In this document: one piece after another, positions 1 through 64,000 of the stretch
Layout of the letters: the number at the start of each line of letters is the position of its first letter
Position numbering within the stretch: position 1 is the stretch's first letter
DNA from: Propionivibrio sp.
Lineage (GTDB): Bacteria > Pseudomonadota > Gammaproteobacteria > Burkholderiales > Rhodocyclaceae
Reading direction: 5' to 3'
Assembly (NCBI RefSeq): GCF_049316945.1
Contig: NZ_JBMOJE010000012.1
Coordinates: 3,752 to 67,751, forward strand
DNA: 64,000 nt
The notes under the pieces: model-generated
Told to the model about the DNA's origin: nothing
Seen by the model: only the letters and a program-made list of their open reading frames with translations
Database searches by the model: none
Made by a program: the position numbers and the translations under genes

Positions 1-2
1 TC

Positions 3-770
3 GCACGCAACTTCGAGTACTGCACGCAGATGCCGATCCACCCGCGCCATCCCTACGTTGGCGACCTGGTCTTCACCGCCTTCTCCGGCTCGCACCAGGA
101 CGCGATCAAGAAAGGCTTCTCAGCACAGGAGGCGGATGCGCTCTGGAACCTGCCCTACCTGCCGATCGATCCGGCCGATCTCGGCCGCAGCTACGATTCG
201 GTGATCCGCATCAACAGTCAGTCGGGCAAGGGAGGCGTTGCCTATCTGCTCGAAACCGAATACGGCGTCGTGATGCCGCGCCGCTTGCAGGTTGAATTCT
301 CAGCTGTGGTTCAGCGCTACACCGACAAACACGGTGGCGAAATGGAAGCATCCGACATCTGGACGCTCTTCTCGCAGACCTATCTCGAAACCTGTAATCC
401 CGTTAGTTATGTCAAACATCAACTATTTGAGGACGGCACAATGCAGGGCATTCGCCTGACGGTGCAGATGCAGGGCGAAACCCATGAGCTGACCGGCGAA
501 GGCAATGGTCCGATTGATGCCGCGGTCAATGCCTTGCGCAAACTCGGGATCAAGCTGCAGGTGCGCAGTTACGAAGAGCGTTCGATGGGTAGCAGCCGCG
601 AAGGCGGCGATGCTAAAGCCTGTGCCTTCATGGAAGTTACACAAGTTGGCAGCGAGCGCGAATGCTACGGCGTCGGCATGGATGCGAACATCGTCACCGC
701 CTCGATCAAGGCGCTGTTGAGTGGCGTCAATCGACTGAGCCTGAGCGGCGCGGCGGTCAAAGCCGCTTGA
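3..770 (+). CDS. leuA: 2-isopropylmalate synthase, C-terminal part (5' end lies outside the window)
   Basis: The frame is open from the window edge to the stop at 768-770. PIHPRHPYVGDLVFTAFSGSHQDAIKKG and the following regulatory-domain sequence match long-form LeuA as I remember it. Confidence 0.85.
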   Translation, partial: ARNFEYCTQMPIHPRHPYVGDLVFTAFSGSHQDAIKKGFSAQEADALWNLPYLPIDPADLGRSYDSVIRINSQSGKGGVAYLLETEYGVVMPRRLQVEFSAVVQRYTDKHGGEMEASDIWTLFSQTYLETCNPVSYVKHQLFEDGTMQGIRLTVQMQGETHELTGEGNGPIDAAVNALRKLGIKLQVRSYEERSMGSSREGGDAKACAFMEVTQVGSERECYGVGMDANIVTASIKALLSGVNRLSLSGAAVKAA

Positions 771-855
771 AACAGGAGGAGATCAACGGATGGTGCGGTG
801 AGGCAACGTGGTAGAATCATGCCCCCTGCACGCAACCCTCTGATTGATCTTCACT

Positions 856-1464
856 ATGTTCTCCGGAATCATTGCCGCAATTGGAAGCATTACCGAACTG
901 ACCCCGCGTAACGACGGCACGCCGACCGTACGGCTGACCGTCGACGCCGGCCATCTCAGCCTTGACGACGTGGCCATGGGTGACTCCATTGCCTGCAACG
1001 GCGTCTGCCTGACCGTCGTCGAAAAGCGCGAGCGCAGCTTTGCGGTCGACGTCTCGCCCGAAACGCTGTCATGTACCATCGGGCTGGGCGCTCCGGGCCC
1101 GATCAATCTGGAAAAGGCGCTGCGTCTGGCTGACCGCCTTGGCGGCCACCTCGTTTCCGGCCACGTCGACGGCGTTGGCGAGGTTTTGCGCTTCGACCCC
1201 GTTGGCGATAACCGCCTGCTTGAAATCAGGGCACCGGAGGCTCTGGCCAAATATATCGCACGCAAGGGTTCGATCACCGTCAATGGCGTCAGCCTGACCA
1301 CCAATACGGTCATCGGCGCCTGTTTCTCCATCAACCTGATTCCGCACACGCTTGAAGCAACGACGCTCGGTCGTCTGAAAGCGGGCAGCCAGGTCAATCT
1401 CGAGATCGATCTGATCGCACGCTATTGCGAACGGCTTCTTGGCGTATCCAACGGCGCCAAGTAG
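856..1464 (+). CDS. ribE: riboflavin synthase (alpha subunit)
   Basis: Canonical MFSGIIAAIGSI N-terminus and the two-repeat lumazine-binding architecture. ATG 856 is preferred over the TTG 844 start in the ORF track. Confidence 0.9.
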   Translation: MFSGIIAAIGSITELTPRNDGTPTVRLTVDAGHLSLDDVAMGDSIACNGVCLTVVEKRERSFAVDVSPETLSCTIGLGAPGPINLEKALRLADRLGGHLVSGHVDGVGEVLRFDPVGDNRLLEIRAPEALAKYIARKGSITVNGVSLTTNTVIGACFSINLIPHTLEATTLGRLKAGSQVNLEIDLIARYCERLLGVSNGAK

Positions 1465-1537
1465 GTAAATAAAGTATAGGAAAAACAGTTAGTTATTCCA
1501 TTACTGGATATTGTTGGACATGGTTGATTATGTGAAT

Positions 1538-1589
1538 CGGTGACGGTATTATTGACGGCATTCATTGCGATACCGTCAAAATACCGTCA
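1538..1589. repeat. Cluster of TGACGG(T/C)AT motifs (two direct, two inverted) just upstream of int; candidate attL or recombinase/excisionase binding sites
   Basis: TGACGGTAT is at 1541-1549 and TGACGGCAT at 1553-1561. ATACCGTCA is at 1570-1578 and 1581-1589. CGGTGACGGTAT (1538-1549) recurs at 30881-30892. Confidence 0.55.
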
Positions 1590-1590
1590 G

Positions 1591-2823
1591 ATGCTTACCA
1601 AACGCCTCGTAGAAAAAGCCGCGCCGACCGACAAGCCGCAGAAGCTAGTCGACGATAGGGGCCTGTACCTCTACGTCACGCCTCACGGGACGAAGTCATG
1701 GCGATTCGACTATCGTTTCGGGGGGAAGCGGTTCACGATGACCTTCGGTATATTTCCCGAAGTCACGTTGGACGAAGCGCGAAAACAGCATCTGGCTGCA
1801 CGGACGAAGCTGGCGGAAGGCGTCAATCCGTCGCAAAAGAAGAAGTTGGAAAAGCTCAGTCAGCAGGTCGGACTCAGCAATACCTTCGATAAGGTAGCGA
1901 CCGCGTGGTTTGACTCCAAGAAAGAGCGGCGCTCAGAAGTTTGGCGGCAAGGGCATCAGCTTTATCTGAAGCGCGATTTGTCACCAGCGTTCGGCAAAAT
2001 TCCCTTAGCAGACATTACGACTGAGACGCTGCTGGGCTTATTGGAAAAGGTCGCAAAGAGTTCTGGCGTCAAAACCGCCGACCGAGTCCGCCAGACTGCC
2101 AGCCAAGTTTTCGATTTCGGACGCCGAAAACTGAAGATCACCGCAAACGTGGCACGCGCCCTGGCTGGATGGGCTGAAATACCAGCCAAGAAGCATCGCG
2201 CTTGGCTAAAAGAGGCTGAAGTCCCCGCATTCCTTGACGCGCTGGATGAATACCCTAGCTACCCGACGACAAAGTACGCCGCCAAGCTGCTTTTTCTTAC
2301 CTTCGTTCGTAAGGGCGAACTCCGTGGAGCCAAATGGTCGGAATTCGATTTCGATAATGCACTGTGGGTCGTACCAGCAGAGCGCATGAAAATGCTGACG
2401 GAGCAAAAGGCGAATCGACATAACGCCCACGATGTTCCACTGAGCCGGCAGGCGCTTGAACTTCTTGAAGAGTTGCGCCCGATTAGTGCCGGTTCAGAGT
2501 ATCTGTTTCCAGGCATTATCAGTCTTGAAAAGCCAATTGCAGGAAGCACGCTCAACGTGATGTTTGCACGCATGGGGTACTCGGGTCTGCTGACACCTCA
2601 CGGCATCCGCGCTACCGCCAGCACTATCCTCAACGAGCACGGGCATCGAGGAGATTTGATCGAGCGTCAACTAGCCCACGTTGAACGGAATGAGACGCGT
2701 GCAGCGTACAACCATGCAAAATACTTGGAAGAGCGCCGTCAAATGATGCAGGCATGGGCCGATATTGTCGATGAGCTTCGCGGCGCAATGCCCAAGAAAA
2801 AGGAAAATGACGAATGGCAATAG
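1591..2823 (+). CDS. int: tyrosine integrase, P4/CP4-57 type
   Basis: The N-terminus MLTKRLVEKAAPTDKPQKLVDDRGLYLYVTPHGTKSWRFDYRF is typical of this family. The C-terminal HGIRATAST...LAHV...AAYNH carries the catalytic R/H/Y set. ATG 1591 is chosen because the GTG 1540 start in the ORF track would translate the repeat cluster. Confidence 0.9.
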   Translation: MLTKRLVEKAAPTDKPQKLVDDRGLYLYVTPHGTKSWRFDYRFGGKRFTMTFGIFPEVTLDEARKQHLAARTKLAEGVNPSQKKKLEKLSQQVGLSNTFDKVATAWFDSKKERRSEVWRQGHQLYLKRDLSPAFGKIPLADITTETLLGLLEKVAKSSGVKTADRVRQTASQVFDFGRRKLKITANVARALAGWAEIPAKKHRAWLKEAEVPAFLDALDEYPSYPTTKYAAKLLFLTFVRKGELRGAKWSEFDFDNALWVVPAERMKMLTEQKANRHNAHDVPLSRQALELLEELRPISAGSEYLFPGIISLEKPIAGSTLNVMFARMGYSGLLTPHGIRATASTILNEHGHRGDLIERQLAHVERNETRAAYNHAKYLEERRQMMQAWADIVDELRGAMPKKKENDEWQ

Positions 2824-3380
2824 ACAAGTACCTGCGAATAAAGCAGGTCTGCGAGCTGACGGGGCTTTCACGAGCGACCATCTACGCGATGGAGAAAAAA
2901 GGCGACTTCCCATCAAAAAAGGCTCTTGGGCCACGTGCAGTGGCTTGGTTGGAATCCGAGATTGCCACCTGGATGGAATCGAGGAAATCAGCAGTGAAGT
3001 CGGGACGCGAAGCAAAGCCTGGACGCCCTTCAGTGCGCAAGAGTGGATCACCGAGAAAAGCAGAAAAATCGGCGATTGAACCAACTGAGCAGCCAAGCTT
3101 AACGCCACCAGTTGGAGCTTCAGGGATTGTCACCGAGCCGACCGATGATTTCCCCGGCTGGTCTGAAGAAGTCTCCGAAACGACCGACAAGTTCGCTGAC
3201 TGGTCTGACGGCGACGACGTGCCGAAATCGCCCAATCAGCCTCCTCGGCTTGCTCAGGCTCCCAGTAAGCGAAATGCTAGAAAAGAGGGGGCAGTCCGGA
3301 TAAATAGGGGCGTGAAAGCTATCGACGTGGTTGCTGATTTCAATGCCTCCAGACTCGGCAAGGCAAAGCCAAGCAAGTAG
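2814..3380 (+). CDS. alpA: AlpA-family HTH regulator/excisionase-like protein with a long low-complexity tail
   Basis: YLRIKQVCELTGLSRATIYAMEKKGDFP is the AlpA-type HTH. The start overlaps the int stop by 10 nt. About 110 residues of acidic, Pro/Ser-rich C-terminal extension follow. Confidence 0.8.
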   Translation: MAIDKYLRIKQVCELTGLSRATIYAMEKKGDFPSKKALGPRAVAWLESEIATWMESRKSAVKSGREAKPGRPSVRKSGSPRKAEKSAIEPTEQPSLTPPVGASGIVTEPTDDFPGWSEEVSETTDKFADWSDGDDVPKSPNQPPRLAQAPSKRNARKEGAVRINRGVKAIDVVADFNASRLGKAKPSK

Positions 3381-3809
3381 TCATTTGCTTATCTTCGCAC
3401 CTCCGCGGAGATAAAGTGTGCGGAAATTGATCCACAGAACGCCTCAGCCCGTATCACGAATGTGTGACGGATGCATTTAGTCTGTCAAGAAATCAGCCCT
3501 TGATTTCCAGAGTTATCTCAGCTAATCTCGCACCGTCGTCTCGGTAGTTCGAGGTAGCACTGGTCAAGGTCCTTCGCATTGGGGGACACCGAATAACTGA
3601 CTTGCGCGCAATGCGCGAGTGAAAAACACCAGCACCCCTCGGCTTACTTATGACGCCGACTCTTATCCTACTCAAACTAGCGCGGAAAATTTTCGCGCAC
3701 AACCATCTCGTTCGTGGTGGCGGATAAGCGTCGGTGTCTCATTCTAGCTAGACATAATCAATGTCCTTGTTCTCCACCATGCGTCTCAATTCGCTTTGGA
3801 GAACTTGTC

Positions 3810-5537
3810 ATGTCTCAAATACAAAAGCTTTTACCTAATGATGATTTCGTAGCCTGTCCTGCAGATCATCCGTACCTCGTTGCCACCGGGAATGTCGGCG
3901 CCAATTGCCAGATGTACAACGGAGATGCTGTCGTGGCCGACATTCCGTGCCGTGGTCTTGCGACGTTCAAAATCTGTGACCACTCTGGAAAGCCAGCTAA
4001 TGCGCTGTTTCTGGCGAATCAAGGTGACTCCAGCTTTGAGCACGTGCTGCTTACTGGGGACAGCATCGCTGGGCACTATATTCGCATCGGCTCCCTTACC
4101 AATCCGATTCTTGTGGTCGAGGACGTCGAAAGTGGATTGTCGCTGAACGCTGCTACCGACTTTTGTGTAGCAGTTACGCTGTACTCGGAAAACATCGCTG
4201 GTGTCGTTTCATCCCTGAGGAAGAAGTATCCGGAAAGTCGGATCATTGTGTGTGTTGGTGCCTATGGCGCCAAAGACCTCCGCTCGAACGAGCCTTACGC
4301 CCGCAAGGCGGCAATGCAGAGCCACGCTGGTGTTGCCATTCCCGACAGCGGCGATCACTTCAACGATCTATTTCTGGAAAGGGGTGCTAAACATACGCTC
4401 GCGCAAGTGCTTCTAGGCAACATGCCGTTGACCAAGCCAGCATTGCCGGAACCTGAAGAGTCCTCGCCTGTAACGGATTCGATGCAATGGTCAGGGCCGA
4501 TATTCGGTAGCGCGCTGATGGAACAGCTTTTGGAGCCCTTCAAACGCCATGTTGTCCTTTCCGAACATCAGATACTGGCGGTCAGCCTGTGGGTGATTCT
4601 CACCCATGCTGTGGGCGTAGCGCGGGTGTTGCCGATTTTAGCCTTGGTCTCACCGGTGCGTCGTTGCGGCAAGACCACGCTGCTCGGCCTCATTCTCATG
4701 CTCGTAAATCGTGGATTGATGTCAAACAACATCACTCCGGCGGCCATGTATCGGACAGTTGACGAATGGAAGCCGACCTTGCTGATTGACGAGGCCGATA
4801 CCTTTCTGGCGACGTGCCAAGAGCTGATTGGCATCATCAATGCGGGTCACACGCGGGATTCAGGGTTCGTCTATCGCATGGGGGTGGGCAATAAACCGCG
4901 CCGCTTCAATGTCTTTTGCCCGAAGCTGATTGCGGGGATTGGTCACCGTTCGCCGACGATTACAGACCGCTCAATCGTTATCGAGCACCAGCGTAAGCGC
5001 GAAGACGAGATCGTCGAAAAATATTCAGCAAAGGACAACGACGATCTAGTTGCTCTACGCACCCGCATTGCACGTTGGGCAGCCGACAATCTGGAGGCGA
5101 TTGCAGCCGCTCAATTCGACCGTCCCGCTCTGGGTAACGACCGCGCATTGGACAACTGGGAGCCGCTGCTAGCCATCGCAGCATGTCTCGGCGACGAGTG
5201 GTTGAAGGCTGCTACCGAAGCGGCTGAAGCTCTCTCCGCCACGCACGAGAAAGCTATTTGCTCAGGCGAGGAACTGCTTCGTGATATCCGGACGGTATTT
5301 TCCGCCAAGGGAACAAATCGGATTTATACCTCTAAATTGATTCATGCGCTATGCAGCAATCCGGAAAAGCCATGGAGCACATTCAGTCGCGGAGGGCCGA
5401 TCACGCCTCGTCAAATCGGCAAGCTGCTTGATGACTTCGGAATCGAATCACGTGACATTCGGACAGGCGAGGAGGTTAAGAAGGGGTACTGGTTAGTCGA
5501 TTTCGAGGATGCCTTTGCTCGATACGTGCCCGATTAA
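3810..5537 (+). CDS. Toprim-like / P-loop (DUF3631-like) primase-helicase-type replication protein
   Basis: ATG 3810 lies 8 nt after GGAG (3798-3801). The N-terminus has a Toprim-like acidic pattern (ILVVEDVESG ... IPDSGDHFNDL). The centre has Walker A SPVRRCGKTT and Walker B LLIDEAD, as in primase-like proteins of P4-type islands. Confidence 0.75.
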   Translation: MSQIQKLLPNDDFVACPADHPYLVATGNVGANCQMYNGDAVVADIPCRGLATFKICDHSGKPANALFLANQGDSSFEHVLLTGDSIAGHYIRIGSLTNPILVVEDVESGLSLNAATDFCVAVTLYSENIAGVVSSLRKKYPESRIIVCVGAYGAKDLRSNEPYARKAAMQSHAGVAIPDSGDHFNDLFLERGAKHTLAQVLLGNMPLTKPALPEPEESSPVTDSMQWSGPIFGSALMEQLLEPFKRHVVLSEHQILAVSLWVILTHAVGVARVLPILALVSPVRRCGKTTLLGLILMLVNRGLMSNNITPAAMYRTVDEWKPTLLIDEADTFLATCQELIGIINAGHTRDSGFVYRMGVGNKPRRFNVFCPKLIAGIGHRSPTITDRSIVIEHQRKREDEIVEKYSAKDNDDLVALRTRIARWAADNLEAIAAAQFDRPALGNDRALDNWEPLLAIAACLGDEWLKAATEAAEALSATHEKAICSGEELLRDIRTVFSAKGTNRIYTSKLIHALCSNPEKPWSTFSRGGPITPRQIGKLLDDFGIESRDIRTGEEVKKGYWLVDFEDAFARYVPD

Positions 5538-5547
5538 CTGAGAAAAG

Positions 5548-5598
5548 CCGCTACAACGCTACAAGCTCGCTACATCTGATTTGTAGCGTTGTAGCGGC
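5548..5598. repeat. Perfect 18-bp inverted repeat (GCCGCTACAACGCTACAA / TTGTAGCGTTGTAGCGGC) built from GCTACA/TGTAGC units
   Basis: The arms are at 5548-5565 and 5581-5598 with a 15-nt loop, starting 10 nt after the primase-like stop. No adjacent T-run follows on the plus strand. It could be a terminator-like hairpin or an origin/iteron structure. Confidence 0.6.
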
Positions 5599-5650
5599 AA
5601 TTCGAGCAAACCCAAAAAAAAACGTCACGTCACGCACACATGAGGTCACC

Positions 5651-6025
5651 ATGAAAAAATCTGTATTTGGAAAGGCTACTGCCGCACAACTGAGAAGAAT
5701 GAGGGAAACAGTCCCAAAATTCCCTGGCGTCCCGCCAGATGCAGGGCACTGCCCACCGGTTCACAGGTACGCCTTCATCATTGAGGAACCGCGTAAATTC
5801 ACCATCAAGGGGAGCGAGCCGGCCAAGGAATTCGACCTTAAAAATGCCCTCACTCAACTGCTAAAGACCATAGATCAGGGCGGCAGCGTCGACCATTCGG
5901 TATTCCGATTGAGAATAGCTGAGGACGACTGGGAAAAGCTTTGGAACAACCGAGAGCGGCGCAAGAAACCCTGCGATCGGAAAAACGACCCCGTAAATGT
6001 CACGCTACGTATTTCGCGGTCGTAG
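5651..6025 (+). CDS. hypothetical protein (124 aa)
   Basis: ATG 5651 lies 5 nt after GAGG. The ORF is in the same orientation as the flanking replication genes. No motif was recognised. Confidence 0.5.
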   Translation: MKKSVFGKATAAQLRRMRETVPKFPGVPPDAGHCPPVHRYAFIIEEPRKFTIKGSEPAKEFDLKNALTQLLKTIDQGGSVDHSVFRLRIAEDDWEKLWNNRERRKKPCDRKNDPVNVTLRISRS

Positions 6026-6447
6026 GCCGACGCAAGTCGACCGATGCTCGCATGTGGCGAACTTATTTTTCAGAATTATGGTCGCGCCACCGATTGTCGA
6101 AGGTCGCAACCGAGCGCTTGTCCTACGCTCGGTAGCGGGCCTAACCACCCGCGTCGGCATGTCCCGCAGGCATGCGCTGGCACATGAATTCAACGCCAAT
6201 ATAAAGCACTCATTTTCAGGTGCCGTACTCAATTTGACGGCAGCACTTGGCTACCAAGGCTACCTGCTTGGCACCGGGCATATTGGCTCGCTGCCAGTCA
6301 GGTCGTCAGTGGCTGGGGTACTTGCTGAAAGGCATACCCCCCCAGGTGCATTCCCCTAGATGATAACCAGCCAACTCGCCCCAGCGATAACCGGGGCAGT
6401 GGCGAAGGTCATCAAGGATCGCCATCGACCTGTACGGAGTGCCGACC

Positions 6448-7653
6448 ATGACCGATTCAATCAAGACCACCCTGTCCCTGCGGAAGCTGTCCCCCCGCGT
6501 TCGCATGGACATTGATGCCAGACTTTGCAATGTCGTCACCCCGTGGGGTGAGCTACTTGAGCGCTACACCAAGCCCAGTCACCAGCGCAGCGCGCTCTCT
6601 GGAACCAAAACCAAGTGGGTCGTCCGGTGTGCTGCGGACCTAAACGATCCCGGACTAGGCGATGTTCCATATTGCATCGAGTCTCAGCTGCACCTCCCCA
6701 ACGCTTTGACCGGGCACAACCTCGAACATGGAACCAGCGTGTTCGCCGCCGGAGTGGCTGCGCTCGAACTGCAACGTATCTGGATGGCTGGCTTTGGCTT
6801 GCCCCGCGAAGAGCTTGACCTCCTGACGCCGGACGACATCACATTGCGGGGCGTGACCATCACGTTTCATCAGCTGATGGCCGACCATGAAACCGCCAAG
6901 GCTCTAGTCGATGCTGTTCTTGCTACGGGGACCGCATTGGGCATCTGTGAGTACTACGGGTCATCGAATTTGACGGTCTATCTGAATTGCGGAACGTTCA
7001 AGCTGGTCTTCTACATCAAGACCGACCTGTCGCACTGCGCGTTTCCGAGTGACGCACCGGTCGAGAGCCTGATTGGCTGCGCGGGCTGTATCGTGCGGAT
7101 TGAGGCCGTGCTGGGCGAACGGTTCCTAAAAAAGTACCACCGGACCGCTCTCCGGAGTTGGGAAAACGCCTACGAGGAAGGTCTGTACGAGCGCATCTAC
7201 AACCTCACCGTTCGGAAACTGCTGCGCCTCGATGACGGACTCCGCCACAAAGAGCCGCGTGCCGAAGTGTATGAACGTCTGACGCCGACCGAGGAACGTT
7301 TGCTGCGCGGCTATATCGCCGGGCATGATCCGCGAAAGTTTAAAAATGTTGTCGAAAGCCGCAGTCCAGGCAAGCGCTTCTCGGAACTGCGGAAATCGAT
7401 TCTTGCCAAGGCCAATACGGATATCGACATTCCGTGGGACAAACATGTCCAACTTCGCTGCTTCGAGTTGGAAGTGCCGCTGCGGTATCCCGGTGACCAC
7501 CATCCCGATGGTGAGCATGCTCCGTGGTGCTTCTGCGAGGAGAACTGGCCGGCGCTTCTCCAGAAGCTACGCGACAAGTACGAGGAGACATTGGCTGCGG
7601 TAGCCAAACGCAAGGCCGCGACCCACCTACCGGGAGACGTTGTAGCGCTGTAG
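6448..7653 (+). CDS. hypothetical protein, possibly a gene II/X-family (RstA-like) replication initiator
   Basis: ATG 6448 lies 8 nt after GGAG (6436-6439). LHLPNALTGHNLEHGTSVF resembles the P-x-K-x-L-x-GHN-x-F-G motif of filamentous-phage gene II/X proteins as I remember it. The ORF itself is solid, but the function is tentative. Confidence 0.5.
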   Translation: MTDSIKTTLSLRKLSPRVRMDIDARLCNVVTPWGELLERYTKPSHQRSALSGTKTKWVVRCAADLNDPGLGDVPYCIESQLHLPNALTGHNLEHGTSVFAAGVAALELQRIWMAGFGLPREELDLLTPDDITLRGVTITFHQLMADHETAKALVDAVLATGTALGICEYYGSSNLTVYLNCGTFKLVFYIKTDLSHCAFPSDAPVESLIGCAGCIVRIEAVLGERFLKKYHRTALRSWENAYEEGLYERIYNLTVRKLLRLDDGLRHKEPRAEVYERLTPTEERLLRGYIAGHDPRKFKNVVESRSPGKRFSELRKSILAKANTDIDIPWDKHVQLRCFELEVPLRYPGDHHPDGEHAPWCFCEENWPALLQKLRDKYEETLAAVAKRKAATHLPGDVVAL

Positions 7654-7664
7654 CGGCAAATTCG
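7639..7664. repeat. Second copy of the TTGTAGCG(Y)TGTAGCGGCAA(A)TTCG motif
   Basis: GTTGTAGCGCTGTAGCGGCAAATTCG spans the stop codon of the 6448-7653 gene. It matches 5581-5605 (TTGTAGCGTTGTAGCGGCAATTCG) apart from one substitution and one extra A. Confidence 0.6.
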
Positions 7665-7804
7665 GGGGACCGGTCAGTTGTATTGACGGTCCCCGTTGCA
7701 ACGTGAGGAATCTCTCCTTACTTGGCCGGCTGATCTCGGTGGGCCAGACGACGATTGAACCGCCATAGTTAACGATGCTAAACGTCCGCGCCTCACTATG
7801 CGAT

Positions 7805-8557
7805 TTATGCTGAAACGGGCAAAGTGGGTATTTCGGCGGCGATACCAACGTGATCTGTGATGGGCTTCCCATTGATGAAAGGCACTGCCCATTCGCTGAC
7901 GTTCGGGAGATATGGCGATTGAAGCCCCCGTCTGCTGATGCAGATATGGTCAATCCGTGGCCTACCGGTAAGCGTATCGAGACCCGGCGTAAGGCAAAAG
8001 AGATCCCGATGACGCAGCGCGGCTGAAAGCATAATCTCACCGTCCTTCGAGCCGTACCGCGATACCCCAGGGAGAGACTGGTTGAAATCGCCGGCGACCA
8101 AGAAAGTGCAATCATCGTGCTGTGCATGAATCCGTGTCCATTCAGCAGACTGCACGGCAACTGCGCTACAGAATCCGTCAGCGCCTAGCCATAGCTTGTC
8201 ACTGAGCCACGGTAGGACAGTGCCGACGACGACAATAGCGGGATGCTTCGGAATCTTGATATGGACAGCCGCCATCCGATCCTGCTGAGCATGAATCTCA
8301 ACTGGCGTATGTGCAATTGTATTTCTGACCCAGATCGAGACCCAGCAACGTTCCGGAGATGATGCTAAGTCTTCGGCGGACAACGACTGTGCGGCCATGA
8401 CGTAGTTCGAAAGTGGCTCAAGGGAGGTTGCCACCCATGTCTCAGTCAGAATCCAGACATCGGCATCCCGCTTTTCAATTGCATCGTAAAAGGCGGCTTT
8501 TCGGTCAGCGCCCAATGGCCTTACCGATTCTAGATTCCATGTAGCGATTCTAATCAT
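7805..8557 (-). CDS. endonuclease/exonuclease/phosphatase (EEP) family protein
   Basis: MIRIATWNLES, DVWILTETW, VAGDFNQSL and a C-terminal TDHVG are the EEP signature blocks. Confidence 0.8.
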   Translation of the reverse strand: MIRIATWNLESVRPLGADRKAAFYDAIEKRDADVWILTETWVATSLEPLSNYVMAAQSLSAEDLASSPERCWVSIWVRNTIAHTPVEIHAQQDRMAAVHIKIPKHPAIVVVGTVLPWLSDKLWLGADGFCSAVAVQSAEWTRIHAQHDDCTFLVAGDFNQSLPGVSRYGSKDGEIMLSAALRHRDLFCLTPGLDTLTGRPRIDHICISRRGLQSPYLPNVSEWAVPFINGKPITDHVGIAAEIPTLPVSA

Positions 8558-8648
8558 GAGGTCATTATTACCCCTTTGGTTTGGAACTCATATCCGACGA
8601 CGAGTTATTTCTTGGACACGATGAGCGAAGCGAGCCGTCTGAAGTGAA

Positions 8649-10247
8649 TCAGGTCAGTCGCGCAAGCAATTCTCTGTCCGACAGCCAGCGCCGAACACTC
8701 TGCCGCAACTTGCCCTCGATGGCACAGAACGCCTCGCCGTGATGCTGCTCCCAAAGGTGCGCAAGCTCGTGAAAGGCGAGGTCGAGTAAGTCGCCATGCC
8801 GGTATCTGGTTTCGGCGGTCAGCAGCAGCGGGTTGATGAAGATGCGATGCGGACTGCCATCAATAGTAGGCGTCGAGCACAGCCCCTCGGCGTTAGCAAT
8901 GAAGCAGAACCCGACATCAACCCGGCGACCCCGAAAGCATGTCTGCGAGCCGGAAACATCAGCCCCGTTGCTCTCCCAGTCGTCGATCAACTGTCCTTGC
9001 TGATCGTAGAACGCCGCGCCATTTTTCAGCGACCAGTCACAACACAGAATCGTCGATATTGCAGCCCGCCAGCTATGGGCCAGCTTGGCAGTCCGCTGCT
9101 TGTTCATTTCGGCAACCAGCAGCGGAGCCGTGATGTACGCCTGACTATTGGCAGACCGGCGCACCGCCAGCGAATCGACCTTCAGATGAAAGTTTGCCGG
9201 ATAGCGCTCGTGCGTAATGCGCCTCAACGCCGCCGCGTACCCGGCCACCGCATCAGGTTTCGCCGTGTTCGGGCACATCAGTAGCAACGGTGCGCTTGGC
9301 GGTAGGCTCGATTCGCTGCTGGTGTCCGGTCCGCTTGAACTGCTGCTACCCGGAATGGCAGAAAAGTCGTCAAAGTTTATCGACAGGTCCAGCGCCTTTC
9401 CGTAGCGGACAGCGCTCTGGTTTTGCACCAGTTCGCCGACGATCTTGGAGAACTGGTCGCGCATGGCCGAAGTGAATCCATCGCGATTGGCGGTCAGAGC
9501 GGCGCTACCGGCATCGAGTTCGAGACCGCCGCTCAGCGCACTCTGATTGGTGCTGGAGTAGAGCGCTTCGATAAGCATCGGCAATCCGGCCACCGTAACC
9601 ACGAAGGCCGACCGACTGGCTTCTTGTTGCTCGTCGTACCAGAGGTCGCCCAGCGAAGTTTTCACCGCGAAGTCGTAGAGACCGTCGTTGTTTTGCGGTA
9701 GTACCACGCCGTCCAGAGTGATCGCCACCGGACGACCGGTCGCGAATTCCATGAAACACGCAGCGACATAGCCCTTGATTCGCTCGCGCCAGGCATCAAG
9801 CAAGCTGGAATCATCGGCCAGCTCGACCGTCATCCGCGTACCGGAAACGGTTGTCGATTCCTCAGTCAGCCGATATTCGCCGCCGCTGCCCTCGACAAGG
9901 AGATTGCGCGTGCAGATCGAGTAACGGTGATGCGCGAAAAACAGGATCGCCTTGGCGTAGCCAAATCCCCCGATGGACCCGGCCAGCTTTCGTGACCCAC
10001 CCATGCAGAGCAGGACGTTTTCCAGCGTGTCTCGGTCCATGCCGGTGCCGTCGTCGGATACATGCAGTTCGATCCGGCCAGCTTCGTTGGCTGCCAGCAG
10101 GAAGTCGATATTCGCCGCCTGCGCGTCGTAGGCGTTCTGGAGGAACTCGCGGATCATCGCCCAGCGCCAGTCGGCGTACTCGGTTTTGGCCTTCTGAAAG
10201 TAGGTATGCGGCACCTGAACTTGCCGAACATCAGTCATCGTGTTCAT
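8649..10247 (-). CDS. GHKL (Bergerat-fold, HATPase_c_3-like) ATPase fused to a SprT-like zinc metallopeptidase domain
   Basis: N-box IREFLQNAYDA, G1 box SDDGTGMD and G2 box GGFGYAK are present. The C-terminus reads HRIFINPLLL...FHELAHLWEQHHGEAF (HExxH plus a downstream His). ATG 10247 lies 10 nt after the upstream gene's TGA with GAGGGG as RBS. The 46-codon extension in the ORF track is rejected. Confidence 0.75.
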   Translation of the reverse strand: MNTMTDVRQVQVPHTYFQKAKTEYADWRWAMIREFLQNAYDAQAANIDFLLAANEAGRIELHVSDDGTGMDRDTLENVLLCMGGSRKLAGSIGGFGYAKAILFFAHHRYSICTRNLLVEGSGGEYRLTEESTTVSGTRMTVELADDSSLLDAWRERIKGYVAACFMEFATGRPVAITLDGVVLPQNNDGLYDFAVKTSLGDLWYDEQQEASRSAFVVTVAGLPMLIEALYSSTNQSALSGGLELDAGSAALTANRDGFTSAMRDQFSKIVGELVQNQSAVRYGKALDLSINFDDFSAIPGSSSSSGPDTSSESSLPPSAPLLLMCPNTAKPDAVAGYAAALRRITHERYPANFHLKVDSLAVRRSANSQAYITAPLLVAEMNKQRTAKLAHSWRAAISTILCCDWSLKNGAAFYDQQGQLIDDWESNGADVSGSQTCFRGRRVDVGFCFIANAEGLCSTPTIDGSPHRIFINPLLLTAETRYRHGDLLDLAFHELAHLWEQHHGEAFCAIEGKLRQSVRRWLSDRELLARLT

Positions 10248-10257
10248 GGCAGGCCCC

Positions 10258-11181
10258 TCAAAGCAAAGATGGAATCTGGCGGCGCTTGCCGATTCGGACG
10301 TACTTTTCGAGCGTTGCGCCCTTGTGCCCCGACACCATCGCAATGACGTGGCTCTGCACACCAGCAAGAATCCCAGCAGTGACAAAGCCTGCGCGCAAAC
10401 TGTGGCCTGAAAACAATGCCGGGTCTCGCCCCGACGATTCGATCAGTTGCTTGATGATCTTCGCGACGGCATGCGTGGAAAGCGCTCGGTTGCCGATGCT
10501 CTCGTTTTGGCCGACAGCGCGGAAAATCGGCCCGTCAGTCAGTCCAGATATTTCCTGCCAGTGTCTCAACGCTTTCACCGGGCACCGATCACCGTAGGCA
10601 TTCGGGATGAACTTCACGAACCCGGCACCGGCTTGATCGACCTTAGACGAGCGCAGCAGCAATTCCATGCCGGAATCCAACCAAGTCACACAGTCCCATG
10701 TCAGGCCGACCAACTCACTGCGACGAAACGCCCCACCCCAGCCGGTCGCGAGCAGTGCAATTGTCCGCGCCGCCCATACTGGCTTGCGCTTCGCGGCAAC
10801 GGACCACAACTCAAGCAGGATGTCTTTCTCGATGGCGCCAACCCGGCGCTGGGCAACACCGACCGACCGGCGCACGCCCTTCATGACTTGTTTTACCCGC
10901 GCATCGCTGACGGGCGACTGATAGCCCTGGTCAAGATGGCCGACGTGGATGCTTACCAGTCGCCGTTCGATAGTCGCCACGGCAAGCCTGCTGCCGATGG
11001 CCGTAACGTAGTCGACGATCTGATCGACCGTCGCCGGAATGCTTCCGCCTGCCTCAATGTAGAGGCGAACATCGTTGGCGTACTCGCGCCGGGTTGATGG
11101 CGCTCTGGTTGCTTCAAGGTATTCGACCTCGGAAAGTAAGGGGCGCACGGGTGCCTTGCGCCGATGATCGACGTTGCTCAT
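10258..11181 (-). CDS. tyrosine site-specific recombinase (second integrase-family gene in the island)
   Basis: The C-terminal SGHSLRAGFVTAG...VSGHKGATLEKYVR carries the R-H-R-Y catalytic pattern. A SAM-like N-terminal core-binding region is present. ATG 11181 lies behind AGGA. Confidence 0.8.
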   Translation of the reverse strand: MSNVDHRRKAPVRPLLSEVEYLEATRAPSTRREYANDVRLYIEAGGSIPATVDQIVDYVTAIGSRLAVATIERRLVSIHVGHLDQGYQSPVSDARVKQVMKGVRRSVGVAQRRVGAIEKDILLELWSVAAKRKPVWAARTIALLATGWGGAFRRSELVGLTWDCVTWLDSGMELLLRSSKVDQAGAGFVKFIPNAYGDRCPVKALRHWQEISGLTDGPIFRAVGQNESIGNRALSTHAVAKIIKQLIESSGRDPALFSGHSLRAGFVTAGILAGVQSHVIAMVSGHKGATLEKYVRIGKRRQIPSLL

Positions 11182-11308
11182 GATTGGATTCCTTTGTTTG
11201 TATGCCAATGGCGAGTACAAAACCGGTTTCACTAACTGTGGTTTTGTGAAACTGCTTGGCGAAAATGAAAGCGGCACGATTGCCGCTGGCGAGAACTGAC
11301 CGGGTGGC

Positions 11309-11710
11309 CTACGGTCTCGCGGTGGGAATGTGTTTCGGCGTTCGTGGCACGTAATCGGATACGTAGCGTTTGCAACCTGCCGATAGACTGTGCGCCGTCG
11401 CTGCCAAATCCCCCATTTCAGCGATCAGGAATCCTAATGCTTCCAGGGTATCAGCAGGTATCTCACCAGTTCCGCATTCCGGGGACACAGCAACCATCAG
11501 ACGACCAATCGCAGCGGTCCCTCGGTGAATGGTGCGCATCGTGATGTCTGCATTGGTGCAGATTTGATAGAGCAGTGCCGGTTCGGCTGACTCATAGTCG
11601 AGGTGGTATTCCAGCCGCACATTGAGGTGCGGCAGTGAAAGCATGAGGTCACGCAACGGGCGCCGCGCTTCGCATGCCGTGAGGTCGGTATCGAGATGTT
11701 GTCCGTTCAT
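11309..11710 (-). CDS. hypothetical protein (133 aa)
   Basis: The ORF starts 2 nt after the upstream gene's stop, consistent with an operon. No catalytic motif was recognised. Confidence 0.5.
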   Translation of the reverse strand: MNGQHLDTDLTACEARRPLRDLMLSLPHLNVRLEYHLDYESAEPALLYQICTNADITMRTIHRGTAAIGRLMVAVSPECGTGEIPADTLEALGFLIAEMGDLAATAHSLSAGCKRYVSDYVPRTPKHIPTARP

Positions 11711-11712
11711 GT

Positions 11713-12045
11713 TCAGTACTCGTTGGCCTTGAGGACGGTCGTAACTGAGCGATCACACTCGGTTATGACATATAGCATATCACCTCCGACGGCATAGGCG
11801 GAAAGCAGCCGCCCACCTGAAAACAAGGCGCTTTCGTTGGCGATTTTGTCGTCCTTGACGAGGCAGCCCCATTGCCCCCGATGATGTTGGGCAATCAATG
11901 AGAGCGGCGAAACATTGTGCTTATCGCAGTGCGCCAGCGCACCGGGTGTGGCGACCGTCCGTCCCAAGGGAAACAATGGACCGTCATCGTGCGGGGTTGG
12001 CATCGACAACGAGGTGGCAGGTAAATCTAGAAGTTTGTTTGACAT
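11713..12045 (-). CDS. small conserved hypothetical protein (110 aa) of a type common on plasmids and islands
   Basis: ATG 12045 lies behind GGAG. AQHHRGQWG ... RLLSAY ... YVITECDRSVTTVL resembles a small family I recall from mobile elements (H-x-GDWG / ITEADRS-TT-L). No function is known to me. Confidence 0.55.
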   Translation of the reverse strand: MSNKLLDLPATSLSMPTPHDDGPLFPLGRTVATPGALAHCDKHNVSPLSLIAQHHRGQWGCLVKDDKIANESALFSGGRLLSAYAVGGDMLYVITECDRSVTTVLKANEY

Positions 12046-12103
12046 GGCAGTGGCTCCAATTAGTTGAGCCGCACCGCCAAAAAAGTGCCGAATCCGTAAA
12101 CGC

Positions 12104-12131
12104 AAAAAGCCACTGCTCAGAGAGCAATGGC
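12104..12131 (-). terminator. Rho-independent terminator closing the long minus-strand operon
   Basis: The minus-strand RNA reads GCCAUUGCUC-UCU-GAGCAGUGGC-UUUUU. That is a 10-bp stem with one G-U pair, a 3-nt loop and a U5 tail, located about 155 nt after the stop at 12287. Confidence 0.7.
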
Positions 12132-12178
12132 TTTCGATTCAAGCGTCGGGAATCAGCGCGTTTTCTGGCGCGTCGCGA

Positions 12179-12199
12179 CTACGACGCTACGCGTCGTAG
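12179..12199. repeat. Palindrome CTACGACGC-TAC-GCGTCGTAG containing the CGCTAC/GTAGCG motif
   Basis: Read directly from the sequence. It shares the GCTAC/GTAGC unit with 5548-5598 and 7639-7664. Confidence 0.5.
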
Positions 12200-12286
12200 C
12201 TTACTTTAGCCGGAACGCTAAGTTGGGCACAAGCACCAATAAACTTCGGCGCGTACTCGACAGTTCCCGACCCTATCCACGCTGAC

Positions 12287-13567
12287 TTACTTTCTCACCC
12301 CCTGCTGAATTTCATGCAAAGTTTTCGCGAGAGAGCCGGCCAAGTCAAGAAGCTTGGGGTCCGCGCCATCGTGTTTTGAATCGGTGTCCTGCTGCCCGAA
12401 ATACCTGACAGCGAATTCTCGTTTGACTTGGTTCCGCTCGCTATCGTCGAGAGTCGCCAAGAATGGGTCTATTGATGCCAGCTCAAGCTCGGCCTGCCGG
12501 AATCGTCGCTCGTTCTTCTGGTGACGAGTTACTTGCAGTGCGGCAAACCCCGCCAACAGAATGAACGGCATGGAAATCAAGGTCTGCCGAGCGACTGTGG
12601 CCCAAGTCAAATCCTTGTCATAAGTGAAGTAGAAGAAAACAACCCCGACAGTAATCCACAAGACCAACGACGAAGACGCCACACCCTTCCAAAGCGCCGC
12701 ACGAGACCGTTCCTCGTTTGCAGTCTTTTGGTAGCCATGCGCCATGCCCGTGTCGGTAATGATACCGATCAACTTTTGCGCATGCGCTTTGAGCCCTTCC
12801 ATCGTGTCGATGATGGATTTTGTGTCCTTGTTCAGTGACTCGATAACGGTCGCATGCTCTTTGGCAGCACCGGAGGCTGCATTCTCGGCAGCTTCAGCGC
12901 GTTGCTCTTCAGCTTCCTCGAACGAGGATTGTCTCTCCTGCTCTGCTTTTGCTGCGGACTGAACGCGGCTCTGCTCAGCAGTAGAGAACTCATTTTGGCG
13001 CAACTGTTGCGCATCGGAAAACTGCTGCTGAAACGTAGCAATAGCAGTATCCAATCGCTGCTTCTGTGCAGCAATCTCAGTCGTCGCCTCCGATATTCGC
13101 TTATCGAGTGCTGCCTGCGCTTTAGCTACTTCGTCGCCGTCGACTTTCAATTCGTTGAGGTAGGTTGCCGTAGCCGTCCGATAGCTCGCAGCAACCTCTC
13201 GCATGTCATCGATGCCGGACGCGCTCTGTCGCGGAATTGCAGCAAGTTGGGCAAGGCAGTTGTCGAGATGAGTCTGCGCGTTATTCCAGTGCGCCGCATT
13301 CTTGTTGGAGACAAAACCGCTGATTTCGGCGCGGGCCTGCTGCAGATACGTGGCTACGTTATTTAGATTGCCGATCACCACCAAGAGCGGGTCAGCCTGA
13401 TTGAAGACCGTTCTTACATGAGCAACGACCGCGTTGGCTCTATCCCAATGGGCGATGGTGGTTGCATCTTGTTGGCAGGCCTCATTCGCGGATTCCAGGA
13501 ATTTGCCGATTTCGGCCAGTTCCGTGAATACCTGATGGCTCTGCATGCGCTCTGCCCATTGGCTCAT
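12287..13567 (-). CDS. coiled-coil protein with two C-terminal transmembrane helices (426 aa)
   Basis: ATG 13567 lies behind AAGGGGGA, 42 nt after the DUF499 stop with no intervening terminator. A long Ala/Glu/Gln-rich helical region is followed by LVLWITVGVVFFYFTY and ISMPFILLAGFAALQV. It is the last gene before the terminator. Confidence 0.7.
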   Translation of the reverse strand: MSQWAERMQSHQVFTELAEIGKFLESANEACQQDATTIAHWDRANAVVAHVRTVFNQADPLLVVIGNLNNVATYLQQARAEISGFVSNKNAAHWNNAQTHLDNCLAQLAAIPRQSASGIDDMREVAASYRTATATYLNELKVDGDEVAKAQAALDKRISEATTEIAAQKQRLDTAIATFQQQFSDAQQLRQNEFSTAEQSRVQSAAKAEQERQSSFEEAEEQRAEAAENAASGAAKEHATVIESLNKDTKSIIDTMEGLKAHAQKLIGIITDTGMAHGYQKTANEERSRAALWKGVASSSLVLWITVGVVFFYFTYDKDLTWATVARQTLISMPFILLAGFAALQVTRHQKNERRFRQAELELASIDPFLATLDDSERNQVKREFAVRYFGQQDTDSKHDGADPKLLDLAGSLAKTLHEIQQGVRK

Positions 13568-13609
13568 GTTGTCCCCCTTACTTCCCGCCAAGCACTCGAA
13601 GAAGGTCCA

Positions 13610-16438
13610 TCACTCGCCGTCCTCGAACTCAGCATTCTTGAACCGCAGCACGTTGCAGTTCTCCTTCACGGCGCGCTGCAATCCATCGTCGAAGCCCGTT
13701 GCCGATTCGGCCTGAATCTCAATCGCGATCCTGACCTTCACGCCGGGGCGCGACGTGAATTGCAGAACGACCTCGTCGACAAGATCAGCAAACTGCTTCT
13801 TGGCCTGAATCGCGTCGAGTTCGATGCTGCCGTAGAACTGCTTTTTCGGCGTCTGCGTCGTTGCGCCACCACCCGTTGGATAGGTCGGCTTCGCGGAATC
13901 CTCCACACGCGACGAACTACCACCGGTAGCTGCTGCCGCCGTATCGGTCGGCTTGGGTCGCGCTGCCTCGTCGGCAGCGCGCTGCGCTTCGGCGTATCCG
14001 GCAGCGGTAACGGGTTCGATCAGGAGCAGCGATGCATCAAGGAATAGCGAGGTGCGCTTGCCATAGCTGAAGCCGAGGTAGCGACCATCCTCCTTGGCCT
14101 GCGCGAAACCGAAGAAGTCGCGGCTCTCGGCACCTGCGGCCAAGGTGTGCTGAAAGGCTGAGTCATCACGAAGCCGGGGCAGATACAGTTGCTGGCATGT
14201 CTGCTGCCACACGTTGAGGGCGAGGGTTTCCTTGGCGTCCTCTTTCCAGAACCACGTCTTGAGCACCGTCGCCAAGTGGATCGGCGCCCACTCGGTAATC
14301 AGGAGTTCGTTCTCCTTGAGCACGCGCTCGATTTCTTGCGAAAGGTTCTGAGCACCGGGATTGACGGGGAAATGCTCCCACTGAATATCAGACAGGCCTT
14401 TGCCCGGACGGGCTTCCTGCATCGGCGCCACGATCCATTTATAGGTCTCGCGGATCATGCGGCGCAGTGCCTCGTTGGAATCCTCAAGGCTCTTGCTGGC
14501 CTGCCGTGCCTGGAACTGATCGAGGTTGAGCTTCATCTCCTTGATGTCGCCGACGATGGACTGCCACGCCAAGGTCGAGCGCACCTGATCCTTTAGGCGG
14601 CTCACGCTGTCGTAGTCGGCGGCGATGAAAATCAAACGGTTCTGCTTGAAGCGCGGCTGGTCGCCACGGTTTTTCAGAATCTCGGTCGCACGGTCGATGG
14701 CAAGGCTTTGGCCGCTTCGGCTGAAGGCGGCATCGGGCGGCAACACGACAAGTCGCAATTGCCAGTCGTCGGGAATATCGCCGCTCGACGTGAAGACATG
14801 AATACCGCCGAACACGCCCGTCGCAAAGCTTTTCTGCACGCGGTCACGGATGGCGGGGAATACGTCTTCCTTGTCTTGGAACCGGCGCTTGCGCTCTTCC
14901 ATTTCGCGTCGCAGGTTGGGACGTGTATCGAACCAGAAACGATTGTTGCCGCTGTTCAGGTAGTGCAGGCGGTCGCCCAAACGGCGCAACGCGTCCTTAT
15001 AGATGCCGACTTGCTGGCCCGGTTGCGCCGCGCCCAAAATGACACGTTCCAGTTCAAGGCCACGCACCATCTGGCTTGCCGTAGTCGGCGCGCTGCCCAA
15101 AAAAATGGTCCGTGCCGAACGGCGGCAGGCCTGCACCGCACCAAGACGGGTATCTCGGTTTTCGATCTCGGTGGTCTCGGCGCGCTCGCCATCCACGTCG
15201 CGCTCTACAACCGGGTCCCAGCCTTGCGGCAGGTAATAGATCACCTCGTTACGGGTGTCGGCATCTTGCAGCGGGAAGCTGCCCGGCATGATGAGTGGGT
15301 CTTTATCGTTGTCTTTCCACAGGCGATGAATCACCTTCGCCATCAGCTTCAGGACACCACGGGTCCGCTGGAAGTTATCGAGCGACGACCAGTCTTCATA
15401 AAGTCGGTCAAACACCTCCGGGTGAATCGGGTAGGCGTGCATCAAGCGGTCAAAGTAGCGGCTCTCCTGCGTCTCGCGTGGGAAGTCCTCGCCGTTGGCC
15501 GTGTAGAAGTCGGCGAACGCACGACAGACCGATTCCGCAGCCAGCTTGTCGTCAATGCTGGAGAACAGCCGGCGGCGGACAATCTCGAATGCTTCCTCGG
15601 TGCCGACAGGTTTCCAGAGGGCTTGAATGCGCCCGAAGTAGTGGGCCAAGGCGGCAAGTGCTTTCACGCCGCGCTGGCTACCCGCTTCCTTGTCCGATTC
15701 GGGCAACGAGGCCAGCAGTACGGCGTTCGGAACCGCCTTTAGTGCCTCGGTCAGCGCCTGCACAAAACTCAGATTCGAGTCGAAGCTACCGCCCGTCAGT
15801 GCCTTACCTTCTTCAAACTGGCGCACATAGGCAACCAACTCGTCGATCAGGATCACGCAGGGCGCGTAACGGCTCAGCAGAGTTTCCAGTACCGCCTTGC
15901 CTGGAGAGGTGCCGGATGAATCGGCATCGGCGACCAGCGCATAGCCTTCGGCTTTTCCCAATTGCCACGCCAGATCGCCCCAAAGGGTGCGAATCGCCTG
16001 ACCGTCGCGCATCACGGGTTGATTGGGCGATGACTTGATGCCGTCAAGTACCGCAACACGCGCACGCGGCAGTTCCGTGACGCCAGCTGCGTCAAGAATC
16101 GCCGGCACGCCGGGCAAATCGCTTGCTGATACATCACCAGTCGCGAGGTGATAGACGGCCAGCATGGTGTGCGTCTTGCCGCCGCCGAAAGCGGTTTGCA
16201 ACTGAATGACCGGATCGCCGCCTTTACCAGACAAGCGCTTGACCACGGAATCGAGCAGCAAACGCATACCCTCGGTAATGAAGGTGCGCTGGAAGAACAG
16301 TGCCGGATTCTGGTACTCGGGCGTTGCCGTGCCTTCATGAACACGAGATAAGTCAGCGGCAAACTCGGCCTGCTGAAACGTGCCCTTGAGGACATCTTCG
16401 TGCGGAACGGCGATTTCGCGCCAGGGTTTCAGGGTCAT
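13610..16438 (-). CDS. DUF499-family (BrxC/PglY-like) P-loop ATPase
   Basis: [30 protein letters not shown] is the typical DUF499 N-terminus. Walker A is [11 protein letters not shown] and Walker B is [10 protein letters not shown]. The start overlaps the upstream stop (ATGA). Confidence 0.85.
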
Positions 16439-16650
16439 GTGTTTTCTCCACTGACTTGGTCCGGAAATGGCTTGGCAAACCGCACCATGCGCCCCAGACT
16501 TTTTTCGATTTCGGTGAAGCCACTACCGTACTCGTGCACCAATTGTTGCGACAGTGTCGCAACAAACCGTTCCCCGCAAACGACCTTCTTGTCATGCGGA
16601 ACTTCGCGACGAATGCGGCTCTGCGAATTCACGCCAGAGTTTGCCTTCAT
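16435..16650 (-). CDS. 71-aa fragment of a DUF1016 (YhcG-like) N-terminal domain, lacking the PD-(D/E)xK nuclease domain
   Basis: [39 protein letters not shown] matches the remembered YG-x-x-IVATLS-x-QL-x-x-EYG-x-GF ... RM-x-x-FA-x-x-FPD block of DUF1016 proteins. ATGA overlaps occur at both ends. It may be a remnant or a mini-protein. Confidence 0.5.
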
Positions 16651-17918
16651 CCCCTTTTCTCCGTACTTGCGGCATAGATCGTCAAAACCAACTCACTGTC
16701 ATCTTTCAATCGGTACTCGGGGCGCTTCCCGGAAAGTTGCTCGCTTCGCGCCAAAATGATCGCCACCCCTTCGCCACGCTTGTCCATGATGTGGCTGCGG
16801 TGGTTGACCAACATGTCATCGATGATCGGGCAGCGGGCCAGCAGGCTGGTCAGTGCCTCGTTACGCGCTGCCTGACGGTATGGCAAGCTCTCAGGAGTCA
16901 TCGTGTTTGGCAACATGCCTGGGGAATACAACTCCAGCCTATCGTCGAACAAGCGCAGTCGCACCTTCGCCCCCGCCATGGAGTAATCCCGGTGGGCCAC
17001 TGCGTTGGTCACGGCTTCGAACACGGCCAGCATGTCGAATTGAGGCACATCCTCGCGCCCGCCCTGCGCGTGCTTGTAGGCAGCCACCCTCATGTTTTTG
17101 CGAACGAAGGCGCATGCTTCGAGAATCTGCTGATCCAGTGGGCCGCTGATGTCCTGGGCATCCTGCTGGTAAGCAGAGTCACCCTCTGGCAGAGCGTCCG
17201 TGCCCTGATACGCCACGGCCTGGATGAAGGCACCCGGCAGGTGCTGCCGTGCCGTACGACTGCTCATGAGCAATCCAGCCACCGTAGGATGCCAGTCACT
17301 CTTGTCGTCACAGGCCGCCATGGCGAGCTTGTTCAACAAGATTTCCGGCGCATCGCTGCTGTTCATCGGCGCGAAGCGCCGCCAAAGCGCCTCGTCCAGA
17401 TCGGCCAGAGTGGCGCGAGTAACCGGTGTTTCGTCAAAACGAATCAAGCGGGATTGGCTGCGCTGCTGGAATAGTCGGGCCAGTTGATCCGGTGGAATCG
17501 GACGCTTGGACGAGCCGACACGATGAAGATAACCGCCCGGGCTTTGATGGACAAACAGACTGCGCTCCACTTCCAGCCGGAACACCGGTTGTTCCGTCCC
17601 CGCGAAGTCGGGTAACGTCATACGTTCGATGATGGGAGCCAAGGGCGGTTTGATCGACTGTTCGCACGCCTGCCTTACCACCAGCTCCACGGCGTCAAGG
17701 TGTTCGATGGGGATGCCGAGCACCTCCCGGCTGGTGTCTTCCACGCCTAGCAACAGGACTCCGCCCACACTGTTGGCGAAGGCAGCCAATTCGTCGGCCA
17801 GGGCGTCCTGAGACGGCCCCCTGACCTTGCCACCAGCGAATTTCACCTCCTTCAATTCGAGATAGCTGTCCTCACCAAGCCGGATTTTTTCCAGCAATTC
17901 ACTGCGTGTTGCCAACAT
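16647..17918 (-). CDS. AlbA_2 (Schlafen-like) DNA-binding domain protein with a C-terminal HATPase_c_4-like region (often annotated RecG-like/transcriptional regulator)
   Basis: MLATRSELLEKIRLGEDSYLELKEV is the typical AlbA_2 start. AVFEAVTNAVAHRDYS...LELYSPG is the HATPase_c_4-like block. ATG 17918 lies 1 nt after the upstream TGA with GGAGG as RBS. Confidence 0.8.
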   Translation of the reverse strand: MLATRSELLEKIRLGEDSYLELKEVKFAGGKVRGPSQDALADELAAFANSVGGVLLLGVEDTSREVLGIPIEHLDAVELVVRQACEQSIKPPLAPIIERMTLPDFAGTEQPVFRLEVERSLFVHQSPGGYLHRVGSSKRPIPPDQLARLFQQRSQSRLIRFDETPVTRATLADLDEALWRRFAPMNSSDAPEILLNKLAMAACDDKSDWHPTVAGLLMSSRTARQHLPGAFIQAVAYQGTDALPEGDSAYQQDAQDISGPLDQQILEACAFVRKNMRVAAYKHAQGGREDVPQFDMLAVFEAVTNAVAHRDYSMAGAKVRLRLFDDRLELYSPGMLPNTMTPESLPYRQAARNEALTSLLARCPIIDDMLVNHRSHIMDKRGEGVAIILARSEQLSGKRPEYRLKDDSELVLTIYAASTEKRG

Positions 17919-17919
17919 G

Positions 17920-20703
17920 TCAAACCTCCGTTCCCAGGCGCTTCCAGCGTCGGGCAAAAGCCTCGTGCCCACCTTCCATCACGCGACAGACCTCTCGACG
18001 CACCGAGGCCTCCTGCAACGAGCCACTTTGTTGCACAAAGCACTGTCCGCGACCGAACTCCATGATGTGCACAAGTTCAGCATCGCCATTGACGACCACG
18101 TTCGGGTTGTGGGTCACGACGATGAGCTGGCGGCGCAGTTTGTTCTCCCGAATCTGCCGAACGATCAGGTCATAGATCAGATGGTTGTCCAGGTCGTCTT
18201 CGGGTTGATCGAGTACGATGGGCTCCTCGCCAAACGCCAACAAGAAGGCCAGCAGAGCCGCCGAACGCTGGCCCTGCGAGCCTTGACTGATGGAAGTCCA
18301 ACGGCCATCGCGCTGATACTCAATCCGCAAATCGTCTTCCGGAAACCACGCCAGAACGTGATCGTCAAACTCTGGCTTATCACTCTTGCGCTTGAGATAG
18401 TTGCGGAAGTGCCCTCCCAAGGTGGCGTCTCCGTCCAGCAAGCGGCGTTTAGCCGCTTCGAGTGCACGGGTCTTGGTGGCCTCGTCCGCCTGTGCCAGAT
18501 CGAATGCCATCCCACCCGAAGGATCGCCGTCCTCCATCAAAAGGATGTCGTCAGCAAATCTTTCGTCCGTTACGTCGATCAATTCACGCAGATCGCGCTC
18601 GATCTGCCGCGCATCGAACCCAAAGGCAACGACCGCCATGCGGACATGGGGATTACCAGCCAATGCGTTCTCAATGAACAACTGGCGCGCCTGCGTGATG
18701 GCCTGTCGCTTTCGGGCCACGAGCGCCATTTGCGCTTCAATCTGCTGCAATAGCGTCACACGGTCGCTCTGCATCTGCTTCAGCGCTTTGTGTTGTGCTT
18801 CCAGTTGTTGGCGTTCTTGAGTCAAGCGAGCGAAGGCCTGGGGGTCGTTCACTCCTTGCTGTGCGAGTTGCTGTTGCAGCGCGGCATGCGCCTGCTGTGA
18901 CGCCTGGACACGCGCCTGCCATTGCACAAACCGAGCATCCTTTGGTTGGGATTCACCGAGGGCAAAAAGCTTGCGCGCCTGTTCGAGGATGCCAATACGG
19001 ATCTGCTCGACCTGCTGATTGATCTCTGCCCGCCATGCCAGCAAACCAGCATCCTGTTCGGTGAAATGCTGGCTGGACCAATCATCCAGCACGATGAGTT
19101 CGGGCAACTCGGCAATACGAGTCGCACCATCACGCAGTTGTTCGAACAGCGTCTTGACTTCCCTGCTTTGGTGCTGCGCTTGTGCGTAGGCGCGCAGTAC
19201 CACTGCATGGTCGGTCTGCGACAAGGCAGCCAGCTTTTTCCCGGCCTCATCCAGCTTGCGCTCGACCTCCGCCTGCCCGGCCAGCTTGCCGTTTAACTCG
19301 CGCAATCGAGCGCGCTGCGTGAAGAAAGTGCGTTTCGCTTCTTCAACGGATTGCTTCAGCGGATCGACGTTGGCCGCTTCGTCGATGATGGAGAGCAGCG
19401 TCTGCCGTCCGCCGCCCGCCAACGCCGCAATCTGCCCTTGGGAAAAGATACGTAAGGGGAAACGCGCCGCATTCACACTCTGGCTGGACGATGCATGCCA
19501 TTGTCCTGCTCGCCATTCCTCGACTGCGATGTATTGGCCTTCGGGTTGCCATCGTAAACGAAGGCGCGCGTCTTCATGCTGCCATTCCAAGCCGATAGTA
19601 GTATTCGAGCGCAAGGCGCCTTTATCGTCCCGGCCATTGGCCGACTTGCAAAACGCTGCAAACTGCGCCGTTGGTTCACTCCCTTGGCCCAGCGCCACCA
19701 ATTCCTGTTCACGCCGCGCCGCCAGTCGGAGGGCGTGTACCACGGTAGATTTGCCCGTGCCACGGCCACCAACCACCGCATTGAAAAACGGAGAGCAGGC
19801 CAATCGTGCTGGCTGCCCATTGCCCATGTAGCGAGCCTGCCCGACCTCGATGGCTGTAATGATGTGGGTTGGCACCCGGAAGGGGTCAAAAGCGCCCTCG
19901 TCACTACGCCGAATCGACACGCCATTGCCATCCAGCAAGGCCAGCCGTAGCCCTTCCAGCGTTGGCGATGCCATCTTGACCCAAGTGTAGCGGCTGCCGG
20001 GAACAGCAGCCCCTTGGAAGCTGTGGCAATCGCTGCCGAGTACGCGAGCAAAGCGAGATTCGTCTTGCGCAACGCATTGCGGCCATGGCATCGACGTGTC
20101 GCACCACTCCACCGCTAGCCCCCCTCCGACCGCAATGGCCTGACGCAACGTGTTGCTGTCGAACTGGCTCTGGCTGGTCCCCGGTCGGCATTGCAGCAAA
20201 CCCTTGGCTTGGTCAGCGTGAGCAGGAATTGCAACGGCTCCGGTCGCCTGGATAGCGCGAATCACCTCGGCGATACCCATGCTGGTTACGCCGTCGCTGT
20301 CTCCCTTAGTACCCTGATAATCGACTCGGCCCAACAGGGTGTCGATGTCCCCGGACGTCGCTGCGGGATCGAAGAGAGCTAGCACGTGTACCCCACCGTT
20401 GGCCGAGATTTCCACTCCAGGAAAGATCGTCAGCTCCCGAAACCCAGCAGGCACCGGACCTGCGTTGGCCTGCTGCTTCATCGTTGCGTAGGCCGATTTG
20501 AGCCGGTCGATCCACGCGCCACTGTTGTGATCGGTCACCGCCACACAGTCAATCTCTTGAGCCATGTACTGTCGCAACCAGTCTGCCTCGGTTAACGTCA
20601 GATTCTGCTGATGCCAGGGCGTATCACGCGAGGCTGGTGTATGGGTATGGAAATCGAATTTCCACCAGCGCGAACCCGGGTACGGCCACTCCATCGTTGC
20701 CAT
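17920..20703 (-). CDS. PHP phosphoesterase domain fused to an SMC/Rad50/ABC-type ATPase with a long coiled coil (Ppl/TrlF-like)
   Basis: PHP motifs are KFDFHTHTPASRD, AVTDHNS, IPAHAD and GSDCHS. Walker A is GGRGTGKST. About 250 aa of Gln/Ala-rich coiled coil follow. The signature and Walker B read SQGQRSAALLAFLL...IVLDQPEDDLD. ATG 20703 lies behind AAGGGGGA. Confidence 0.85.
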   Translation of the reverse strand: MATMEWPYPGSRWWKFDFHTHTPASRDTPWHQQNLTLTEADWLRQYMAQEIDCVAVTDHNSGAWIDRLKSAYATMKQQANAGPVPAGFRELTIFPGVEISANGGVHVLALFDPAATSGDIDTLLGRVDYQGTKGDSDGVTSMGIAEVIRAIQATGAVAIPAHADQAKGLLQCRPGTSQSQFDSNTLRQAIAVGGGLAVEWCDTSMPWPQCVAQDESRFARVLGSDCHSFQGAAVPGSRYTWVKMASPTLEGLRLALLDGNGVSIRRSDEGAFDPFRVPTHIITAIEVGQARYMGNGQPARLACSPFFNAVVGGRGTGKSTVVHALRLAARREQELVALGQGSEPTAQFAAFCKSANGRDDKGALRSNTTIGLEWQHEDARLRLRWQPEGQYIAVEEWRAGQWHASSSQSVNAARFPLRIFSQGQIAALAGGGRQTLLSIIDEAANVDPLKQSVEEAKRTFFTQRARLRELNGKLAGQAEVERKLDEAGKKLAALSQTDHAVVLRAYAQAQHQSREVKTLFEQLRDGATRIAELPELIVLDDWSSQHFTEQDAGLLAWRAEINQQVEQIRIGILEQARKLFALGESQPKDARFVQWQARVQASQQAHAALQQQLAQQGVNDPQAFARLTQERQQLEAQHKALKQMQSDRVTLLQQIEAQMALVARKRQAITQARQLFIENALAGNPHVRMAVVAFGFDARQIERDLRELIDVTDERFADDILLMEDGDPSGGMAFDLAQADEATKTRALEAAKRRLLDGDATLGGHFRNYLKRKSDKPEFDDHVLAWFPEDDLRIEYQRDGRWTSISQGSQGQRSAALLAFLLAFGEEPIVLDQPEDDLDNHLIYDLIVRQIRENKLRRQLIVVTHNPNVVVNGDAELVHIMEFGRGQCFVQQSGSLQEASVRREVCRVMEGGHEAFARRWKRLGTEV

Positions 20704-20714
20704 GTCTTTCCCCC

Positions 20715-23651
20715 TTAAATATCCAAGGCGCCCTGCGAGCCGACCAAACCGGCGTCACCGGCAGACTGCTCAATGCTGGACCACGCCGTCACCAACTCGT
20801 TATAGGCGCGGGCCTCTTCGGCCCAGCCTTTGCGCTCGCAGAGTGTGTAGAGGCGGTAGGCCAAAGCTCGCATTGGTTCGGCACGTGCAGGCATGCGGGC
20901 CAGCAATGCACCGGCAGCGGATTCGCCCTGGCTGTTGAGTGCACGAATCAGTTGGTGCAGAGCCTCCCAAACAGGTGTGCGCGTATCGGTCTCGGGGCTC
21001 CAGTCGGCAGGCAATTCAGCCCAGCGCAGTAGGCGCAACTTGCCGGCACCGCTCTCGATCACGCCCGCATCCTGCAAACCGCCGACGCTGGTGCCTTTGG
21101 CGCGGGCCAACACGTCAGCTTCACCGTACTTGCCCTCAGCCCAACCCAGCGACTCAAACCAGTGCAGGCAGAACTGCGTGTCGTGGTCGAAATCATCCTC
21201 GGCAAAGAAGCGATTGATAAGTTGCAGCGCGGTACGCACGCTCATCGGTTTGCCGTCAGCTTCGAGAACGGCAGCGTACTGGCTGAAGATCGCCATGCCG
21301 GGGCCGATGATGGCCTGCGACAGATCGACCGGAGCAACTGGCGAATTGACGCCGCCACGGGTCATATCAAGCAGAGCTTCGGGCAGGTGAGAATTGAGTT
21401 CGCGCAGAAATTCGCGGCGGCTGACCGTGAGGGCATCGGTGGCGCGTTTTCGGCAGACGAGGACGATACTGGAGGCGAGTGCGTTGGTGCCGGAGCCGAT
21501 CATTCGGTTGCTGAGTTCGGTACGCATCGGCCAAGTGCCGGTCAAGGCAAAGCCAGCGCGAAGAACCGCATCAAGAAAGGTTTCCCAACCTGTACTGTGC
21601 GTCCCAGCTTCACCCTTAGTCTCGGCTTGCTTGAATGCGTAATAGATTGTCACCGGGAAAGCGCCATGAGCTTGTTCGGCCAGATTACGCATCGCATGCG
21701 TCATGCCATCAAGGAAGAATATTTCCGCTTCCTCTTTGCCGCCGTGGCGGTAAGAAGTGGCGACCAGTTCCTCAGCCTTCGGCACAGCCAGAGTCGCATA
21801 CAGGCTAGGGAAAATTGGTTTCAGACTCCTGCGTAACCACACGTAAAAGAAATCTGAGAGGTCGGCATAACCAATGTTGTCGTAGTACGGGGGGTCTGTA
21901 GAAACGACTTTTGCAGTACTGATAGTTTGGGTTTGGGCATCGGATTGCTCGGCATAGCCACGAGCCTGAGTCGGCATAAGTTGCAGCGCTTTATAGGCCC
22001 AATCGATCCCGCTGCTCACATTACCCGTTGAGTCAGAAAATGGATTTGTTTCCGCATAGTCCCAAGTCATGGGAATGGCTTGTCGTCCGAAGGTGTTGCG
22101 AATCAGATCTTTGCTGGAATGCCAAGTACAAATCGACGACCAGTAGTCGGACGCTTTGTCTATGGAGAAAGCCAAAAACACTCCGATTGCCTGCGCATAC
22201 GCCGTCGCGCCAGCGCCGACTTTGTCGAGCGGGAGGTCGTGGTCGAGCGCTGCGGCGGCATCAGGCCGATTTTTTTGCAAGTTGTCATTGCGCTCCCAGG
22301 TTGCAAGAGCGTCCTGCCGACAGCGCTCTATAGCCTCGGACACTAGGTCGGAAAGTGTTGTCAGCGCGACTAGCTGACGCGACGTGAAGAGGTCGCCCCA
22401 TTCCGTCAAGCCGTAGGGCACACATGTGCCGCCAGTCAGACGCGCCGGGACATTGCCCGAAGGTTTCCATGTGGGCTTCGCTAGCAAAGGGACGGTTTCG
22501 TGCTCGACAGTCGGCGCCAGATAAATGCGGCCACGCACACCTTCTGCCACAATCGCCATCAAACGAGCCCCCATTCGACCCGCTTGGCCTTCTGCCTTTA
22601 TATAGTTGCCGCTAATCGGGGTTTGCGATAACACGCAGGCGAAGTTGGCTCCGCGCCCAGGGGCCTTAGTGCCGTCAATTGCCTTGGCGGTTGGGGCTCC
22701 CGTTTTCACAGTGAAGCGATAGCAGTCCCCATCCACCACTGGCTCGACATATGCTTCCTTACCTTCCTTGCTAGACAACACGAAAGTTGAGACCAGCGGC
22801 ACTTCTGCGTGACTGAAAGCCGGATTAGGGCTTTTTACTGTTCGAGCCCATAGCCAAGCAATGACCGTCAACTTCTGCCCAAGCAAAGGCTTGAGGTCAG
22901 GACGCTCGGAAACTATCTCTGCCGTAATTTCTAATTTCGGATAAAGATGACCGATGCGCTTTTTTGCCTCAGACCTCATCCAATCGCCATAACGCCGAAC
23001 GTCCTCGGCCAGCCCCCGCGCACCCGCCCAATCCTCACTCAGGCTGCCTTGTTGGTCACCGGCCAGCCTTGGCCCGACTGGTGCGCGACCGGCAAAGCGC
23101 GGCGGGATTTCGATCATCGCTTTGTTGATTGTCACCGCCACCGGATTGAGGTCGCTGGCGTAGCTTTCTAGCCCCAAGCGCTGCGCCTCCAACGGCAACG
23201 CACCACCGCCAGCAAAGGGATCATGGAAGGCCGGCAATTTGTCTGGGTTGAACAAGTCAGCCGCCTGCGGATGCCCCTTGTTCAGCTCACAAGTCTCGCG
23301 CCAACTGCGCACGATTTCGGCACGCGCACGGGACAGCACCTCCTCGTTGTTGGTGTTCTCCCAGAGAACGAGGTCCTCGATGATCTTGAACAGCCGCTCG
23401 CGCTCGATAGCGGCCTTTTCCTTGTTCACACCGTACTTGAAGCCGCCGCCTTGCTGGTAGCCGGGATCGTTGACCATCTGCGCGAAGATCACTGCACGTG
23501 CTGCCGCAAGCGGACGTCGCGCCCACCACAAATGCAACGTGCTCGGGTGGCCGTGACGAATGGACTTTTCTTTTGCCGCTGCCACGTTAATGGCATCAAG
23601 CGGTAGGGCGACTTCGATAAGCTTCTTTGGAGTTTTGATGGTCGTGGTCAT
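20715..23651 (-). CDS. DUF1156-family DNA methyltransferase (DPPY type, N6-adenine or N4-cytosine)
   Basis: The N-terminus [45 protein letters not shown] is the DUF1156 hallmark. The SAM motif is [10 protein letters not shown] and the catalytic motif is [22 protein letters not shown]. The start overlaps the upstream stop (ATGA). Confidence 0.9.
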
Positions 23652-24352
23652 TTGTTTTCCTGCTGCTTGCTGCCTTTTGTTTTGTTGGTGCGAGGCGGGC
23701 GCTTGGGCGTAGCCGCAGCTAATTCCTTGGCCTTTTCTTCCAAAACTTCCGCGTGAATCACTCGCTCTACGATATCTATGACGGTGTTCAATGAGTCGGC
23801 AGTCGGTTGATGTCCTCTATGCATTGCGGCAGAGCCTGCCTCAAATGCAGCCTCAATAATAGGGCGTTCTTGTATGCTCAAAAGATTCGCATTTTGCAAA
23901 GCATCGAGACCCGCAACAAAACTGCCGTGATCCCCAATCTTTTTGGAGATCGCTTTGTCGATGATCGACCTTGCTCCCATCATTGCCAATCGCCTGCTGT
24001 CGGCGTGCAATGCGGTATAGACCTCATCGAGTAGCCCGTGATAACCCGGAGCCTCTCGCCGCAACAGCCAATCAGGTTTTCGCCTGGAGACTCGTGGAGG
24101 GAAATACGTCGGGGTATATCCATCCTGCGGGTCATCCTCTGAGCACCAGTCGATTCGACTCATGGCAACCTCGTTGCATCCGCAGCATTGCAGAATCCGC
24201 CAGTTGGTGCCCACCGAAACCGTGCATCGGTCTGCGTCAAAATCGCGTGATCTACGGATCAGTTTCACGACTTTGTGCAAAGTTTCTTGGCAGCATTCAT
24301 TGCAATGCGACCAAATCGGGGGCTCCGTTTTTGCTCTCGTGCCACTGGTCAT
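23648..24352 (-). CDS. zinc-ribbon plus DUF4145-like protein (234 aa) with a basic C-terminal tail
   Basis: CNECCQ...CCGCN gives a four-Cys ribbon. The helical C-terminal region ([24 protein letters not shown] ... AAMHRGH) resembles the DUF4145 domains found in R-M loci. ATGA overlaps occur at both ends. Confidence 0.65.
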
Positions 24353-27300
24353 AGCGCACTTCCGGGTTTGATGGATCGCTTCAGCAGTTCTGGCAAGTCA
24401 AGATTAATGCTGGTCACCGCCCAATCTGGTTCCTGCGTAAAAGGCGTGGACACGTAATACGGACCTTCGTGGTGATCGCCATCGACGATGACTATTGCCA
24501 GAATGAATTTGTCCTGCTGATTGAGGCCATAGAGGATTTCATTGCGGGTGACGGTAATCGTGCTTTGCCCCTTGGCGCGACCCTTGACCTCAATGTGTCG
24601 TGATGCGGGCAGCTTGCCGTCGATGGCCCTTGGCAGGCTCGTTACGTCCCAGCCACATTTCTGCGCCGATACGTCGATAACTTCATGCCCGAGTGCGCGC
24701 TCGGCATCCATCACGGCATTCATGGCGATCCACTCGACGCGTGCACGCGCATCGGCGTCGGCGCTCCATCCCGGTTGGCCTTTGCGTTGTGCCAGCAAGC
24801 CTGCCGGAATGACCAGCGCACCGCCAGCCACCACGGGTGTAGCCGAGATAACGTGGCGCATGGCGAGGAGTTCCTTTTCACGCGACTCCCGGCGTGCGGT
24901 CAGATCGTCAATTGTGCGGCGGACGTTTTCGAGCGTCAGGCGAACGTCTTTGCCGGCAGCCATGTCGTCTCCGAGCTTGATGTAGCGATCCGACCAGTAG
25001 TTGATTTCCTTGACCAGACGTTCGTGAACCGCATTCAAGGTCTTGTCGACGTGCTTTTCGCGCCGGCTTCGCACCTCGTCGAAATGTTCGGGCACGAGAT
25101 GCGTCGAAGCATGCGCCAGTGCCTGCTGTTCAAGGTTTTGCGTGATCCACGGCGCGGCAAGCACGTCTTCGATCAATGCAACGTCTGCCTTGTCGATGGG
25201 TTCAAGGTCGAGGTGAGGTGCCCAGCCGGCGTTAATTGCGCCGCCTTGCGGATCGATCTCGACGAACTGCATGCGCCGGGAGACGACGTGCGTCAGGTCG
25301 GCGCCTTCCTTTACGGAGTGGTCGATGATGAGCATGACCTTGGGCGTAATACCCATGTCGCTTGAGTCGACGAGGATTGCACCCTGCTTCAGCTTGTTGC
25401 GGTGCTGCTCCATCACAATGTCAGTCACCGACTGCATCAAGGGATGGCCGGGGTGCATCAGGCTCGCCATCGGTGCCCCGATCTTGTCGGCCACGCGGAC
25501 GAACTGCTTCTCGAAGCAGACGCGCTCATAACGGCGCAGCACCGGGTCGGCGTTGCGGCGATCCCGGCCAGTGATTTGCCGATCACGTTCGCGGATATTG
25601 GCCGGAACGTGGGTAATCTCGTAGCGGCCCTGCTCACGTGGCCGCAGTTCGCCACCCAGTCGTTGGAATGCCTGATTGAAGAATGAGCGGATGAAATAGG
25701 GCTGAAGCTTGCGCGCTTCGGCCTTTTCCATTTCCTCCTTGACGGCGAACAGGCGGCGCTCGTCCATCACTTCTTCGCATAAGGCGTTGCGCTTGATGAT
25801 GGTTTCGAGATGCTGCGTATCCAGCGCGCCTTCTACTTTGCGATGCAAGCGGGCACGAATCTCGGGGTCGTCGCCGTAGCGGATGGCTTCGATCAACAAA
25901 TCTTTGAGGCTCTTGTCCTCGAACACTTCGCCGAGAATGTCGAACACGCGACCGCCCAGTGCCTTGCGCTCGACTTCCAGTTTTTCAAAGAGGCGCTGAA
26001 AAACATCGCCTTCGCGGGTCTCGGCGGCGACCATGTTCCAGAGGTGGCATACCTCGGTCTGCCCGATACGGTGGATACGTCCGAAACGTTGCTCAAGCCG
26101 GTTCGGGTTCCACGGCAGGTCGTAGTTAACCATCAGGTTTGCGTTTTGGAGGTTCACGCCTTCGCCTGCCGCGTCGGTCGCCAGCAGCACCCGAGTGGAA
26201 GGATCGTTGCGAAATAGCTCCTGCACCTTGCGGCGATCTTCGCGTTTGACGCCGCCGTGGATCATAACCACGGATTCCTCATTGCCGATCAGGCCGCGAA
26301 TCTTGACGGCGAGGTAATTCAGCGTGTCCCGGTGCTCGGTGAAGATGATGAGCTTGCGCTGGCGACCATCGGCATCACGCATCTCCGGTGTGTTCTGGAG
26401 CAGCTTGGAAAGCTCGTCCCATTTGCGGTCTTGGCCGGAATGGACGACTTGCCGTGCTTGTTCCTCCAAGCCTTCGAGGATGATGATTTCGGCTTCGAGT
26501 TCCTGAATCGTTTGGGCGGCGGTGGCCTGATCGACGACGGCTTCCTCGAAGTTTTCGTAGTCATCCGGCGATAGTGCGTCGGCTGATTCCCAAATGTCGT
26601 CCGGTACGTTGTTGAAGGTAGTCGTGTTAAGGGTTTCAGCCAGCGAGTGCCCACGCTGGCGCAGCTTCTCGTCTTCTACACGGCGCTTGAGCTTGGAACT
26701 GCGACGCCGCAGTGACTGGTAGATCGCTTCCGGGCTGGAGGCCAATCGACGTTGCAAGGAAGTGAGTGCGAACCCGACCGTGCCCTTGCGTGCGCCATCC
26801 TGAAGCTGATCGGCGCGGTTCATTTCCTCCTTCACGTAGTCCGTGACGGCGGTGTACAGCGCGGCTTCGGGGTCAGATAGTTTGTAGTTGGCGGTGCGTG
26901 CCCGGCGCTCAGGGAACAGGGGCGAGCCATCGAACTTGAGCAGGTCTTCCTTGACCATCCGGCGCATGAGGTCGGTCACATCCACCTTGTGCGCGCCATC
27001 GCGGAACTTGCCGTAGAAACGGTCGGAGTCCAGCAGCGACATGAACAACTGGAAATCTTCCTCCTTGCCGTTGTGGGGCGTGGCGGTCATTAGCAGGAAG
27101 TGACGGGTAATCGACCCCAGCAACTCGCCAAGCAGGAAACGCTTGGTCTTATTGACCTTGTTGCCGAAGTAGCTGGCCGAGAGCTTGTGCGCTTCATCGA
27201 CGACGATCAGGTCCCAATGCGACAGGCGCAGCTTTTCCTGTAGGTCTTCGGCGCGGGACAGTTGATCGACGCGGGCAACCATCAGGTCGATGTCGTCGAA

Positions 27301-27885
27301 GGGGTTGCCGCTGCGCGACTGCTCAACCTGCTCGCGGGAAAACAGCGTGAAGGACAGGCCGAACTTCTCAAACATTTCATCCTGCCACTGCTCGACCAGA
27401 CTGCCGGGAGCAACGATCAGGACGCGCTTGGCGTCGGCACGCATCAGCAGTTCGCGGATGAACAACCCGGCCATGATCGTTTTGCCCGCACCGGGGTCGT
27501 CTGCCAGCACGTAGCGCAAGGGCTGGCGCGGCAGCATGGATTCGTACACTGCGGTGATCTGGTGCGGCAGAGGTTCGACGTTGGAGGTATGAACCGCCAT
27601 CATCGGGTCGAACAAGTGCGCGAGATTGATCCGATAGGCTTCGGCGGCGAGCTTGAATTCCTCGCCGGGTGCATCGAATGCCCACGGACGGCCAGCTTCG
27701 GCCAGCGACAGGTTTGCCTCGTCGGTGCGGAAGAGCATGCGCTCAAGCAGCTTGCCGTCCGGGGTCTTGAAATAGACGGTGAGGGCGTTGTCGCCGACTG
27801 GCTCTGTCGTGACGACGCGAACAACATGCCCCGGCTCGATACCGGAGATGGCTGCATTTTTCTTGATGTCTTCGAGTTTCAGCAT
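24349..27885 (-). CDS. SNF2-family helicase with a C-terminal DUF3883 (restriction-endonuclease-like) domain
   Basis: The helicase motifs are DDPGAGKT (I), VVDEAH (II), MTATPHNG (III), [11 protein letters not shown] (V) and [11 protein letters not shown] (VI). The C-terminal GWDVTS...RHIEVKGR...ILAIVIV is DUF3883-like. ATG 27885 lies behind GGAGA, 2 nt after the WYL gene's stop. The 37-codon extension in the ORF track is rejected. Confidence 0.9.
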
Positions 27886-27887
27886 GG

Positions 27888-28781
27888 TCAGGCTTTCTCC
27901 GGCTGTTCGTACCCCGGCGCCAACAACAGGTTGGTCACGCCGTAGAGGGCTTGCCGGTTGCGCAGCCAAAGGTGGAATTCGGACCCGCGCAGGCAATGGT
28001 TTTCGGTGCAGTCAACATTCCAGCGACGCACCAAGTAGCCGGCGAGCGCTGCGCGAACCAGCACCTTGAGTTGCCCGTCCTCCATGCCGTACTCGGCCTC
28101 GATGGTGTCGGGGTGCTGGACGTTGGCGGGGTGCGGAACTAGTTCGAGGTCAACGATGCGATTCCATTGATTGTCGCGGTCCGAGGTCTCGTGCTCGCCG
28201 ATCTCGCTGCTTAGTGCCTTGGCGTCGGCGATGCGTGCCAGTACGAAATCGCGGAATTCGCCGCTGCGACGATCAAATGCCCGAACGTGCCAGCGCTGTC
28301 CGTTGTCGGCCAAGGCGAAGGGCACGATCTCGCGTGTGGTCAGGCCGCTGGTCAGCGCACGGTAGGAAATCTCGACCGGTGATTTGCTGTAGATGGCCCG
28401 CGTAACCACCGAAAGGGTATCGAGGTCAATCTTGCTCGATACGACCATCGGCTCGCAGGGAAATGGCGAGCGGAGGCGCAGCGGCTCGGCATCGCCGAAT
28501 CCTTGCGACAGCCAGGTCAGGATACGGTCTGCCGAGAAGTCGAACACCGGACGGAACCATTCGCCACAGCGATACGCCTTGCTCTTGGCGTCGTAGTCGA
28601 GGTTGCGCGGTGCCAAATCCTTGTATGCGCCGAGGTCGCGTGTCGCTGCCGCCGTTTGAATACCGAAGCGTGAAACGAGGTCTTGACGACGAAACTCCCC
28701 GACGAAGCGAAGACGCAACTCGATGAACGCGAGGCGGTCACGCTGAGATTGGGTAAGTTCCGACAGTTGCTGAGTGGTCAT
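27888..28781 (-). CDS. WYL-domain transcriptional regulator (BrxR/CapW-like)
   Basis: An N-terminal wHTH-like region ([29 protein letters not shown]) is followed by the WYL core [35 protein letters not shown]. It is the first gene of the operon. Confidence 0.85.
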
Positions 28782-28819
28782 GCTGGTTGGTCTCGCGGCA
28801 GTTAACTGGTAGCTTATCC

Positions 28820-28847
28820 GCGCCTTATTGATAAGTCAATAAGGCGC
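28820..28847. promoter_or_regulatory. Perfect 12-bp inverted repeat GCGCCTTATTGA-TAAG-TCAATAAGGCGC; candidate operator of the WYL regulator
   Basis: Read directly from the sequence. It lies 39-66 nt upstream of the WYL start (28781) in the 98-nt gap after the preceding gene. No U-run follows on the minus strand, so a terminator is unlikely. Confidence 0.5.
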
Positions 28848-28879
28848 AAAATGATCGTAATCAGAGATTGTTTTAATTC

Positions 28880-29569
28880 TTACGTCGAACCAGAGAATGC
28901 GGCGATTAGGCTTTTAACGTCTGTAGCGATTTGGCGATCCAGCGCGTCGAAGACATCAAACATCGGGGTGTCGTCTCTGTAGCGGTTGAACCATTCTTCG
29001 TTTGAGAAGGGCATCACCAAGTCTGCTTCGCGCTGAAGACGGTCAATTGCGGCATCGGCCCTGCGGTTACGGACGCCCTCATACTCGAAGGGCGTTACCA
29101 CGGCGGCAACCGTCACTGCCCCGGCATCACGGGCTGCACGCGACATGATCGGCGTAATGCCGCTACCGGTCCCGCCGCCAAGCCCGGCGAGCAGAACGAC
29201 CATGTCGGAACCGGTGAGCAATTCCGCCAAGACGGCCCGATGGCGAAAACAGGCTGCGCGTGCTGCATTGACTCGTCCGCCAGCACGGACCGGCGCGAGC
29301 ATCAGCGTCTTGATCGGTGCCAGCGCAGGATTGGCATCGTTGGCAATATCAACGAACTCCAACGCGTGCGGGCCGAGATCGATGCAAACATAGCTCAGTG
29401 CCACACCCGCTCGATCCAGAATGTTGCTCGCACGCAGCGCAGTGACAAGGTTGCATCCAGCGGCACCGATACCAATGATCTTGCATGAGGGTGCTGGCGA
29501 TGCGAAAGCGGGAAGACTCAGGCTGGCAATACCAGCGCCGAACGTTTGCAGGAAAATCCTGCGATTCAT
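28880..29569 (-). CDS. FtsZ/tubulin-like GTPase domain only (229 aa) with an N-terminal Tat-like signal peptide
   Basis: CKIIGIGAAGCN corresponds to the FtsZ G-box 1. GLGGGTGSG is the tubulin signature. VVTPFEYEG corresponds to FtsZ VTKPFxFEG. The protein ends right after the H7-like helix, before the T7 loop. The N-terminus MNRRIFLQTFGAGIASLSLPAFA matches the twin-arginine pattern. The RBS is GAGGGA. Confidence 0.75.
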   Translation of the reverse strand: MNRRIFLQTFGAGIASLSLPAFASPAPSCKIIGIGAAGCNLVTALRASNILDRAGVALSYVCIDLGPHALEFVDIANDANPALAPIKTLMLAPVRAGGRVNAARAACFRHRAVLAELLTGSDMVVLLAGLGGGTGSGITPIMSRAARDAGAVTVAAVVTPFEYEGVRNRRADAAIDRLQREADLVMPFSNEEWFNRYRDDTPMFDVFDALDRQIATDVKSLIAAFSGST

Positions 29570-29596
29570 GTTGGTTCCCTCGTAGTAGAGGCGCGA

Positions 29597-29836
29597 TTAC
29601 CAGTTGGCGAGTACCTCCTCGTCAGTGGGCGCACCTTGTTTGAATTTCGGAGGCGCGTCGTCTGCGGCGTAACCCGCATGAACGTCGCGCTCCTTGACAG
29701 GACGAATGACAATGTCCCCGGCGTCGGTGAGCCGCACAAACAAGTAATCGCCGGGACGCAGCCCGGTGCGCTCAATCACGTACTGGGGCAGGCGTAATCC
29801 CAGGCTGTTGCCCCACTTGCATAGTTTCGTCGGCAT
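29597..29836 (-). CDS. AbrB/MazE/SpoVT-family DNA-binding protein (antitoxin-like, 79 aa)
   Basis: MPTKLCKWGNSLGLRLPQYVIERTGLRPGDYLFV is the swapped-hairpin signature (WGNS-x-x-x-R-x-P). ATG 29836 is chosen, so the 31 extra codons in the ORF track are rejected. The gene ends 27 nt before the FtsZ-like start. Confidence 0.75.
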   Translation of the reverse strand: MPTKLCKWGNSLGLRLPQYVIERTGLRPGDYLFVRLTDAGDIVIRPVKERDVHAGYAADDAPPKFKQGAPTDEEVLANW

Positions 29837-29949
29837 GGCAGTTCGATAACCTCGCTGATAATCAATGGCTATCAAATTGCCAATCCGGGGTTCCTGAACA
29901 GATAGGCGTAACCGGCCTTGACCATGCACCGGTTACGCTACCGTCGGCC

Positions 29950-30450
29950 CTATTTGCCTTCTGGCCGCAGGGGCGTTACTCCGATGTGCCACGAAATCGG
30001 GAAGCCCTTGATGTCCATGCGCACGTGCTGTTCAGGGGGAACCCAGTACGCTGGGTCAATGCAGTACTCGACGTTGGGCTTGCCTGCCGCCCCTCGCTGT
30101 CGGATGAAGATCACGTGGCGACCGATCTCGGTTTCGGGGTTGTACTCGACCATGCCGATACAAACATCCGGGAGGGAGGCGATGCCGGCGCTCTCCTTGT
30201 ATACCGTCGCGGTGAAAGACCAGTTGGCGAGTAGCTTAGCGATCAGGACTTCGTCCATGATCGTGTAAGGACCATTTTTGGGAAACTTGAAACGGTCGAC
30301 AGCGACCTGACGAACCTCGGCCAGCGGACGATTGACGATCATGGCGATGCAGGCCAGCCAGCAATCGAACTCATTGGTCTGGGCGACGCGTTTAAACGCC
30401 GGCTGAAAACCCGTTGCCGGGGCTTGTGCTGCGGTGGGAGCGGTAGCCAT
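29950..30450 (-). CDS. stand-alone papain-like cysteine peptidase, C39-like
   Basis: AQTNEFDCWLACIAMI supplies the Gln and Cys. GRHVIFIRQ...YCIDPAY supplies the His and Asp, in the order and spacing of C39 bacteriocin-processing peptidase domains. A strong AAGGAGG RBS precedes ATG 30450. Confidence 0.65.
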   Translation of the reverse strand: MATAPTAAQAPATGFQPAFKRVAQTNEFDCWLACIAMIVNRPLAEVRQVAVDRFKFPKNGPYTIMDEVLIAKLLANWSFTATVYKESAGIASLPDVCIGMVEYNPETEIGRHVIFIRQRGAAGKPNVEYCIDPAYWVPPEQHVRMDIKGFPISWHIGVTPLRPEGK

Positions 30451-30871
30451 AAGGCCTCCTTGAAAAGTAGTGCGAGAAAAAAGCGCAGCACTACCCGCCC
30501 GATGGACGAGGCCTCGGGTTTGGTTTCAACGAGTAGGGAATTTGCCAGTCGGCGACGCCGTGCCCGATACGAATTCCGGGGGGCTGTCCGATCAAGCGAG
30601 TGATGCTGCGCAGTGAGTCACGTTTCGGTCTGCAAGCCAATGGCCTGCCGCAAACGTGACGAACGTAGTTTCGCCGAACCTGCCAAATTTTTCAGGACGG
30701 AAAAACTTCGCCGCTGACGCCGCCAAGATATTGCCCGTCCGGGCTACCCGGCTTGGGTGAACGCACATTCCTGGCTACACGTGTGTCTAGTGTGGGAAAA
30801 TACTCGATTAGTTATAGATTTAACGGCATCTTCTAGCCGAAAAATCACTGCAATCTATTGGCATATGTTGT

Positions 30872-30892
30872 TGACGGTATCGGTGACGGTAT
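30872..30892. repeat. Two direct TGACGGTAT copies (candidate attR / right-end binding sites)
   Basis: TGACGGTAT is at 30872-30880 and 30884-30892. CGGTGACGGTAT at 30881-30892 is identical to 1538-1549. Weaker similarity continues on both sides (ATTG..CAT..GTTG upstream, ATTGC..TAC downstream). Confidence 0.5.
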
Positions 30893-30987
30893 ACGACGTA
30901 TTGCCCTACTAAGCACCGCATGGATACTGAGTTATGAAGCAATTAAACATAATCGCACGCTACGTCGAGCGCATGCTCAACCCGGAC

Positions 30988-31023
30988 GCACCCGATGCAC
31001 CCGATGCACCCGATGCACCCGAC
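30988..31023. repeat. 9-bp tandem repeat GCACCCGAT x4 (last unit GCACCCGAC)
   Basis: Read directly from the sequence. It lies inside a 35-codon ORF (30934-31041) and encodes (DAP)n. It ends 18 nt before the ribBA start. Confidence 0.9.
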
Positions 31024-31041
31024 TCCCCGGAGGCTCAGTAA

Positions 31042-32169
31042 ATGTCACCCCTAAGCAGATCACCGGCCATTGCCTCGATCGAAGAAATCATCGTCGAAAT
31101 GCGTGCCGGGCGCATGGTCATCCTGGTTGATGAGGAAGATCGTGAAAATGAGGGCGACCTCGTCCTGGCCGCCGAACACGTCACGGCGGAAGCCATCAAC
31201 TTTATGGCCAAGCATGCTCGCGGCCTGATTTGCCTGACGCTGAACGAGGCGCGCTGCAAGCAGATCGGCCTGACGCAGATGGCGCGCGACAACAAGAGCG
31301 CCTACAGCACGGCCTTCACCGTCTCGATCGAAGCTGCGAGCGGTGTCACCACCGGCATCTCGGCGCAGGACAGGGCGCGCACGATTCAGGTGGCCGTGGC
31401 ACGCGACGCGCGGCCGGAAGATATCGTTCAGCCAGGTCACATTTTCCCGATCACTGCCAAAGCCGGCGGCGTGCTGGTTCGTGCTGGCCACACCGAGGCT
31501 GGTTGCGATCTGGCCCAGATCGCCGGACTGGAGCCTTCGTCGGTCATTTGTGAAATCCTCAAGGACGATGGCTCGATGGCCCGTCTGCCCGATCTGATCG
31601 AGTTTGCGCGTGAGCATGGCCTGAAGATCGGCACCATTGCCGACCTGATCAATTTCCGTAGCCGCAACGAAACACTGATTGAGCGCACTTTCTCCAAGCC
31701 AGTTAAGTCCGTGCACGGGGAATTCACCCTGCATGCTTATTCCGACCGAACCTCTAATGAAGTTCATCTGGCGCTGACCAAGGGTGAGATTCGCCCGGAT
31801 CGGGAAACGCTGGTGCGGGTGCATGAACCGCTGTCGGTACTCGATTTTCTCGACCCGTCCAGCGGACGTCACAGCTTTTCCCTCGACCAGGCGCAGAAAG
31901 CGCTGGCGCAAGCCGAATCGGGTGTCATCGTTCTCCTGCGCCGTCCGGAAACCTGCCACGACATTCTGGCGGCGCTTAGCGAGCAATCGCCCGCGCAGCG
32001 CCCGGCAGCGAAATGGGACCCGCGCATCTATGGCATCGGCGCACAGATCCTGCGCGATATCGGCGTACGCAAGATGAGGCTGCTGGCCAGCCCGCGCCGC
32101 ATGCCGAGCGTCATGGGTTTCGACCTCGAAGTGACCGGTTACATCGCCACGCCGGCCGAACTCGAATGA
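31042..32169 (+). CDS. ribBA: bifunctional 3,4-dihydroxy-2-butanone-4-phosphate synthase / GTP cyclohydrolase II-like protein
   Basis: GRMVILVDEEDRENEGDLVLAAE is the DHBP synthase signature. A C-terminal GCHII-like domain follows. The gene sits in rib operon context. Confidence 0.9.
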   Translation: MSPLSRSPAIASIEEIIVEMRAGRMVILVDEEDRENEGDLVLAAEHVTAEAINFMAKHARGLICLTLNEARCKQIGLTQMARDNKSAYSTAFTVSIEAASGVTTGISAQDRARTIQVAVARDARPEDIVQPGHIFPITAKAGGVLVRAGHTEAGCDLAQIAGLEPSSVICEILKDDGSMARLPDLIEFAREHGLKIGTIADLINFRSRNETLIERTFSKPVKSVHGEFTLHAYSDRTSNEVHLALTKGEIRPDRETLVRVHEPLSVLDFLDPSSGRHSFSLDQAQKALAQAESGVIVLLRRPETCHDILAALSEQSPAQRPAAKWDPRIYGIGAQILRDIGVRKMRLLASPRRMPSVMGFDLEVTGYIATPAELE

Positions 32170-32208
32170 TCCGATCCGAATTCCCGGAAATTATCAGAAA
32201 GCGCTGAC

Positions 32209-32691
32209 ATGGCCCGCTACGAAAACAGTTACGAATACGAAACCGTGCTAGTTGGTGCTGGCCTCACCGTCGGCATCGTCATGAGCCGCTTCAATCAGGA
32301 TGTCTGCGAAGGCCTGCTTGCGGCCTGCACGACTGAGCTCAAGCACCTTGGAGTCGCCGAATGCGCTATCGAGATCGCCACCGTTCCCGGCGCGCTGGAA
32401 ATTCCGCTTGTTTTGCAAACAATGGCGCAAAGCGACCGCTATGATGCCCTGATCGCACTCGGCGCCGTTATTCGCGGAGATACCTATCACTTCGAGGTGG
32501 TTTCCAACGATTCCTGCCGTGCCGTCATGGAAGTGCAACTGGATACCGGCATCCCTGTTGCCAACGGTATCCTGACCTGTGAAGACGACGATCAGGCGCT
32601 GGCGCGCATGCAGGTGAAGGGCTCTGACTGTGCCCGCACTGCTGTCGAGATGGCCAACCTGCTGCGCGTAATTGGAGAAAGACCTTCATGA
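32209..32691 (+). CDS. ribH: 6,7-dimethyl-8-ribityllumazine synthase
   Basis: The size (160 aa), [14 protein letters not shown] and [12 protein letters not shown] motifs match. It sits between ribBA and nusB. Confidence 0.9.
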
Positions 32692-33200
32692 GTAAAACGC
32701 CAATAAGTACGCCTGGTGCAGAAAATCCTGTCAAACCCGCTCCAAAACCAACCGCCAAATCACCACGTCGCCGAGCTCGCGAGTTTGCCCTGCAAGGCCT
32801 CTACCAATGGCAGATCAGCGGCAATGACGAGGCCTCGATTGAAGCGCATCTGGCCGATATCGCCGGTTTTGACAAGGCAGATCGCCAGTTTTTCGTCGCT
32901 CTGCTGCGTGGCGTCCTTGTCCAGTATGCTGCTTTGCAGGAACAACTCCAGGCGCACCTCGACCGCCCCTTCAAGGAGCTTTCGCCTGTTGAGGCCAGCG
33001 TATTGCTGGCGGGGGCCTATGAGCTCGCCAACTACCCGCAAACCCCTTATCGCGTGATCATCAATGAAGCCATCGAACTGGCCAAGAGTTTCGGCGGCAC
33101 CGATGGCCACAAGTACGTCAATGGCGTCCTCGACAAGCTGGCCGCCAAACTGCGCCCGGTTGAAGTCGAAGCCAAACGCGCTGCGCGGGTTAGAAGCTAA
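32688..33200 (+). CDS. nusB: transcription antitermination factor NusB (with an N-terminal basic extension)
   Basis: [15 protein letters not shown] and later NusB helices are present. The ATGA overlap with ribH is canonical synteny. Confidence 0.9.
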
Positions 33201-33210
33201 GCGCCTTTGT

Positions 33211-33296
33211 CACAGAGTGCACAGAGGCACTGAGTTCACAGAGAGAAGCATGTTTGGTCTTGCCTCCATGATCTCTGTGCCTCTGTGCGCTCTGTG
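33211..33296. repeat. REP-like palindromic element (CACAGAG / GCACAGAGGCAC units)
   Basis: CACAGAGTGCACAGAGGCAC (33211-33230) pairs with GTGCCTCTGTGCGCTCTGTG (33277-33296), which is its reverse complement with one mismatch. The element is intergenic between nusB and thiL. Confidence 0.75.
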
Positions 33297-33313
33297 TTGA
33301 AAGAGTCTGCTCC

Positions 33314-34279
33314 ATGCCGCCCTCCGAATTCGACCTGATCGCCCGCTACTTCACCAAGCCGACACCACAAGCCGTCCTCGGCCCCGGTGACGACTGCGCG
33401 TTGCTGGCGCCTTCGCCGGGGATGGAACTGGCGATCACGACCGACATGCTGGTCTCCGGCACGCATTTTCTGCCGGACACCGATCCGTGCCAGTTAGGCT
33501 GGAAAACACTGGCTGTCAACCTTTCCGATCTCGCTGCGATGGGCGCCAGGCCACGCTGGGTATTACTTGCCGGTAGTCTGCCGGACGCTGATGAGAACTG
33601 GATTGCCGCCTTCGCAGACGGCCTCTTTGTCTGTGCCAGACGCTACGGCGTCGACCTTGTCGGAGGCGACACGACGCGTGGTCCGCTCAATCTGTGCATC
33701 ACGGCGCTTGGCGAGGTTCCGGCCGGTGCCGCGCTACGCCGTGACGGGGCGCTGGCCGGTGATGACCTGTGGGTTTCCGGCCAGCCGGGATTGGCCGCGT
33801 TAGGCCTCGCACAAATTCAAGGCCGGACGCAATTGCCGCAAGCACTCGCTGCCCGCTGCATCGCTGCCCTGCAAAAACCGACACCGCGCATTGAGCTTGG
33901 GCTGGCCTTGCGTGACAGAAAGCTGGCGCATGCCACCATTGACGTCTCGGATGGCCTGCTCGCCGATCTCGGTCATATAGCCGATCGTTCCGGGGTTGAT
34001 GCCGAGGTTTTCCAGACTCAACTTCCTTACCTGCCTGCGGGGGCCGATCCCTTGCTGGCCCGCCACTGTCAATTGGCCGGCGGCGACGACTACGAACTGG
34101 TGTTTGCCGCGCCACCCGACAAGCGCCATGAACTGGCCGAACTGGCCGCTCAACTCGATCTGCCGCTGTGGCGCATCGGTCGTATTATTGAAGGCAAGGG
34201 TGAAGTACGCCTGCTCGACGAAAACGGGCAGACATTACCCATGACACGCAAAGGATTTGATCATTTTGGTCAAGATTAA
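33314..34279 (+). CDS. thiL: thiamine-monophosphate kinase
   Basis: SEFDLIARYF, GDDCALL and the AIR-synthase-like fold pattern are present. Its position after nusB is conserved synteny. Confidence 0.9.
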   Translation: MPPSEFDLIARYFTKPTPQAVLGPGDDCALLAPSPGMELAITTDMLVSGTHFLPDTDPCQLGWKTLAVNLSDLAAMGARPRWVLLAGSLPDADENWIAAFADGLFVCARRYGVDLVGGDTTRGPLNLCITALGEVPAGAALRRDGALAGDDLWVSGQPGLAALGLAQIQGRTQLPQALAARCIAALQKPTPRIELGLALRDRKLAHATIDVSDGLLADLGHIADRSGVDAEVFQTQLPYLPAGADPLLARHCQLAGGDDYELVFAAPPDKRHELAELAAQLDLPLWRIGRIIEGKGEVRLLDENGQTLPMTRKGFDHFGQD

Positions 34280-34763
34280 ATGTAATCCGCCATCGCTCCG
34301 CTTCCTCTTTTCGCATCCGGCGCATCTGGTTGCTTGCGGATTCGGCAGCGGCCTGTCGCCCTTTGCGCCGGGTACCGTCGGCACCCTGTTCGCCTGGGCA
34401 TCCTTCCCGTTGCTCAGACCGTGGATGAACGACTTCGAACTGCTCGCTTTACTTGTTGTCTGCTTCATCGGCGGCGTGCTGGCCGCGCACCGGACGGGCG
34501 CCGATCTCGGCGTCATTGATCATGGCAGCATCGTCTGGGACGAGATCGTCCCTTTCTGGATGGTGCTGGTGTTTTGTCCGGCGGGATGGCTGTGGCAAAC
34601 CACAGCGTTCTTTCTCTTCCGCTTTTTCGACATCGTCAAGCCGCAACCTGCGCGCTACTTTGACGAGAAGGTCAAGAACGGTTTCGGTGTAATGACCGAC
34701 GACCTGATCGCTGCCGGTTACACGGTGCTTGTACTCGCCATCCTGCAATTCATTCTCAAATGA
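34257..34763 (+). CDS. pgpA: phosphatidylglycerophosphatase A
   Basis: GFGSGLSPFAPGTVGTL is the PgpA signature and the protein is membrane-embedded. The start is uncertain: TTG 34257 as in the ORF track, overlapping the thiL end. Confidence 0.8.
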   Translation: MIILVKIKCNPPSLRFLFSHPAHLVACGFGSGLSPFAPGTVGTLFAWASFPLLRPWMNDFELLALLVVCFIGGVLAAHRTGADLGVIDHGSIVWDEIVPFWMVLVFCPAGWLWQTTAFFLFRFFDIVKPQPARYFDEKVKNGFGVMTDDLIAAGYTVLVLAILQFILK

Positions 34764-35260
34764 ATCAGCAAGAACTGGAGGCTCTTGCCGCACAGGTTGG
34801 CTCGCTGTTTGAGGCCAATGGCCAGAAACTGGTTACGGCCGAGTCGTGTACCGGAGGCTGGGTTGCGCAATGCCTGACAGCCGTACCCGGCAGTTCGGCA
34901 TGGTTTGATCGTGGCTTCATAACCTACTCGAATGCTGCCAAGCACGAAATGCTTGATGTCGAATTCGACACCCTGAATACTCACGGTGCAGTCAGTGAAG
35001 CAACCGCAGCGGCCATGGCCGCTGGAGCACTCTGCCACAGTCAAGGTGACTGGGCCCTGGCGATCACCGGAGTCGCCGGACCAAGCGGAGGTTCGCCCGA
35101 TAAGCCCGTCGGCACCGTCTGTTTCAGTTGGGCTGGAGCGGAAGGCAGGATCGACACCCAGACTTGCCACTTCAAAGGCTGTCGCGAGGAGGTACGCGCA
35201 CAGTCGGTCGAGCATGCACTTTCGGGAGTTCTCAGGCGCGCACAGATAATGAGCGCATAG
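34760..35260 (+). CDS. pncC: nicotinamide-nucleotide amidohydrolase (CinA C-terminal domain family)
   Basis: TAESCTGGW and ITGVAGPSGGSPDKPVGTV motifs are present. It sits immediately upstream of recA, as in many proteobacteria. Confidence 0.85.
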   Translation: MNQQELEALAAQVGSLFEANGQKLVTAESCTGGWVAQCLTAVPGSSAWFDRGFITYSNAAKHEMLDVEFDTLNTHGAVSEATAAAMAAGALCHSQGDWALAITGVAGPSGGSPDKPVGTVCFSWAGAEGRIDTQTCHFKGCREEVRAQSVEHALSGVLRRAQIMSA

Positions 35261-35338
35261 CGAGATCGGACAAAATAACGGCAGAGCTAGCCGAAAATAA
35301 GTCCGTCCAGAAAGACAATGCCAATCATGACTCGAATG

Positions 35339-35354
35339 CTGTATATAATGTCAG
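35339..35354. promoter_or_regulatory. candidate LexA (SOS) box upstream of recA
   Basis: CTGTATATAATGTCAG fits CTG-N10-CAG and differs from CTGT-N8-ACAG at one position. It lies 70 nt upstream of the recA ATG. Confidence 0.6.
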
Positions 35355-35423
35355 TACTCGACACCTGCAGGCTTACCTGTCGAACATGAGATAATTCCCG
35401 TCAATAAAGACAAAGGACACGTA

Positions 35424-36443
35424 ATGGACGACAACAAGGCAAAAGCGCTGGCGGCAGCGTTGGCTCAGATCGAAAAGCAGTTCGGCAAAGGCTCAATCAT
35501 GAAGATGGGCGACGGCAGTGTTGCCAACGACATTCAGGTCGTGTCCACCGGGTCGCTCGGGCTTGACATCGCACTTGGCATCGGCGGCCTGCCGCGTGGT
35601 CGCGTGGTCGAAATCTACGGCCCTGAATCTTCCGGCAAAACGACACTGACGTTGCAGGTCATCGCCGAAATGCAAAAGCTTGGCGGCACCGCTGCTTTCA
35701 TTGACGCCGAACACGCTCTCGATCCGACTTACGCCCAGAAACTTGGCGTCAATCTTCAAGAGCTCCTGATTTCACAACCGGATACCGGCGAACAAGCGCT
35801 CGAGATTACCGACATGCTGGTCCGTTCGGCGAGCGTGGACGTCATTGTCATCGACTCGGTCGCAGCCCTCGTACCGAAAGCCGAAATCGAAGGCGAGATG
35901 GGCGATTCGCTGCCCGGCCTGCAAGCCCGCCTGATGAGTCAGGCGCTGCGCAAGCTCACGGCAAACATCAACCGGACCAACACGCTGGTGATCTTTATCA
36001 ACCAGATCCGCATGAAAATCGGCGTCATGTTCGGTAGCCCGGAAACCACGACTGGCGGTAATGCGCTAAAGTTTTACGCTTCGGTACGCCTTGATATTCG
36101 CCGTATTGGCGGCATCAAGAAAGGCGACGAGGTTATCGGCAACGAAACACGCGTCAAGGTCGTCAAGAACAAGGTTGCACCGCCTTTCCGTGAAGCCATT
36201 TTCGACATTCTTTATGGTGAAGGCACCTCGCGTGAAGGCGAAATCGTCGAGTTGGGCGTCATCCACAAACTGGTCGAGAAATCAGGCTCCTGGTACGCCT
36301 ACAATGGTGAAAAAATAGGTCAGGGCAAAGACAACGCCCGCGAATATCTCAAAGCCAACCCGAAAATCGCTGAGGAGATCGAGGCCAGGATTCGTGCTGC
36401 GGTGAATGTCCCTTCGCCCAAGCCGATCAACGCCACCGAGTAA
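35424..36443 (+). CDS. recA: recombinase RecA
   Basis: Unambiguous RecA sequence ([49 protein letters not shown]). Confidence 0.98.
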
Positions 36444-36449
36444 TCTGCC

Positions 36450-36896
36450 ATGAGCAGCACGCTGCGCGAGCGTGCCTTGCGGTTGCTGGCACGCCGCGAA
36501 TACGCCCGAGCCGGATTGGCACGCAAGCTCTCGTCGTACGCCGAGTCTGCAGAAGAACTTGGGGCGTTGCTTGATGGCCTGAGCGCGCGAGGAGTGCTTT
36601 CCGACGAGCGCTACGTTGAAATGCGAATTAACGCTCGCGGAGCACGGTTCGGAAATGCCCGTTTGGCATACGAACTGCGCACTCAGGGCGTATCCGAGGA
36701 ACTGGTTGCTGCCGCATTAGCTACCAATGTTGATGAATTGACACGAGCGCGCCAAGTCTGGCAACGTAAGTTCGGGGACAAGTCCGGGGCAGTTGATGCA
36801 GCCGGGCGAGCACGACAGACGCGTTTTTTGATGAGCCGGGGATTTTCCGGGGAAACTATCCGTCGCGTATTGCGCGGCGATTTTGAAGACGATTGA
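36450..36896 (+). CDS. recX: recombination regulator RecX
   Basis: It lies directly downstream of recA. The ALRLLARREY start and three-repeat helical pattern are present. Confidence 0.85.
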   Translation: MSSTLRERALRLLARREYARAGLARKLSSYAESAEELGALLDGLSARGVLSDERYVEMRINARGARFGNARLAYELRTQGVSEELVAAALATNVDELTRARQVWQRKFGDKSGAVDAAGRARQTRFLMSRGFSGETIRRVLRGDFEDD

Positions 36897-36899
36897 ACG

Positions 36900-37661
36900 A
36901 TGTCTGAAATGACTGCCAGCATTAGCACGCAGAGTACGAAGAGTACTCTTTCCACGCATAACCTGAAAAAGCGCTACAAGAAGCGTACGGTGGTTGAGGA
37001 CGTGTCGGTCGAGGTGGGTAGTGGCGAAGTGGTCGGCCTGCTCGGCCCGAACGGTGCGGGGAAAACGACCGTTTTTTACATGGTGGTCGGTCTGGTTGCC
37101 TGTGATGGCGGTGACGTTTATATCGATGACAAGAAAATCACCCACCTGCCCATTCACCAGCGCGCGAAACTCGGTGTTTCCTACCTGCCGCAGGAAGCTT
37201 CGGTTTTTCGCAAACTGACGGTCATTGAGAACATCAAGGCGGTTCTGGAACTGCAGAATCTGGCGCCTGACGAGATTGAGCGACGTGCAGAACGTCTACT
37301 CGAAGAACTGCATATCAGTCATATCCGCAACAGCTCGGCCGCCTCACTCTCAGGTGGCGAACGTCGAAGGGTTGAAATTGCTCGCGCGCTGTCGACCGAG
37401 CCGCGCTTCATTCTGCTCGACGAACCCTTTGCTGGCGTTGATCCCATTGCCGTGCTGGATATCCAGAAAATCATCCGCTTTCTCAAGGAGCGCAATATTG
37501 GCGTCCTGATTACGGACCATAACGTTCGTGAGACCCTGGGCATTTGTGATCACGCCTACATTCTCAACGAAGGCAGCGTTCTCGCCGCTGGCAGACCCGA
37601 TGAAATCATTTATAATGAAAACGTACGGAAGGTTTATCTAGGCGAGAATTTCCGTCTCTGA
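36900..37661 (+). CDS. lptB: LPS export ABC transporter ATP-binding protein
   Basis: Walker [10 protein letters not shown], signature LSGGERRR and Walker B ILLDEP are present. It sits immediately upstream of rpoN, which is canonical synteny. Confidence 0.9.
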
Positions 37662-37739
37662 GCCTGCCGCTTGCTCCTCCTGATTCCCTGAACGAAACGA
37701 GTAGCATCCTCCAATCCGGCGGCCGGTTCGGCTCCGTAA

Positions 37740-39158
37740 ATGAAACCATCCCTCCAGCTAAAGCTTTCCCAGCATCTCGCGCTGACGCCCCAGTTGCAAC
37801 AGTCGATACGTCTGTTGCAATTGTCGACGCTTGAGCTTGAGCAAGAACTTGAAAAATACCTTCAGGAGAATCCTCTGCTCGAACGCGAGGAAGAGGAGTA
37901 TGCGCCACCGCAATCCGGCACCAGCGAAGTCGAATCCGATGCACTCGACGCGGAGAAACCCGAAACCGAGATTTCCACGCCTTCGTCAGCCGATGACGAG
38001 AGTTGGCTTGGCGAGGAAAGTAGTTACTCCAGTTCGGCAGGATCTTTTGACGATGATGACAGCGACTACCAGGATGTGCAGGCCGCGACCACTTCTCTGC
38101 GCGAGCACCTGTCATGGCAACTGGGATTGATGAGCATTCCCGACCGGGATCGCACCTTGGTGCAGTGCCTGATCGACGCGCTCAACGAGGATGGTTATCT
38201 GACCCAGTCGCTTGAAGATCTCGCCGAAACGCTGCCGCCCGAACTTGAAATCGAGCCCGAGGAATTGCAGATCGCCCTCAATCACCTGCAGTGTTTCGAC
38301 CCGACTGGCGTTGGCGCACGCAACGCGAATGAGTGCCTGGCGCTGCAATTGGAAGCGCTGCCTGCAGATGAAACACAGGTTCTGGCGCTGAAGATCGTTC
38401 GCCATCACCTCGATCTTCTCGCCAGTCGTGATTTCGTGAAACTCAAGAAGCTGATCGAATGCGACGACGACCATTTGCGTAGCGCTCAATTTCTCATTCG
38501 CAGCCTGAATCCCAGGCCCGGGGCAAAGTATGCGGCGCTGGATGCGCGCTACATTACCCCCGACGTCGTGGTGCGCAAGATCGTTGGCCAATGGACGGTC
38601 AACGTTAACTCCGACGCATTTCCTCGCCTGCGCATCAATAGTCTGTACGCCCAGATACTCTCCAGGCAGCGCGGATCAGGACTTGCTGGCCAGTTGCAAG
38701 AAGCTCGTTGGCTGATAAAAAACGTGCAACAACGCTTTGACACAATCCTGAGAGTGGCGCAGTCTATCGTTGATCGTCAGCGGCAGTTTTTCGACCATGG
38801 CGAAGTTGCCATGAGACCACTGGTGCTACGAGAAATCGCGGATATCCTGGGCTTGCACGAATCAACCATTTCCCGAGTCACTACGCAAAAATACATGGCC
38901 ACTCCCCGCGGGATTTTTGAATTGAAGTATTTTTTTGGCAGCCACGTCTCCACTGAAGCCGGCGGCGCATGCTCGGCAACGGCTATCCGCGCGCTGATCA
39001 AGCAGTTGATTGGTGCAGAAGACCAGAAGAAGCCACTTTCTGATAGTCAGCTATCCGAAATTCTTGGTCAGCAGGGGATTGTTGTCGCACGGCGAACAAT
39101 TGCAAAATATCGGGAAGCGCTCAGCATCCCTCCGGTTAAACTGCGCAAGACGATTTGA
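37740..39158 (+). CDS. rpoN: RNA polymerase sigma-54 factor
   Basis: The N-terminal [29 protein letters not shown] is present. The C-terminal RpoN box [10 protein letters not shown] is present. Confidence 0.97.
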
Positions 39159-39295
39159 CAGGAATTGTAAAAATCTTGACTTCAGAAGATGAAAACAATA
39201 CCCATTTCCCTCATCCTCGACCTCTCTTGCACGAGTGGGCGAGGGGAGATTTGACGGTCGCTGACGCGACTATAACCTTGATAAGGAGCCACACC

Positions 39296-39619
39296 ATGAA
39301 TCTGAAAATCAGTGGGCACCACCTTGAGATCACTCCGGCCATACATGCTTACGTCACCGGGAAGCTTGAGCGCGTCATACGTCATTTCGATAACGTAATC
39401 GATGTGAATGTGATTTTATCGGTGGACAAGCTGAACCAGAAGGCTGAAGTCACCGTTCACCTCCCTGGCAAGGATGTTTTCGTCGAAGCCATTGACGAGG
39501 ATCTTTATGCCTCGATTGATAGCTTGGTCGACAAACTCGATCGCCAGATACAGAAATACAAGCACAAGCTGCAAGACCATCATCGCGGCCAAAAAATTAG
39601 TCAAATCGTTCCGGAGTAA
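39296..39619 (+). CDS. hpf: ribosome hibernation promoting factor (sigma-54 modulation protein family)
   Basis: [20 protein letters not shown] is present. ATG 39296 lies behind AAGGAG, so the 47-codon extension in the ORF track is rejected. Synteny with rpoN supports the call. Confidence 0.9.
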
Positions 39620-39716
39620 CTGGATCAGTGCGGCGGGTTTGGCCATTTTGGCCGAACCTGCAATCCTGATATTGCCGTTTTCTCAAAATGCTTGCTGCCA
39701 CTGATTTCTCTCCTGT

Positions 39717-40163
39717 ATGAGCCAGATCACACAATTATTAGCCACCGAAAACATCGTCCTTGATCTTGATGCGAGCAGCAAGAAGCGCGTTTTCGAGAGA
39801 GTCGGCCTGCTTTTCGAGAACAATCAGGGCATCGCCCGCAGCGCAGTATTCGACAGTCTTTTCGCTCGCGAAAAACTCGGCTCGACCGGCCTCGGCCAGG
39901 GTATCGCCATTCCTCACGGCCGCATCAAAGGGCTGAAGGAAGCCATGGGTGCATTTCTGCGTCTTGCCGCACCTGTTCCATTCGACTCGCCAGACGGCAA
40001 GCCGGTTTCTCTCCTGTTCGTATTGCTTGTTCCTGAACAGGCAACAGAGCAACACCTGCAGATCCTTTCTGAACTCGCCGAACGATTCTCGGATCGCGCT
40101 TGCCGCGAAGCACTCTGTACCGCAGATAGCGCTGACATGATCCGCCAGATATTCGCCAACTGA
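39717..40163 (+). CDS. ptsN: PTS IIA-like nitrogen regulatory protein
   Basis: GLGQGIAIPHGR contains the phospho-His motif. The rpoN-hpf-ptsN-hprK synteny supports the call. Confidence 0.9.
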   Translation: MSQITQLLATENIVLDLDASSKKRVFERVGLLFENNQGIARSAVFDSLFAREKLGSTGLGQGIAIPHGRIKGLKEAMGAFLRLAAPVPFDSPDGKPVSLLFVLLVPEQATEQHLQILSELAERFSDRACREALCTADSADMIRQIFAN

Positions 40164-40176
40164 GAGTCCCATCCGC

Positions 40177-41121
40177 ATGATTGCCTCCCGCACCTTGAGT
40201 ATTACCCAACTCTACGAAGATCATCTTGATAAACTCAAGCTCACCTGGGTTGCTGCAGTGGGTATTGAGCGGGTAGTCGAACTCAAGGATCAGGAGACCT
40301 ACGGCCCTGACGTCGTCGGCCACCTTAACCTGATTTACAGTCAGCGAGTACAGGTTATCGGCAAGGCCGAACAGCGATGGGCCGAGCGTGTCGGCCCGGA
40401 GCGCTGGCATCTACAAATTGAAGATTTAATGGAAGCAGGACCGCCGGCACTGATTATCGCCGACGGTCTTGAAATTCCTCCCGGAACTTGCGAGATTTGC
40501 GAGGCGACGCAAACACCGTTATTTGTCACCCCGAAGGCCTGTTCGGCAGTCATTGATCTGCTGCATGTCTACCTGGCGCGCCGATTTGCCGATACGGTAT
40601 CGGCTCACGGCGTGTTCATGGACGTGTTCGGAATGGGGGTGCTGATCACCGGCGATTCCGGCGTTGGCAAAAGCGAACTGGCGCTCGAACTCGTTTCGCG
40701 TGGGCACGGTCTGGTTGCCGACGATGTTGTCGAACTGGCACGCATCGCACCAACAACCATCGAAGGGCGCTGCCCCGGCATGTTGCGCGACTACCTTGAA
40801 GTGCGTGGTCTTGGCCTGCTCAACATTCGCACGATCTTTGGCGAGACGGCTGCGCGGCGAAAAATGAAACTCAAGCTGATCGTTCACCTGCAGAGAAACG
40901 CAACAGGCGACGACTCGCCGCGCCTGCCACTCGATGCCCAATCGCAGGAAATCCTTGGTATCCCGGTGCGCAAGGTGGTTTTTCACGTGGCGCCTGGACG
41001 CAATCTTGCCGTTCTTCTCGAAGCCGCTGTTCGCAACTGCATCCTGCAAATGCGAGGTATCGACAGCATGAGCGAATTCATCAATCGCCAGCAACAGGCA
41101 GTTCTTGACGACGACATATAA
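40177..41121 (+). CDS. hprK: HPr kinase/phosphorylase
   Basis: GVLITGDSGVGKSELALEL is the P-loop. LEVRGLGLLNIRTIFG is the signature. Confidence 0.9.
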   Translation: MIASRTLSITQLYEDHLDKLKLTWVAAVGIERVVELKDQETYGPDVVGHLNLIYSQRVQVIGKAEQRWAERVGPERWHLQIEDLMEAGPPALIIADGLEIPPGTCEICEATQTPLFVTPKACSAVIDLLHVYLARRFADTVSAHGVFMDVFGMGVLITGDSGVGKSELALELVSRGHGLVADDVVELARIAPTTIEGRCPGMLRDYLEVRGLGLLNIRTIFGETAARRKMKLKLIVHLQRNATGDDSPRLPLDAQSQEILGIPVRKVVFHVAPGRNLAVLLEAAVRNCILQMRGIDSMSEFINRQQQAVLDDDI

Positions 41122-41171
41122 GTAGCGTTTATAATTAACGGACGTTACTAAACCCTATCAAGGAGTTACCG

Positions 41172-41492
41172 ATGAAAGCCATGATTGCTCTCGCTGTCTT
41201 CGCCTTCGCCACTAGCGTCACCATTGCCGCGGATCAGGAAAAGAAAGCGCCCTCTCCAGCACAACTGGCGCAGCAGGAAAAAATGAAAGCGTGTAACGCC
41301 GAGGCCGGCACCAAGGCTCTCAAGGGCGATGAGCGCAAGGCATTCATGAGTCAATGCCTGGGTTCAAAGCCGGCGTCGGCCACGCAGCAGGACAAAATGA
41401 AAGCATGCAATGCCGAGGCCGGCACCAAGGCTCTCAAGGGCGATGAGCGCAAGGCATTCATGAGCGAGTGCCTCAAAGCTGACAAGAAGTAA
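41172..41492 (+). CDS. PsiF-repeat periplasmic protein (two repeats, signal peptide)
   Basis: A signal peptide MKAMIALAVFAFATSVTIAA is followed by two copies of KMKACNAEAGTKALKGDERKAFMS-x-CL. An AAGGAG RBS is present. Confidence 0.8.
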   Translation: MKAMIALAVFAFATSVTIAADQEKKAPSPAQLAQQEKMKACNAEAGTKALKGDERKAFMSQCLGSKPASATQQDKMKACNAEAGTKALKGDERKAFMSECLKADKK

Positions 41493-41514
41493 GCCCCCTG
41501 CAGACTGACAATTC

Positions 41515-41544
41515 AAAACGACGTTGCTAACGCACCGTCGTTTT
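41515..41544 (+). terminator. stem-loop terminator after the PsiF-like gene (possibly bidirectional)
   Basis: AAAACGACG (41515-41523) pairs with CGTCGTTTT (41536-41544) around a 12-nt loop. It lies between convergent genes. Confidence 0.55.
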
Positions 41545-41563
41545 CATATTCAGCCTGGGTCGA

Positions 41564-42469
41564 TCAGAGTTGCTCGAATTCTGCACAATCCGCATCCGGA
41601 CTGGTCGCCGATGCCGCAAAGCAAATCATGCCCTTGCCGTGAAGGACACACTCCTCGCTACGCAGGAACAACTCTTGCTCGCCACTCAGGGTTATAAAAG
41701 TGCCATTGGTGCTCATGTCAGTGAGAATAACCCTGTTGCCTTGCAGTTCAATTCTGGCATGAAGACGCGACGCACGACGATCATGAATTACCACGTCACT
41801 TTCTGCATCTCGTCCCATTTTGATTACCAGTTTGCTGTCATCCAGAATGATGGCCTTGCCGGAATAGCGGACACAGAAACGGGCGCCCGCTAAGCCATCA
41901 CCACTACGCTCATCCGGGATTTCCGCTGTTTTCGCAACCGACGATCCTGGCGCGACGGGCGCGACAACTTCGAAAACTTTCATGCCCAGGGACTTGCCCT
42001 TGGCTACCGCTGATCCAAGTTCGCGCGTCGAATTTTTCAATGCAGGGGACAGTGCGGCCTGTGCCTGAATGCTGGTCAATACCTGCCCGGGCTTGGCCAG
42101 ACCGGCAAGATGTGCTGCCGCGTTGACGGTTTCGCCAACCATGCAGCCTTCTTTTTCGCTTACAGTGCCATGCGAAAAGCCGACACGAATTGCCAACTTG
42201 ACGCCAGAGATGGGTGGCAGATCAGCCACCCGTTGCTGCATCTCGATGGCGGCATGAAATGCTTCATCAGCCATATCAAACACCGCCATCATTTCATCAC
42301 CGACGGTCTTTATGATGCGTCCGCCAAAAGCATCGACTGCTCGCCCCATGCGCTTAAGACAGCGATCAACCGCCCGCAGTGTTTCTGCACCGCCGAGTTT
42401 CTCATGCAACCGAGCACTTCCCGAAACATCGGCAAACAGTACAGACAAGGAGTTCTTTGCATTATTCAT
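41564..42469 (-). CDS. class III adenylate/guanylate cyclase domain protein with a C-terminal FHA domain
   Basis: VLFADVSGSARL...KTVGDEMMAVF...GETVNAAAHL is the cyclase domain. GRDAESDVVIHDRRASRLHARIE...STNGTFI is the FHA domain. ATG 42469 is chosen and the 37 upstream codons are rejected. Confidence 0.8.
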   Translation of the reverse strand: MNNAKNSLSVLFADVSGSARLHEKLGGAETLRAVDRCLKRMGRAVDAFGGRIIKTVGDEMMAVFDMADEAFHAAIEMQQRVADLPPISGVKLAIRVGFSHGTVSEKEGCMVGETVNAAAHLAGLAKPGQVLTSIQAQAALSPALKNSTRELGSAVAKGKSLGMKVFEVVAPVAPGSSVAKTAEIPDERSGDGLAGARFCVRYSGKAIILDDSKLVIKMGRDAESDVVIHDRRASRLHARIELQGNRVILTDMSTNGTFITLSGEQELFLRSEECVLHGKGMICFAASATSPDADCAEFEQL

Positions 42470-42985
42470 AGTTAACCCAATATTAGAAAACCCAGTGGAA
42501 GTTCCATGTGACGCTGCTACCAAAACCTCAACGAGCATCCCAATATCATAACACTTCATACCGAAGCACAAAACGACCAAAACTGTATGATCGTAGCAAA
42601 AGATTAATCATTTTACTGCACGCGCCTACCAACATACCTGGCGACTGCTCTAGCCCCGCAATCCCTCGCCAAACTATGGCGCGTCGAACACCAATTCCTT
42701 GTCGTCTCCTATCGATCCAGATTCATCGCAATCAAGCAAAAAACCATTCCGGGCCACGTTTGCATAGCGCCATAAGCATTGAAAGCATGGCATAGAGATC
42801 TTTGACAGACCATGAATACAAGACAGTAATCAAATTTACCCGGTTTTGGGCCAACTTGAGTAAAGCCCATGAGAGTGCGTGGTCTTCGTTGACCGAAGCA
42901 ACTCCGAGGGTCACAGACAATACGTTATCGATGAGAGCTAAACTTTGTGCGACAAGAGTAGCGGTTCAACGAGTTCTCGCTCTGG

Positions 42986-43822
42986 TTACTCACCTCCTAG
43001 CCAGTCATGGACGCTGGGAATAGGCGCATGGTCGTGGCGCCCCAGGGCTATAAAGTCGAACAGGTTGCGGTCAGCAAGCTGCGAGGCGTGGACGTTGCCC
43101 ATTGAGCGCGCGATGTTCTTGACCCTCCCGGGGAACTGTGCATCCCACTCTTTGAGCATCAACTTCATCTGACGTCGTTGGAGGTTTTCCTGGGAACCGC
43201 AGAGGTTGCAGGGGATGATCGGAAAGCCGCGGGCATGTGCGTACTCGATGATGTCGCGCTCTCGAACGTAGGCCAAAGGCCTGATGACCACGTGTTTTCC
43301 ATTGTCGCTGAGAAGCTTGGGTGGCATTGAACTGATCTTGGCGTGGAAGAACAGATTGAGAAACAGCGTCTCGACCAGGTCATCGCAATGATGACCAAGG
43401 GCAATTTTTGTAAATCCTCTTTTTTCCGCGTACGAATACAAGGCGCCCCGCCGCAGTCTCGAGCACATCGAGCACATCGTCTTGCCTTCCGGAATAACCC
43501 GTTTAACCACTGAATAGGTGTCCTGCTCCAGGATGCTGTAGGGTACACCGAGCTTACGCAAGTAATCAGGCAGGACGTGACCAGGGAAATCGGGCTGTTT
43601 CTGGTCGAGATTGACGACCTCAATCTCGAATCGCACCGGCGCCTTCTTTTGAAGCTGCAGAAGCATGTCCAGCATCGTATAGCCGTCCTTCCCGCCGGAG
43701 AGACAAACCATCACGCGATCCCCATCCTCGATCATTCCAAAGTCAGCGATGGCTTGACCAACCTCGCGGCGCAGACGCTTGGCCAACTTGTTCTGCTCAA
43801 ATGATTCTTTGCGCACACTCAT
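42986..43822 (-). CDS. ttcA: tRNA 2-thiocytidine(32) synthetase
   Basis: The PP-loop VCLSGGKDG and the CxxC cluster pattern ([16 protein letters not shown]) are typical of TtcA. Confidence 0.9.
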
Positions 43823-43905
43823 GGCAACTTATGCTCGGCAATCGGGGTAGCCATTCTACTTTGCTATGTATCGGGAAGCCAAACAAGCTTTCCAGAGAGG
43901 CATTA

Positions 43906-43933
43906 CTGGATTCCGGGTCAAGCCTGGAATGAC
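43906..43933. repeat. partial, inverted copy of the GTCATTCCGG-N-CCGGAATCCAG REP hairpin
   Basis: CTGGATTCCGGGTCAAGCCTGGAATGAC is the reverse complement of 45330-45357 with one mismatch. Confidence 0.7.
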
Positions 43934-43969
43934 GAATATTTTGCCATCACGTTTCAACACGACTGATTG

Positions 43970-44212
43970 CTAGACCACGGTATTCAAGATATCTGCCTCG
44001 CTCAGTCCGGCTTTCGTCATCCAGGTGGCGACGACGGCAATGGCAAATGGCGACAGATTTTGTAGAGATGCCAGGATGTGGGCATTCCTGGAATGACCGG
44101 CCTTGATTTCTTCGATCAGTCTGTCCGCCAACTGATGCAGCGCACACCCGTTGAGTCTGGTACTCGACACCGAGTTCGGGTTAACCGAAACTATTTTGAG
44201 ATGGTTCTTCAT
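43970..44212 (-). CDS. hypothetical protein (80 aa)
   Basis: A strong GGAGG RBS lies 5 nt before ATG 44212. No motif was recognised. Confidence 0.5.
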   Translation of the reverse strand: MKNHLKIVSVNPNSVSSTRLNGCALHQLADRLIEEIKAGHSRNAHILASLQNLSPFAIAVVATWMTKAGLSEADILNTVV

Positions 44213-44403
44213 AGGGCCTCCATTGCTATGAAATTATTAACGGCCAGATATCACGCAAGCTTTAATCGAGTTGGTGCCCAGAAAACAGAAATGTTGATGG
44301 TCGGTAATTTCTCCGGCGAGCGATCGTCGTGTGCCCGTTAAATGCGAACTAAAGGGGTCACAATCGCATTTTTCCGTGAAATATGAATGCCGTGCTGGCC
44401 TTG

Positions 44404-44490
44404 AGCGGGCGACCGGATTCGAACCGGCACAGCGGGGTGGTGCCCCTTCAGGCTCTGAAGGCCTGCGTGCTACCGTTACACTACACCCGC
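44404..44490 (-). tRNA. 87-nt tRNA gene with anticodon UCA (reads UGA) and a long variable arm; not a canonical bacterial tRNA-Sec fold
   Basis: Hand-folded cloverleaf. The acceptor stem is GCGGGTG/CGCCCGC (7 bp). U8 and A9 follow. The D-stem is GTGT/GCAC with loop AACGGTA. The anticodon stem is CAGGC/GCCTG with loop CTTCAGA. The 20-nt variable arm has a GGGG/CCCC stem. The T-arm is GCCGG-TTCGAAT-CCGGT. The discriminator is T and no CCA is encoded. Confidence 0.7.
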
Positions 44491-44537
44491 GCAAAGCCTT
44501 GGCATTCTAACCTTTCCACCGCTATAGTCATAAACCC

Positions 44538-45281
44538 ATGAACACACAACGCCTGCGCTACCTGCCGCAATGGATCGACGTACTCGCCACCCACGTTGGC
44601 GGCTGGGCGCTGGCGCGGCCGCTCAAGGCGCGCAACGTCGAATCCCTGCCGCCACCCCTCCTGCTCCTGGCCTTGCGTGGCGAAGGAGTCTTGCGCACCC
44701 GCTATTGCGACTGGGCGGCCACTTCGCCGTTGACCAGCGCACCGGATCAAGTGCTGGCACTATGGTCGGCGCTGTGGGAGGAAGGCGCCGAGATACAACA
44801 ACTGTGCGAACGCATCGGCCTGTCGCGCCTGGCAAGCGAACAAGCGGCCATACCCGTCCCCACCTGGAGCGTGCAAAGAAGCCTTTACGCCTGTTTCATT
44901 GCCAGCCTTGCCGCCGAACGACGGCAAGACCTGCTGCTGTTGGCCACCGACAAACTCTTTGCCCTGGCCCTTGCGCGCCAGTTTCCAGCGGCCGCCGCCG
45001 CACCCGAGCGCGTAACCCTCGCCACCCTGCAACAACGAGCTCACACCCATATCCAGAAAGCCCTCGCCCAACCGGTGAAACTGCGCGAGCGCTTCAGCGT
45101 CGAAGAAAACGCCGCCCACTTTGGTCTGCGCGTTGCCGTCAACAAAGGCGACTGGCAGGAATTGCTGATATGCCAAGGCCCACGGCTGAAGCCATTGAAG
45201 CGCCAGGGGTATCAAGCCGTGCTGGCGCTGGACGCCGGCGCGCTGCGAGCGAAGCTGCTCGATTCAAGCCGCGCAGGGTAG
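44538..45281 (+). CDS. hypothetical protein (247 aa)
   Basis: This is the longest ORF with normal amino-acid composition. The overlapping alternative frame (44570-45298) is Arg/Pro-rich shadow sequence. The RBS is weak and no motif was recognised. Confidence 0.45.
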   Translation: MNTQRLRYLPQWIDVLATHVGGWALARPLKARNVESLPPPLLLLALRGEGVLRTRYCDWAATSPLTSAPDQVLALWSALWEEGAEIQQLCERIGLSRLASEQAAIPVPTWSVQRSLYACFIASLAAERRQDLLLLATDKLFALALARQFPAAAAAPERVTLATLQQRAHTHIQKALAQPVKLRERFSVEENAAHFGLRVAVNKGDWQELLICQGPRLKPLKRQGYQAVLALDAGALRAKLLDSSRAG

Positions 45282-45289
45282 CCAGCCAG

Positions 45290-45484
45290 CCAGGGTAAAT
45301 TTGTTCTACCGCTAACCCATTGATTTACCGTCATTCCGGGCTTGACCCGGAATCCAGTTCGTTGAACAAATAGGTCTTTTAACATCTTGATCAGATGGAC
45401 GAATCTGGATACCGGCCTTCGCCGGTATGAGCGCGAAGCCTGGCCTCGGGCCACGCCGGATGGGTTAGAACAAATTTACCCTGG
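45290..45484. mobile_element. MITE-like element: 19-bp perfect terminal inverted repeats enclosing a REP unit
   Basis: CCAGGGTAAATTTGTTCTA (45290-45308) pairs with TAGAACAAATTTACCCTGG (45466-45484). The interior carries GTCATTCCGGGCTTGACCCGGAATCCAG and CCGGCCTTCGCCGG hairpins. These are homologous to 58401-58500. Confidence 0.65.
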
Positions 45485-47227
45485 GCAGCCAGCATTCTCT
45501 CCTTGCTATCCCCTTGGCAAGGTGGCATTCTCCGCAACCTGTTGACTAACTTTACGCGTGTGCAAACGCGCGCGGCCAACGCAATGCACCTTTCTGTCTC
45601 GCCTGTCTGAGCGGCTGCCGGCCGCAACGGGGCGAGGGATAACCGAGGGGGCTGTATGTCGGTGGATTTGGAAGCGGTTGGCGAGTAGTGCTGTGGCCTA
45701 AACCGGGCGAAGCGGGGATCTGGAAACTCCCCAAGATAAGCCGGGGCGGAGACAGTGCAGGCAGGCTCGCTGGCTGGATGCCACACCCAGAACAGCCCCG
45801 TGTTGATGAAAGCTCTGCCTTGACAGGCCGCGTTCGGCAAGCCGACGCTAAAAGAATATGAACGTCTGAAAAATAATTGAAACGGGGCGGTGCTGGCCGC
45901 CGACGGGAAAATTCCCTTGTTCTTCCACGCCGGTTGTTGCTGCCTTTGACTGAATTTATGCTCAAAGCCAAAACCGCGATGCGTTGACGCCAAGCGGCGC
46001 TGATGCGCCTGTGCCCTCACTCGGGAACGATTCCCCTTCGTCCGTTTTAGAAGAAGCGAAGTGTCCGCAAGCATCGATCAAGTCGAAGAAAACTGGCGTC
46101 ATCGCACGGACACAGGAGACGCTCAACCGACTAAGTCAAGCCCTTCTCGTCGTCAGCGCTCTTGCCCTGGGGAATCCTGCTGCTGCATTGGCGTCTTCGT
46201 TTCAACCGCCTGTCGATGCGAGCGGGAAGACGATGTTCGTGCTCAACTGAGGAGAGAATCCTGCGCCCGAGTCGACTTTGCTCGAAAGAGAAGTTCAGAA
46301 ACTCTCCAAATGAACTATTACCCTTGAACGAGAAAGAACGGATATTGTCGGTAATACGCAAGAAACGCTCAGTCGATTCGGTGATGTTATGGGATTGACT
46401 GCGGCACTCGGCGGTTCTGCGATGGCAAATTGACCAGATATCAATAACTCCCCTTTTGAGAAAAATGCAGGCGCAGGTGCACCGGTACTCTCAATAAATG
46501 TGGAAGTAGTAAAGAAGGATATGTTCGCTATGTTTGAACGAAATGGGAAAACGGAGAAATATACAAAACTTTACAATAAACTTCCAGATATAGATCCTTC
46601 GGCTCAAAATAAAGTTCTTTCCTTCTATGCAGAGGCAAAAGGGAAAAAACAAGAATGAGATGTACTACAGGCTGTATATAATCTTATCAAATACTATCAA
46701 GAGCCTAATGCGCTTAATGCAAAAATTGTGATTGATCTATTTCCAGATGCCTGACTGAGGGGGTATGTGAATAGTAATCAATTAGAGATTGATAGAAAGG
46801 CAAATGAAGAGCGGACAAAAACGATAGAGGCTGATAAAAAAGCCATAAAACTCATAGATCAAGTGAGAAAAGCTCTCTAGCCCGGTAGGGTGCGCAAATT
46901 CTTTTCTTTGCGCACGCGGAATCCCCCGCGTGCATCGACGGTCTTGATCCGCCTGAAGGTGCGCACCCCAAGAGTACTTCTTCAGGCTGGCGATGCCAAC
47001 CTTCAGGGCGCAACGCTTCGCGTTTCACACCCTACAAAATCGCAGGTAGGCACATGGCGGCGATGTCTTGATGGCTGTTCAGGATAATAGGGGCCGACCA
47101 CGGTTTCAGCCAAGCTGTTGATTGTCTTTGCGAACTTTTGCGCCTTTGCGGTGAAGAACTGAGGTTTTCAGGATGCTCACTGAGCACGTCGTTTTCTGTG
47201 CTCGCTACTCACAGCAAGGCCATTACT

Positions 47228-47362
47228 CTGCAAGCCGCATGAATAGGCAATCTGCGCTACATGTGCCTGAAGAGTGGCGTATTCATTGGCTCTACAGGCA
47301 GCATCATCGTAGAACGCCACTTGGCGCGGCTTTCAGCCTGATAGCCGCAACAAGAATTGCCA
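47228..47362. repeat. copy A of a dispersed ~135-155-nt intergenic element
   Basis: It aligns by eye with 52290-52444. The shared blocks are GCCGCATGAA-AGGCAATCT, GCCTGAA-A-TGGCGTATT, GTAGAACGCC and CAAGAATTGC. Confidence 0.6.
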
Positions 47363-47458
47363 GCCCCGCGTTTCCTGCCTGACCTCTCCCATTCACCGCC
47401 ACGGTGCCGCTGTCCTGTAAGCAATGTGAGAGCAAGCAGTGCAAAGCCTGGTCTTGGG

Positions 47459-48193
47459 CTACGGTAATTCAGGTCGTCTGGTCGACTCTTGCGGGCTGAT
47501 AAGGTAAGGCGTCGGGTCGCCCAAGCCGGCAGCGGAAAAGCCCTCGCGGCGCAGGCGGCATGAGTCGCAAATGCCGCAGGCACGGCCGTGTTCGTCAGCC
47601 TGGTAGCAGGAAACCGTTACCGCGTAATCAACGCCAAGGGCACGGCCGTGACGGATGATGTCGGCCTTGGAAAGATCAATCAGTGGGGCGTGGATGGTAA
47701 GTTTTGCGCCCTCGACACCGGCCTTGGTGGCCAGGTTGGCCAGGGTCTCGAAGGCGGCGATGAATTCCGGTCGGCAATCGGGGTAGCCAGAATAATCGAC
47801 GGCATTGACGCCGACGAAGATGTCACGGCTGCCCAAGACCTCGGCCCAGGCCAGGGCCAGAGAAAGCATGATGGTGTTGCGGGCCGGTACATAGGTGACG
47901 GGAATGCCCGGCTGGACTCCATCGACGGGAACCGGGATGGCGTTGTCGGTGAGCGCCGAGCCGCCAAACTCCCCAAGGGCCATGCGTAGCACGCGATGTT
48001 CGCTGGCGCCCAGGGCCTTGGCTACGCGTGCGGCAGCGTCAAGTTCAACGCGATGTCGCTGACCGTAGTCCAGGGAAAGGCAATAGCAGTCGAAACCGGA
48101 GTCGCGGGCCATGGCCAGTGTGGTGGCCGAGTCGAGCCCGCCAGAAAGCAGGACAACGGCGCGGGGTGGTCTGGATGGTAATAGCGTGCTCAT
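47459..48193 (-). CDS. queC: 7-cyano-7-deazaguanine synthase
   Basis: [13 protein letters not shown] is the PP-loop. The C-terminal Cys cluster is CGICDSC. ATG 48193 is chosen and the 27 upstream codons are rejected. Confidence 0.9.
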
Positions 48194-48297
48194 GGGTATG
48201 AAATTCACCGGTTGTTGCCAATGATATGCCGCCATTTTAGCTGAAGTGGAAGTGGCTGACCCTGCTTTGCCCATTTCCGTGAAGACGGGAATGAAGC

Positions 48298-48687
48298 TTA
48301 TTCAGTCGCTCCTGCCGTCAGTTCGTCGACCAGCGCCGAAAGCTCCCGCTCAAGAAGGTCAGGCTCGCCGAGATTGAGTTCGACCAGGCGGCGCAAGTGC
48401 GTCACGCTATCAAGGTCAATGGTGAGGCAGAGTAGTCCGGCATTACGTCCTTCGACGTGTGCTACCCGTGTTTCCATGCTGATTTGATCACTCAGCTCAC
48501 CTTCGTTGAGGTGAACGTGAAGCATGCAGGTCGCGCCATCCTCGATCAGGGTGTCGGCAGGCAGACGGACCAGCGCCCCCTTGAGCGAGATGTCGAGGAT
48601 GATTATTTCAATGTTGCGGTTGGTGAAAATCAACTCGGCGGGCGAGTGGAAGGCAATCCGGGAGTGTACGCGGCGGTCGTCAGTCAT
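48298..48687 (-). CDS. PilZ domain protein
   Basis: DRRVHSRI ... [11 protein letters not shown] fits the RxxxR / D-x-S-x-x-G c-di-GMP binding pattern. Confidence 0.75.
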
Positions 48688-48706
48688 GGCAATAATCTCG
48701 GCTGGG

Positions 48707-49366
48707 TTACTTTCCCCGCATGTTACCCCAAAGCAGCTTGTGTAGTTGTAGCTGGAAACGAACCGGGAGTCGATCGGCGAGTATCCATTCGGCCAATGAT
48801 CGGGGGTCGAGCGCTTCCTGAACAGGCGAAAAGAGCAGCGGACAGCGCGCGTCGAGTCGGTGCTCGATTACGGCGTTGCGTGCCCATTCGTAGTCCGCGC
48901 GGTCCTTGAGAACGAACTTCAGTTCGTCATGCGCGGTGAGCAGTTCGAGATTCTGCCAGCGATTCTTGCTGGACTCGCCCGAGCCGGGAGCCTTGAGATC
49001 GACAATCCGTGAGACGCGTGCGTCGACGTCTGCAATATCCAGTGAGCCGGACGTTTCGAGTGAGACATCGTAGTCAGCGTCGCAAAGTGCCGTGAGCAGC
49101 GCCAGGCAGTTCTTCTGGGCCAGTGGTTCGCCGCCGGTGACGCAGACCTGTCGGGTGCCATGCTTGTAGACTTCTTCGAGAATCCACGCCAGTGTCTTTC
49201 TCTCGCCGCCGGAGAAGGCATGCTCGGTGTCGCACCAGAGGCAGCGTAGCGGGCAGCCGGTGAGCCGGACGAAGACCGTTGGCCGGCCGGCACGCGAGGT
49301 TTCGCCCTGCAGGGAATAGAAAATCTCGCTGATTTTCAGCGAGAGGGATCTGCTACTGCCGGTCAC
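48707..49366 (-). CDS. queE: 7-carboxy-7-deazaguanine synthase (radical SAM)
   Basis: FYSLQGE and CPLRCLWCDT (the CxxxCxxC cluster) are present. It neighbours queC. Confidence 0.9.
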   Translation of the reverse strand: MTGSSRSLSLKISEIFYSLQGETSRAGRPTVFVRLTGCPLRCLWCDTEHAFSGGERKTLAWILEEVYKHGTRQVCVTGGEPLAQKNCLALLTALCDADYDVSLETSGSLDIADVDARVSRIVDLKAPGSGESSKNRWQNLELLTAHDELKFVLKDRADYEWARNAVIEHRLDARCPLLFSPVQEALDPRSLAEWILADRLPVRFQLQLHKLLWGNMRGK

Positions 49367-49370
49367 CCGC

Positions 49371-50165
49371 CTACTTCTTCAGGCGCTGCTTGGCCGTGGC
49401 CGCCGCCGAACTGTCCGGGTACTTGACGAGCACGGTTTCAAGCGTCGATTTGACGCCCTTGCTGTCGCCCAGTTCCTGCTGGCAGGTGGCGATATTGATC
49501 AACGCGTCCGGTGCCTTCGGGTGTTGCGGCCACTTATTGACCACCACCTTGTGCGCCTCGATCGCTTTCCTGCAGTCGTGCAGCGCGTAGTGCGCGTTAC
49601 CAAGCCAGTATTGTGCATTCGGCGTCAGGGTGCTGTCTGGATGAGCCTTGGCGAAGGCCTCGAAGGCACCCGCCGCTTCCTTGATCTTGTTGGCTTTGAA
49701 GAGGTTGAGCGCAGATTCGTATTCACGCGATTCGGCAGCCGGATCGCTGGCGGCCTTTTTTCCAGACTCGGCAGCAGGTTTTGCCTCATCTCCCGTTTTG
49801 GTCTCGGCGGATGGAGCTGACTGGGGCTCGAATTTGCGTAGCCGGCCGTCGAGGTCGATGTAGAAATCCTGCTGCCGCTTCTTGGTCGATTCCAGTTCGT
49901 AGTTCAGTGTTTCCACCTGGCCTTGCAGGCGGGCGTTTTCTTCGCGCAGTGCCTGAATCTGGTTGACCAGTTCAAATTGCGCCTTGAACAGGGTGTCGAG
50001 ACGCTCATTGGACTTGATCGACAGATCCTTGATCTGCCGCCGCGCCTCTTCGTCATCGAACATGCCGGCCTGCGCTTGCGGAGCGCCAAAAACGGCAAGC
50101 AGCAGAGCCACTGTCGACAGACTGGTTGACCAGCCCGAAGCAAAAAGAAAACGACGCCCCGGCAC
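49371..50165 (-). CDS. cpoB: Tol-Pal system protein CpoB/YbgF (coiled coil plus TPR)
   Basis: A signal peptide, a coiled coil and C-terminal TPR repeats (AQYWLGNAHYAL) are present. It lies directly after pal. The GTG start is 2 nt after the pal stop. Confidence 0.85.
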   Translation of the reverse strand: MPGRRFLFASGWSTSLSTVALLLAVFGAPQAQAGMFDDEEARRQIKDLSIKSNERLDTLFKAQFELVNQIQALREENARLQGQVETLNYELESTKKRQQDFYIDLDGRLRKFEPQSAPSAETKTGDEAKPAAESGKKAASDPAAESREYESALNLFKANKIKEAAGAFEAFAKAHPDSTLTPNAQYWLGNAHYALHDCRKAIEAHKVVVNKWPQHPKAPDALINIATCQQELGDSKGVKSTLETVLVKYPDSSAAATAKQRLKK

Positions 50166-50167
50166 TT

Positions 50168-50701
50168 TTAGAACTCGCCGTTGTAGAGCATGTCGCCGCG
50201 ACGGTTTTCGGCCCAGGCGGCTTCGTTCTGGCCTTCATTCTTCGGCTTTTCCTCGCCCAGGCTGACCGACTCAACCTGTTCTTCGCGAGCGCCGAGCAGG
50301 GTCAGCATCTTTTTTACTGCATCGGCACGTTTCTGGCCGAGTGCGAGGTTGTATTCGCGGCTGCCACGGTCATCGGTGTTGCCCTGGATCAGCATTTTGA
50401 ACTGGCGGTTGTCGGCGAGAAACTTGGCGTGTGCGGTGACCAGATCCTTGTACTCGGACTTGACTTCAAATTTGTCGTAATCGAAATAGACGCTGCGCTT
50501 GGAGAGAATGCTCTTCGGGTCGGTCAGCACGGCCGGCAGTTTGCGCCCGTCGACACCGCCGGCGTTTACGGTAGCCACACTTCCGTCACGCGATTCGACC
50601 GGGGCGCCACCCTGCTCGGGGCCGTCGGGTGTCGAACTGCAGCCAGTGATCAAAAGAGCGAGAAGGGCGGGGATGATGAGTTGTTTTATGGTCAGTTTCA
50701 T
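50168..50701 (-). CDS. pal: peptidoglycan-associated lipoprotein
   Basis: The lipobox LLITGCSS and an OmpA-like C-terminal domain (NTDDRGSREYNLALGQKRA) are present. Confidence 0.95.
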   Translation of the reverse strand: MKLTIKQLIIPALLALLITGCSSTPDGPEQGGAPVESRDGSVATVNAGGVDGRKLPAVLTDPKSILSKRSVYFDYDKFEVKSEYKDLVTAHAKFLADNRQFKMLIQGNTDDRGSREYNLALGQKRADAVKKMLTLLGAREEQVESVSLGEEKPKNEGQNEAAWAENRRGDMLYNGEF

Positions 50702-50758
50702 GGTGATGCTCCTGCGTCAAAATTCGGTAGTGTCAGAATCCGGAAATGGGATAAATGA

Positions 50759-52051
50759 TTATCTGGTGAATGGGCCCCACGCCGGTTCGCGAACATCGCC
50801 GGCCGAGATGGAAAGACGTTGTTTGATGCGGCCGTCAATCGATACGGCAGAAAGCACGCCGCGCCCACCGATTTCAGTGGCGATCAGGATCATGCGGCCA
50901 TTGGGGGCGAAGGTCGGAGATTCGTCCTTGTTGGAGTCGGTGAGGATTTGCACCTGCTTGCTGGCCAGGTCCATGACGGCGAGACGGAAACCGCTCTCGC
51001 GCCGACTGATGAAGGCCATCGACCTGCCATCCGGCGAAATGCGCGGCGACACGTTGTAGCTTCCTTCAAAGCTGATGCGCTGGGCATCGCCGCCGCTGAC
51101 ACCGGTGCGGTAAATCTGCGGACTGCCGCCCCGATCCGAGGTGAAATAGATCGACTGTCCGTCCGGTGCAAAGAATGGTTCGGTATTGATGGCGGATGAG
51201 TTGGTCAGGCGCTGTACGCCGGAGCCATCGGCATTGACCGTGAATATTTGCGAGCCGCCTTCCTTGGAGAGCACGACGGCCAGTTTGCGGCCGTCGGGCG
51301 ACCAGGCCGGGGCCGAATTCGACCCCTTGAAGTTGGCAACGACGATTCGTTGTCCGCTGGCCAGCGAATGCACATAGACCACCGGTTTCTTGTTCTCGAA
51401 CGAGACGTAGGCCAGACGGCTCCCGTCAGGCGACCAGACCGGGGAAATGATTGGCTCCTTCGACTTCAGCGCGGCTTGTGCGTTCTGTCCGTCTGCATCG
51501 GCAATTTGCAACTCGTAACGGTTGGCGCTGCCCCTTACCACATAGGCAATGCGCGTCGAGAACACGCCGGGTTCGCCAATCAGCTTTTCATAAATCACGT
51601 CGGCGATACGGTGACCCGCTGCACGCAGCATCGGCGTCGAGGCCACGAAAGCGGAGCCGCCGAGTGCGCTTTGTTTGTTTACGTCGTAAAGGCGAAAACG
51701 GGCTTCCTGCCGGCCATCGCCGCTCGGACCGATGCTGCCGGCAGCCAGCGCATCAGCGCCACGGTTTTTCCAGTCGCCAAAGGCCGGGCTGGACGATTCG
51801 GTCATCGCCACGCTGCCGGTGTCAATCATCTTGAACAAGCCGCTACGTTCAAGATCAGCGCGTATGACGCCGGTCAATACACGCGAGCCGCCAGGATCAC
51901 CGCCAAAGTCGGCAATGGCCAGCGGAATACGGTTGGCACCGGCACCGGTGATCTCGATCGTCAGTTCGGCATGGGAGGGGGTCTGCACCAGCGCCAGGGC
52001 GCTGAAAGCGATCAGGCTCAGGCCGCGAAGTTTGAGCAAGGGTCGAAGCAT
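50759..52051 (-). CDS. tolB: Tol-Pal system beta-propeller protein TolB
   Basis: A signal peptide, an N-terminal TolB domain and repeated PxWSPDG propeller blades are present. Confidence 0.95.
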   Translation of the reverse strand: MLRPLLKLRGLSLIAFSALALVQTPSHAELTIEITGAGANRIPLAIADFGGDPGGSRVLTGVIRADLERSGLFKMIDTGSVAMTESSSPAFGDWKNRGADALAAGSIGPSGDGRQEARFRLYDVNKQSALGGSAFVASTPMLRAAGHRIADVIYEKLIGEPGVFSTRIAYVVRGSANRYELQIADADGQNAQAALKSKEPIISPVWSPDGSRLAYVSFENKKPVVYVHSLASGQRIVVANFKGSNSAPAWSPDGRKLAVVLSKEGGSQIFTVNADGSGVQRLTNSSAINTEPFFAPDGQSIYFTSDRGGSPQIYRTGVSGGDAQRISFEGSYNVSPRISPDGRSMAFISRRESGFRLAVMDLASKQVQILTDSNKDESPTFAPNGRMILIATEIGGRGVLSAVSIDGRIKQRLSISAGDVREPAWGPFTR

Positions 52052-52289
52052 GGGAGCAAAGGCATCCGTTTGAGAATCGCCGATTATATCGCCTCAACGG
52101 GCGAAGGTATTGTAACGAAAAGTAATTTCAGGGTTTTTGCCTTGTTCAAAAGATATGACGGGGAGCCATGAGCCGCAGAAAATAAATGGAGAAAGCCCTG
52201 TTCTCGGGTTTCTCCGATAGCACTCGGCACCTCCGGGTCTTTGCGCTTATTTGCATGCAAAAAACTTGGGACTTCATGTCATTGCCTGG

Positions 52290-52444
52290 CTACAGGCCGC
52301 ATGAACAGGCAATCTACAACCTATGCGCCTGAACAATGGCGTATTTGTTGGCTGTCCTGCATTGATGCCTGTAGAACGCCTGTTTGCATGGCTTGCAGAG
52401 GCGTAGTCTTTATTTTGCTACGCACACACCCAGGCAAGAATTGC
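52290..52444. repeat. copy B of the dispersed intergenic element (see 47228-47362)
   Basis: It has the same conserved blocks in the same order and orientation. It lies between the stop of the GGDEF/EAL gene and the tolB start. Confidence 0.6.
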
Positions 52445-52460
52445 ACACCGGATACGGGCT

Positions 52461-55400
52461 TTACCTGAAGCCGGTAATGCCGCGATAGGCATAGGCCGTC
52501 ATGTAGGCGTAACAGGTGCGCGCATCTTCAGCAAGTTCAAGGAAGGTGATGGCACGGCGTCGCCATTTCTTGAATTCGGGCTCGTCTTTTCCCGGGGAAA
52601 GGTCGAGCAACCCCATGCCCCAGTCCTCGAATATGCGGCGCCGGGCCGGGCCTTCGATCACCACGCGCACCTTGCAATGGCGAGAATCGGCTTTGATTTT
52701 ATCCATCAGGGCAAACAGGACATCCCGCTTGCCTTCCAGCATTTGCATGAAGTAGCCGTCCTGATAGACGAGGTAGCCGGTGACGCCCGCGGACAGATTG
52801 AAAGCACGAGTCCGTTCCAGCAGGTAATCGAGCTCGATACCGGACATCGGGTGCACCGCCTGGCTGACATAAATCAGGAAGTGCAGGGGTGACACCGCGT
52901 TGATCGAGCCGATACTGATTTCACGATCGACCGACTCGATGAAATCCTTTTCCTCCAGCGGCGGGTGAAAATGATCGCCTTGCATGAAATCACAGCCGTA
53001 GGTGCAAAGTTCACGCTGCTGGGCGCTGTTTTCCACCCCTTCCGCCAGCAGTTTCAGCCCGAGCGCACGACCAAGTCCGACCACGGCACGGATGACGGCG
53101 CGGTTCTCGCTGCTCGTCTCGATGCCGTCGATGAAGGCCGGATCAATTTTCAGTACGTCGACCGGAAGCCGCGCCAATTGCGCCAGTGAGGAGTAACCGG
53201 TGCCGAAATCGTCCACGGTGACGCGCAGGCCGAGATCAGCCAGTCGGCGCAAAGCACGCAGATTGGTTTCGACATCGGCCATCAGCGAGGTTTCAGTGAT
53301 TTCGAGCCGCACGCGTGCCGGGACGGCACCCGTATCGCTCAGCGTGGCGGCAAAATCATCGACCAGCGGTTTTTCGTTGGCCTTTGCGTTTGTATTTGCG
53401 TTTGCACTTGCGTTCAAATCTTCGTTCAACTGCCGCGTCGAAACATTCACTGCAACATAAGGCGCACTGTCACCCCAGCGACGACGCCAGTCGGCCTCGG
53501 CCCGGCAGGCCTGGCGGAATAGCCAGGCACCAATGGGCACGATGCTGCCAGTCATTTCCGCGATCGGGATGAAGACGGCGGGAGATATTTCGCCCTCCGG
53601 CGGTTGCCAGCGCAGCAACAGTTCGGCGCCAACAATGCGACCGCTCTCAGCCACCACGATGGGTTGAAAGCGGGTGGACAACTCGTTGCGCTCGATCGCC
53701 GTACGCAGCCCATTGCTGATGGCCAGGCGCTGCCTGGCCTGCTCCTGCAGGTTCTCGCTGAAAAACTGCCAGCCATCACGGCCTTTTTTCTTGGCAGCGT
53801 ACATTGCGGCATCGGCACAGCGCAGCAGGTCGTCGGCGGAATGGGTGCTGCCGTTACCGCTGGCGACCCCGACGCTGGCTGTCACGGCCAGTGGCAGGCC
53901 GTTGAAATTGAATGGCTGGCGCAGGGTGTCGTTGATCCGTTCGGCCATGACTGACGTTGTGGCGGGTTGCTCAACCTGCTCGCAGAGGACAAGAAACTCG
54001 TCACCGGCGAGGCGGGCAACGGTATCGCCCGGCCGCACCTGCTCGATCAGCCGGCTGGCGACCGCTTTCAGCAAGAAGTCGCCGGCTTCATGTCCGTGCG
54101 TATCGTTGATCAGTTTGAAACCATCGAGATCGACAAACAGCAAGGCGACGTTCTGCCCATTGCGCCGCGAACGCTGCAAGGCACTGATGATTCTTTCGCG
54201 AATCAGCGCACGGTTCGGGAGGCCGGTCAGTGGATCATGGGTGGCCCGCCGCGTCAGTTCCTCCTCGGCTTTCTTTCGTTCGGTGATGTCGCGCAGGGTG
54301 ACGACCAGCAGCCATTGGTCGTCATTGCGGAACTTGGCAATCGAAGCTTCAAGCGGAAAAAAACTGCCATCCTTGCGATAACCCGTGATCTCACTGCGCC
54401 ATGTCATGCTACGTTCGGTTTCATCACCGTCGACAAATTGCCTGACCAGTTCGGCATGGTTCTGCCGGAAATGTGGCGGCATCAGCAAATTTACCGACAG
54501 TCCGGTCAGTTCTTCCTCGTCGTAACCGAACATCAGGCAGGCACTGCGATTGGCTTCGCTGATGATGCCTTGGGCATCGGTCGCCAGAATCGCCATGTCG
54601 GCAACCGAAAGGATTTTTTTTGCCGTGCTGAACTGGTGCCGCGCGGCACCGTCTTTTGCCGAGAGATTGCTCATCGCCTCGGGTGATTCGGGCGATTCGG
54701 TCAAATGCGCGGCATTCGATTGAGCCAGATAGCGCTCGGGTATCCGGGGTGGAATCTGACCAAAATCCTCGACGATGCTGAAGGTGCCATCAAAATTGCA
54801 GCGCGCGAGACAGGTATTGACGCTGGCGTGGTGGGTCGCGGCATCAATCTCGACACTGCCCTGCGGCCCGCTGACGCGTACTTTCTCCAGAGCCTCGACC
54901 AGCGCTTCAGCGTCGGTCGTGCCCGCTGCTTCGACGGCGCTGGCGAAGGCATGCACGCACAGGTAGGTGCCCTCGCCGAAGTTGGTCAGCACACCGTTGC
55001 CGTTCGGCCAGAGGCCGTCGATACCGGGCTGGCGGCTCAGACGTTCAAGGTAGCGCCGGTTTTCAGCCGTTTCCCGCGACATGAAATACGTGTTGCTGGA
55101 ATAGAAACCCTCGCGCACCTCCGGCGCTATCCGGCTCACCATCATCTCGTCGTAGTGGCCCATGACCACGGCCATGTGCTTTTTCAGCCCCATTTCGGTA
55201 AACCGGGTGAGCAGGGTGATCTGGTCGCTGCCGGAAAAATAGGGAACGAACACGTCGGCGCCGGAGCGCGCCACCTTTTCCAGCAAGTGGTCGATCTCTG
55301 CCTGGGCTGCGCCGATCGGCAGGTATTCCTCGCCGACGACGTTGCCGCCAAGACGCAACAAGGCCAGCTTGGCGGCATCGATCGAACCGCGTGGCCATTC

Positions 55401-55844
55401 GTAATTGCTGCCAGCGAAAAACATCTTGGTGCCGAAGCGCTTGGCCATGCAGGGAATCATCTTGTCGATCTGCTGATTGGGCAGCGCGGCAAAATGAAAG
55501 AAATAGCGCCCGCCGATGCTGCCTTCGTAGAACGAGAAATTGAGATAGGGAATCCGCTTCGGCTCGGCGACCTGCGCGGCAACGGCGATGCGCGAGTTGG
55601 ACAGCAGATTGCCGATGATCGCCACGCAGTGATGTTCGTCGACCAGGCGCAGGGCGGCAGGCACGGCGGTGAGTGGCAGGCTGCCATCATCCTCGATGAT
55701 CAGTTCCAGAGGACGACCGAGAATCCCGCCGCGTTCGTTGATCTCGTCGCAGGCGATGCGCGCAGCACAAACGATCTCCGGGCCGTACATTTCGACCAGA
55801 CCGGTCAGGGGCGGCAACAAGCCAAGGCGGATTGAATTAATCAT
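52461..55844 (-). CDS. multidomain c-di-GMP signalling protein: type-1 periplasmic-binding-protein-like (AmiC/LivK-like) domain, PAS, GGDEF, EAL, C-terminal BLUF
   Basis: The N-terminal IRLGLLPPLTGL...GRPLELIIEDDG is PBP1-like and has no signal peptide. The PAS region follows. The GGDEF site is RLAGDEF. The EAL site is LEITE...DDFGTGYSSL. The BLUF domain is FLIYVSQA...GVTGYLVY..FMQMLEG...DSRH...EDWGM. Confidence 0.85.
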   Translation of the reverse strand: MINSIRLGLLPPLTGLVEMYGPEIVCAARIACDEINERGGILGRPLELIIEDDGSLPLTAVPAALRLVDEHHCVAIIGNLLSNSRIAVAAQVAEPKRIPYLNFSFYEGSIGGRYFFHFAALPNQQIDKMIPCMAKRFGTKMFFAGSNYEWPRGSIDAAKLALLRLGGNVVGEEYLPIGAAQAEIDHLLEKVARSGADVFVPYFSGSDQITLLTRFTEMGLKKHMAVVMGHYDEMMVSRIAPEVREGFYSSNTYFMSRETAENRRYLERLSRQPGIDGLWPNGNGVLTNFGEGTYLCVHAFASAVEAAGTTDAEALVEALEKVRVSGPQGSVEIDAATHHASVNTCLARCNFDGTFSIVEDFGQIPPRIPERYLAQSNAAHLTESPESPEAMSNLSAKDGAARHQFSTAKKILSVADMAILATDAQGIISEANRSACLMFGYDEEELTGLSVNLLMPPHFRQNHAELVRQFVDGDETERSMTWRSEITGYRKDGSFFPLEASIAKFRNDDQWLLVVTLRDITERKKAEEELTRRATHDPLTGLPNRALIRERIISALQRSRRNGQNVALLFVDLDGFKLINDTHGHEAGDFLLKAVASRLIEQVRPGDTVARLAGDEFLVLCEQVEQPATTSVMAERINDTLRQPFNFNGLPLAVTASVGVASGNGSTHSADDLLRCADAAMYAAKKKGRDGWQFFSENLQEQARQRLAISNGLRTAIERNELSTRFQPIVVAESGRIVGAELLLRWQPPEGEISPAVFIPIAEMTGSIVPIGAWLFRQACRAEADWRRRWGDSAPYVAVNVSTRQLNEDLNASANANTNAKANEKPLVDDFAATLSDTGAVPARVRLEITETSLMADVETNLRALRRLADLGLRVTVDDFGTGYSSLAQLARLPVDVLKIDPAFIDGIETSSENRAVIRAVVGLGRALGLKLLAEGVENSAQQRELCTYGCDFMQGDHFHPPLEEKDFIESVDREISIGSINAVSPLHFLIYVSQAVHPMSGIELDYLLERTRAFNLSAGVTGYLVYQDGYFMQMLEGKRDVLFALMDKIKADSRHCKVRVVIEGPARRRIFEDWGMGLLDLSPGKDEPEFKKWRRRAITFLELAEDARTCYAYMTAYAYRGITGFR

Positions 55845-55920
55845 AATGCGTTCATTCTATTGGCTGATGAAACGGAAGACTAACCCAATTCAAAGATTAT
55901 CAGGCCAGCTATCTATTTTT

Positions 55921-56748
55921 CTACTCGGCAATCGGCCGGTAATGAATGCTCAATTCCCGATCAAAGAGTTCGGGCTGTGCTGGTTTGGGTAGCGGCGAAG
56001 ACTTCCAAATGGCGCGTTCGATGGCGGCATCGAGCGTTGGGTTACCGCTTGATTTGCCTAACTTCACGCTCAGCACTTCGCCCGAGGGAAGCTGAACGAC
56101 TTTGAAAGTTGCTTCGGGATTCCCCTGAATTCCTGGAGGCAGAACGATGTTGCCGCGAATCTTGCCGTTGATAGCATTCATATAAGCATCCGAGCCCAGT
56201 TTTTTGGCAGCAGAGGCTTGCTCGGCTTTCCGCTGGTTGAGTTCGGTTTCGGCACTGGCGCGCTGATTCTGTGATGCCTTCTGCCTTTGGCTCTGTTTCA
56301 GGTCTCGTTCGGCCTCATCGAGCATGCTCTGCCGCCGATCAGGCTCCGGCTTTTTCGGTTCCTCCTTCTTTGGCTCCGGCTTCTTGGGCTCTTCTTTCTT
56401 CGGCTCGGGCTTCTTTGGTTCTTCCTTCTTTGGCTTTTTTTCGTCCTTGAGCGCGATATCCGGCTTGATCACCGGTGCCGGTTCAGCTTTGGGAACGGGC
56501 TTGGGGGTTGGTTTAGGCTCCACCTTCGGCTCGGGCGGCGGTTCAGGGCGTGGCTCGGGTTTTGCCGCAGGCGCCACTACCGCCGGCGCCGCACGCCAGA
56601 CTTCAACTTCGACCGACGATGGCGCCTGGCTCTTCCACTGCACGCCAAAGAACAGGGCAGCAATGAGCAGCAAGTGAACGCTCGCCGAGAGGACCAGCGC
56701 GGTTACGTTCGACTTTTCGGGCGGCGGCAGGTGCGCGGCGATTTCCAC
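55921..56748 (-). CDS. tolA: Tol-Pal system protein TolA
   Basis: A TM anchor LVLSASVHLLLIAALFF is followed by a Lys/Pro/Glu-rich repeat region (KKPEPKKEEP x3) and a C-terminal TolA domain. The start is uncertain: GTG 56748 is proposed, and the ORF track's extension into tolR is rejected. Confidence 0.8.
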   Translation of the reverse strand: MEIAAHLPPPEKSNVTALVLSASVHLLLIAALFFGVQWKSQAPSSVEVEVWRAAPAVVAPAAKPEPRPEPPPEPKVEPKPTPKPVPKAEPAPVIKPDIALKDEKKPKKEEPKKPEPKKEEPKKPEPKKEEPKKPEPDRRQSMLDEAERDLKQSQRQKASQNQRASAETELNQRKAEQASAAKKLGSDAYMNAINGKIRGNIVLPPGIQGNPEATFKVVQLPSGEVLSVKLGKSSGNPTLDAAIERAIWKSSPLPKPAQPELFDRELSIHYRPIAE

Positions 56749-56773
56749 TGGATTGGCTCTCAGGTCGCTGACA

Positions 56774-57181
56774 TCACTTGCCCGTGGGCTGGACAAGCAG
56801 GCCGATGCGCTTGACCTGCTGGCGCTGAAGCTCGTCCATGACGCCAAGCACCGCTTCGTATTTGACGTTCTTGTCGCCGACGATGAGCACCGGTTGCTCC
56901 GGGTTCTTGCGCTGGGCATCGACAATGGCTTGCGACAACTCGCTGCGGCTCATGCTGCGCCCTTCGGATTTTCCTGGCGCGGTCAGTGACAGCGACTGAT
57001 CGGCGCGAATATTGACCTGCAGCGCTTCGGCCGGCACCTGCGCCGCCTTGCCGACCGAGGGCACGTCGATGCTGGCGGTGGTCATCATCGGTGCCGTCAC
57101 CATGAAGATGACGAGTAGCACCAGCATGACGTCGATGTAGGGAACGACGTTGATTTCGTTTTTAAGGCGACGTGGACGCAT
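56774..57181 (-). CDS. tolR: Tol-Pal system protein TolR (ExbD family)
   Basis: INVVPYIDVMLVLLVIFMV is the ExbD/TolR signature. Synteny supports the call. Confidence 0.9.
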   Translation of the reverse strand: MRPRRLKNEINVVPYIDVMLVLLVIFMVTAPMMTTASIDVPSVGKAAQVPAEALQVNIRADQSLSLTAPGKSEGRSMSRSELSQAIVDAQRKNPEQPVLIVGDKNVKYEAVLGVMDELQRQQVKRIGLLVQPTGK

Positions 57182-57193
57182 GAGGCCTCCGGG

Positions 57194-57871
57194 CTAGCGC
57201 ATCTGGCGTTGCAGGATGTTGGAAAACTCTTCCATGAACGACTCGAAGCGTGTCGACAGGCGGTCGATCTCATGCGCGAAGCGGTTGTAGGCGACCACTG
57301 CCGGAATCGCCGCGAAGAGGCCGATGGCGGTTGCCACGAGTGCTTCGGCGATGCCCGGCGCAACGGCGGAAAGCGTGGCCTGCCCGACATTGGCGAGGCC
57401 GCGGAAGGAATGCATGATGCCCCACACGGTACCGAACAGGCCGACATAGGGGCTGACCGAGCCGACCGAGGCGAGGAAGGCGAGATGCGCGTCGATGCTG
57501 TCGACTTCGCGCTGGTAGGTGGCGCGCATGGCGCGGCGCGAGCCGTCGATGATGTCCTTCTGGTCGAGGTTTTTCTGGCTGCGCAATTTGTTGAATTCGC
57601 GGAAGCCGGATTCGAAGATGCGCTCCATGCTGCCGGTGCCATGCCGGTTATTGACGGCGCTCTGAAACAGGCTGTTAAGGTCGCCGCCACTCCAGAAGTC
57701 ACGCTCGAACTGCTCGGTTTGCGTTCGCGCCAGCTTCACGGTGAACCACTTGCGGAAGATGTAGTACCACGACATGAAGGAAACACCGGCGAGCAGCAGC
57801 ATGACGGCCTGAACCACCGCGCTGGCATTGAGGATCAGATGGAGGATGGAGAGGTCTTGCGAAACGTTCAT
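57194..57871 (-). CDS. tolQ: Tol-Pal system protein TolQ (MotA/ExbB family)
   Basis: It has three TM segments. GLFGTVWGIM and PGIAEALVATAIGL motifs are present. An ATGA overlap links it to ybgC. Confidence 0.95.
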   Translation of the reverse strand: MNVSQDLSILHLILNASAVVQAVMLLLAGVSFMSWYYIFRKWFTVKLARTQTEQFERDFWSGGDLNSLFQSAVNNRHGTGSMERIFESGFREFNKLRSQKNLDQKDIIDGSRRAMRATYQREVDSIDAHLAFLASVGSVSPYVGLFGTVWGIMHSFRGLANVGQATLSAVAPGIAEALVATAIGLFAAIPAVVAYNRFAHEIDRLSTRFESFMEEFSNILQRQMR

Positions 57872-58311
57872 TGGAGGGCTTCCAGTTTGGTGCGCAACAG
57901 TGCGGGAATGGAGGTGATTTTCATCAGGGCGGCGTTGACACAGACGATCTGGATCCTGGCGCTGACCAGTTCATCCCAGCCTCCCGCGACGGCCGGATTG
58001 AGCCGCCGGATGTGCTGGCGAAAGAAAATCTGCGAGCGGGTAATTTTTTCAACTTCGAGGCCGACCGAGAGCAGTTCATCGAGTCGCGCCGGTTTCAGGT
58101 ACTCGATACTGACGCTGCGCACGACAAAGGCAATGCCCGGGTCGCGCAGCATATCCGCTTGCTCATGGCCGATGTCGCGCAGCCATTCGGTACGGCAGCG
58201 CTCCAGAAACTTCAGATAGTTGGCGTAATAAACCACGCCGCCGGCGTCGGTGTCTTCGTAGTAAATGCGGACGGGAAAGGTGAAAGCGTTTGGTTTTTGT
58301 TCGTGTTTCAT
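57868..58311 (-). CDS. ybgC: Tol-Pal-associated acyl-CoA thioesterase (4HBT family)
   Basis: VRIYYEDTDAGGVVYYANYLKF is the hot-dog thioesterase signature. It is the first gene of the tol cluster. Confidence 0.9.
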   Translation of the reverse strand: MKHEQKPNAFTFPVRIYYEDTDAGGVVYYANYLKFLERCRTEWLRDIGHEQADMLRDPGIAFVVRSVSIEYLKPARLDELLSVGLEVEKITRSQIFFRQHIRRLNPAVAGGWDELVSARIQIVCVNAALMKITSIPALLRTKLEALQ

Positions 58312-58400
58312 GGGCGCAATCTTAATTCAGCACACTGGCTGGCAATGTAAGTGTTTGTGACTGAGAGGCTTTGAATTAATTGGCACAAACATCCAAGACC

Positions 58401-58500
58401 GTCATTCCGGCGAAGGCCGGAATCCAGTGCGCACCTCTGATATTCATGAAAACAATCAGATAGACGAACTGGACCCCGGCCTTCGCCGGGGTGACGAGCG
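58401..58500. repeat. REP unit: GTCATTCCGGCGAAGGCCGGAATCCAG hairpin plus CCCCGGCCTTCGCCGGGG hairpin
   Basis: It has the same two-hairpin architecture and spacer sequence (..ATCAGAT.GACGAA..) as 45330-45440. It is intergenic between ruvB and ybgC. Confidence 0.75.
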
Positions 58501-58549
58501 AGGAGATTCTGCTGAAATGAATCCTTCACAACCTCTGAGGTCAAAATCC

Positions 58550-59638
58550 TCACTGCGTCCGCCACAGTTCATTCTGGGCATTGGGGGCGGGGTTGGCGAG
58601 GCCGAGGTGGCGATAGACTGCGGCGGTGGCGACGCGGCCGCGCGGGGTGCGTTGCAGGTAGCCCTGCATGATCAGATAGGGTTCGAGCACGTCCTCGATG
58701 GTGTCGCGGGCTTCGCCAATGGCGGCGGCGAGGTTATCAACGCCGACCGGGCCGCCGGCGAACTTGTCGATGATGGCCGACAGCAATTTGCGATCCATGA
58801 TGTCGAGGCCGCCGTGGTCGACATCGAGCATGATCAGCGCCAGGTCGGCCACTTCCTGCGTGATATGTCCGGCGGCCTTGACCTCGGCGAAGTCGCGTAC
58901 CCGGCGCAACAGGCGGTTGGCAATGCGCGGCGTGCCGCGCGAGCGCTTGGCAATTTCCAGCGCGCCACCCGGATCGGCAGGCACTTTAAGCAACTGCGAC
59001 GAGCGCGTGACGATCAGCATGAGTTCTTCCGGCGTGTAGAACTCGAGCCGCGCGACGATGCCGAAACGGTCGCGTAGCGGATTGGTCAGCATGCCGGCGC
59101 GGGTGGTGGCGCCGACCAGGGTAAACGGCGGCAGGTCGAGCTTGACCGACCGCGCGGCAGGGCCTTCGCCGATCATGATGTCGATCTGGAAGTCTTCCAG
59201 CGCCGGGTAAAGAATCTCCTCAACCACCGGCGACAGGCGATGAATCTCGTCGATGAACAATACGTCGTGAGGTTCGAGATTGGTCAGGATGGCGGCCAGA
59301 TCGCCGGCACGCTCAAGCACCGGGCCGGAAGTCGAGCGCATGTTGACGCCCATCTCGGTGGCGATGATGTGCGCCAAGGTGGTCTTGCCCAGACCGGGCG
59401 GGCCGAACAACAGCACGTGGTCGAGCGTGTCCTGGCGTCGCCTGGCGGCTTCGATGAAGATCGACAACTGTTCGCGAATCTTCACCTGGCCCACGTAGTC
59501 GGCAAGCCGTTTGGGGCGCAAGGCACGCTCGATCGCCTCTTCCTGCGTCGATTTCGATTCTGCCGAAATCAGCCGGTCGACCGGCGTTTCGCTGAAGTTG
59601 TCGGCGAATTTGTCTGCGAATTTATCTATTTCGATCAT
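58550..59638 (-). CDS. ruvB: Holliday junction branch migration ATPase RuvB
   Basis: [23 protein letters not shown] and the rest of a canonical RuvB are present. ATG 59638 is chosen and the 75 upstream codons are rejected. Confidence 0.97.
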
Positions 59639-59640
59639 GG

Positions 59641-60714
59641 CTAAATGGAAGGTGCTTCGTTGTCGGAGAGGGCCAGCCACTCCCGGATCAGTACCTGGCC
59701 GAGCGCCAGCAGTGTCGGTCCGAGAAAGAGTCCGATGAAACCGAAGACGAGAACGCCGCCGAAGACCCCGACGATGACCAGTAGCAGTGGCAGGCTGGAG
59801 GTACGGGAAATCAGGATCGGCTTGACGAAATTGTCGACGCTGCTGATCCCGAACATGCCCCACAGGATCATGAAGATGGCCCAGCCGGTCTGGCCGCCGT
59901 CATAGAGCCAGGCGGCGGCGCCCAGCCAGATCAGCGTGGCGCCGACCACCGGCACCATCGAAAAGAAGAAAGTGGCAAAGGTCAGCATGACCACGCCGGG
60001 AACGCCGGCAATCATGAAGCCGACCATGGCCACCAGCGACTGTGCGGCAGCGGTGCCGACAATGCCGATCATGACCCCGGTGACCGTGCCAATGGCCAGC
60101 TTGAGCATGCGCTCGCCCAGTTCGCCGGCCAGTTTGCGACTGCCGGTATGCAGCGCGGCGGCGTAGGTATCGGCATCGCGGAACATGAAGAAAACAAAGA
60201 AAATGACCAGTACCAATTGCAGCAATCCCTGGCCAAAAAGTGACACAGTGGCCAGCGCAAGCCTGCGCGTGGGGTCGAGAAGCTGGCGCAGGAGGGTGTT
60301 CATTTCTTCCCGGCTGGCCACCAGTTTGTGCCAGTAATCGCTGATATCCGAGCCGAAGATCGGCAGCTTGGCGAGCCAGGCCGGCGGATCGTTCGGCAGT
60401 CCGCTTTCGAGCATGGGTTTGAAATAGAGAATGGCTGTTTCAACACCGTCGGCCAGCGTGCCGGAGAGCAAGGCCATGGGCGCCACCAGCAACAGCAACA
60501 GCATCAGCGAAATCAGCCCGGCGGCCAGACTGCTGCTGCCGCGACAGAGCCTGAGCAGGCGCTTGCGAACCGGCGCCGTGGTGGCGCAAATCACGGCGGC
60601 AAAAAGCAGGGTGCCGGTGAACGGCATCAGTACGGCAATGCAGCCGATCAGCAGCAGCGCCACGATGGCGGTCTGGATGATCAGCTTCTGGGCGGATGTT
60701 ATTTGTCGCATCAC
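59641..60714 (-). CDS. AI-2E family (PerM/YhhT-like) membrane transporter
   Basis: It is a polytopic membrane protein with the C-terminal FVKPILISR...[12 protein letters not shown] pattern of this family. Confidence 0.75.
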
Positions 60715-61286
60715 AATTTCGAGAGTTGTTTGAGCGCCTGCCGGATGCCGTCCGAGATGGAAATTCCGGCCGGAAGCGGCTTCACTGCCGCCGCCGCTTC
60801 GCGGTCATTGTAACCCAGCGCCAGCAGTGCATTGAGGATGTCATGCTGGCTGTCTTCAACGGCAAAAGCCGCCGTAGGCAAGGCGTCGGCCAGTTTGCCC
60901 TTGAGTTCGAGCAACAGGCGTTCGGCTGTTTTCTTGCCGATGCCCGGCACCTTGATCAGCCGCCCGACTTCCTGGCGGGCGATGGCCTGCGCCAGATCGT
61001 TGACCGACAGACCGGAGAGCACCGCCAGCGCCATGCGTGCGCCAACGCCGGTAATCTTGATTAACTGGCGAAAGGCGAAGCGCTCGGCTTCGCTGGCGAA
61101 ACCGTAAAGAAACTGACCATCTTCGCGCACCACGAAATGGGTGAGTAGCGTAATTTTTTCGCCGGTGGATGGCAGGTTATAGAAGGTGCTCATCGGCACA
61201 TCGACCTCGTAGCCAAGGCCATGCACGTCGAGGACAACCTGCGGCGGGTTCTTCTCCAGCAATATTCCGGTAAGGCGACCGATCAT
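60711..61286 (-). CDS. ruvA: Holliday junction DNA-binding protein RuvA
   Basis: MIGRLTGIL...GLGYEV and the HhH motifs ([28 protein letters not shown]) are present. Confidence 0.95.
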
Positions 61287-61328
61287 GGCGTGCTCCTGAT
61301 TAGGATGCTATTTCAAGTAAAAAATCTA

Positions 61329-61436
61329 CCGCAGAGGCGCAAAGGCGCAGAGGTAACGCAGAGTAAAGCAAAGCAAAATATCAAGAAATTTCTCGGGTTT
61401 CTCTGCGTTTCCTCTGCGCCTCCGCGCCTCTGCGGT
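61329..61436. repeat. REP-like palindromic element (CGCAGAGG units)
   Basis: CCGCAGAGGCGCAAAGGCGCAGAGGTAACGCAGAG pairs with CTCTGCGTTTCCTCTGCGCCTCCGCGCCTCTGCGG as an imperfect inverted repeat. It is intergenic between ruvC and ruvA. Confidence 0.7.
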
Positions 61437-61449
61437 GGGTGTTTGTACC

Positions 61450-61992
61450 TCATATCAACCGCCCGTTGCGCACACGAAATCCCTTCGTCGCCAGCGCGCC
61501 CGGTCCCTGACCCAATCCCTGTCCGCCGTGCGCGTGGGCGATTGCGCAGGCCAGGGCGTCGGCGGCGTCGGGGTTGGGGTCGCCGGGCAGCGACAGCAGG
61601 CGGCGCACCATGTGCTGCACCTGCGTCTTGTCGGCGTGGCCGTTGCCGACCACCGCCTGCTTGACCTGCAAGGCCGTATATTCGGCCACCTCCAGCCCGC
61701 CGGCAACCAGTGCCGTGATCGCCGCGCCGCGTGCCTGACCGAGCAGCAGGGTGGATTGCGGGTTGACGTTTACAAACACGATTTCGACCACGGCCTGGTC
61801 CGGCCGGTACTGCGCGACCAGTTCGCACAGGCCGGCGTGGATGGCGCCCAGTCGTGTCGGCAGCGAGGCCTTGGCGTCGGTCTTGATGCAACCGCTGGCC
61901 AGGTAGGCCAGCTTGTTGCCGGTTTTTTCGATGACGCCGAAGCCGGTAATGCGCAGCCCGGGGTCAATGCCGAGGATGCGGATCGTGCGCAT
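61450..61992 (-). CDS. ruvC: crossover junction endodeoxyribonuclease RuvC
   Basis: [21 protein letters not shown] and a C-terminal [12 protein letters not shown] are present. Only the last 180 codons of the 499-aa ORF in the track are RuvC. Confidence 0.95.
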
Positions 61993-62003
61993 CGGCGCCG
62001 GGC

Positions 62004-62867
62004 TCAAACGCTTCTCCCGCGGGCCAGATAGACCCCGCCCAGCGCCAGCACCATGCCGGCCGCGGCCAGGATGGACAGCGTTTCGCCAAAGATGAGCCAG
62101 GCGATGACGGCGGTACTTGGCGGTGTCAGATAAAACAGGCGGGCGACGTTGACCGCACTGCCATTGCGAATCAGCACGGTGAGCAGGCTGATGGCGCCGA
62201 ACGAGAGTGCCAGTACCAGCCAGAGCAGGGCAAAAACAAATTCGCCGGTCCACTCGATATGCATGGTTTCGGTGGCGCAGGCGGCTATCGCCGTCAACGC
62301 GGCGCTTGGCAGGAACTGGATTACTGAGCCGGTGCGCAAATCGAAGTGGGTACAAAACCGCTTCTGGTACAGCGTGCCGGCGGTGATCGCCAGCAACGCA
62401 ACAATGGCCGGAATCACCATTGCCGCGAGCGGCAGCTTGCCCAGTTTGTTGGCCACCACCAGCGCCACCCCGGCAAAGCCGAGTGCCAGCCCCAGCCATT
62501 GCCGGCGCGTTACGCGTTCGCCGAGCAACCAGCCGGCGCCGCAGGCGGTGAGCAGCGGCTGCATGCCGACGATCAGCGCCGCTATCCCGGCCGGCAGCCC
62601 GTGACTGATGGCCACGAAAACGCCACCGAGGTAGAAGCCATGAAGCAGGGTTCCGGAAACGGCAATGTGAAAAACCTGGCGCCGGTCTTTCGGCCACGGT
62701 GCGCGGGCAAGCAGCGCGAACACTGTCATCAGCGAGAGGATCAGCAGGTAGCGGCAGAGCAGGAAGGTGAACGGCTCGGCGTAGGGCAGGCCGTACTTGG
62801 CGCCGACAAAGCCGGTGCTCCACAGGAAAACGAAGAGGAAAGGGACAAGGGCTTGCAGCGGCGGCAT
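62004..62867 (-). CDS. DMT-superfamily (EamA-like) transporter
   Basis: It has about ten TM segments in two EamA-like halves. ATG 62867 is chosen. Confidence 0.75.
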
Positions 62868-63116
62868 GGCATGGGCTTTTTGGAGGAGCCGACAGTATAC
62901 CGGCGCAAAGAGCGCGAAGGGCCGCAAAGAAAGTCAAAAAAAACTGCAATTTTCTTTGCTCTTACTTTGCGCCCTTTGCGTCTTCGCGCCTTCGCGGTGA
63001 AAGCTTTGCTCTTGCTGTGCGTGAAGGTTTCTAATGCAATCGACCTGTATAATCTTTAGTTGTTGAATTAATGTATATAAGTTTGTGCTAATATAACTTT
63101 TGTGACGGGGAACGAT

Positions 63117-63797
63117 ATGGCTGTAGTGACGATGGATACTGAGCAAGCGCGTTTCAACATGATAGAGCAGCAGATTCGTCCCTGGGATGTGCTGGACCCG
63201 GCCGTGCTGAGTTTGTTATCGCTCGTCAAGCGTGAGGATTTTGTGCCTGCCGCGTATAAAGACCTGGCTTTTGCCGATCTCGAAATACCCATCGGTGCCA
63301 AGGGAAATCCAGGCCAGACGATGCTGGCGCCAAAGGTCGAGGCGCGCATCCTGCAGGAACTGGCGATCAGGAATACCGACACCGTCCTTGAAATCGGAGC
63401 CGGAACCGGCTACATGGCCGCGTTGCTCGCGGCAAAAGCCGAGTACGTTTATAGCGTTGAAATTGATCCGGAACTGGCCGAAATGGCGCGCAAGAATCTC
63501 CAGCGATCCGATGTTGCCAACGTCAGTGTCGAGACCGGTGATGGCGCTCAAGGCTGGCCAGCCATGGCGCCCTACGATGTGATCGTGCTTTCCGGCTCAG
63601 TGCCGCTGCTGCCCGATACGCTTCTCAGCCAGCTCAAGATCGGCGGCCGGTTAGTAGCCATTGTCGGCGAGGCGCCGGCCATGGAGGTGCAGTTGATAAC
63701 ACGCACCGAAGAGAAGGCGTTCAGCACGATCAATGTTTTTGAAACCGTTGTCGCTCCGCTGGTCAATGCAACGCAGCACAGCAAATTTGTTTTCTAG
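63117..63797 (+). CDS. protein-L-isoaspartate O-methyltransferase family protein
   Basis: VLEIGAGTGYMAALLA is the SAM motif and the overall Pcm-like layout matches. The start is ambiguous (ATG 63117 or 63132). Confidence 0.8.
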   Translation: MAVVTMDTEQARFNMIEQQIRPWDVLDPAVLSLLSLVKREDFVPAAYKDLAFADLEIPIGAKGNPGQTMLAPKVEARILQELAIRNTDTVLEIGAGTGYMAALLAAKAEYVYSVEIDPELAEMARKNLQRSDVANVSVETGDGAQGWPAMAPYDVIVLSGSVPLLPDTLLSQLKIGGRLVAIVGEAPAMEVQLITRTEEKAFSTINVFETVVAPLVNATQHSKFVF

Positions 63798-63830
63798 CAA
63801 GAAATTGTTTTTTTCAGTGAGATCAGCCCC

Positions 63831-64000
63831 ATGCGTTTGAAGCAATCAGCAAGTCGCCTGTCACTCCTGCTCGGAGCGCTGTTATCTGCTGCGCCGGCGT
63901 TTTCGGCGGACCTCATGCAGGTCTATCGCGATGCGCTGAGCAACGACCAGCAGTATCTGGCGGCACGCGCAGTGGCCGATGCCGGTCGCGAAAAGGGACC
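63831..64000 (+). CDS. TolC-family outer membrane protein, N-terminal part (continues beyond the window)
   Basis: A signal peptide ending AFSA is followed by DLMQVYRDALSNDQQYLAARA, the typical TolC start. Confidence 0.75.
   Translation, partial: MRLKQSASRLSLLLGALLSAAPAFSADLMQVYRDALSNDQQYLAARAVADAGREKG

Follow-up and report, generated by a model that had tools for sequence, protein, structure and literature searches.

A Hma (Type-1 BREX-related) defence operon of Propionivibrio sp., probably loaded with independent mobile defence modules

The operon at positions 12287-28847 of the window, the 64,000-nucleotide stretch of Propionivibrio sp. DNA that was analysed, is very probably a Hma (Type-1 BREX-related) R-M-like defence operon, which, judging from sequence comparison, carries independent mobile defence modules and a BrxR-type regulator. 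Domain identities, gene order, the independence of the modules, and a mosaic history are what the analysis itself shows, and they are described below.

Organization of the operon

Nine consecutive ORFs (G1 to G9), all on the minus strand, are closely packed, co-oriented, and translationally coupled, and each is intact, its single start and single stop enclosing a frame free of stops. ATGA overlaps are found at the G2/G3, G3/G4, G6/G7, and G7/G8 junctions, and gaps of 2 nt and 1 nt separate G1/G2 and G5/G6, respectively. G5 is preceded by an 11-nt gap containing AAGGGGGAAAGAC, and G9 by a 42-nt gap containing GTAAGGGGGACAAC. The row of genes and each of these junctions had been described in an earlier note, together with a 12-bp inverted repeat and an end hairpin, and all were present on re-inspection. 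The domains listed there were each recovered by Pfam (WYL; SNF2/Helicase_C and NOV_C (DUF3883); DUF4145; DUF1156; AAA_21/SMC_N; AlbA_2 and HATPase_c_4; DUF1016_N; DUF499), the listed motifs were found in G2, G3, G4, G5, and G8 by direct pattern search, and the extra nuclease and membrane components are indeed present. With such tight coupling, all modules would share one promoter. Alternatively, the coupling, including the bridging of G6 to hmaC by G7, could mean that the parts are functionally integrated and not simply co-expressed.

The Hma core

By sequence, the core of the locus is the named three-gene system Hma, alias Type-1 BREX-related, since its proteins give full-length, very high PADLOC HmaA, HmaB, and HmaC scores and carry the defining Pfam domains. 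G2 (24349-27885, 1178 aa) is HmaA, a SNF2 helicase with a C-terminal NOV_C/DUF3883 PD-(D/E)XK nuclease; it matches the PADLOC HmaA model of 1176 positions over residues 1-1174 (2154.7 bits), and has the Pfam domains SNF2-rel_dom, Helicase_C, and NOV_C, as well as the motifs GAGKT132, DEAH230, TAT267, QRFGRIHR599, and D1080...E1099-V-K1101 (pattern search). G4 (20715-23651, 978 aa) is HmaB, a DUF1156 N6-adenine-type DNA methyltransferase (PADLOC HmaB, 1768.8 bits, full length; Pfam DUF1156, 3.3e-31), in which pattern search found DPFAGGG144 and DPPY586. G8 (13610-16438, 942 aa) is HmaC, a DUF499 AAA+ (STAND/ORC-like) ATPase that has no HEPN domain fused to its N-terminus (PADLOC HmaC, 1589.7 bits, full length; Pfam DUF499, 6.6e-34), with the P-loop AFGGGKTH and a Walker B motif, ILIDE196, found by pattern search.

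Hma was named in 2021 (Payne 2021, PMC8565338), and it is the Type-1 BREX-related system in a 2026 renaming (Rakesh & Krishnan 2026, PMC12839542). DUF499 AAA+ proteins in R-M operons with a SNF2 helicase-DUF3883 fusion were reported by Anantharaman 2013 (PMC3710099), which matches both the R-M-like nature of the core and its earlier flagging by comparative genomics as stated in the note. The DUF499 / DUF1156 / SNF2-DUF3883 core proposed there is borne out by Pfam and PADLOC; the note recognised no described system in the composition and gene order, but the core is one, since HmaA, HmaB, and HmaC are matched full length. The annotation tools suggested there as a check largely went the same way, as they placed the core, G1, G5, and G6 in existing named families.

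From family knowledge, HmaB would methylate host DNA at a specific motif, and HmaC, a BrxC-like AAA+ ATPase, may survey DNA and assemble or license the restriction complex. HmaA would translocate on unmodified DNA, which its C-terminal PD-(D/E)XK domain would nick or degrade. Anti-T4 defence via nickase activity has been published for a HmaA homologue. HmaA protected on its own in the study of Liu 2024 (PMC11232893), in which phage infectivity was unaltered after growth on HmaB-expressing cells. Methylation-dependent discrimination is so far a proposal for the Hma system as such.

Regulator, promoter, and terminator

G1 (27888-28781, 297 aa) is a BrxR/CapW-family WYL transcriptional regulator (Pfam WYL, 1.9e-12). 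Its assignment to the BrxR/CapW type, already made in the note, is supported by a full-length phmmer match to the WYL domain protein of PDB 7QFZ (8e-85) and by further phmmer matches to CapW (9c5g/7tb5/7tb6) and BrxR (7t8k). G1 homologues lie upstream of hmaA in L001, L003, L005, L006, L016, L017, L053, and L092, and BrxR-family proteins have been found elsewhere co-localised with defence systems.

A candidate promoter and operator lies at 28811-28847 on the minus strand. The perfect 12-bp inverted repeat, GCGCCTTATTGA / TCAATAAGGCGC (28820-28831 and 28836-28847; 28847-28836 / 28831-28820 as read on the coding strand), overlaps the -35-like element TTGACT (28839-28834), which is followed by a 17-nt spacer and the -10-like element TAAGCT (28816-28811). 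In L001, L003, L005, L006, and L017, the WYL gene is preceded by the same geometry, TTGAC(G/T), 17 nt, TA(T/A)G(C/A)T; the inverted-repeat sequence itself is not conserved there. The candidate did not pass a sigma-70 consensus scan. By analogy with the behaviour of the BrxR family, we infer an operator role for the repeat; binding of G1 over the -35 element would probably repress the operon.

At the other end, a hairpin resembling an intrinsic terminator (12104-12131, minus strand) has a 14-bp stem and a folding energy of -20.7 kcal/mol (z = -4.69; 0/200 shuffles equally stable), and is followed by UUUUUGCGUUU as its U-tract. It is missing from the list of a simple terminator scan, which gave 19 weak terminator-like sites in the operon region against 19.3 expected, none of which stands out inside the operon.

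Embedded modules and trailing gene

G3 (23648-24352, 234 aa) encodes a Cys4 zinc-ribbon and DUF4145 (HEPN-like) protein (Pfam DUF4145, 3e-09). This architecture is common to G3 and RAZR, a zinc finger and DUF4145 RNase with published phage defence. Pattern search found the motifs CNEC17 and CCGC56, and C17, C20, C56, and C59 are invariant across 41 homologues. The AF2 model (pLDDT 83.8) has an N-domain rich in beta structure and a C-domain made of helices, and its best PDB fold matches are the HEPN toxins 7ae8/7ae6, with probability 1.0 but E 8e-3. RNase activity is uncertain, because PDC-S70 (7e-4) is the sole PADLOC match and no canonical Rx4-6H motif is evident. A G3-type gene also lies between hmaA and hmaB in L025, L042, and L092, and Ralstonia L091 has one alone, without Hma.

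G5 (17920-20703, 927 aa) encodes a TrlF-family / Ppl-like PHP phosphoesterase with an ABC (SMC-like) ATPase. It passes the cut-off of 350 for NCBIfam TrlF_fam_ATP (605.6 bits), falls under the cut-off of 1000 for the Ppl_antiphage equivalog (517.5 bits), and matches PADLOC Ppl over its full length (444.5 bits). Its motifs, by pattern search, are H19-T-H21 (HxH), GGRGTGKS312 (Walker A), SQGQ809 (signature), and IVLDQPE829 (Walker B). Its partner G6 (16647-17918, 423 aa) joins a Schlafen nuclease domain (Pfam SLFN_AlbA_2, 1.3e-13) with the Ex4ExK motif EDSYLELK (residues 16-23, pattern search) to a minimal histidine-kinase-like HATPase_c_4 (Pfam, 1.3e-19), and it has PDB sequence matches to Schlafen 8/11/12/14.

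Of 25 metagenome loci, 22 have a G5-type gene that ends 4-5 nt ahead of a G6-type gene, an arrangement also seen on plasmids. Among Hma loci, L010, L063, L098, L103, L116, and L119 hold the pair at the same spacing. Other copies have a different setting: plasmids of Burkholderia and Pseudomonas carry the pair on its own, the IncC plasmid pNDM102337 has it within a type I R-M operon, and in L114 it is flanked by a methylase and a ResIII helicase. This pair, whose spacing is kept and which nests in other R-M-like operons too, is the most interesting part of the locus. At least 1,017 taxa have been reported to carry proteins with Schlafen and minimal histidine kinase domains beside BREX and BR cores, and phage defence has been shown elsewhere for Ppl and some bacterial Schlafens. 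In the pair, a TrlF/Ppl-like PHP-ABC ATPase would be coupled to a protein in which a Schlafen-type RNase is joined with a histidine-kinase-like ATPase fold. Both G3 and G5-G6 are predicted to act on their own, as second-line abortive or backup modules, and neither is expected to be a Hma subunit.

G7 (16435-16650, 71 aa), which the note had counted as an operon component, is not a functional component but a relic, left by an older cargo gene for a DUF1016/YhcG (PDC-S02) nuclease. It scores 29.8 bits with Pfam DUF1016_N (cut-off 32.8) and 8.6e-13 with PADLOC PDC-S02, and aligns to residues ~42-95 of the full-length genes (355-360 aa) immediately before hmaC in L004 and L093; the PD-(D/E)XK C-terminal domain is missing. 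It still bridges G6 and hmaC through ATGA overlaps.

G9 (12287-13567, 426 aa) encodes a helical-bundle, long coiled-coil protein with two TM segments (hydrophobic at ~296-315 and 328-346). Pfam and PADLOC gave no family beyond weak coiled-coil noise, and its ~90 homologous clusters carry hypothetical or generic automatic labels only. The AF2 model is all-helical, with a single helix across 116-273, and a PDB fold search with it gave no meaningful match. The gene follows hmaC with an identical 42-nt gap in L093-L095 and is missing from 80/80 Hma loci of the genome scan; more distant homologues are found elsewhere, following a DndC/DndD-like cluster, next to a toxin-antitoxin pair, and where a prophage ends. 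G9 is a lineage-specific membrane protein added after hmaC.

Comparative loci and alternative explanations

The genome scan, in which loci were found with HmaB, gave 80 related Hma loci; the A-B-C gene order is conserved across them and the cargo varies. The A-to-B gap exceeds 300 nt in 36/54 loci and the B-to-C gap in 40/66, which agrees with the published embedding figures of 62.7% (of 1,485 Hma systems; Payne 2024, bioRxiv 10.1101/2024.01.29.577857) and 66.5%. Ppl is among the systems embedded in Halomonas hma (Liu 2024, PMC11232893). The locus follows this published pattern, in which Hma takes in foreign defence genes, and is not a new nine-part machine. The closest locus, L093, has 94% DNA identity to the window over the segment that begins with the start of hmaC and runs through the stop of G9, and 92.5% in hmaA, but only 78-79% in hmaB, where the central region is unaligned; its middle block differs, with zero similarity in the cargo, and a full-length DUF1016/YhcG gene occupies the position of the G7 relic.

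The earlier note had taken all nine ORFs as one novel methylation-based system, in which the Hma core would have the PHP, Schlafen, HEPN-like, and membrane parts as its obligate effectors or sensors. A single promoter-like region and a single strong terminator bracket the co-oriented, translationally coupled ORFs, which is in keeping with this, as is the rule that embedded genes are co-oriented (96.7%), permitting co-regulation. However, G3, G5-G6, and G9 behave as separable add-ons: each is found without Hma, Hma is found without each, and they vary among otherwise near-identical Hma loci. The near-identical L093 holds other cargo, G7 is truncated, and G9 is absent from the scanned loci. Comparative genomics thus disfavours full integration, which seems unlikely. 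A relation to MADS (methylation-associated defence system), also raised in the note, is the least credible of all. The locus does resemble MADS in size and in being a multi-gene operon with a methylase, and the ABC ATPase part of G5 has weak, partial PADLOC mad3 (8e-18) and mad8 (0.007) matches, the sole mad matches at E<=0.01; mad1, 2, 4, 5, 6, and 7 are unmatched at that threshold in all nine proteins, whereas MAD6-8 are mandatory by the definition of the MADS authors, and the methylase, helicase, and ATPase instead match Hma models end to end. By the PADLOC HMMs, which detected no MAD6-8 homology in G2, G8, or G9, MADS identity is refuted at the sequence level.

The preferred reading, a Hma operon with mobile modules, has also to be set against decayed or silent island cargo, with the intact core inactive in this host or serving mainly as an R-M-like addiction that stabilises a ~29-kb integrative island. 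Between ribE and ribBA there is indeed an inserted integrase/AlpA/DUF3631 island, which houses the operon; the cargo includes a decayed gene (G7), and the BrxR-type repressor may hold the operon off. This is nevertheless rather improbable, since 8/9 ORFs are full length with intact catalytic motifs, and hmaA, hmaC, and G9 are 92-94% identical to those of an independent metagenome locus, with undisrupted frames.

Organization and control of the operon

Nine consecutive ORFs (G1 to G9) lie on the minus strand from 12287 to 28781, and all of them read through uninterrupted from a single start to a single stop codon when the starts implied by the earlier note on this DNA are used. The junctions described there were found as such: G2/G3, G3/G4, G6/G7 and G7/G8 overlap by ATGA, G1 and G2 are separated by 2 nt, and G5 and G6 by 1 nt. 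Gaps of 11 nt and 42 nt precede G5 and G9, respectively, and both contain a purine-rich, Shine-Dalgarno-like run. Every domain named at that stage was recovered by Pfam, and a pattern search located the catalytic motifs, together with both hydrophobic stretches of G9.

The perfect 12-bp inverted repeat upstream of G1 (28820-28831 and 28836-28847) and the hairpin after the last gene (12104-12131; -20.7 kcal/mol, z = -4.7), which is followed by a U-tract, were also confirmed. A terminator scan inside the operon gave 19 sites versus 19.3 in shuffled sequence, i.e. no excess. Scanning for the sigma-70 consensus did not find a qualifying promoter upstream of G1, and the terminal hairpin was missed as well; promoter and terminator were instead judged by direct reading, folding and comparison with relatives. 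The inverted repeat overlaps a -35-like TTGACT, and the geometry of TTGAC, 17 nt and TA(T/A)G(C/A)T upstream of the WYL gene is kept in five relatives, in which the sequence of the repeat itself is not kept.

The WYL protein G1 (27888-28781) matches PDB entry 7QFZ over its full length (8e-85) and the CapW and BrxR structure entries at 4.8e-39 to 2.2e-21. Its homologue in L092, one of the numbered comparison loci, carries WHD_BrxR, WYL and BrxR_CTD domains. A Candidatus Accumulibacter MAG is among the members of the WYL cluster to which G1 belongs. On these alignments, G1 is a WYL regulator of the BrxR/CapW family. As with other regulators of this family, the gene precedes a defence operon, and an inverted repeat marks the promoter; the sequence of this repeat is not kept in related loci. 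G1 would repress the operon through this repeat, the predicted operator, where it overlaps the -35-like element.

The core is an Hma system

Three of the nine proteins align over their full length with the PADLOC models of Hma, the helicase/methylase/ATPase system. G2 (24349-27885) matches HmaA end to end (2154.7 bits, residues 1-1174 of 1176); it has the Pfam domains SNF2-rel_dom, Helicase_C and NOV_C, in addition to D1080...E1099xK1101. G4 (20715-23651) matches HmaB at 1768.8 bits and Pfam DUF1156 at 107.7 bits, and carries the motifs DPFAGGG and DPPY. G8 (13610-16438) matches HmaC at 1589.7 bits and Pfam DUF499 at 117.3 bits. According to the layout rule of Payne 2024, hmaABC lie on one strand, in one copy each, and no more than three embedded genes may separate adjacent members. 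The locus follows this rule, with all three genes on the minus strand, one ORF (G3) between hmaA and hmaB, and three (G5, G6 and the G7 relic) between hmaB and hmaC. The nearest Hma relatives are from Imbroritus, Zoogloea and Thauera.

The same triad was noted in 2013 as R-M-like, its SNF2 helicase carrying a DUF3883 fusion and its AAA+ protein belonging to DUF499 (PMC3710099). It was named Hma in 2021 as a candidate system present in 26 phyla (Payne et al. 2021, PMC8565338), and a 2026 account (Rakesh & Krishnan, PMC12839542) describes it anew under the name 'Type-1 BREX-related system', here Type-1 BR. Therefore, from the full-length matches and the published descriptions, the core is a known, named system, the methylation logic of which is still only inferred. 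A Halomonas HmaA homologue protects E. coli against T4 and requires its PD-(D/E)XK nickase domain for this; the same study found no detectable protective modification of T4 by HmaB (PMC11232893). From what is known of the families, HmaB would mark self DNA, the BrxC-like HmaC would survey DNA and license restriction, and HmaA would translocate and then nick unmodified DNA. The role of HmaB and HmaC could be addressed with this locus, although the question is not new with it.

The operon shares with Hma/Type-1 BR the SNF2 helicase with a C-terminal NOV_C/DUF3883 PD-(D/E)XK nuclease, the DUF1156 methyltransferase and the DUF499 AAA+ ATPase, as well as the co-oriented A-B-C order with foreign defence genes nested between. 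It differs in its combination of cargo (the RAZR-like G3, a TrlF-Schlafen pair, a DUF1016 relic and the trailing G9) and in the coupling of a BrxR gene to hmaA by a 2-nt gap. Moreover, its HmaC is without the HEPN fusion that was found in 1,370 of 2,446 Type-1 taxa in the 2026 survey (PMC12839542).

Other named systems resemble parts of the operon. A relation to MADS (mad1-8, Pseudomonas aeruginosa SMC4386) had been suggested, and there is a likeness in the large operon with an N6 methylase and in methylation-based discrimination as the proposed logic. By its authors' definition, however, MAD6, MAD7 and MAD8 are mandatory in MADS, and these were undetected: the PADLOC mad6 and mad7 models gave nothing, and the only mad matches, a partial one to mad3 (8e-18) and a marginal one to mad8 (0.007), both fall on the G5 ABC ATPase. 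Membership in MADS was rejected on these two grounds. The Type-2 BR system, which combines an HKD/PLD helicase with DUF1156, DUF499 and DUF3780, follows the same DUF1156/DUF499/helicase logic, and the core gives partial PADLOC matches to DUF499, DUF1156_MTase and PLD_Helicase. Its partial matches to the Type-2 NCBIfam 'anti-phage-associated' models NF042962, NF042963 and NF042964 are far under the curated cut-offs (207 versus 1200, 114 versus 1000, and 178 versus 1100), and the PLD domain and DUF3780 are absent; the nuclease of Type-2 BR is PLD/HKD, whereas that found here is the C-terminal PD-(D/E)XK domain.

BREX type 3 and DISARM are closer in the helicase, which is related to BrxHII and DrmD (PADLOC 317-411 bits), and share an R-M-like design, a BrxC-like ATPase, an N6 methylase and a BrxR-type regulator. 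The helicase matches to BREX type 3, DISARM, Dpd and Zorya are nevertheless partial and under curated cut-offs, for instance 381 bits versus 610 for the DrmD equivalog, and the partner genes are absent: Pfam and PADLOC detected none of PglZ, BrxA/B, BrxL, DrmA/B/C and DrmMI/II among the nine proteins. These four systems, like Type-2 BR, were rejected for the core on such grounds.

Several systems in one operon

The earlier note read the nine genes as one methylation-based system, the composition of which it did not recognise as that of a described one. When species-representative genomes were scanned with HmaB, 80 loci were obtained, the best with 80% identity, and the A-B-C order is kept in nearly all of them. 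Inserts occupy the A-to-B space in 36 of 54 loci and the B-to-C space in 40 of 66, which matches the 62.7% and 66.5% published for Hma systems with embedded genes. The add-ons found in our operon are sporadic among the 80 loci: G5 and G6 occur together in L010 and L063 and G6 alone in L012, G3 in L025 and L042, and a WYL gene in seven, while G9 occurs in none. Outside this set, G3 homologues are seen in two kinds of place: in L092 the operon reads BrxR-HmaA-G3-HmaB-HmaC, and in L091 the gene stands by itself in a Ralstonia island. By this comparative evidence, the nine ORFs are several systems and not one. What stands of the claimed novelty is the exact combination of cargo; Hma/Type-1 BR with embedded systems under BrxR control is known.

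The most informative comparison is with the metagenome contig L093. In this contig, HmaA is followed by a 354-aa gene and HmaB, then by a full-length DUF1016/YhcG gene and HmaC, and a G9 homologue comes after a gap of 42 nt. At the DNA level, identity is 94% from the hmaC start codon to the G9 stop and 92.5% over hmaA; it is 78-79% over hmaB, the central, presumed target-recognition part of which is unaligned, and there is no similarity over the cargo. Within 12287-26457, one breakpoint coincides with the hmaC start codon and another lies close to the 3' end of hmaA. The middle block of methylase and cargo has been cleanly exchanged between conserved hmaA and hmaC-G9 ends. This mosaic suggests that methylase (and hence specificity) and cargo were swapped together, of which the comparison gives a concrete view. 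Plasmids yielded no near-identical DNA, the best match being of 73.5% identity and limited to the helicase region.

In the guilt-by-embedding study of Payne 2024, most embedded cassettes that were tested proved to be active defences, and 96.7% were co-oriented. G3 and the G5-G6 pair would be autonomous second-line modules of an abortive or backup type, and their nesting would give them co-regulation. For specialists, the operon is an ordinary if unusually well-loaded case of a documented pattern, in which Hma/BR-1 carries nested defence genes. It is also a compact natural construct, in which five putative layers of defence share one promoter and one BrxR-type regulator within 16.5 kb. As such it is suited to finding out if the nested modules work on their own or serve as a backup to the methylation-based host system.

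The TrlF/Ppl-like ATPase and Schlafen pair

The coupled pair of a TrlF/Ppl-like gene and a Schlafen gene is the part of the operon with the most residual novelty. G5 (17920-20703) scores 605.6 bits against NCBIfam TrlF (NF045780) over residues 10-924, above the cut-off of 350, and 517.5 bits against the Ppl equivalog NF042955, below its cut-off of 1000; the PADLOC Ppl model is matched over its full length at 444.5 bits, and plasmid homologues are annotated TrlF. It shares with Ppl (Gao et al. 2020) and TrlF the architecture of PHP and ABC ATPase, with full-length alignment, but differs in being coupled to a gene of the Schlafen-histidine-kinase-like type, here and in 22 of 25 related loci.

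That gene, G6 (16647-17918), encodes SLFN_AlbA_2 and HATPase_c_4 domains with an intact Ex4ExK motif (EDSYLELK, residues 16-23), and no PADLOC model takes it as a system component. With its AlbA_2/Schlafen domain, Ex4(E/D)xK and HATPase_c_4, it resembles prokaryotic Schlafen-HisKinase(-HTH) proteins. Among bacterial Schlafens, the fusion with a histidine-kinase-like domain is the architecture met most often (Taboada et al. 2025 preprint), and at least 1,017 taxa have Schlafen-HisKinase proteins beside BREX and BR cores (Rakesh & Krishnan 2026, PMC12839542). The Schlafens shown to be protective in the preprint, a DUF262-Slfn fusion and RorSlfn5, are of other architectures or origins.

The two genes keep together in very different surroundings. 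In 22 of 25 metagenome loci with G6 relatives, a G5-type gene ends 4-5 nt before the Schlafen match; some of the pairs lie inside Hma, others between a methylase and a ResIII helicase (L114) or beside defence-like genes. On a Burkholderia thailandensis plasmid the pair occurs alone, with 50% and 64% identity and the same 1-nt gap, and it also stands alone on P. savastanoi pPsv48B. On the IncC plasmid pNDM102337 the pair lies within a type I R-M operon, in the order hsdR-TrlF-Slfn-hsdS-AAA-hsdM. At least 24 of the best 30 plasmid matches to G6 adjoin a gene annotated TrlF. Apart from 16647-20703 in the window, pair loci are L010, L063, L087, L089, L090 and L096-L120.

A literature search on 'TrlF' returned spectroscopy papers only and none on the protein family, and no description of the obligate-looking TrlF/Ppl-Schlafen pairing was found in the literature searched. 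A Schlafen-ABC linkage may already be described in a 2020 account of ABC ATPase conflict systems by Krishnan et al. It is conceivable, if rather doubtful, that G5-G6, coupled by a conserved 1-nt gap, is a distinct, so far unnamed two-gene defence module that is preferentially nested in modification-based systems. In such a module, the G5 ATPase would sense the trigger and the G6 Schlafen RNase would be the effector; the hosts would be Hma, type I R-M on IncC resistance plasmids and methylase-helicase operons, and the pair could guard these systems against anti-restriction. The TrlF-Schlafen pair is a widespread coupled module, found also on clinically relevant IncC plasmids, which current defence-finding models split or miss.

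G3 is RAZR-like in design

G3 (23648-24352) has four cysteines (C17, C20, C56 and C59) that are invariant in 41 homologues, and matches Pfam DUF4145 at 37.2 bits. Its AF2 model (pLDDT 83.8) has two domains, and the best PDB fold matches of the model are HEPN toxins, weak ones with a probability of 1.0 but an E value of 8e-3; neither single-sequence nor profile searches matched a PDB chain. Invariant polar residues among the homologues are H116, D118, R128, D132, H178 and R179, and R120, R121 and H181 are kept in at least 90% of them.

RAZR/PD-T7-4 is a zinc-finger and DUF4145 RNase with the catalytic residues R146/H154 that is activated by ring-shaped phage proteins (PMC13017515, Nature 2026). 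The likeness of G3 lies in the N-terminal Cys4 zinc ribbon, the C-terminal DUF4145/HEPN-like helical domain and the similar size. There is no match to the PADLOC PD-T7-4 model, and the homologue alignment has no obvious Rx4-6H motif. Therefore, since neither a sequence-level link nor an evident motif was found, G3 is RAZR-like in design but is not filed as a RAZR member.

Public annotation appears to call G3 as a protein of 171 aa instead of 234 aa, so that the zinc ribbon would lose its first CxxC. The conservation of H16, C17, N18 and C20 in the 41 homologues supports the start of the 234-aa form.

The G7 relic and the trailing gene G9

G7 (16435-16650) has only 71 residues, which align to residues ~42-95 of DUF1016/YhcG genes of 355-360 aa; the nuclease domain is gone. 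A full-length DUF1016_N + YhcG_C gene stands directly before hmaC, with the same ATGA overlap, in L004 (14484-15551) and L093 (6051-7133). By alignment, G7 is a truncated remnant of such a nuclease gene, and the relic here versus the full-length gene in relatives shows that cargo turns over at the hotspot between hmaB and hmaC.

About 90 clusters are homologous to G9 (12287-13567), and every one of them is called hypothetical or bears only a generic automatic label. The predicted structure of G9 is all-helical, with a helix of ~158 residues and two TM segments; no family could be assigned, and a PDB fold search with this structure returned helical-bundle noise. As a component of Hma it was rejected, being absent from all 80 loci of the genome scan, and it travels with hmaC only in one narrow lineage. 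Homologues of 46-63% identity are found after a DndC/DndD-like cluster, at the end of a P2-like prophage and beside a PhdYeFM-PIN pair. In L083/L084 (2686-9272), a homologue of 62% identity begins 3 nt after a cluster of PAPS_reduct (DndC-like), SMC_N (DndD-like), 515-aa and 113-aa genes. The G9 family thus trails, at the 3' end, a second kind of DNA-modification-type operon. Our best guess is that G9 is a membrane-anchored accessory or an independent effector. More tentatively than for the G5-G6 pair, these coiled-coil, two-TM proteins, which trail after Hma and after DndC/DndD-like clusters, might represent a new accessory, associated with the membrane, of defences based on DNA modification.

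The genomic island

The operon lies within an island of ~29 kb (1465-31041) inserted in a riboflavin gene cluster, with ribE (844-1464) on the left and ribBA (31042-32169), followed by ribH and nusB, on the right. The island encodes a P4-type integrase (1540-2823), AlpA (2814-3380), a DUF3631 protein (3714-5537) and, at 10258-11277, a second integrase-like ORF, of 339 aa and similar to tyrosine recombinases. The 14-bp direct repeat ATCGGTGACGGTAT, a possible att core, is present at both ends of the island (1536-1549 and 30879-30892). The junction has no tRNA gene; the only tRNA within the window is a tRNA-SeC (anticodon TCA) at 44403-44490 on the minus strand.

PADLOC gave no defence match for ten flanking island genes. 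Directly upstream of the operon and on its strand, 28880-29569 encodes a protein of 229 aa that has a Tubulin/FtsZ GTPase domain and begins with a hydrophobic, signal-like stretch, and 29597-29929 encodes a 110-aa MazE-like antitoxin-domain protein, both without a PADLOC match. Elsewhere in the island, a 578-aa HATPase_c_3 protein (in 8649-11277) has weak PADLOC matches to REase_II and TmtA and overlaps the 339-aa recombinase-like ORF by ~130 nt, and an Exo_endo_phos protein is encoded at 7805-8557. The HATPase_c_3, recombinase-like and Exo_endo_phos proteins are possible other cargo of the island.

Follow-up and report, generated by a model that had tools for sequence, protein, structure and literature searches.

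A Ppl-like gene and a stand-alone Schlatpase gene nested between hmaB and hmaC of a complete Hma operon in Propionivibrio sp.

The closest described counterpart of the locus reported here is the Hma defence system (Payne et al. 2021, PMC8565338), also known as the type-1 DUF499-centred BREX-related system (PMC12839542). Among the Hma proteins, activity has been reported only for HmaA, whose NOV_C domain is a nickase and which protects by itself against T4 (PMC11232893). That defence genes are embedded in Hma operons, that Ppl is among them, and that the arrangement recalls PrrC have all been published (Payne et al. 2024, bioRxiv 10.1101/2024.01.29.577857; Liu et al. 2024, PMC11232893). Embedded genes are found in 62.7 to 66.5% of Hma loci, and Ppl in hma loci has been reported explicitly for Halomonas. 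AlbA_2 and DUF1016 genes are frequent passengers (PMC12839542). Mechanistic precedents come from E. coli Ppl, the only Ppl for which a 3'-5' ssDNA exonuclease activity is known (PMC12904381), from the Schlatpase of SLFN-pAgo (bioRxiv 10.64898/2026.05.29.728809), and from pSlfn with its Ex4ExK motif (bioRxiv 10.1101/2025.07.24.666596). Schlafen-HisKinase proteins are widespread alone and are also embedded in BREX/BR loci of at least 1017 taxa. The locus described below is a clear example of the published Hma embedding and not a new kind of system.

The genes that flank the insert form a complete Hma system with the gene order WYL regulator, HmaA, HmaB, HmaC. The features of this region are given below by their positions in the window, that is, the whole stretch of 64,000 nucleotides that was analysed.

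27888..28781, minus strand: WYL-domain regulator (Pfam WYL, 1.9e-12), upstream of hmaA
24349..27885, minus strand: HmaA, SNF2 helicase with a C-terminal NOV_C (PD-(D/E)xK) nuclease (PADLOC HmaA, Pfam)
23648..24352, minus strand: DUF4145 gene in the hmaA-hmaB slot (Pfam DUF4145, 3e-09)
20715..23651, minus strand: HmaB, DUF1156 DNA methyltransferase (PADLOC HmaB, 1768 bits, full length)
17920..20703, minus strand: TrlF/Ppl-family protein, 927 aa (PADLOC Ppl, NCBIfam TrlF)
16647..17918, minus strand: stand-alone Schlatpase, 423 aa, AlbA_2 plus HATPase_c_4 (Pfam)
16435..16650, minus strand: chimeric ORF, 71 aa (partial DUF1016_N; PADLOC PDC-S02)
16610..16650, minus strand: hmaC 5' remnant of about 41 nt, frame-shifted by a 1-nt deletion, directly after the Schlatpase stop
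16456..16617, minus strand: DUF1016_N segment from inside a DUF1016 gene; the microhomology CGCATTC marks its junction with the hmaC remnant
13610..16438, minus strand: HmaC, DUF499 ATPase, intact (PADLOC HmaC, 1589 bits, full length)

HmaA matches the PADLOC HmaA model with 2154 bits over profile positions 1 to 1172 of 1176, and thus at full length, and contains the Pfam domains Helicase_C, SNF2-rel_dom, and NOV_C. By analogy with the nickase function described for HmaA (PMC11232893), it would be Hma's own effector. HmaB and HmaC lie in the same operon and the same orientation, so that the core order HmaA-HmaB-HmaC is kept on one strand, the minus strand, with coupled junctions. HmaC is 92% identical over residues 1 to 941 to the HmaC of L002, the relative with the closest backbone. 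The flanks of HmaB show 80 to 98% identity in most relatives and its central region is hypervariable, residues ∼300 to 600 being only 37 to 79% (mostly 44 to 66%) identical to those of relatives. A homologue of the WYL regulator (46 to 94% identity) is found upstream of HmaA in about 25 relatives. MADS was considered as the surrounding system and rejected, as the PADLOC mad3 match was weak and covered the ATPase part only, against full-length matches to the Hma models. The DUF4145 gene, which shows ATGA coupling at both ends when the junctions are read from the sequence, is a second embedded gene, separate from the hmaB-hmaC cassette; the hmaA-hmaB slot of two relatives' loci (L013 and L021) is also occupied by a gene of the DUF4145 family.

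From the HmaB stop to the HmaC start there are 4,276 bp on the minus strand, in agreement with the 4.3 kb and the 1-nt or ATGA junctions given by the initial annotation. The HmaB TAA is followed by the 11 nt GGGGGAAAGAC, which are RBS-like, and then by the ATG of the 927-aa gene; the TGA of that gene and the ATG of the 423-aa gene are separated by 1 nt; and ATGA overlaps join the 423-aa gene to the 71-aa ORF and the 71-aa ORF to HmaC. The same seven genes were called independently on a public contig of identical sequence. Scanning from 11.5 to 30.5 kb for promoters and terminators gave counts equal to the shuffled expectation. The tight junctions suggest that the cassette is co-transcribed with Hma.

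The hmaB-hmaC slot was surveyed in 73 evaluable close HmaC relatives (72 to 92% identity). The two genes are adjacent, 13 to 31 bp apart, in 27 of them. In the 46 with an occupied slot, 40 hold unrelated cassettes and six hold Ppl plus Schlatpase; a seventh Ppl-plus-Schlatpase locus, L020, is on a contig without hmaB. Other slot contents among the 73 include HEC-02, HEC-05, DUF1016, and PDC-M61, with full-length DUF1016 genes (355 to 374 aa) filling the slot in eight relatives and a truncated 229-aa copy in a ninth. The published embedded candidates present among the relatives are HEC-02, HEC-05, HEC-08, HEC-09, Septu, PDC-S02, and PDC-M61. Since the slot is empty in 27 of 73 relatives and only 6 of 73 carry Ppl plus Schlatpase, the block is an insertion and does not belong to the core. 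The locus resembles described Hma loci in having all three core genes in canonical order and a cassette nested in the same orientation, and the cassette behaves as Hma-embedded cassettes do: it lies between hma genes, is missing from many homologous loci, and also occurs outside Hma, which implies autonomy. The initial annotation had proposed a survey of DUF1156/DUF499 adjacency as a means of recognizing an insertion, and the counts above give that answer. Its defence-within-defence arrangement is likewise borne out, with an Hma core identified by PADLOC and Ppl and Schlatpase inside it, and its view of AlbA_2 and DUF1016 genes as frequent passengers agrees with the relatives and with PMC12839542. 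Of the three-gene insert that it described, the insertion stands and the third gene falls away, leaving a two-gene cassette and a scar.

The family of the 927-aa protein was reportedly named TrlF by Krishnan et al. in 2020, and Ppl is said to have been described by Millman et al. in 2022 as a single-gene defence of E. coli. The protein matches the PADLOC Ppl model across its full length (2e-133) and the NCBIfam TrlF_fam_ATP model with 605.6 bits (2.6e-181; cut-off 350), which makes it a member of TrlF, and the earlier Ppl/TrlF label was right in this respect. Against the Ppl_antiphage equivalog NF042955 it reaches 517.5 bits (cut-off 1000) and so falls outside Ppl sensu stricto. Because the protein is only ∼30% identical to proteins named Ppl by PGAP and to the experimentally studied E. 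coli Ppl, and because the equivalog cut-off is missed, any transfer of E. coli Ppl biochemistry is an extrapolation.

The architecture of the 927-aa protein is an N-terminal PHP phosphoesterase (approximately residues 15 to 230) followed by an SMC/Rad50-like ABC ATPase head, the latter split by a helical coiled-coil region of ∼250 aa. Pfam PHP gave no match within residues 1 to 290 at E values up to 10. Assignment of the N terminus as a PHP domain draws on invariant ligand motifs, on a sub-threshold CehA/McbA metallohydrolase match at residues 12 to 261, and on Foldseek comparison. The PHP metal ligands H19, H21, D58, H59, E98, H106, H162, D164, D225, and H227 are invariant in 41 homologues, and the ATPase motifs are invariant as well: Walker A GGRGTGKS (312 to 319), signature SQGQR (809 to 813), Walker B DQPE (832 to 835), and H865. 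An AF2 model built with an alignment of database homologues had a pLDDT of 75.6. Foldseek matched it to the PHP domains of RNase AM (7ug9, E = 1.8e-5, TM 0.55; 9etk), BAD_1165, and EndoQ, and to the heads of MukB, Smc, JetC, and Rad50 at E values of 3e-10 to 1e-6, with Rad50 heads at 1e-7 to 1e-4. A sequence search of the PDB returned no solved Ppl relative and only generic SMC/AriA matches. The structure comparison on the predicted model supports the PHP plus SMC/Rad50-like architecture, as had been read earlier when the protein was described as SbcCD-like.

The protein is thus like E. coli Ppl/TrlF (NF045780) in its N-terminal PHP and ABC/SMC-type ATPase, its length, and its full-length profile match, and none of the PHP metal ligands or ATPase motifs is missing. 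It differs from E. coli Ppl in belonging to a TrlF subclade with a tightly linked Schlatpase in ∼70% of loci. With SbcCD/Mre11-Rad50 it shares an SMC/Rad50-like head, a coiled coil, and a metal-dependent phosphoesterase of the kind that acts at DNA ends. Its PHP nuclease, however, is fused in cis, whereas Mre11/SbcD is a separate protein of calcineurin fold, and its coiled-coil region, at ∼250 aa, is much shorter. The likeness to SbcCD concerns architecture only; the protein does not belong to that family.

The 423-aa protein consists of PF04326 SLFN_AlbA_2 (residues 16 to 141, 51.9 bits, cut-off 25.3, 1.3e-13) followed by PF13749 HATPase_c_4 (residues 316 to 412, 70.4 bits, cut-off 26, 1.3e-19), which is the domain order of a Schlatpase; the C-terminal HTH is absent. 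Its Ex4ExK motif (E16, E21, K23) aligns with the SESASIEFK segment of the rat SLFN13 active site. Among 55 Schlatpase partners of Ppl, E21 is invariant, conservation of E16 and K23 is 90% or higher, and the GHKL N-box residues E301 and N305 are invariant, so that both the catalytic Ex4(E/D)xK motif and the GHKL E...N motif are in place. The AF2 model of this protein had a mean pLDDT of 50, too poor for Foldseek. The protein resembles SLFN-pAgo (RzAgo) and pSlfn-HisKinase in having AlbA_2 with Ex4ExK, then a PF13749 GHKL domain with its E...N Mg/ATP box, and in its embedded, defence-island context. Unlike those proteins it stands alone and lacks any Argonaute, Ig-like, or HTH sensor domain. A sensor would presumably have to act in trans, a role for which Ppl suggests itself. 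No tested stand-alone Schlatpase was found in the literature.

A Schlatpase gene lies directly downstream of Ppl in 52 of 74 evaluable metagenomic Ppl loci, or in 44 of 63 after de-replication at 97%. The two genes are 1 to 4 nt apart in most pairs, and 1 to 4 nt apart or overlapping in nearly all. Pairs are found in Hma loci, in BREX loci with PglX on one side and PglZ/BrxL on the other, following HsdR in type I R-M loci, next to a DUF4011 helicase-nuclease, and in non-defence surroundings where the neighbour is AcrB or a multicopper oxidase and no R-M genes are close by; order and orientation are kept across these contexts, at least five of them unrelated. Close homologues of Schlatpase or Ppl led to six more loci, those of Methylococcus capsulatus and Acidithiobacillus among them, which all read HmaB-Ppl-Schlatpase-ATGA-HmaC, and within Hma loci the Schlatpase subfamily of the 423-aa protein was never seen without Ppl. 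Pairing extends across the whole Ppl neighbour-joining tree, deepest branches included, with losses clade-wise, and the pairwise distances of Ppl and Schlatpase are correlated with r = 0.91 (55 pairs). Ppl and Schlatpase are therefore a conserved pair that has been inherited as a unit and has co-diverged; what the co-divergence demonstrates is joint inheritance and not an interaction of the two proteins, be it physical or functional. The published Hma descriptions consulted treat Ppl as a single embedded gene, unlike the situation here, where Ppl is always followed by Schlatpase. The pairing itself may already be contained in Krishnan et al. 2020.

On this evidence we consider it probable that the locus is a complete Hma system with a mobile Ppl-Schlatpase cassette inserted in its hmaB-hmaC slot, that this cassette serves as a second-line defence independent of Hma, and that the 71-aa ORF is a dead scar. 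By analogy with E. coli Ppl, the Ppl-like protein would be a DNA-end-dependent 3'-5' exonuclease that is off while NTPs are bound, and infection-driven nucleotide depletion would release it. On the model of SLFN-pAgo and other bacterial Schlafens, the Schlatpase would oligomerise on ATP and cut tRNA, leading to abortive infection. The pair most likely cooperates, Ppl being the DNA-sensing or DNA-degrading arm and Schlatpase the translation-shutoff arm of one second-line defence. It would be co-transcribed and translationally coupled with Hma and mechanistically independent of it. A more specific proposal, which we put forward tentatively, is that the two genes make up an undescribed two-component system and portable backup module, in which the PHP-SMC protein senses DNA 3' ends and/or NTP depletion and licenses the sensor-less Schlafen-GHKL RNase. 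DNA-end degradation and shut-off by tRNA cleavage would then be triggered together, by a pair that appears to nest repeatedly in methylation-based systems (Hma, BREX, type I R-M).

The two genes could instead be independent single-gene defences, uncoupled from each other and co-transferred as neighbours in a recombination-prone slot. We regard this as unlikely, though E. coli Ppl works as a solo gene with no Schlatpase neighbour, Schlafen-HisKinase proteins are widespread alone, and 19 of the 63 de-replicated Ppl loci (∼30%) have neither a Schlatpase nor a replacement partner. The capacity of Ppl to exist without Schlatpase weakens the case for obligate cooperation. Uncoupled neighbours, however, are hard to reconcile with the close spacing in nearly all pairs, the constant order and orientation in unrelated contexts, the pairing on the deepest Ppl branches with its distance correlation, and the constant company of Ppl that this Schlatpase subfamily keeps within Hma. 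A conserved partner gene also argues against treating the 927-aa protein as a strictly single-gene system.

Independence from the host system can be questioned from another side. Like PrrC in EcoprrI, a type I R-M system, the cassette is an ABC-ATPase second-line defence nested in a modification-based system, and a tRNA-cleaving outcome is possible for it. It might thus be a guard that Hma or another methylation-based host restrains and that a phage anti-restriction protein frees. Most of the pairs lie inside methylation-based systems, the cassette and its host have one orientation and are coupled in translation, and anti-restriction proteins trigger the ABC-ATPase defences PrrC, PARIS, and Gabija (bioRxiv 10.1101/2024.01.29.577857). 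However, the host systems that contain the pair are of three unrelated kinds, and it also has AcrB or a multicopper oxidase as its neighbour where there is no R-M, so that a specific protein-protein restraint is unlikely, and E. coli Ppl is autonomous. Of the features of a PrrC-type guard the cassette shares only the nesting, and it differs from PrrC in not being tied to one host system and in its nuclease chemistry, which is PHP plus Schlafen rather than HEPN-like. We judge a restrained guard to be improbable.

The 71-aa ORF is a chimera. Its DUF1016_N match (ORF residues 12 to 65, profile positions 31 to 82 of 137) scores 29.8 bits (7e-07), below the cut-off of 32.8, and PADLOC PDC-S02 matches it at 8.6e-13. 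The DUF1016_N part corresponds to residues ∼43 to 106 of the full-length relatives (355 to 374 aa). The ORF therefore resembles DUF1016/YhcG (PDC-S02) in retaining part of the DUF1016 N-terminal domain; unlike that family it has neither the first ∼42 residues nor the YhcG_C PD-(D/E)xK nuclease domain, and it is not a functional member. Ahead of this segment lies the hmaC remnant, which is established by colinearity with the relatives L172 and L167: DNA colinearity with L172 reaches window position 16614, and TCGCAGAGCCGCATTC is common to the window and the hmaC start of L167. The remnant also matches the hmaC of L067 at 24 of 26 nt (E = 9e-5). On its own, a PWM of the hmaC start gave nothing significant when scanned genome-wide. 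The DUF1016_N segment is 59% (amino acid) and 75% (nucleotide) identical to the DUF1016 gene of L002. Simple descent from that gene was rejected at these identities, because the nearby HmaA and HmaC are mostly 90 to 100% identical to those of L002.

The scar probably arose when a Ppl-Schlatpase-hmaC' arrangement, carrying the first 41 nt of hmaC, was joined through the 7-nt microhomology inside a DUF1016 gene preceding another hmaC, with a further deletion following and the ATGA coupling into hmaC being retained. Copies of the hmaC 5' or hmaB 3' ends were sought in the 46 occupied slots as a general cassette-boundary signal, and none was recurrent. An hmaC remnant inside the slot was found in the window and in L026 only, and there is therefore no integron-like recurrent site. 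The slot offers a natural series, from empty through alternative and stacked cassettes to a scar with a readable microhomology junction, which shows slot turnover via recombination between conserved hma arms. The present locus further differs from the published Hma loci in bearing the scar of a second cassette.

We read the 71-aa ORF, from its sequence, as a non-functional scar of recombination that no other lineage shares, rather than as a DUF1016 nuclease. None of the other Ppl-Schlatpase loci examined has it, not even that of a relative whose Ppl is 95% identical. The frame is open with ATGA at both ends, through which ribosomes could pass from Schlatpase to hmaC, and a functional small protein (a regulator, an antitoxin, or a selected translational coupler) might be read into it. 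Such a function is very improbable, since the ORF is unique to the lineage, fuses the frame-shifted start of hmaC to an inner stretch of DUF1016_N, and scores below the Pfam cut-off. The earlier suggestion that the PHP-SMC protein may act as executioner nuclease for the methylation system, to which the position of its gene between methylase and ATPase in one operon lends itself, is close to refuted, given that HmaA has its own NOV_C nuclease and protects by itself against T4, that most relatives do without the cassette (the slot being empty in 27 of 73 and filled by unrelated cassettes in 40), and that Ppl is widespread outside Hma and its pair with Schlatpase recurs in other contexts.

The general phenomenon, defence genes including Ppl nested in Hma and BREX-related operons, is known, and in this respect the locus mainly confirms it. 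What it brings forward is the tight and ancient link, in this clade, between Ppl-like PHP-SMC nucleases and a Schlafen-GHKL RNase that has no sensor of its own. Stand-alone Schlatpases are the commonest bacterial Schlafen architecture, and if the pair cooperates, they would gain a concrete partner and a trigger. Ppl would in that case be revised from a single-gene to a two-gene defence in many bacteria, Methylococcus capsulatus and Acidithiobacillus included.

The genes of the cassette are part of an operon transcribed from one strand in the following order.

27888-28781, minus: WYL-domain gene
24349-27885, minus: SNF2 helicase with NOV_C (hmaA)
23648-24352, minus: DUF4145 gene, 234 aa
20715-23651, minus: DUF1156 methyltransferase (hmaB)
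17920-20703, minus: PHP-SMC gene (ppl), 927 aa
16647-17918, minus: AlbA_2/HATPase_c_4 gene (Schlatpase), 423 aa
16435-16650, minus: DUF1016 fragment open reading frame (ORF), 71 aa
13610-16438, minus: DUF499 ATPase (hmaC)

The PADLOC HmaA, HmaB, and HmaC models matched end to end, with 2154, 1768, and 1589 bits, respectively, identifying the system as Hma, defined by Payne et al. in 2021 (PMC8565338) and recently re-described as a type-1 "DUF499-centred BREX-related" system (PMC12839542). The initial annotation had described a three-gene insert at 16435-20703, with 1-nt or ATGA junctions among the three genes and to DUF499, and our reading of the sequence agreed with it on both counts. The 11 nt between the methylase stop and the start of the 927-aa gene contain the RBS-like GGGGGAAAG, the 927-aa and 423-aa genes are 1 nt apart, and ATGA overlaps join the 423-aa gene to the 71-aa ORF and the 71-aa ORF to DUF499. 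The same ATGA coupling is found at hmaA/DUF4145 and DUF4145/hmaB. The DUF4145 gene fills the hmaA-hmaB slot, as do members of its family in relatives L013 and L021; its protein gave only a weak PDC-S70 match with PADLOC.

The hmaB-hmaC slot is variable among relatives. A scan of one genome per species yielded 80 loci with HmaC 72 to 92% identical to that of the window, and the hmaB-hmaC interval could be measured in 73. The two genes were 13 to 31 bp apart in 27 loci, and in the other 46 the interval was 0.5 to 7.2 kb, with occupants that included the following.

Occupants of the hmaB-hmaC slot
17 loci: HEC-02-type ABC ATPase, mostly with a small partner gene
9 loci: HEC-05 GmrSD-like gene
9 loci: DUF1016/PDC-S02, 8 full length (355-374 aa) and 1 truncated (229 aa)
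6 loci: PDC-M61A/B
6 loci: Ppl plus AlbA_2/HATPase_c_4; a seventh (L020) is on a contig without hmaB

Several loci (L056, L058, L061, L063, L071, and L075) carried stacks of two to four cassettes. Those in L061 (2808-10000) and L063 (4087-10000) hold three to four different cassettes (DUF1016, HEC-05, HEC-02, and PDC-M61) in a single slot, which behaves like a small defense island within the operon; the L063 stack includes the truncated 229-aa DUF1016. The hmaA-hmaB slot is likewise variable, containing HEC-08, HEC-09 NYN, Septu, or DUF4145. Because the hmaB-hmaC slot is empty or otherwise filled in most of the 73 relatives, the Ppl-Schlatpase block was inserted into a hot slot and does not belong to the Hma core, and we are nearly certain that the cassette is non-core and mobile. 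The insertion proposed initially therefore stands; the third gene assigned to it does not, the 71-aa ORF being a recombination scar (see below). Where the slot is empty, the hmaB stop is succeeded by an RBS-like GGGGAA and this by the hmaC ATG. The same kind of hmaB-stop/RBS-like junction precedes ppl in the window, and relatives have ATGA coupling between the last gene of the cassette and hmaC, so that insertion keeps the translational coupling of the operon.

The arrangement is a further case of a published kind. Payne et al. (2024, bioRxiv 10.1101/2024.01.29.577857) found embedded genes in 62.7% of 1,485 Hma systems, known defenses making up 22.8% of those genes, and Liu et al. (2024, PMC11232893) reported insertions in 66.5% of hma loci, naming Septu, PARIS, and Ppl among the inserts. 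The defense-within-defense arrangement seen in the initial annotation was thus correctly recognized, yet already known.

The 71-aa ORF resembles DUF1016_N only over residues 12 to 65 (profile positions 31 to 82 of 137), below the Pfam cutoff, and Pfam found no YhcG_C nuclease domain in it. This segment corresponds roughly to residues 43 to 106 of full-length DUF1016 relatives, with at best 59% amino acid identity. The ORF was absent from all other Ppl-Schlatpase loci examined, including L172, whose Ppl is 95% identical to that of the window. From hmaB to the Schlatpase stop, and for about 37 nt more, the window and L172 are colinear in DNA sequence; those 37 nt are the beginning of hmaC in L172, and homology restarts 11 nt ahead of the true start of hmaC. 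In alignment, the first 41 nt of the ORF equal the hmaC 5' end of the type found in locus L167 with a 1-nt deletion, sharing TCGCAGAGCCGCATTC with L167 hmaC, and this remnant abuts the DUF1016 segment at a 7-nt microhomology, CGCATTC. The order is Schlatpase, ATGA, hmaC nucleotides 1 to 41, DUF1016 residues ∼54 to 106, ∼20 nt, and ATGA-hmaC. An hmaC 5' remnant and a DUF1016 piece thus make up the ORF, a chimera that, judged by its sequence, is a recombination scar rather than a gene. Other loci yielded no recurrent repeat at cassette boundaries, save one hmaC remnant in L026. That remnant (9121-9151, 27/31 nt), another recombination or insertion scar, lies at the end of one of the ORFs embedded in a filled hmaB-hmaC slot and is followed by a 238-aa gene in reverse orientation.

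Sliding-window comparison showed a mosaic Hma backbone. HmaA and HmaC of the window are nearest L002 (mostly 90 to 100% amino acid identity), a locus with different cassettes in both slots, namely, HEC-08 and a full DUF1016. The segment from hmaB to Schlatpase is nearest loci other than L002, and hmaB-ppl-slfn is nearest L172. L002 is labeled as a Chitinophagaceae metagenome-assembled genome and most other relatives are Betaproteobacteria, suggesting either horizontal transfer or misbinning. Residues ∼300 to 600 of HmaB show 37 to 79% identity to relatives, mostly 44 to 66%, with flanks at 80 to 98% in most; this center is probably a nested target-recognition domain swapped by recombination along with the cassettes. 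The mosaic backbone and the hypervariable HmaB center fit frequent recombination between conserved hma arms, in which both methylase specificity and cassettes are shuffled.

The surroundings show signs that the operon is on an integrase-bearing island bounded by ribBA.

1540-2823: P4-type integrase with Arm-DNA-binding domain
3714-5537: DUF3631
7805-8557: EEP-family nuclease/phosphatase
8649-10385: GHKL HATPase_c_3 protein
10258-11277: second integrase
31042-32169: ribBA, which looks like chromosomal flank

Directly downstream of hmaC is a 434-aa ORF (12287-13591, minus) with a weak Rad50-like coiled-coil match only; Pfam and PADLOC gave it no family, and no relative was found to have it at this position. 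Methylococcus capsulatus has a TIR-domain gene directly after hmaC, and L167 has one ∼2.5 kb downstream, so the region after hmaC also looks variable. Just upstream of the WYL regulator, a 229-aa ORF (28880-29569, minus) strongly matches the Tubulin/FtsZ GTPase domain (PF00091, 8e-23); at this length, short for FtsZ/TubZ, it may be either a fragment or an island gene for a small tubulin-like protein. The sole tRNA of the window, tRNA-Sec (anticodon TCA; 44403-44490, minus), is unrelated to the cassette.

Schlatpase directly follows Ppl in every surveyed Hma locus with Ppl. Six loci retrieved with close homologs of Schlatpase (77 to 88% identity) or Ppl (95%), including M. capsulatus and one Acidithiobacillus genome, all read HmaB-Ppl-Schlatpase-ATGA-HmaC. 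A Ppl alignment used to scan metagenomes retrieved 80 loci (Ppl 47 to 76% identical to that of the window). In 52 of the 74 that could be evaluated, and in 44 of 63 after 97% de-replication, Schlatpase began at most a few nucleotides from the Ppl stop. Of these 44, 15 were in recognizable Hma loci. Other pairs were found in BREX, between PglX and PglZ/BrxL (L118, L128), in type I restriction-modification (R-M) systems (L142, L133), in a DUF4011 helicase-nuclease neighborhood (L082), in distant DUF499 systems (L100, L121), and beside non-defense genes for AcrB or multicopper oxidase (L149, L140). In a neighbor-joining tree built from 91 Ppl sequences, pairing is present from the deepest branches onwards, and absences are clade-wise. 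Among the Schlatpase-less clades is one of Ppl homologs with 58 to 62% identity; in its three loci with examined neighbors (L113, L116, L119), Ppl sits inside type I R-M operons, between the methylase (HsdM) and specificity (HsdS) genes. No alternative constant partner was found in Schlatpase-less loci. Pairwise distances of the two proteins correlate at r = 0.91, Schlatpase being the more conserved. The tight spacing, many contexts, spread over the tree, and correlated distances therefore show co-inheritance as a two-gene cassette, and the genes very probably form one inherited unit. That their products also cooperate functionally, as a two-component system, is a tentative proposal, at most as likely as not. 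No description of such cooperation was found in the literature covered; Krishnan et al. 2020, in which TrlF is reportedly named, lay outside it. E. coli Ppl proper has no Schlatpase neighbor, whereas that of the window has one 1 nt downstream.

The 927-aa protein passes the NCBIfam TrlF family cutoff (605 bits; curated cutoff, 350) and falls below that of the Ppl equivalog (517 bits; cutoff, 1000), with ∼30% identity to enterobacterial-plasmid proteins named "anti-phage protein Ppl" by PGAP. The Pfam PHP model did not match its N terminus. The PHP ligands (H19-x-H21, D58-H59, E98, H106, H162/D164, and D225-x-H227) and the ATPase motifs (Walker A at 312 to 319, signature SQGQR, Walker B DQPE, and H865) are invariant in 41 homologs. 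An AF2 model (mean pLDDT 75.6) has an α/β N-domain, a split ABC head, and a ∼250-residue helical coiled-coil region. Foldseek matched its ATPase part to MukB, Smc, JetC, Rad50, and RecN heads (E, 3e-10 to 1e-6) and its N-domain to the PHP domains of RNase AM (7ug9; E = 1.8e-5, TM 0.55), BAD_1165, and EndoQ. Since motifs and Foldseek give a PHP N-domain and an SMC/Rad50-like head, likening the protein to SbcCD with PHP replacing Mre11 was a fair analogy of architecture, which does not imply family membership. E. coli Ppl is a single-gene 3'-5' single-stranded DNA exonuclease that requires 3'-OH ends, and bound NTPs inhibit its PHP and NTPase domains (review, PMC12904381); by analogy, the 30%-identical window homolog may act in the same way.

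The 423-aa protein combines an AlbA_2 Schlafen domain (residues 16 to 141) with a PF13749 GHKL ATPase (316 to 412), a pair named Schlatpase by Kuzmenko et al. (bioRxiv 10.64898/2026.05.29.728809), and has no space for the C-terminal HTH otherwise common in the family. Bacterial Schlafens defend through tRNA cleavage, have a catalytic Ex4(E/D)xK motif, and most commonly have a Slfn-HisKinase architecture (Taboada et al., bioRxiv 10.1101/2025.07.24.666596). In the window protein the motif reads E16-DSYL-E21-L-K23, in alignment with the active-site segment of SLFN13; like the GHKL E301/N305 box, it is conserved among homologs of this Schlatpase. Schlafen-HisKinase genes are found nested in BREX/BR loci of at least 1017 taxa, as presumed backup effectors (PMC12839542).

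We propose that the cassette is an autonomous second-line defense, co-expressed with Hma. That it is instead a guard of Hma resembling PrrC is unlikely; the PrrC/EcoprrI analogy for Hma embedding is explicitly discussed in bioRxiv 10.1101/2024.01.29.577857. The suggestion that the PHP-SMC protein is the executioner for Hma is highly improbable, because the HmaA NOV_C domain is itself a nickase and hmaA alone protects against T4 (Liu et al. 2024, PMC11232893), so that Hma needs no borrowed nuclease. As an autonomous second line, the TrlF/Ppl protein would attack or sense DNA 3' ends once NTP pools drop, and Schlatpase, which lacks any sensor domain, would cleave tRNA in an ATP-gated manner, leading to growth arrest.

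Follow-up and report, generated by a model that had tools for sequence, protein, structure and literature searches.

Is a protein consisting of little more than the GTP-binding half of FtsZ, preceded by an export-type leader, a toxin aimed at cell division or a tubulin-type domain that works outside the cytoplasm? The question is raised by three co-oriented minus-strand open reading frames encoding a peptidase-like protein (Pep), a MazE/AbrB-type protein and a truncated FtsZ (FtsZN). They lie in the window, the whole stretch of 64,000 nucleotides that was analysed (Table 1). The GTPases of the FtsZ and tubulin kind are familiar as polymer-forming proteins of the cytoplasm, and we know of no protein of this fold that is a Tat substrate. 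An earlier note on this DNA had offered both readings: a half-molecule that caps FtsZ filaments and is neutralised by the MazE-like protein, or, if the leader is genuine, an exported tubulin-like domain not yet described. The reading preferred here, held tentatively and at slightly less than an even chance, is that FtsZN is a Tat-exported, non-polymerising, nucleotide-loaded monomer, with MazE as an ancestral partner and Pep as a facultative one.

Table 1. Coordinates of the cassette features in the window
Feature	Position	Strand	Description
Gene 1, Pep	30450..29950	-	166 aa, stand-alone leaderless C39/papain-fold domain
Gene 2, MazE/AbrB swapped-hairpin antitoxin-type	29836..29597	-	79 aa
Gene 3, FtsZ fragment	29569..28880	-	229 aa, FtsZ GTPase domain and helix H7
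Gene 3 leader, codons 1-23, Tat-type MNRRIFLQTFGAGIASLSLPAFA	29501..29569	-	Predicted signal-peptidase site between AFA and SP
Mature gene 3, FtsZN	28880..29500	-	Nucleotide-binding domain (S1 to T6) and H7, then stop codon
Perfect 10-nt inverted repeat (GCGTAACCGG, 13 nt, CCGGTTACGC)	29906..29938		Inverted-repeat search
Perfect 12-nt palindrome (GCGCCTTATTGA-CTTA-TCAATAAGGCGC)	28820..28847		Inverted-repeat search

The cassette at the edge of a defence island

The cassette is real. In a Rhodocyclales host of the Accumulibacter/Propionivibrio type, it is the cargo at the outer edge of an integrative defence island of the P4 type, ~30 kb long. The island lies between leuA and ribBA and runs in the order int, alpA, DUF3631, HmaC, Schlafen-like, Ppl, HmaB, DUF4145, HmaA, WYL and cassette. 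The co-oriented genes with good ribosome-binding sites described earlier were recovered: a strong Shine–Dalgarno sequence, AAGGAGG, stands ahead of gene 1 (30461..30455), GAGGGA ahead of gene 3, and 27 nt separate MazE from FtsZN. The inverted repeat inside the 113-nt Pep–MazE spacer may form a hairpin or serve as an operator. The palindrome between the FtsZN stop codon and the start of the WYL gene (28781) is probably where the cassette ends and where the WYL–Hma unit has its operator and promoter. PADLOC-DB v2 matches the neighbours of the cassette (HmaA/B/C, Ppl and WYL) and returns no match for Pep, MazE or FtsZN. In related loci PhD–ParE modules adjoin, and the position of the cassette is always the island terminus or beside the integrase.

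An FtsZ fragment with a Tat-type leader

Gene 3 had been recognised as FtsZ by eye, and profile and structure searches bear this out. The Pfam Tubulin/FtsZ GTPase profile (PF00091) matches residues 29–195 at E=8.4e-23 (82.1 bits; cut-off 33), covering profile positions 2–187 of 190, and the tubulin signature GLGGGTGSG is invariant across the family of homologues. A phmmer search of the PDB returned 50 FtsZ chains (best E=2.8e-20), with alignments that stop at query residue 219–223. The AlphaFold2 (AF2) model has a pLDDT of 87.5, and in Foldseek, the fold check that had been proposed, its top 50 PDB matches are all FtsZ (rmsd ~1.8–2 Å over ~200 columns, TM(query) 0.61–0.75). The protein is nevertheless far from a canonical FtsZ: NCBIfam ftsZ (TIGR00065) aligns over model positions 19–203 of 353 with 105 bits, far under the equivalog cut-off of 295.2, and the window fragment is only ~36–39% identical to host-type FtsZ.

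The claim that the protein stops directly before the T7 loop also held, and the end point proved to be a family trait. Its terminus, AAFSGST, aligns with the ...EIINVPG of canonical Rhodocyclales FtsZ, immediately before the T7 loop LVNVDFEDV. The T7 synergy loop (NxDxxD), the C-terminal linker and the conserved FtsA/ZipA-binding peptide are absent from FtsZN, and the Pfam search gives no match to FtsZ_C (PF12327), the C-terminal domain that activates the GTPase. Homologues number 230 at E<=1e-3, almost all of 225–260 aa, and 29/29 aligned members end 0–30 residues after H7; shorter fragments, such as P0044 and P0066, occur among database members. Judged from these alignments, FtsZN founds an undescribed FtsZ-derived betaproteobacterial family of >200 sequences, ~230–250 aa long. 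Searches of plasmid, phage and IMG/VR collections yielded no homologues.

Within the family, 30/45 of the canonically conserved N-domain positions are kept. Those conserved include T1 (GxGxAGCN), T4 (GLGGGTGSG), T5 (PFxxEG..R, with the Arg143 equivalent), N190 of T6 and F207 of H7; those replaced include NTD of T2 (which becomes DLG), Q48 (S. aureus numbering), G62 and G68. Mutation of the T2 Asp of S. aureus FtsZ abolishes assembly (10.1101/2021.11.29.470395). At interface regions A, C and D, FtsZN has 0.17–0.29 identity to host-type FtsZ, whereas distant canonical FtsZs have 0.30–0.56. As far as motifs can show, the guanine-nucleotide pocket is thus intact while T7, the C-terminal domain and the T7-docking residues of T2 are lost. 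The loss of these docking residues and of most filament-interface surfaces argues against an FtsZ-capping toxin and for a Tat-exported nucleotide-loaded monomer.

The N-terminus, MNRRIFLQTFGAGIASLSLPAFA followed by SP, fits the Tat consensus, as had been claimed. The n-region motif is N-R-R-I-F-L-Q (consensus S/T-R-R-x-F-L-K), the h-region TFGAGIASLSLPAFA is weakly hydrophobic and uncharged, and a small-x-small site, AFA before S, follows. A crude Tat filter applied to the 64-kb window retained the FtsZN frame and only one other. When leader features were scored by a rule-based scan on 119 near-full-length family representatives, RR was present in 108/119, the pattern xRRx[FLIVMY][LIVMFT] in 101/119, an uncharged stretch of >=12 residues in 107/119 and a small-x-small site in 100/119; the same scan picked out 1/108 canonical FtsZs. 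A leader of the form M-[DN]-R-R-x-F-L is therefore a trait of ~90% of the family, with M[DN]RRxFL...LP.x.A common to aligned members. In a few (P0092, P0099, P0101, P0104, P0115 and P0117) RR has become xR or the leader is missing. Synonymous and non-synonymous differences stand at 7:5 and 7:4 in the leader and at 43:25 and 32:21 in the core, a pattern that indicates purifying selection on the leader, like that on the core. A selected leader in ~90% of members predicts export. Further, leader residues 9–23 have a pLDDT below 50 in the AF2 model, and in some members a Pro/Gly/Ser-rich linker of 20–25 residues joins the small-x-small site to strand S1, which fits a leader that is cleaved. The Tat assignment is thus a prediction from motif, hydrophobicity and conservation. 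The literature searched holds no report of a Tat substrate with a tubulin/FtsZ fold and no description of such proteins, in agreement with the earlier remark that an exported tubulin-like domain was undescribed.

The truncated family has relatives of full length. Six FtsZ paralogues (P0244, P0255, P0256, P0281, P0304 and P0359) in the same kind of island bear a Tat-type leader and lack the C-terminal FtsA/ZipA-binding tail. One clade among them, that of P0244, shares 68% identity with the canonical FtsZ of Rhodocyclales, and at locus L172 three consecutive genes carry Tat-type leaders. All FtsZN-type and full-length Tat-FtsZ genes reside in integrative defence islands. In a neighbour-joining tree the truncated family is monophyletic in 49/50 bootstraps and stands beside the full-length Tat-FtsZs in 0/50, so that the leader may have been gained more than once or a long branch may mislead the tree.

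Genomic partners and competing explanations

The MazE/AbrB identity of gene 2 is confirmed by the Pfam MazE_antitoxin profile (PF04014, E=4e-9) and by PDB MazE/AbrB chains (7d2n, 1mvf and 1ub4; E=7e-7 to 3e-3); matches to NCBIfam doc_partner, ChpS and MazE all fall below their cut-offs. The protein ends in a conserved acidic tail with a terminal Trp, APTDEEVLANW, which aligns with the tail of E. coli MazE. The layout is that of a toxin–antitoxin (TA) module, with an antitoxin of known family directly upstream, co-oriented and 27 nt away, yet the sole domain that Pfam and NCBIfam find in its partner is Tubulin, and no MazF or other toxin gene stands beside MazE in any locus examined. The survey of homologue neighbourhoods that had been suggested found MazE linked to the FtsZ fragment across 36–100% identity of the fragment. 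It directly adjoins the fragment in the window and in L001, L003, L006 and L088–L091, and in L001, L088, L090 and L091 it is 97–100% identical where the fragment is 79–86%. An opposite-strand gene separates the two in L170 and L171; L011 has a MazE fragment directly upstream and an intact MazE 2.7 kb upstream; MazE is absent from L010 and from the whole of subfamily B. It is an ancestral but dispensable neighbour of the FtsZ fragment.

Pep is a looser companion. Its match to Pfam Peptidase_C39 (PF03412) is sub-threshold (13.8 bits against 22, E=0.05, residues 20–40 only). Its AF2 model (pLDDT 86.6) finds C39 domains and papain-like toxins in Foldseek at E=3e-5 to 1e-3, the best match being the PCAT1 peptidase domain (E=2.9e-5); LahT (6mpz, 7.6e-4), the papain-like toxins 8ssm/9l5u, the C39-like domain 3b79 and, in BFVD, a phage C39 protein also match. 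The C39-like call on gene 1 is thereby upheld. The claim that its Q, C, H and D follow the C39 order stands for the window protein (Q24, C30, H112, D132) but not for every homologue, since Asp replaces Cys30 in 7/32 of the aligned homologues (79 in all). No ABC transporter gene and no gene for a GG-leader (double-glycine) substrate was found in any locus examined. Pep shares contigs with FtsZN in different genera (Rhodocyclales, Rhodoferax, Hylemonella), and in Herbaspirillum and Undibacterium its neighbours are an integrase gene and a convergent gene of the HTH_XRE type, with neither FtsZN nor MazE present. It is a facultative neighbour of the FtsZ fragment.

These observations can be assembled in several ways. 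In the preferred reading, FtsZN would fold and bind GTP or GDP in the cytoplasm, be exported folded by the Tat system and be cut by signal peptidase after AFA. Its place of action would be the inner membrane or further out, where it would work as a monomer that carries its nucleotide and does not polymerise; it would not cap the FtsZ filaments of the host. The usual reason for taking Tat over Sec is that folding and ligand loading must precede transport, and export of a pre-folded, ligand-loaded FtsZN would explain the use of Tat. The MazE-type protein would be an ancestral small partner and DNA-binding autoregulator, whose acidic Trp-ended tail may hold FtsZN before export; the C39-fold protein would be a facultative island-edge neighbour, sometimes catalytically dead, that may regulate or process a partner. 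Island-borne phage exclusion or defence, or maintenance of the element, would be the most probable role given the genomic context. Several points count against export, among them the members with a changed or missing leader and the tree that sets the truncated family apart from the full-length Tat-FtsZs. The periplasm is not known to supply nucleotide or to hold a partner for FtsZ, so that no concrete extracytoplasmic activity can be named. Further, a MazE with a tail of the toxin-binding type 27 nt upstream, with PhD–ParE adjoining in related loci, is the textbook mark of a type II toxin that acts in the cytoplasm.

The toxin reading of the earlier note is, in our view, distinctly unlikely. 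A half-FtsZ that stays in the cytoplasm would cap the T7-exposing filament end through its GTP face, with MazE neutralising or repressing it and the peptidase activating or processing it. FtsZN is indeed FtsZ-derived, keeps the GTP pocket and the T5 interface loop and has lost everything needed to accept the next subunit; Du and colleagues are said to have reported (PNAS, 2018) that FtsZ mutants of the bottom face are toxic cappers. The MazE tail resembles the MazF-binding tail of E. coli MazE, the linkage persists over the full range of fragment identity, the MazE-less subfamily B has a tightly coupled small downstream gene that could be a replacement antitoxin, and TA and defence genes abound nearby. 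However, the proposal leaves the conserved, selected Tat leader unexplained. The capping mechanism is further weakened by the change of T2 NTD to DLG and the loss of Asp46 and Gln48, both of which dock the incoming T7 loop and are needed for SaFtsZ assembly, and by regions A, C and D, in which even distant FtsZs resemble the host protein more closely. Against a neutralising role for MazE speak its absence from subfamily B and L010 and its separation in L170/L171, and PADLOC matches none of the three proteins. The genes may also be independent island-edge neighbours, found together through common descent of the island backbone and not through a joint function, which we likewise consider improbable. 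In that case MazE would act as an orphan antitoxin or as a regulator of the AbrB type, and might amount to an anti-addiction module. Pep would belong to the regulatory module of the element, perhaps as an ImmA-like repressor protease near integrase, AlpA or XRE genes, and the FtsZ fragment would be a solitary cargo gene. Consistent with this are the solitary Pep beside integrase and HTH_XRE, the genes interspersed in L003, L011 and L171, the unequal divergence in L001 (MazE 97%, FtsZN 81% and Pep 33% identical), the subfamily B fragment that has neither MazE nor Pep, and the constant placement of the cassette at the end of an island or next to an integrase. However, MazE stays near the fragment despite an inserted opposite-strand gene and down to 36–43% fragment identity, no locus examined offers it a MazF or other toxin, and Pep and FtsZN recur together across Rhodocyclales, Rhodoferax and Hylemonella.

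Very improbable, in our estimate, is an export-gated decoy or toxin, in which the FtsZ-like proteins, truncated and full-length, mimic host FtsZ in the cytoplasm and are continually removed by Tat, or carry phage FtsZ inhibitors out with them. Tat can export complexes in which one partner only bears the signal, the full-length Tat-FtsZ clade is close to host-type FtsZ and lacks the FtsA/ZipA-binding tail, and FtsZ-like proteins of this kind are carried by defence islands. That phages encode inhibitors of FtsZ is well established, as with lambda Kil (PMC3961180) and P1 Icd (PMC11897509). However, the proposal is pure inference without precedent, and the window fragment, with its diverged surfaces, would be a poor mimic. 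It comes in two forms: toxicity upon failure of export only, or 'hitch-hiker' removal of phage inhibitors by Tat.

Virtually no probability attaches to a decaying ftsZ duplicate or to a misassigned Rossmann-type oxidoreductase that bears a Tat signal, although FtsZN is truncated relative to FtsZ, shorter fragments are found in databases and Tat-exported Rossmann-fold oxidoreductases exist. Conservation at the family level refutes this reading. Against it stand >200 homologues with a common end point, purifying selection, the bootstrap-supported monophyly, the confident AF2 model, GGGTGSG and Foldseek matches to FtsZ throughout the top 50.

Relation to known systems

FtsZN shares with canonical FtsZ (TIGR00065; PF00091 and PF12327) the nucleotide-binding fold and H7, with T1, T4, T5 and T6 kept, and with betaproteobacterial FtsZ the GGAG form of T1 and a Cys before the T2 position. 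In contrast to these, it has no T7, C-terminal domain, linker or FtsA/ZipA peptide, reads DLG at T2, has gained a Tat-type leader and is encoded in a mobile island instead of the division gene cluster. Among described relatives are FtsZl1 and FtsZl2, non-canonical FtsZ-superfamily paralogues that likewise occur alongside a normal FtsZ (Makarova & Koonin 2010, PMC2875224). The same work describes them as the most diverged in the superfamily. FtsZl1, for which an antivirus role was proposed, has no recognisable T6–H7 and C-terminal FtsZ elements and combines a coiled-coil domain with operons of vWA, OmpA, kinase and GTPase genes; FtsZl2 (HHpred against PF00091, E=0.0033) carries a ~300-aa alpha/beta C-terminal region and has no conserved neighbours (PMC2875224). 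By these descriptions FtsZN is set apart, with its 229 aa, PF00091 match of 8e-23, Tat leader and MazE, C39, integrase and WYL neighbours. It also falls outside TubZ/PhuZ, the two-domain polymerising tubulins of plasmids and phages with a TubR-like adaptor; its PHROG PhuZ match is weak (8.8e-5) and confined to the N-domain.

MazEF type II modules resemble the cassette in the upstream MazE/AbrB-fold gene, its acidic Trp-ended tail, the 27-nt spacing and the other TA pairs nearby. However, the cassette contains neither MazF/PemK nor any other toxin of known fold, MazE and FtsZN do not always go together, and what MazE precedes is a piece of FtsZ that bears an export signal. If the capping model were right, the outcome would be the Z-ring block caused by SulA, MciZ, CbtA, lambda Kil and P1 Icd, small proteins encoded by mobile elements or made under stress, although none of these is known to be an FtsZ fragment or to have a signal peptide. 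Pep has the fold and the Q, C, H, D order of the bacteriocin-processing C39 domains of PCAT1 and LahT and of the C39-like domains of toxin exporters. It differs in being a stand-alone protein of 166 aa below the Pfam threshold, with no ABC transporter and no nearby double-glycine substrate, and in that about a fifth of its homologues have Asp for the catalytic Cys; HlyB-type C39-like domains likewise have no catalytic Cys. Cofactor-loaded Tat substrates, of which the periplasmic NADP-containing glucose–fructose oxidoreductase is an example, resemble FtsZN in placing an S/T-R-R-x-F-L-K-type leader directly before a Rossmann-like beta1–Gly-loop nucleotide-binding domain.

A family reduced to the GTP-binding half, with polymer contacts lost and a selected Tat signal, would take the superfamily in a new direction, as would full-length FtsZ with a Tat-type signal on mobile defence islands. 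FtsZN-type proteins may be the first tubulin-type proteins sent outside the cytoplasm; if so, the fold would gain a new cell-biological location and Tat a new class of cargo. If FtsZN is instead cytoplasmic and poisons division, it would be a new type of toxin, made from the target protein itself. Either outcome would add a candidate gene set to the island-borne defence and maintenance functions of wastewater-relevant Rhodocyclales (Accumulibacter, Propionivibrio). The wider proposition, that the whole island-borne FtsZ-derived set, truncated and full-length tail-less alike, is Tat-exported and comprises the first extracytoplasmic tubulin-superfamily proteins, we hold to be somewhat unlikely. 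On that proposition, one possibility is an envelope-level phage-exclusion factor, and another an export-coupled decoy that binds something in the cytoplasm, for example an FtsZ inhibitor of a phage, and ejects it.

The cassette and its truncated FtsZ

The three genes encoding Pep (a C39/papain-fold protein), MazE (of the MazE/AbrB antitoxin type) and FtsZN (the nucleotide-binding half of FtsZ plus helix H7 behind a Tat-type leader) form a real module. They are co-oriented, as the earlier note had described, and lie on the minus strand, with spacers of 113 nt (Pep/MazE) and 27 nt (MazE/FtsZN) and Shine–Dalgarno sequences ahead of Pep (AAGGAGG) and FtsZN (GAGGGA). A longer, GTG-started MazE ORF from 29929 is unlikely.

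Coordinates and content of features in the window and in other loci (L numbers)
Feature	Location	Strand	Content
Pep	window 30450..29950	-	166 aa (ORF listing and sequence reading)
MazE-type gene	window 29836..29597	-	79 aa counted from ATG (ORF listing and sequence reading)
FtsZN	window 29569..28880	-	229 aa (ORF listing and sequence reading)
Left island part	window 1540-11277		P4-type integrase (Arm-DNA-bind_3 + Phage_int_M), AlpA, DUF3631 protein, EEP-family nuclease, MORC-like HATPase_c_3 protein, second tyrosine recombinase
Hma defence system	window 13610-28781	-	Helicase-methylase-ATPase; WYL/BrxR-type regulator ahead
Palindrome	window 28820-28847		Perfect, 12 nt, GCGCCTTATTGA/TCAATAAGGCGC; 39 nt upstream of WYL gene start
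9-nt repeats	window 30982-31034		Four tandem copies of CCCGATGCA
tRNA-Sec gene	window 44403-44490	-	Sole tRNA of the window
About-300-aa protein	L170 1680-2585		Directly downstream of FtsZN; hydrophobic N-terminus
About-300-aa protein	L171 5831-6805		Directly downstream of FtsZN; SDH_protease match (ClpP/SppA-like)
Leader-bearing trio	L172 4550-7137		215-235 aa protein, RNase_T/DEDD exonuclease, full-length FtsZ
144-aa protein and Tat-FtsZ	L175 7570-9092		4-nt overlap
144-aa protein and Tat-FtsZ	L176 187-1709		4-nt overlap

All three domain assignments made from the sequence proved right. MazE matches MazE_antitoxin (Pfam, E=4e-9) and solved MazE/AbrB chains in the PDB. Pep has a sub-threshold C39 match in Pfam, and its structural model (pLDDT 86.6) matches the C39 peptidase domains of PCAT1 and LahT, papain-like toxins and a phage C39 protein; the catalytic Cys is replaced by Asp in 7 of 32 homologues. 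The tubulin/FtsZ fold of FtsZN is borne out by profile and structure searches alike. Its PF00091-type Tubulin/FtsZ GTPase domain (Pfam, E=8.4e-23) covers profile positions 2-187 of 190, while the NCBIfam ftsZ model is matched only at positions 19-203 of 353, with 105 bits against a cut-off of 295 bits. A phmmer search of the PDB retrieved 50 FtsZ chains, the alignment ending at residue 219-223. In the AlphaFold2 model, residues 28-228 are confident and 9-23 disordered, and the best 50 PDB matches are all FtsZ (50/50; rmsd about 1.8-2 A over about 200 columns). The end of FtsZN aligns to ...EIINVPG of canonical Rhodocyclales FtsZ, just ahead of LVNVDFEDV, the T7 loop, in agreement with the original reading that the FtsZ part stops there.

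Although FtsZN sits in the FtsZ/tubulin superfamily, every test placed it outside canonical FtsZ, FtsZl1/FtsZl2 and TubZ/PhuZ. Membership of FtsZl1/FtsZl2 is ruled out by differing sizes, similarity levels and neighbourhoods (PMC2875224). A TubR-TubZ-like partition module, with a small DNA-binding protein and a tubulin, was rejected, as FtsZN has no C-terminal domain and no homologues in plasmid, phage or IMG/VR collections. A known defence system was likewise rejected, PADLOC giving no match for any of the three proteins. PHROGs returned a weak PhuZ match and one MazE-like family of unknown function, nothing else. Full-text literature searches found no relevant report on Tat-signal FtsZ, defence-island FtsZ fragments or truncated-FtsZ cappers.

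Predicted export leader and nucleotide pocket

Relatives of FtsZN number 230 among 5.8 billion proteins; nearly all are 225-260 aa long, and those named come from Propionivibrio, Accumulibacter and other Rhodocyclales. Among species-representative genomes, identity above 35% over the full query length is confined to Rhodocyclales, Rhodoferax, Hylemonella and Burkholderiales. A neighbour-joining tree recovers it as monophyletic (49/50 bootstraps) for the FtsZN family, and the members of a 29-sequence alignment, with identity down to 43%, all end within about 30 residues past H7. The Tat-type leader recognised in the window is kept across most of the family: among 119 near-full-length representatives, 108 have RR near the N-terminus, 101 xRRx[FLIVMY][LIVMFT], 107 at least 12 uncharged residues in a row and 100 a small-x-small site. 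The same features occur in 1 of 108 canonical FtsZs. Since synonymous to non-synonymous changes among close relatives are proportioned in the leader (7:5 and 7:4) as in the core (43:25 and 32:21), the leader is translated and constrained. In some members, a Pro/Gly/Ser-rich linker of 20-25 residues separates strand S1 from the cleavage-type site. A pseudogene or chance ORF is ruled out by family size, common end point, purifying selection and the confident model. Conserved Cys29/39/62 were considered as a periplasmic disulfide or metal site and dropped; Cys62 and the T1-loop context were already present in betaproteobacterial FtsZ and passed on from it, and are therefore uninformative on the location of FtsZN.

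Of the 45 N-domain positions conserved to at least 85% in 78 diverse canonical FtsZs, the family retains 30, including the whole nucleotide pocket (all of T1, T4 and T5 with the Arg143 equivalent, the T6 Asn and the H7 Phe). Replaced (S. aureus numbering) are T2 N44-T45-D46, which becomes D-L-G, and Q48, G62 and G68. In S. aureus FtsZ, the T7 loop that comes in is bound at its N208 by D46 and Q48 of the subunit on the nucleotide side, and the D46A mutant fails to assemble (10.1101/2021.11.29.470395). Further, segments A (H6-H7 loop), C (T3) and D (T2/H2) of FtsZN have 0.17-0.29 identity to host-type FtsZ, compared with 0.30-0.56 for the same filament-contact segments of distant canonical FtsZs; T5 is the sole filament-contact region conserved as well as in the latter. 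With pocket motifs retained and T7-docking residues and interface identity lost, FtsZN looks like a nucleotide binder that would no longer make canonical longitudinal contacts.

Related loci and competing readings

Gene orders and neighbours at related FtsZN loci and at loci of full-length Tat-FtsZ
Locus	Arrangement
L001, L006, L088, L089, L091	Pep-MazE-FtsZN; then PhD-ParE in L001, L006, L088, L089
L090	MazE-FtsZN, short contig
L003	Pep-hydrolase-243aa-MazE-FtsZN
L171	Int-AlpA-Pep-AlpA-MazE, opposite-strand 154-aa gene, FtsZN, SDH_protease
L170	MazE, opposite-strand 160-aa gene, FtsZN
L011	Pep-MazE ... MazE fragment-FtsZN-integrase
L010	Pep-121aa-Pep-FtsZN-integrase
L172	Tat-FtsZ with integrase, GmrSD, WYL, DUF2779
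L173	Tat-FtsZ with SIR2, DnaB, WYL
L174	Tat-FtsZ with divergent WYL gene
L175/L176	144-aa multi-pass membrane protein overlapping FtsZ start; TacAT, HNH, AAA genes near

MazE and the FtsZ fragment adjoin in several related loci; MazE is absent from L010 and from subfamily B (L004, L008, L009, L092-L095), which also lacks Pep and has instead a conserved downstream gene of about 140 aa, often overlapping FtsZN. MazE is probably the ancestral partner, and its C-terminal tail, P-x-D/E-E...W, is kept at every locus examined; the tail resembles that of E. coli MazE. Pep is a facultative neighbour: in Herbaspirillum and Undibacterium it stands alone, next to an integrase gene and a convergent XRE gene.

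The reading with the fewest extra assumptions, which we put forward tentatively as the best available, is that FtsZN would fold and take up guanine nucleotide in the cytoplasm, be exported by Tat in its folded, nucleotide-loaded state and work as a monomer at the inner membrane or beyond, MazE acting as autoregulator and possibly also as holder of FtsZN before export. The earlier note had proposed, for a protein that stays in the cytoplasm, a possible toxin-antitoxin pair, the half-FtsZ capping FtsZ as a toxin countered by MazE. This proposal is still conceivable but unlikely, because the export leader is under selection, T7-docking residues and interface conservation are lost, and whole lineages do without MazE. 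Functional independence of the three genes is similarly doubtful; an export-gated decoy or toxin is less probable still, and an artefact highly improbable. Judging from genomic context, FtsZN may have a defence or exclusion role. Interest is high because simple experiments could decide between two outcomes, each of which would be new.

The about-140-aa partner of subfamily B is rich in Cys in its N-terminal part (MRQELDDLLCQRYPDIFRDRH..GMCWGFGCGDGWF...) and ends in a zinc-ribbon-like tail, beyond which Pfam, PHROG and the PDB gave no relatives; a full-length Tat-FtsZ (L174) has it nearby as well. The about-300-aa proteins of L170 and L171 resemble each other by eye, although the L170 copy has no recorded Pfam match.

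Tat-FtsZ paralogues and island context

Searching 1.84 billion representatives with a profile uncovered full-length FtsZ paralogues (Tubulin + FtsZ_C, 350-390 aa) with a twin-arginine leader, without the C-terminal linker and peptide. Their N-terminus reads M-[DK]-R-R-x-F-L; a hydrophobic stretch comes next, then a linker some 40 residues long. The P0244 clade shares 68% identity with canonical Rhodocyclales FtsZ; others have a degenerate T7 loop. Their loci are again island-like. A common origin with the truncated family found no support in the neighbour-joining tree: the full-length proteins group with betaproteobacterial FtsZ, sharing a clade with the truncated ones in 0/50 bootstraps, which leaves it unproven that the leader arose only once.

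At L172, three successive genes with twin-arginine-type leaders adjoin an integrase, which suggests that some islands may export several normally cytoplasmic folds. At L175/L176, where the Tat-FtsZ is 84% identical to P0244, the 144-aa protein has three or four hydrophobic segments; a divergent 258-aa neighbour carries a Tat-type leader too and may, by eye, resemble the 243-aa protein of L003.

The island of the window extends between leuA and ribBA, with the cassette as its final cargo. Its other genes include those for a P4-type integrase, AlpA, DUF3631 and a second integrase, as well as the Hma system; a WYL regulator gene lies directly downstream of FtsZN. Neither island end has a tRNA. 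Three genes are inserted in the Hma operon: DUF4145 separates HmaA from HmaB, and genes for a Ppl-like ATPase and a Schlafen/AlbA_2-HATPase_c_4 protein separate HmaB from HmaC. The palindrome is likely a BrxR-type operator and the putative end of the FtsZN transcript. Promoter and terminator scans gave counts no higher than shuffled expectation, and Rfam showed neither an FMN riboswitch nor any other match in the 580-bp spacer to ribBA. The 9-nt repeats directly precede the start codon of ribBA.
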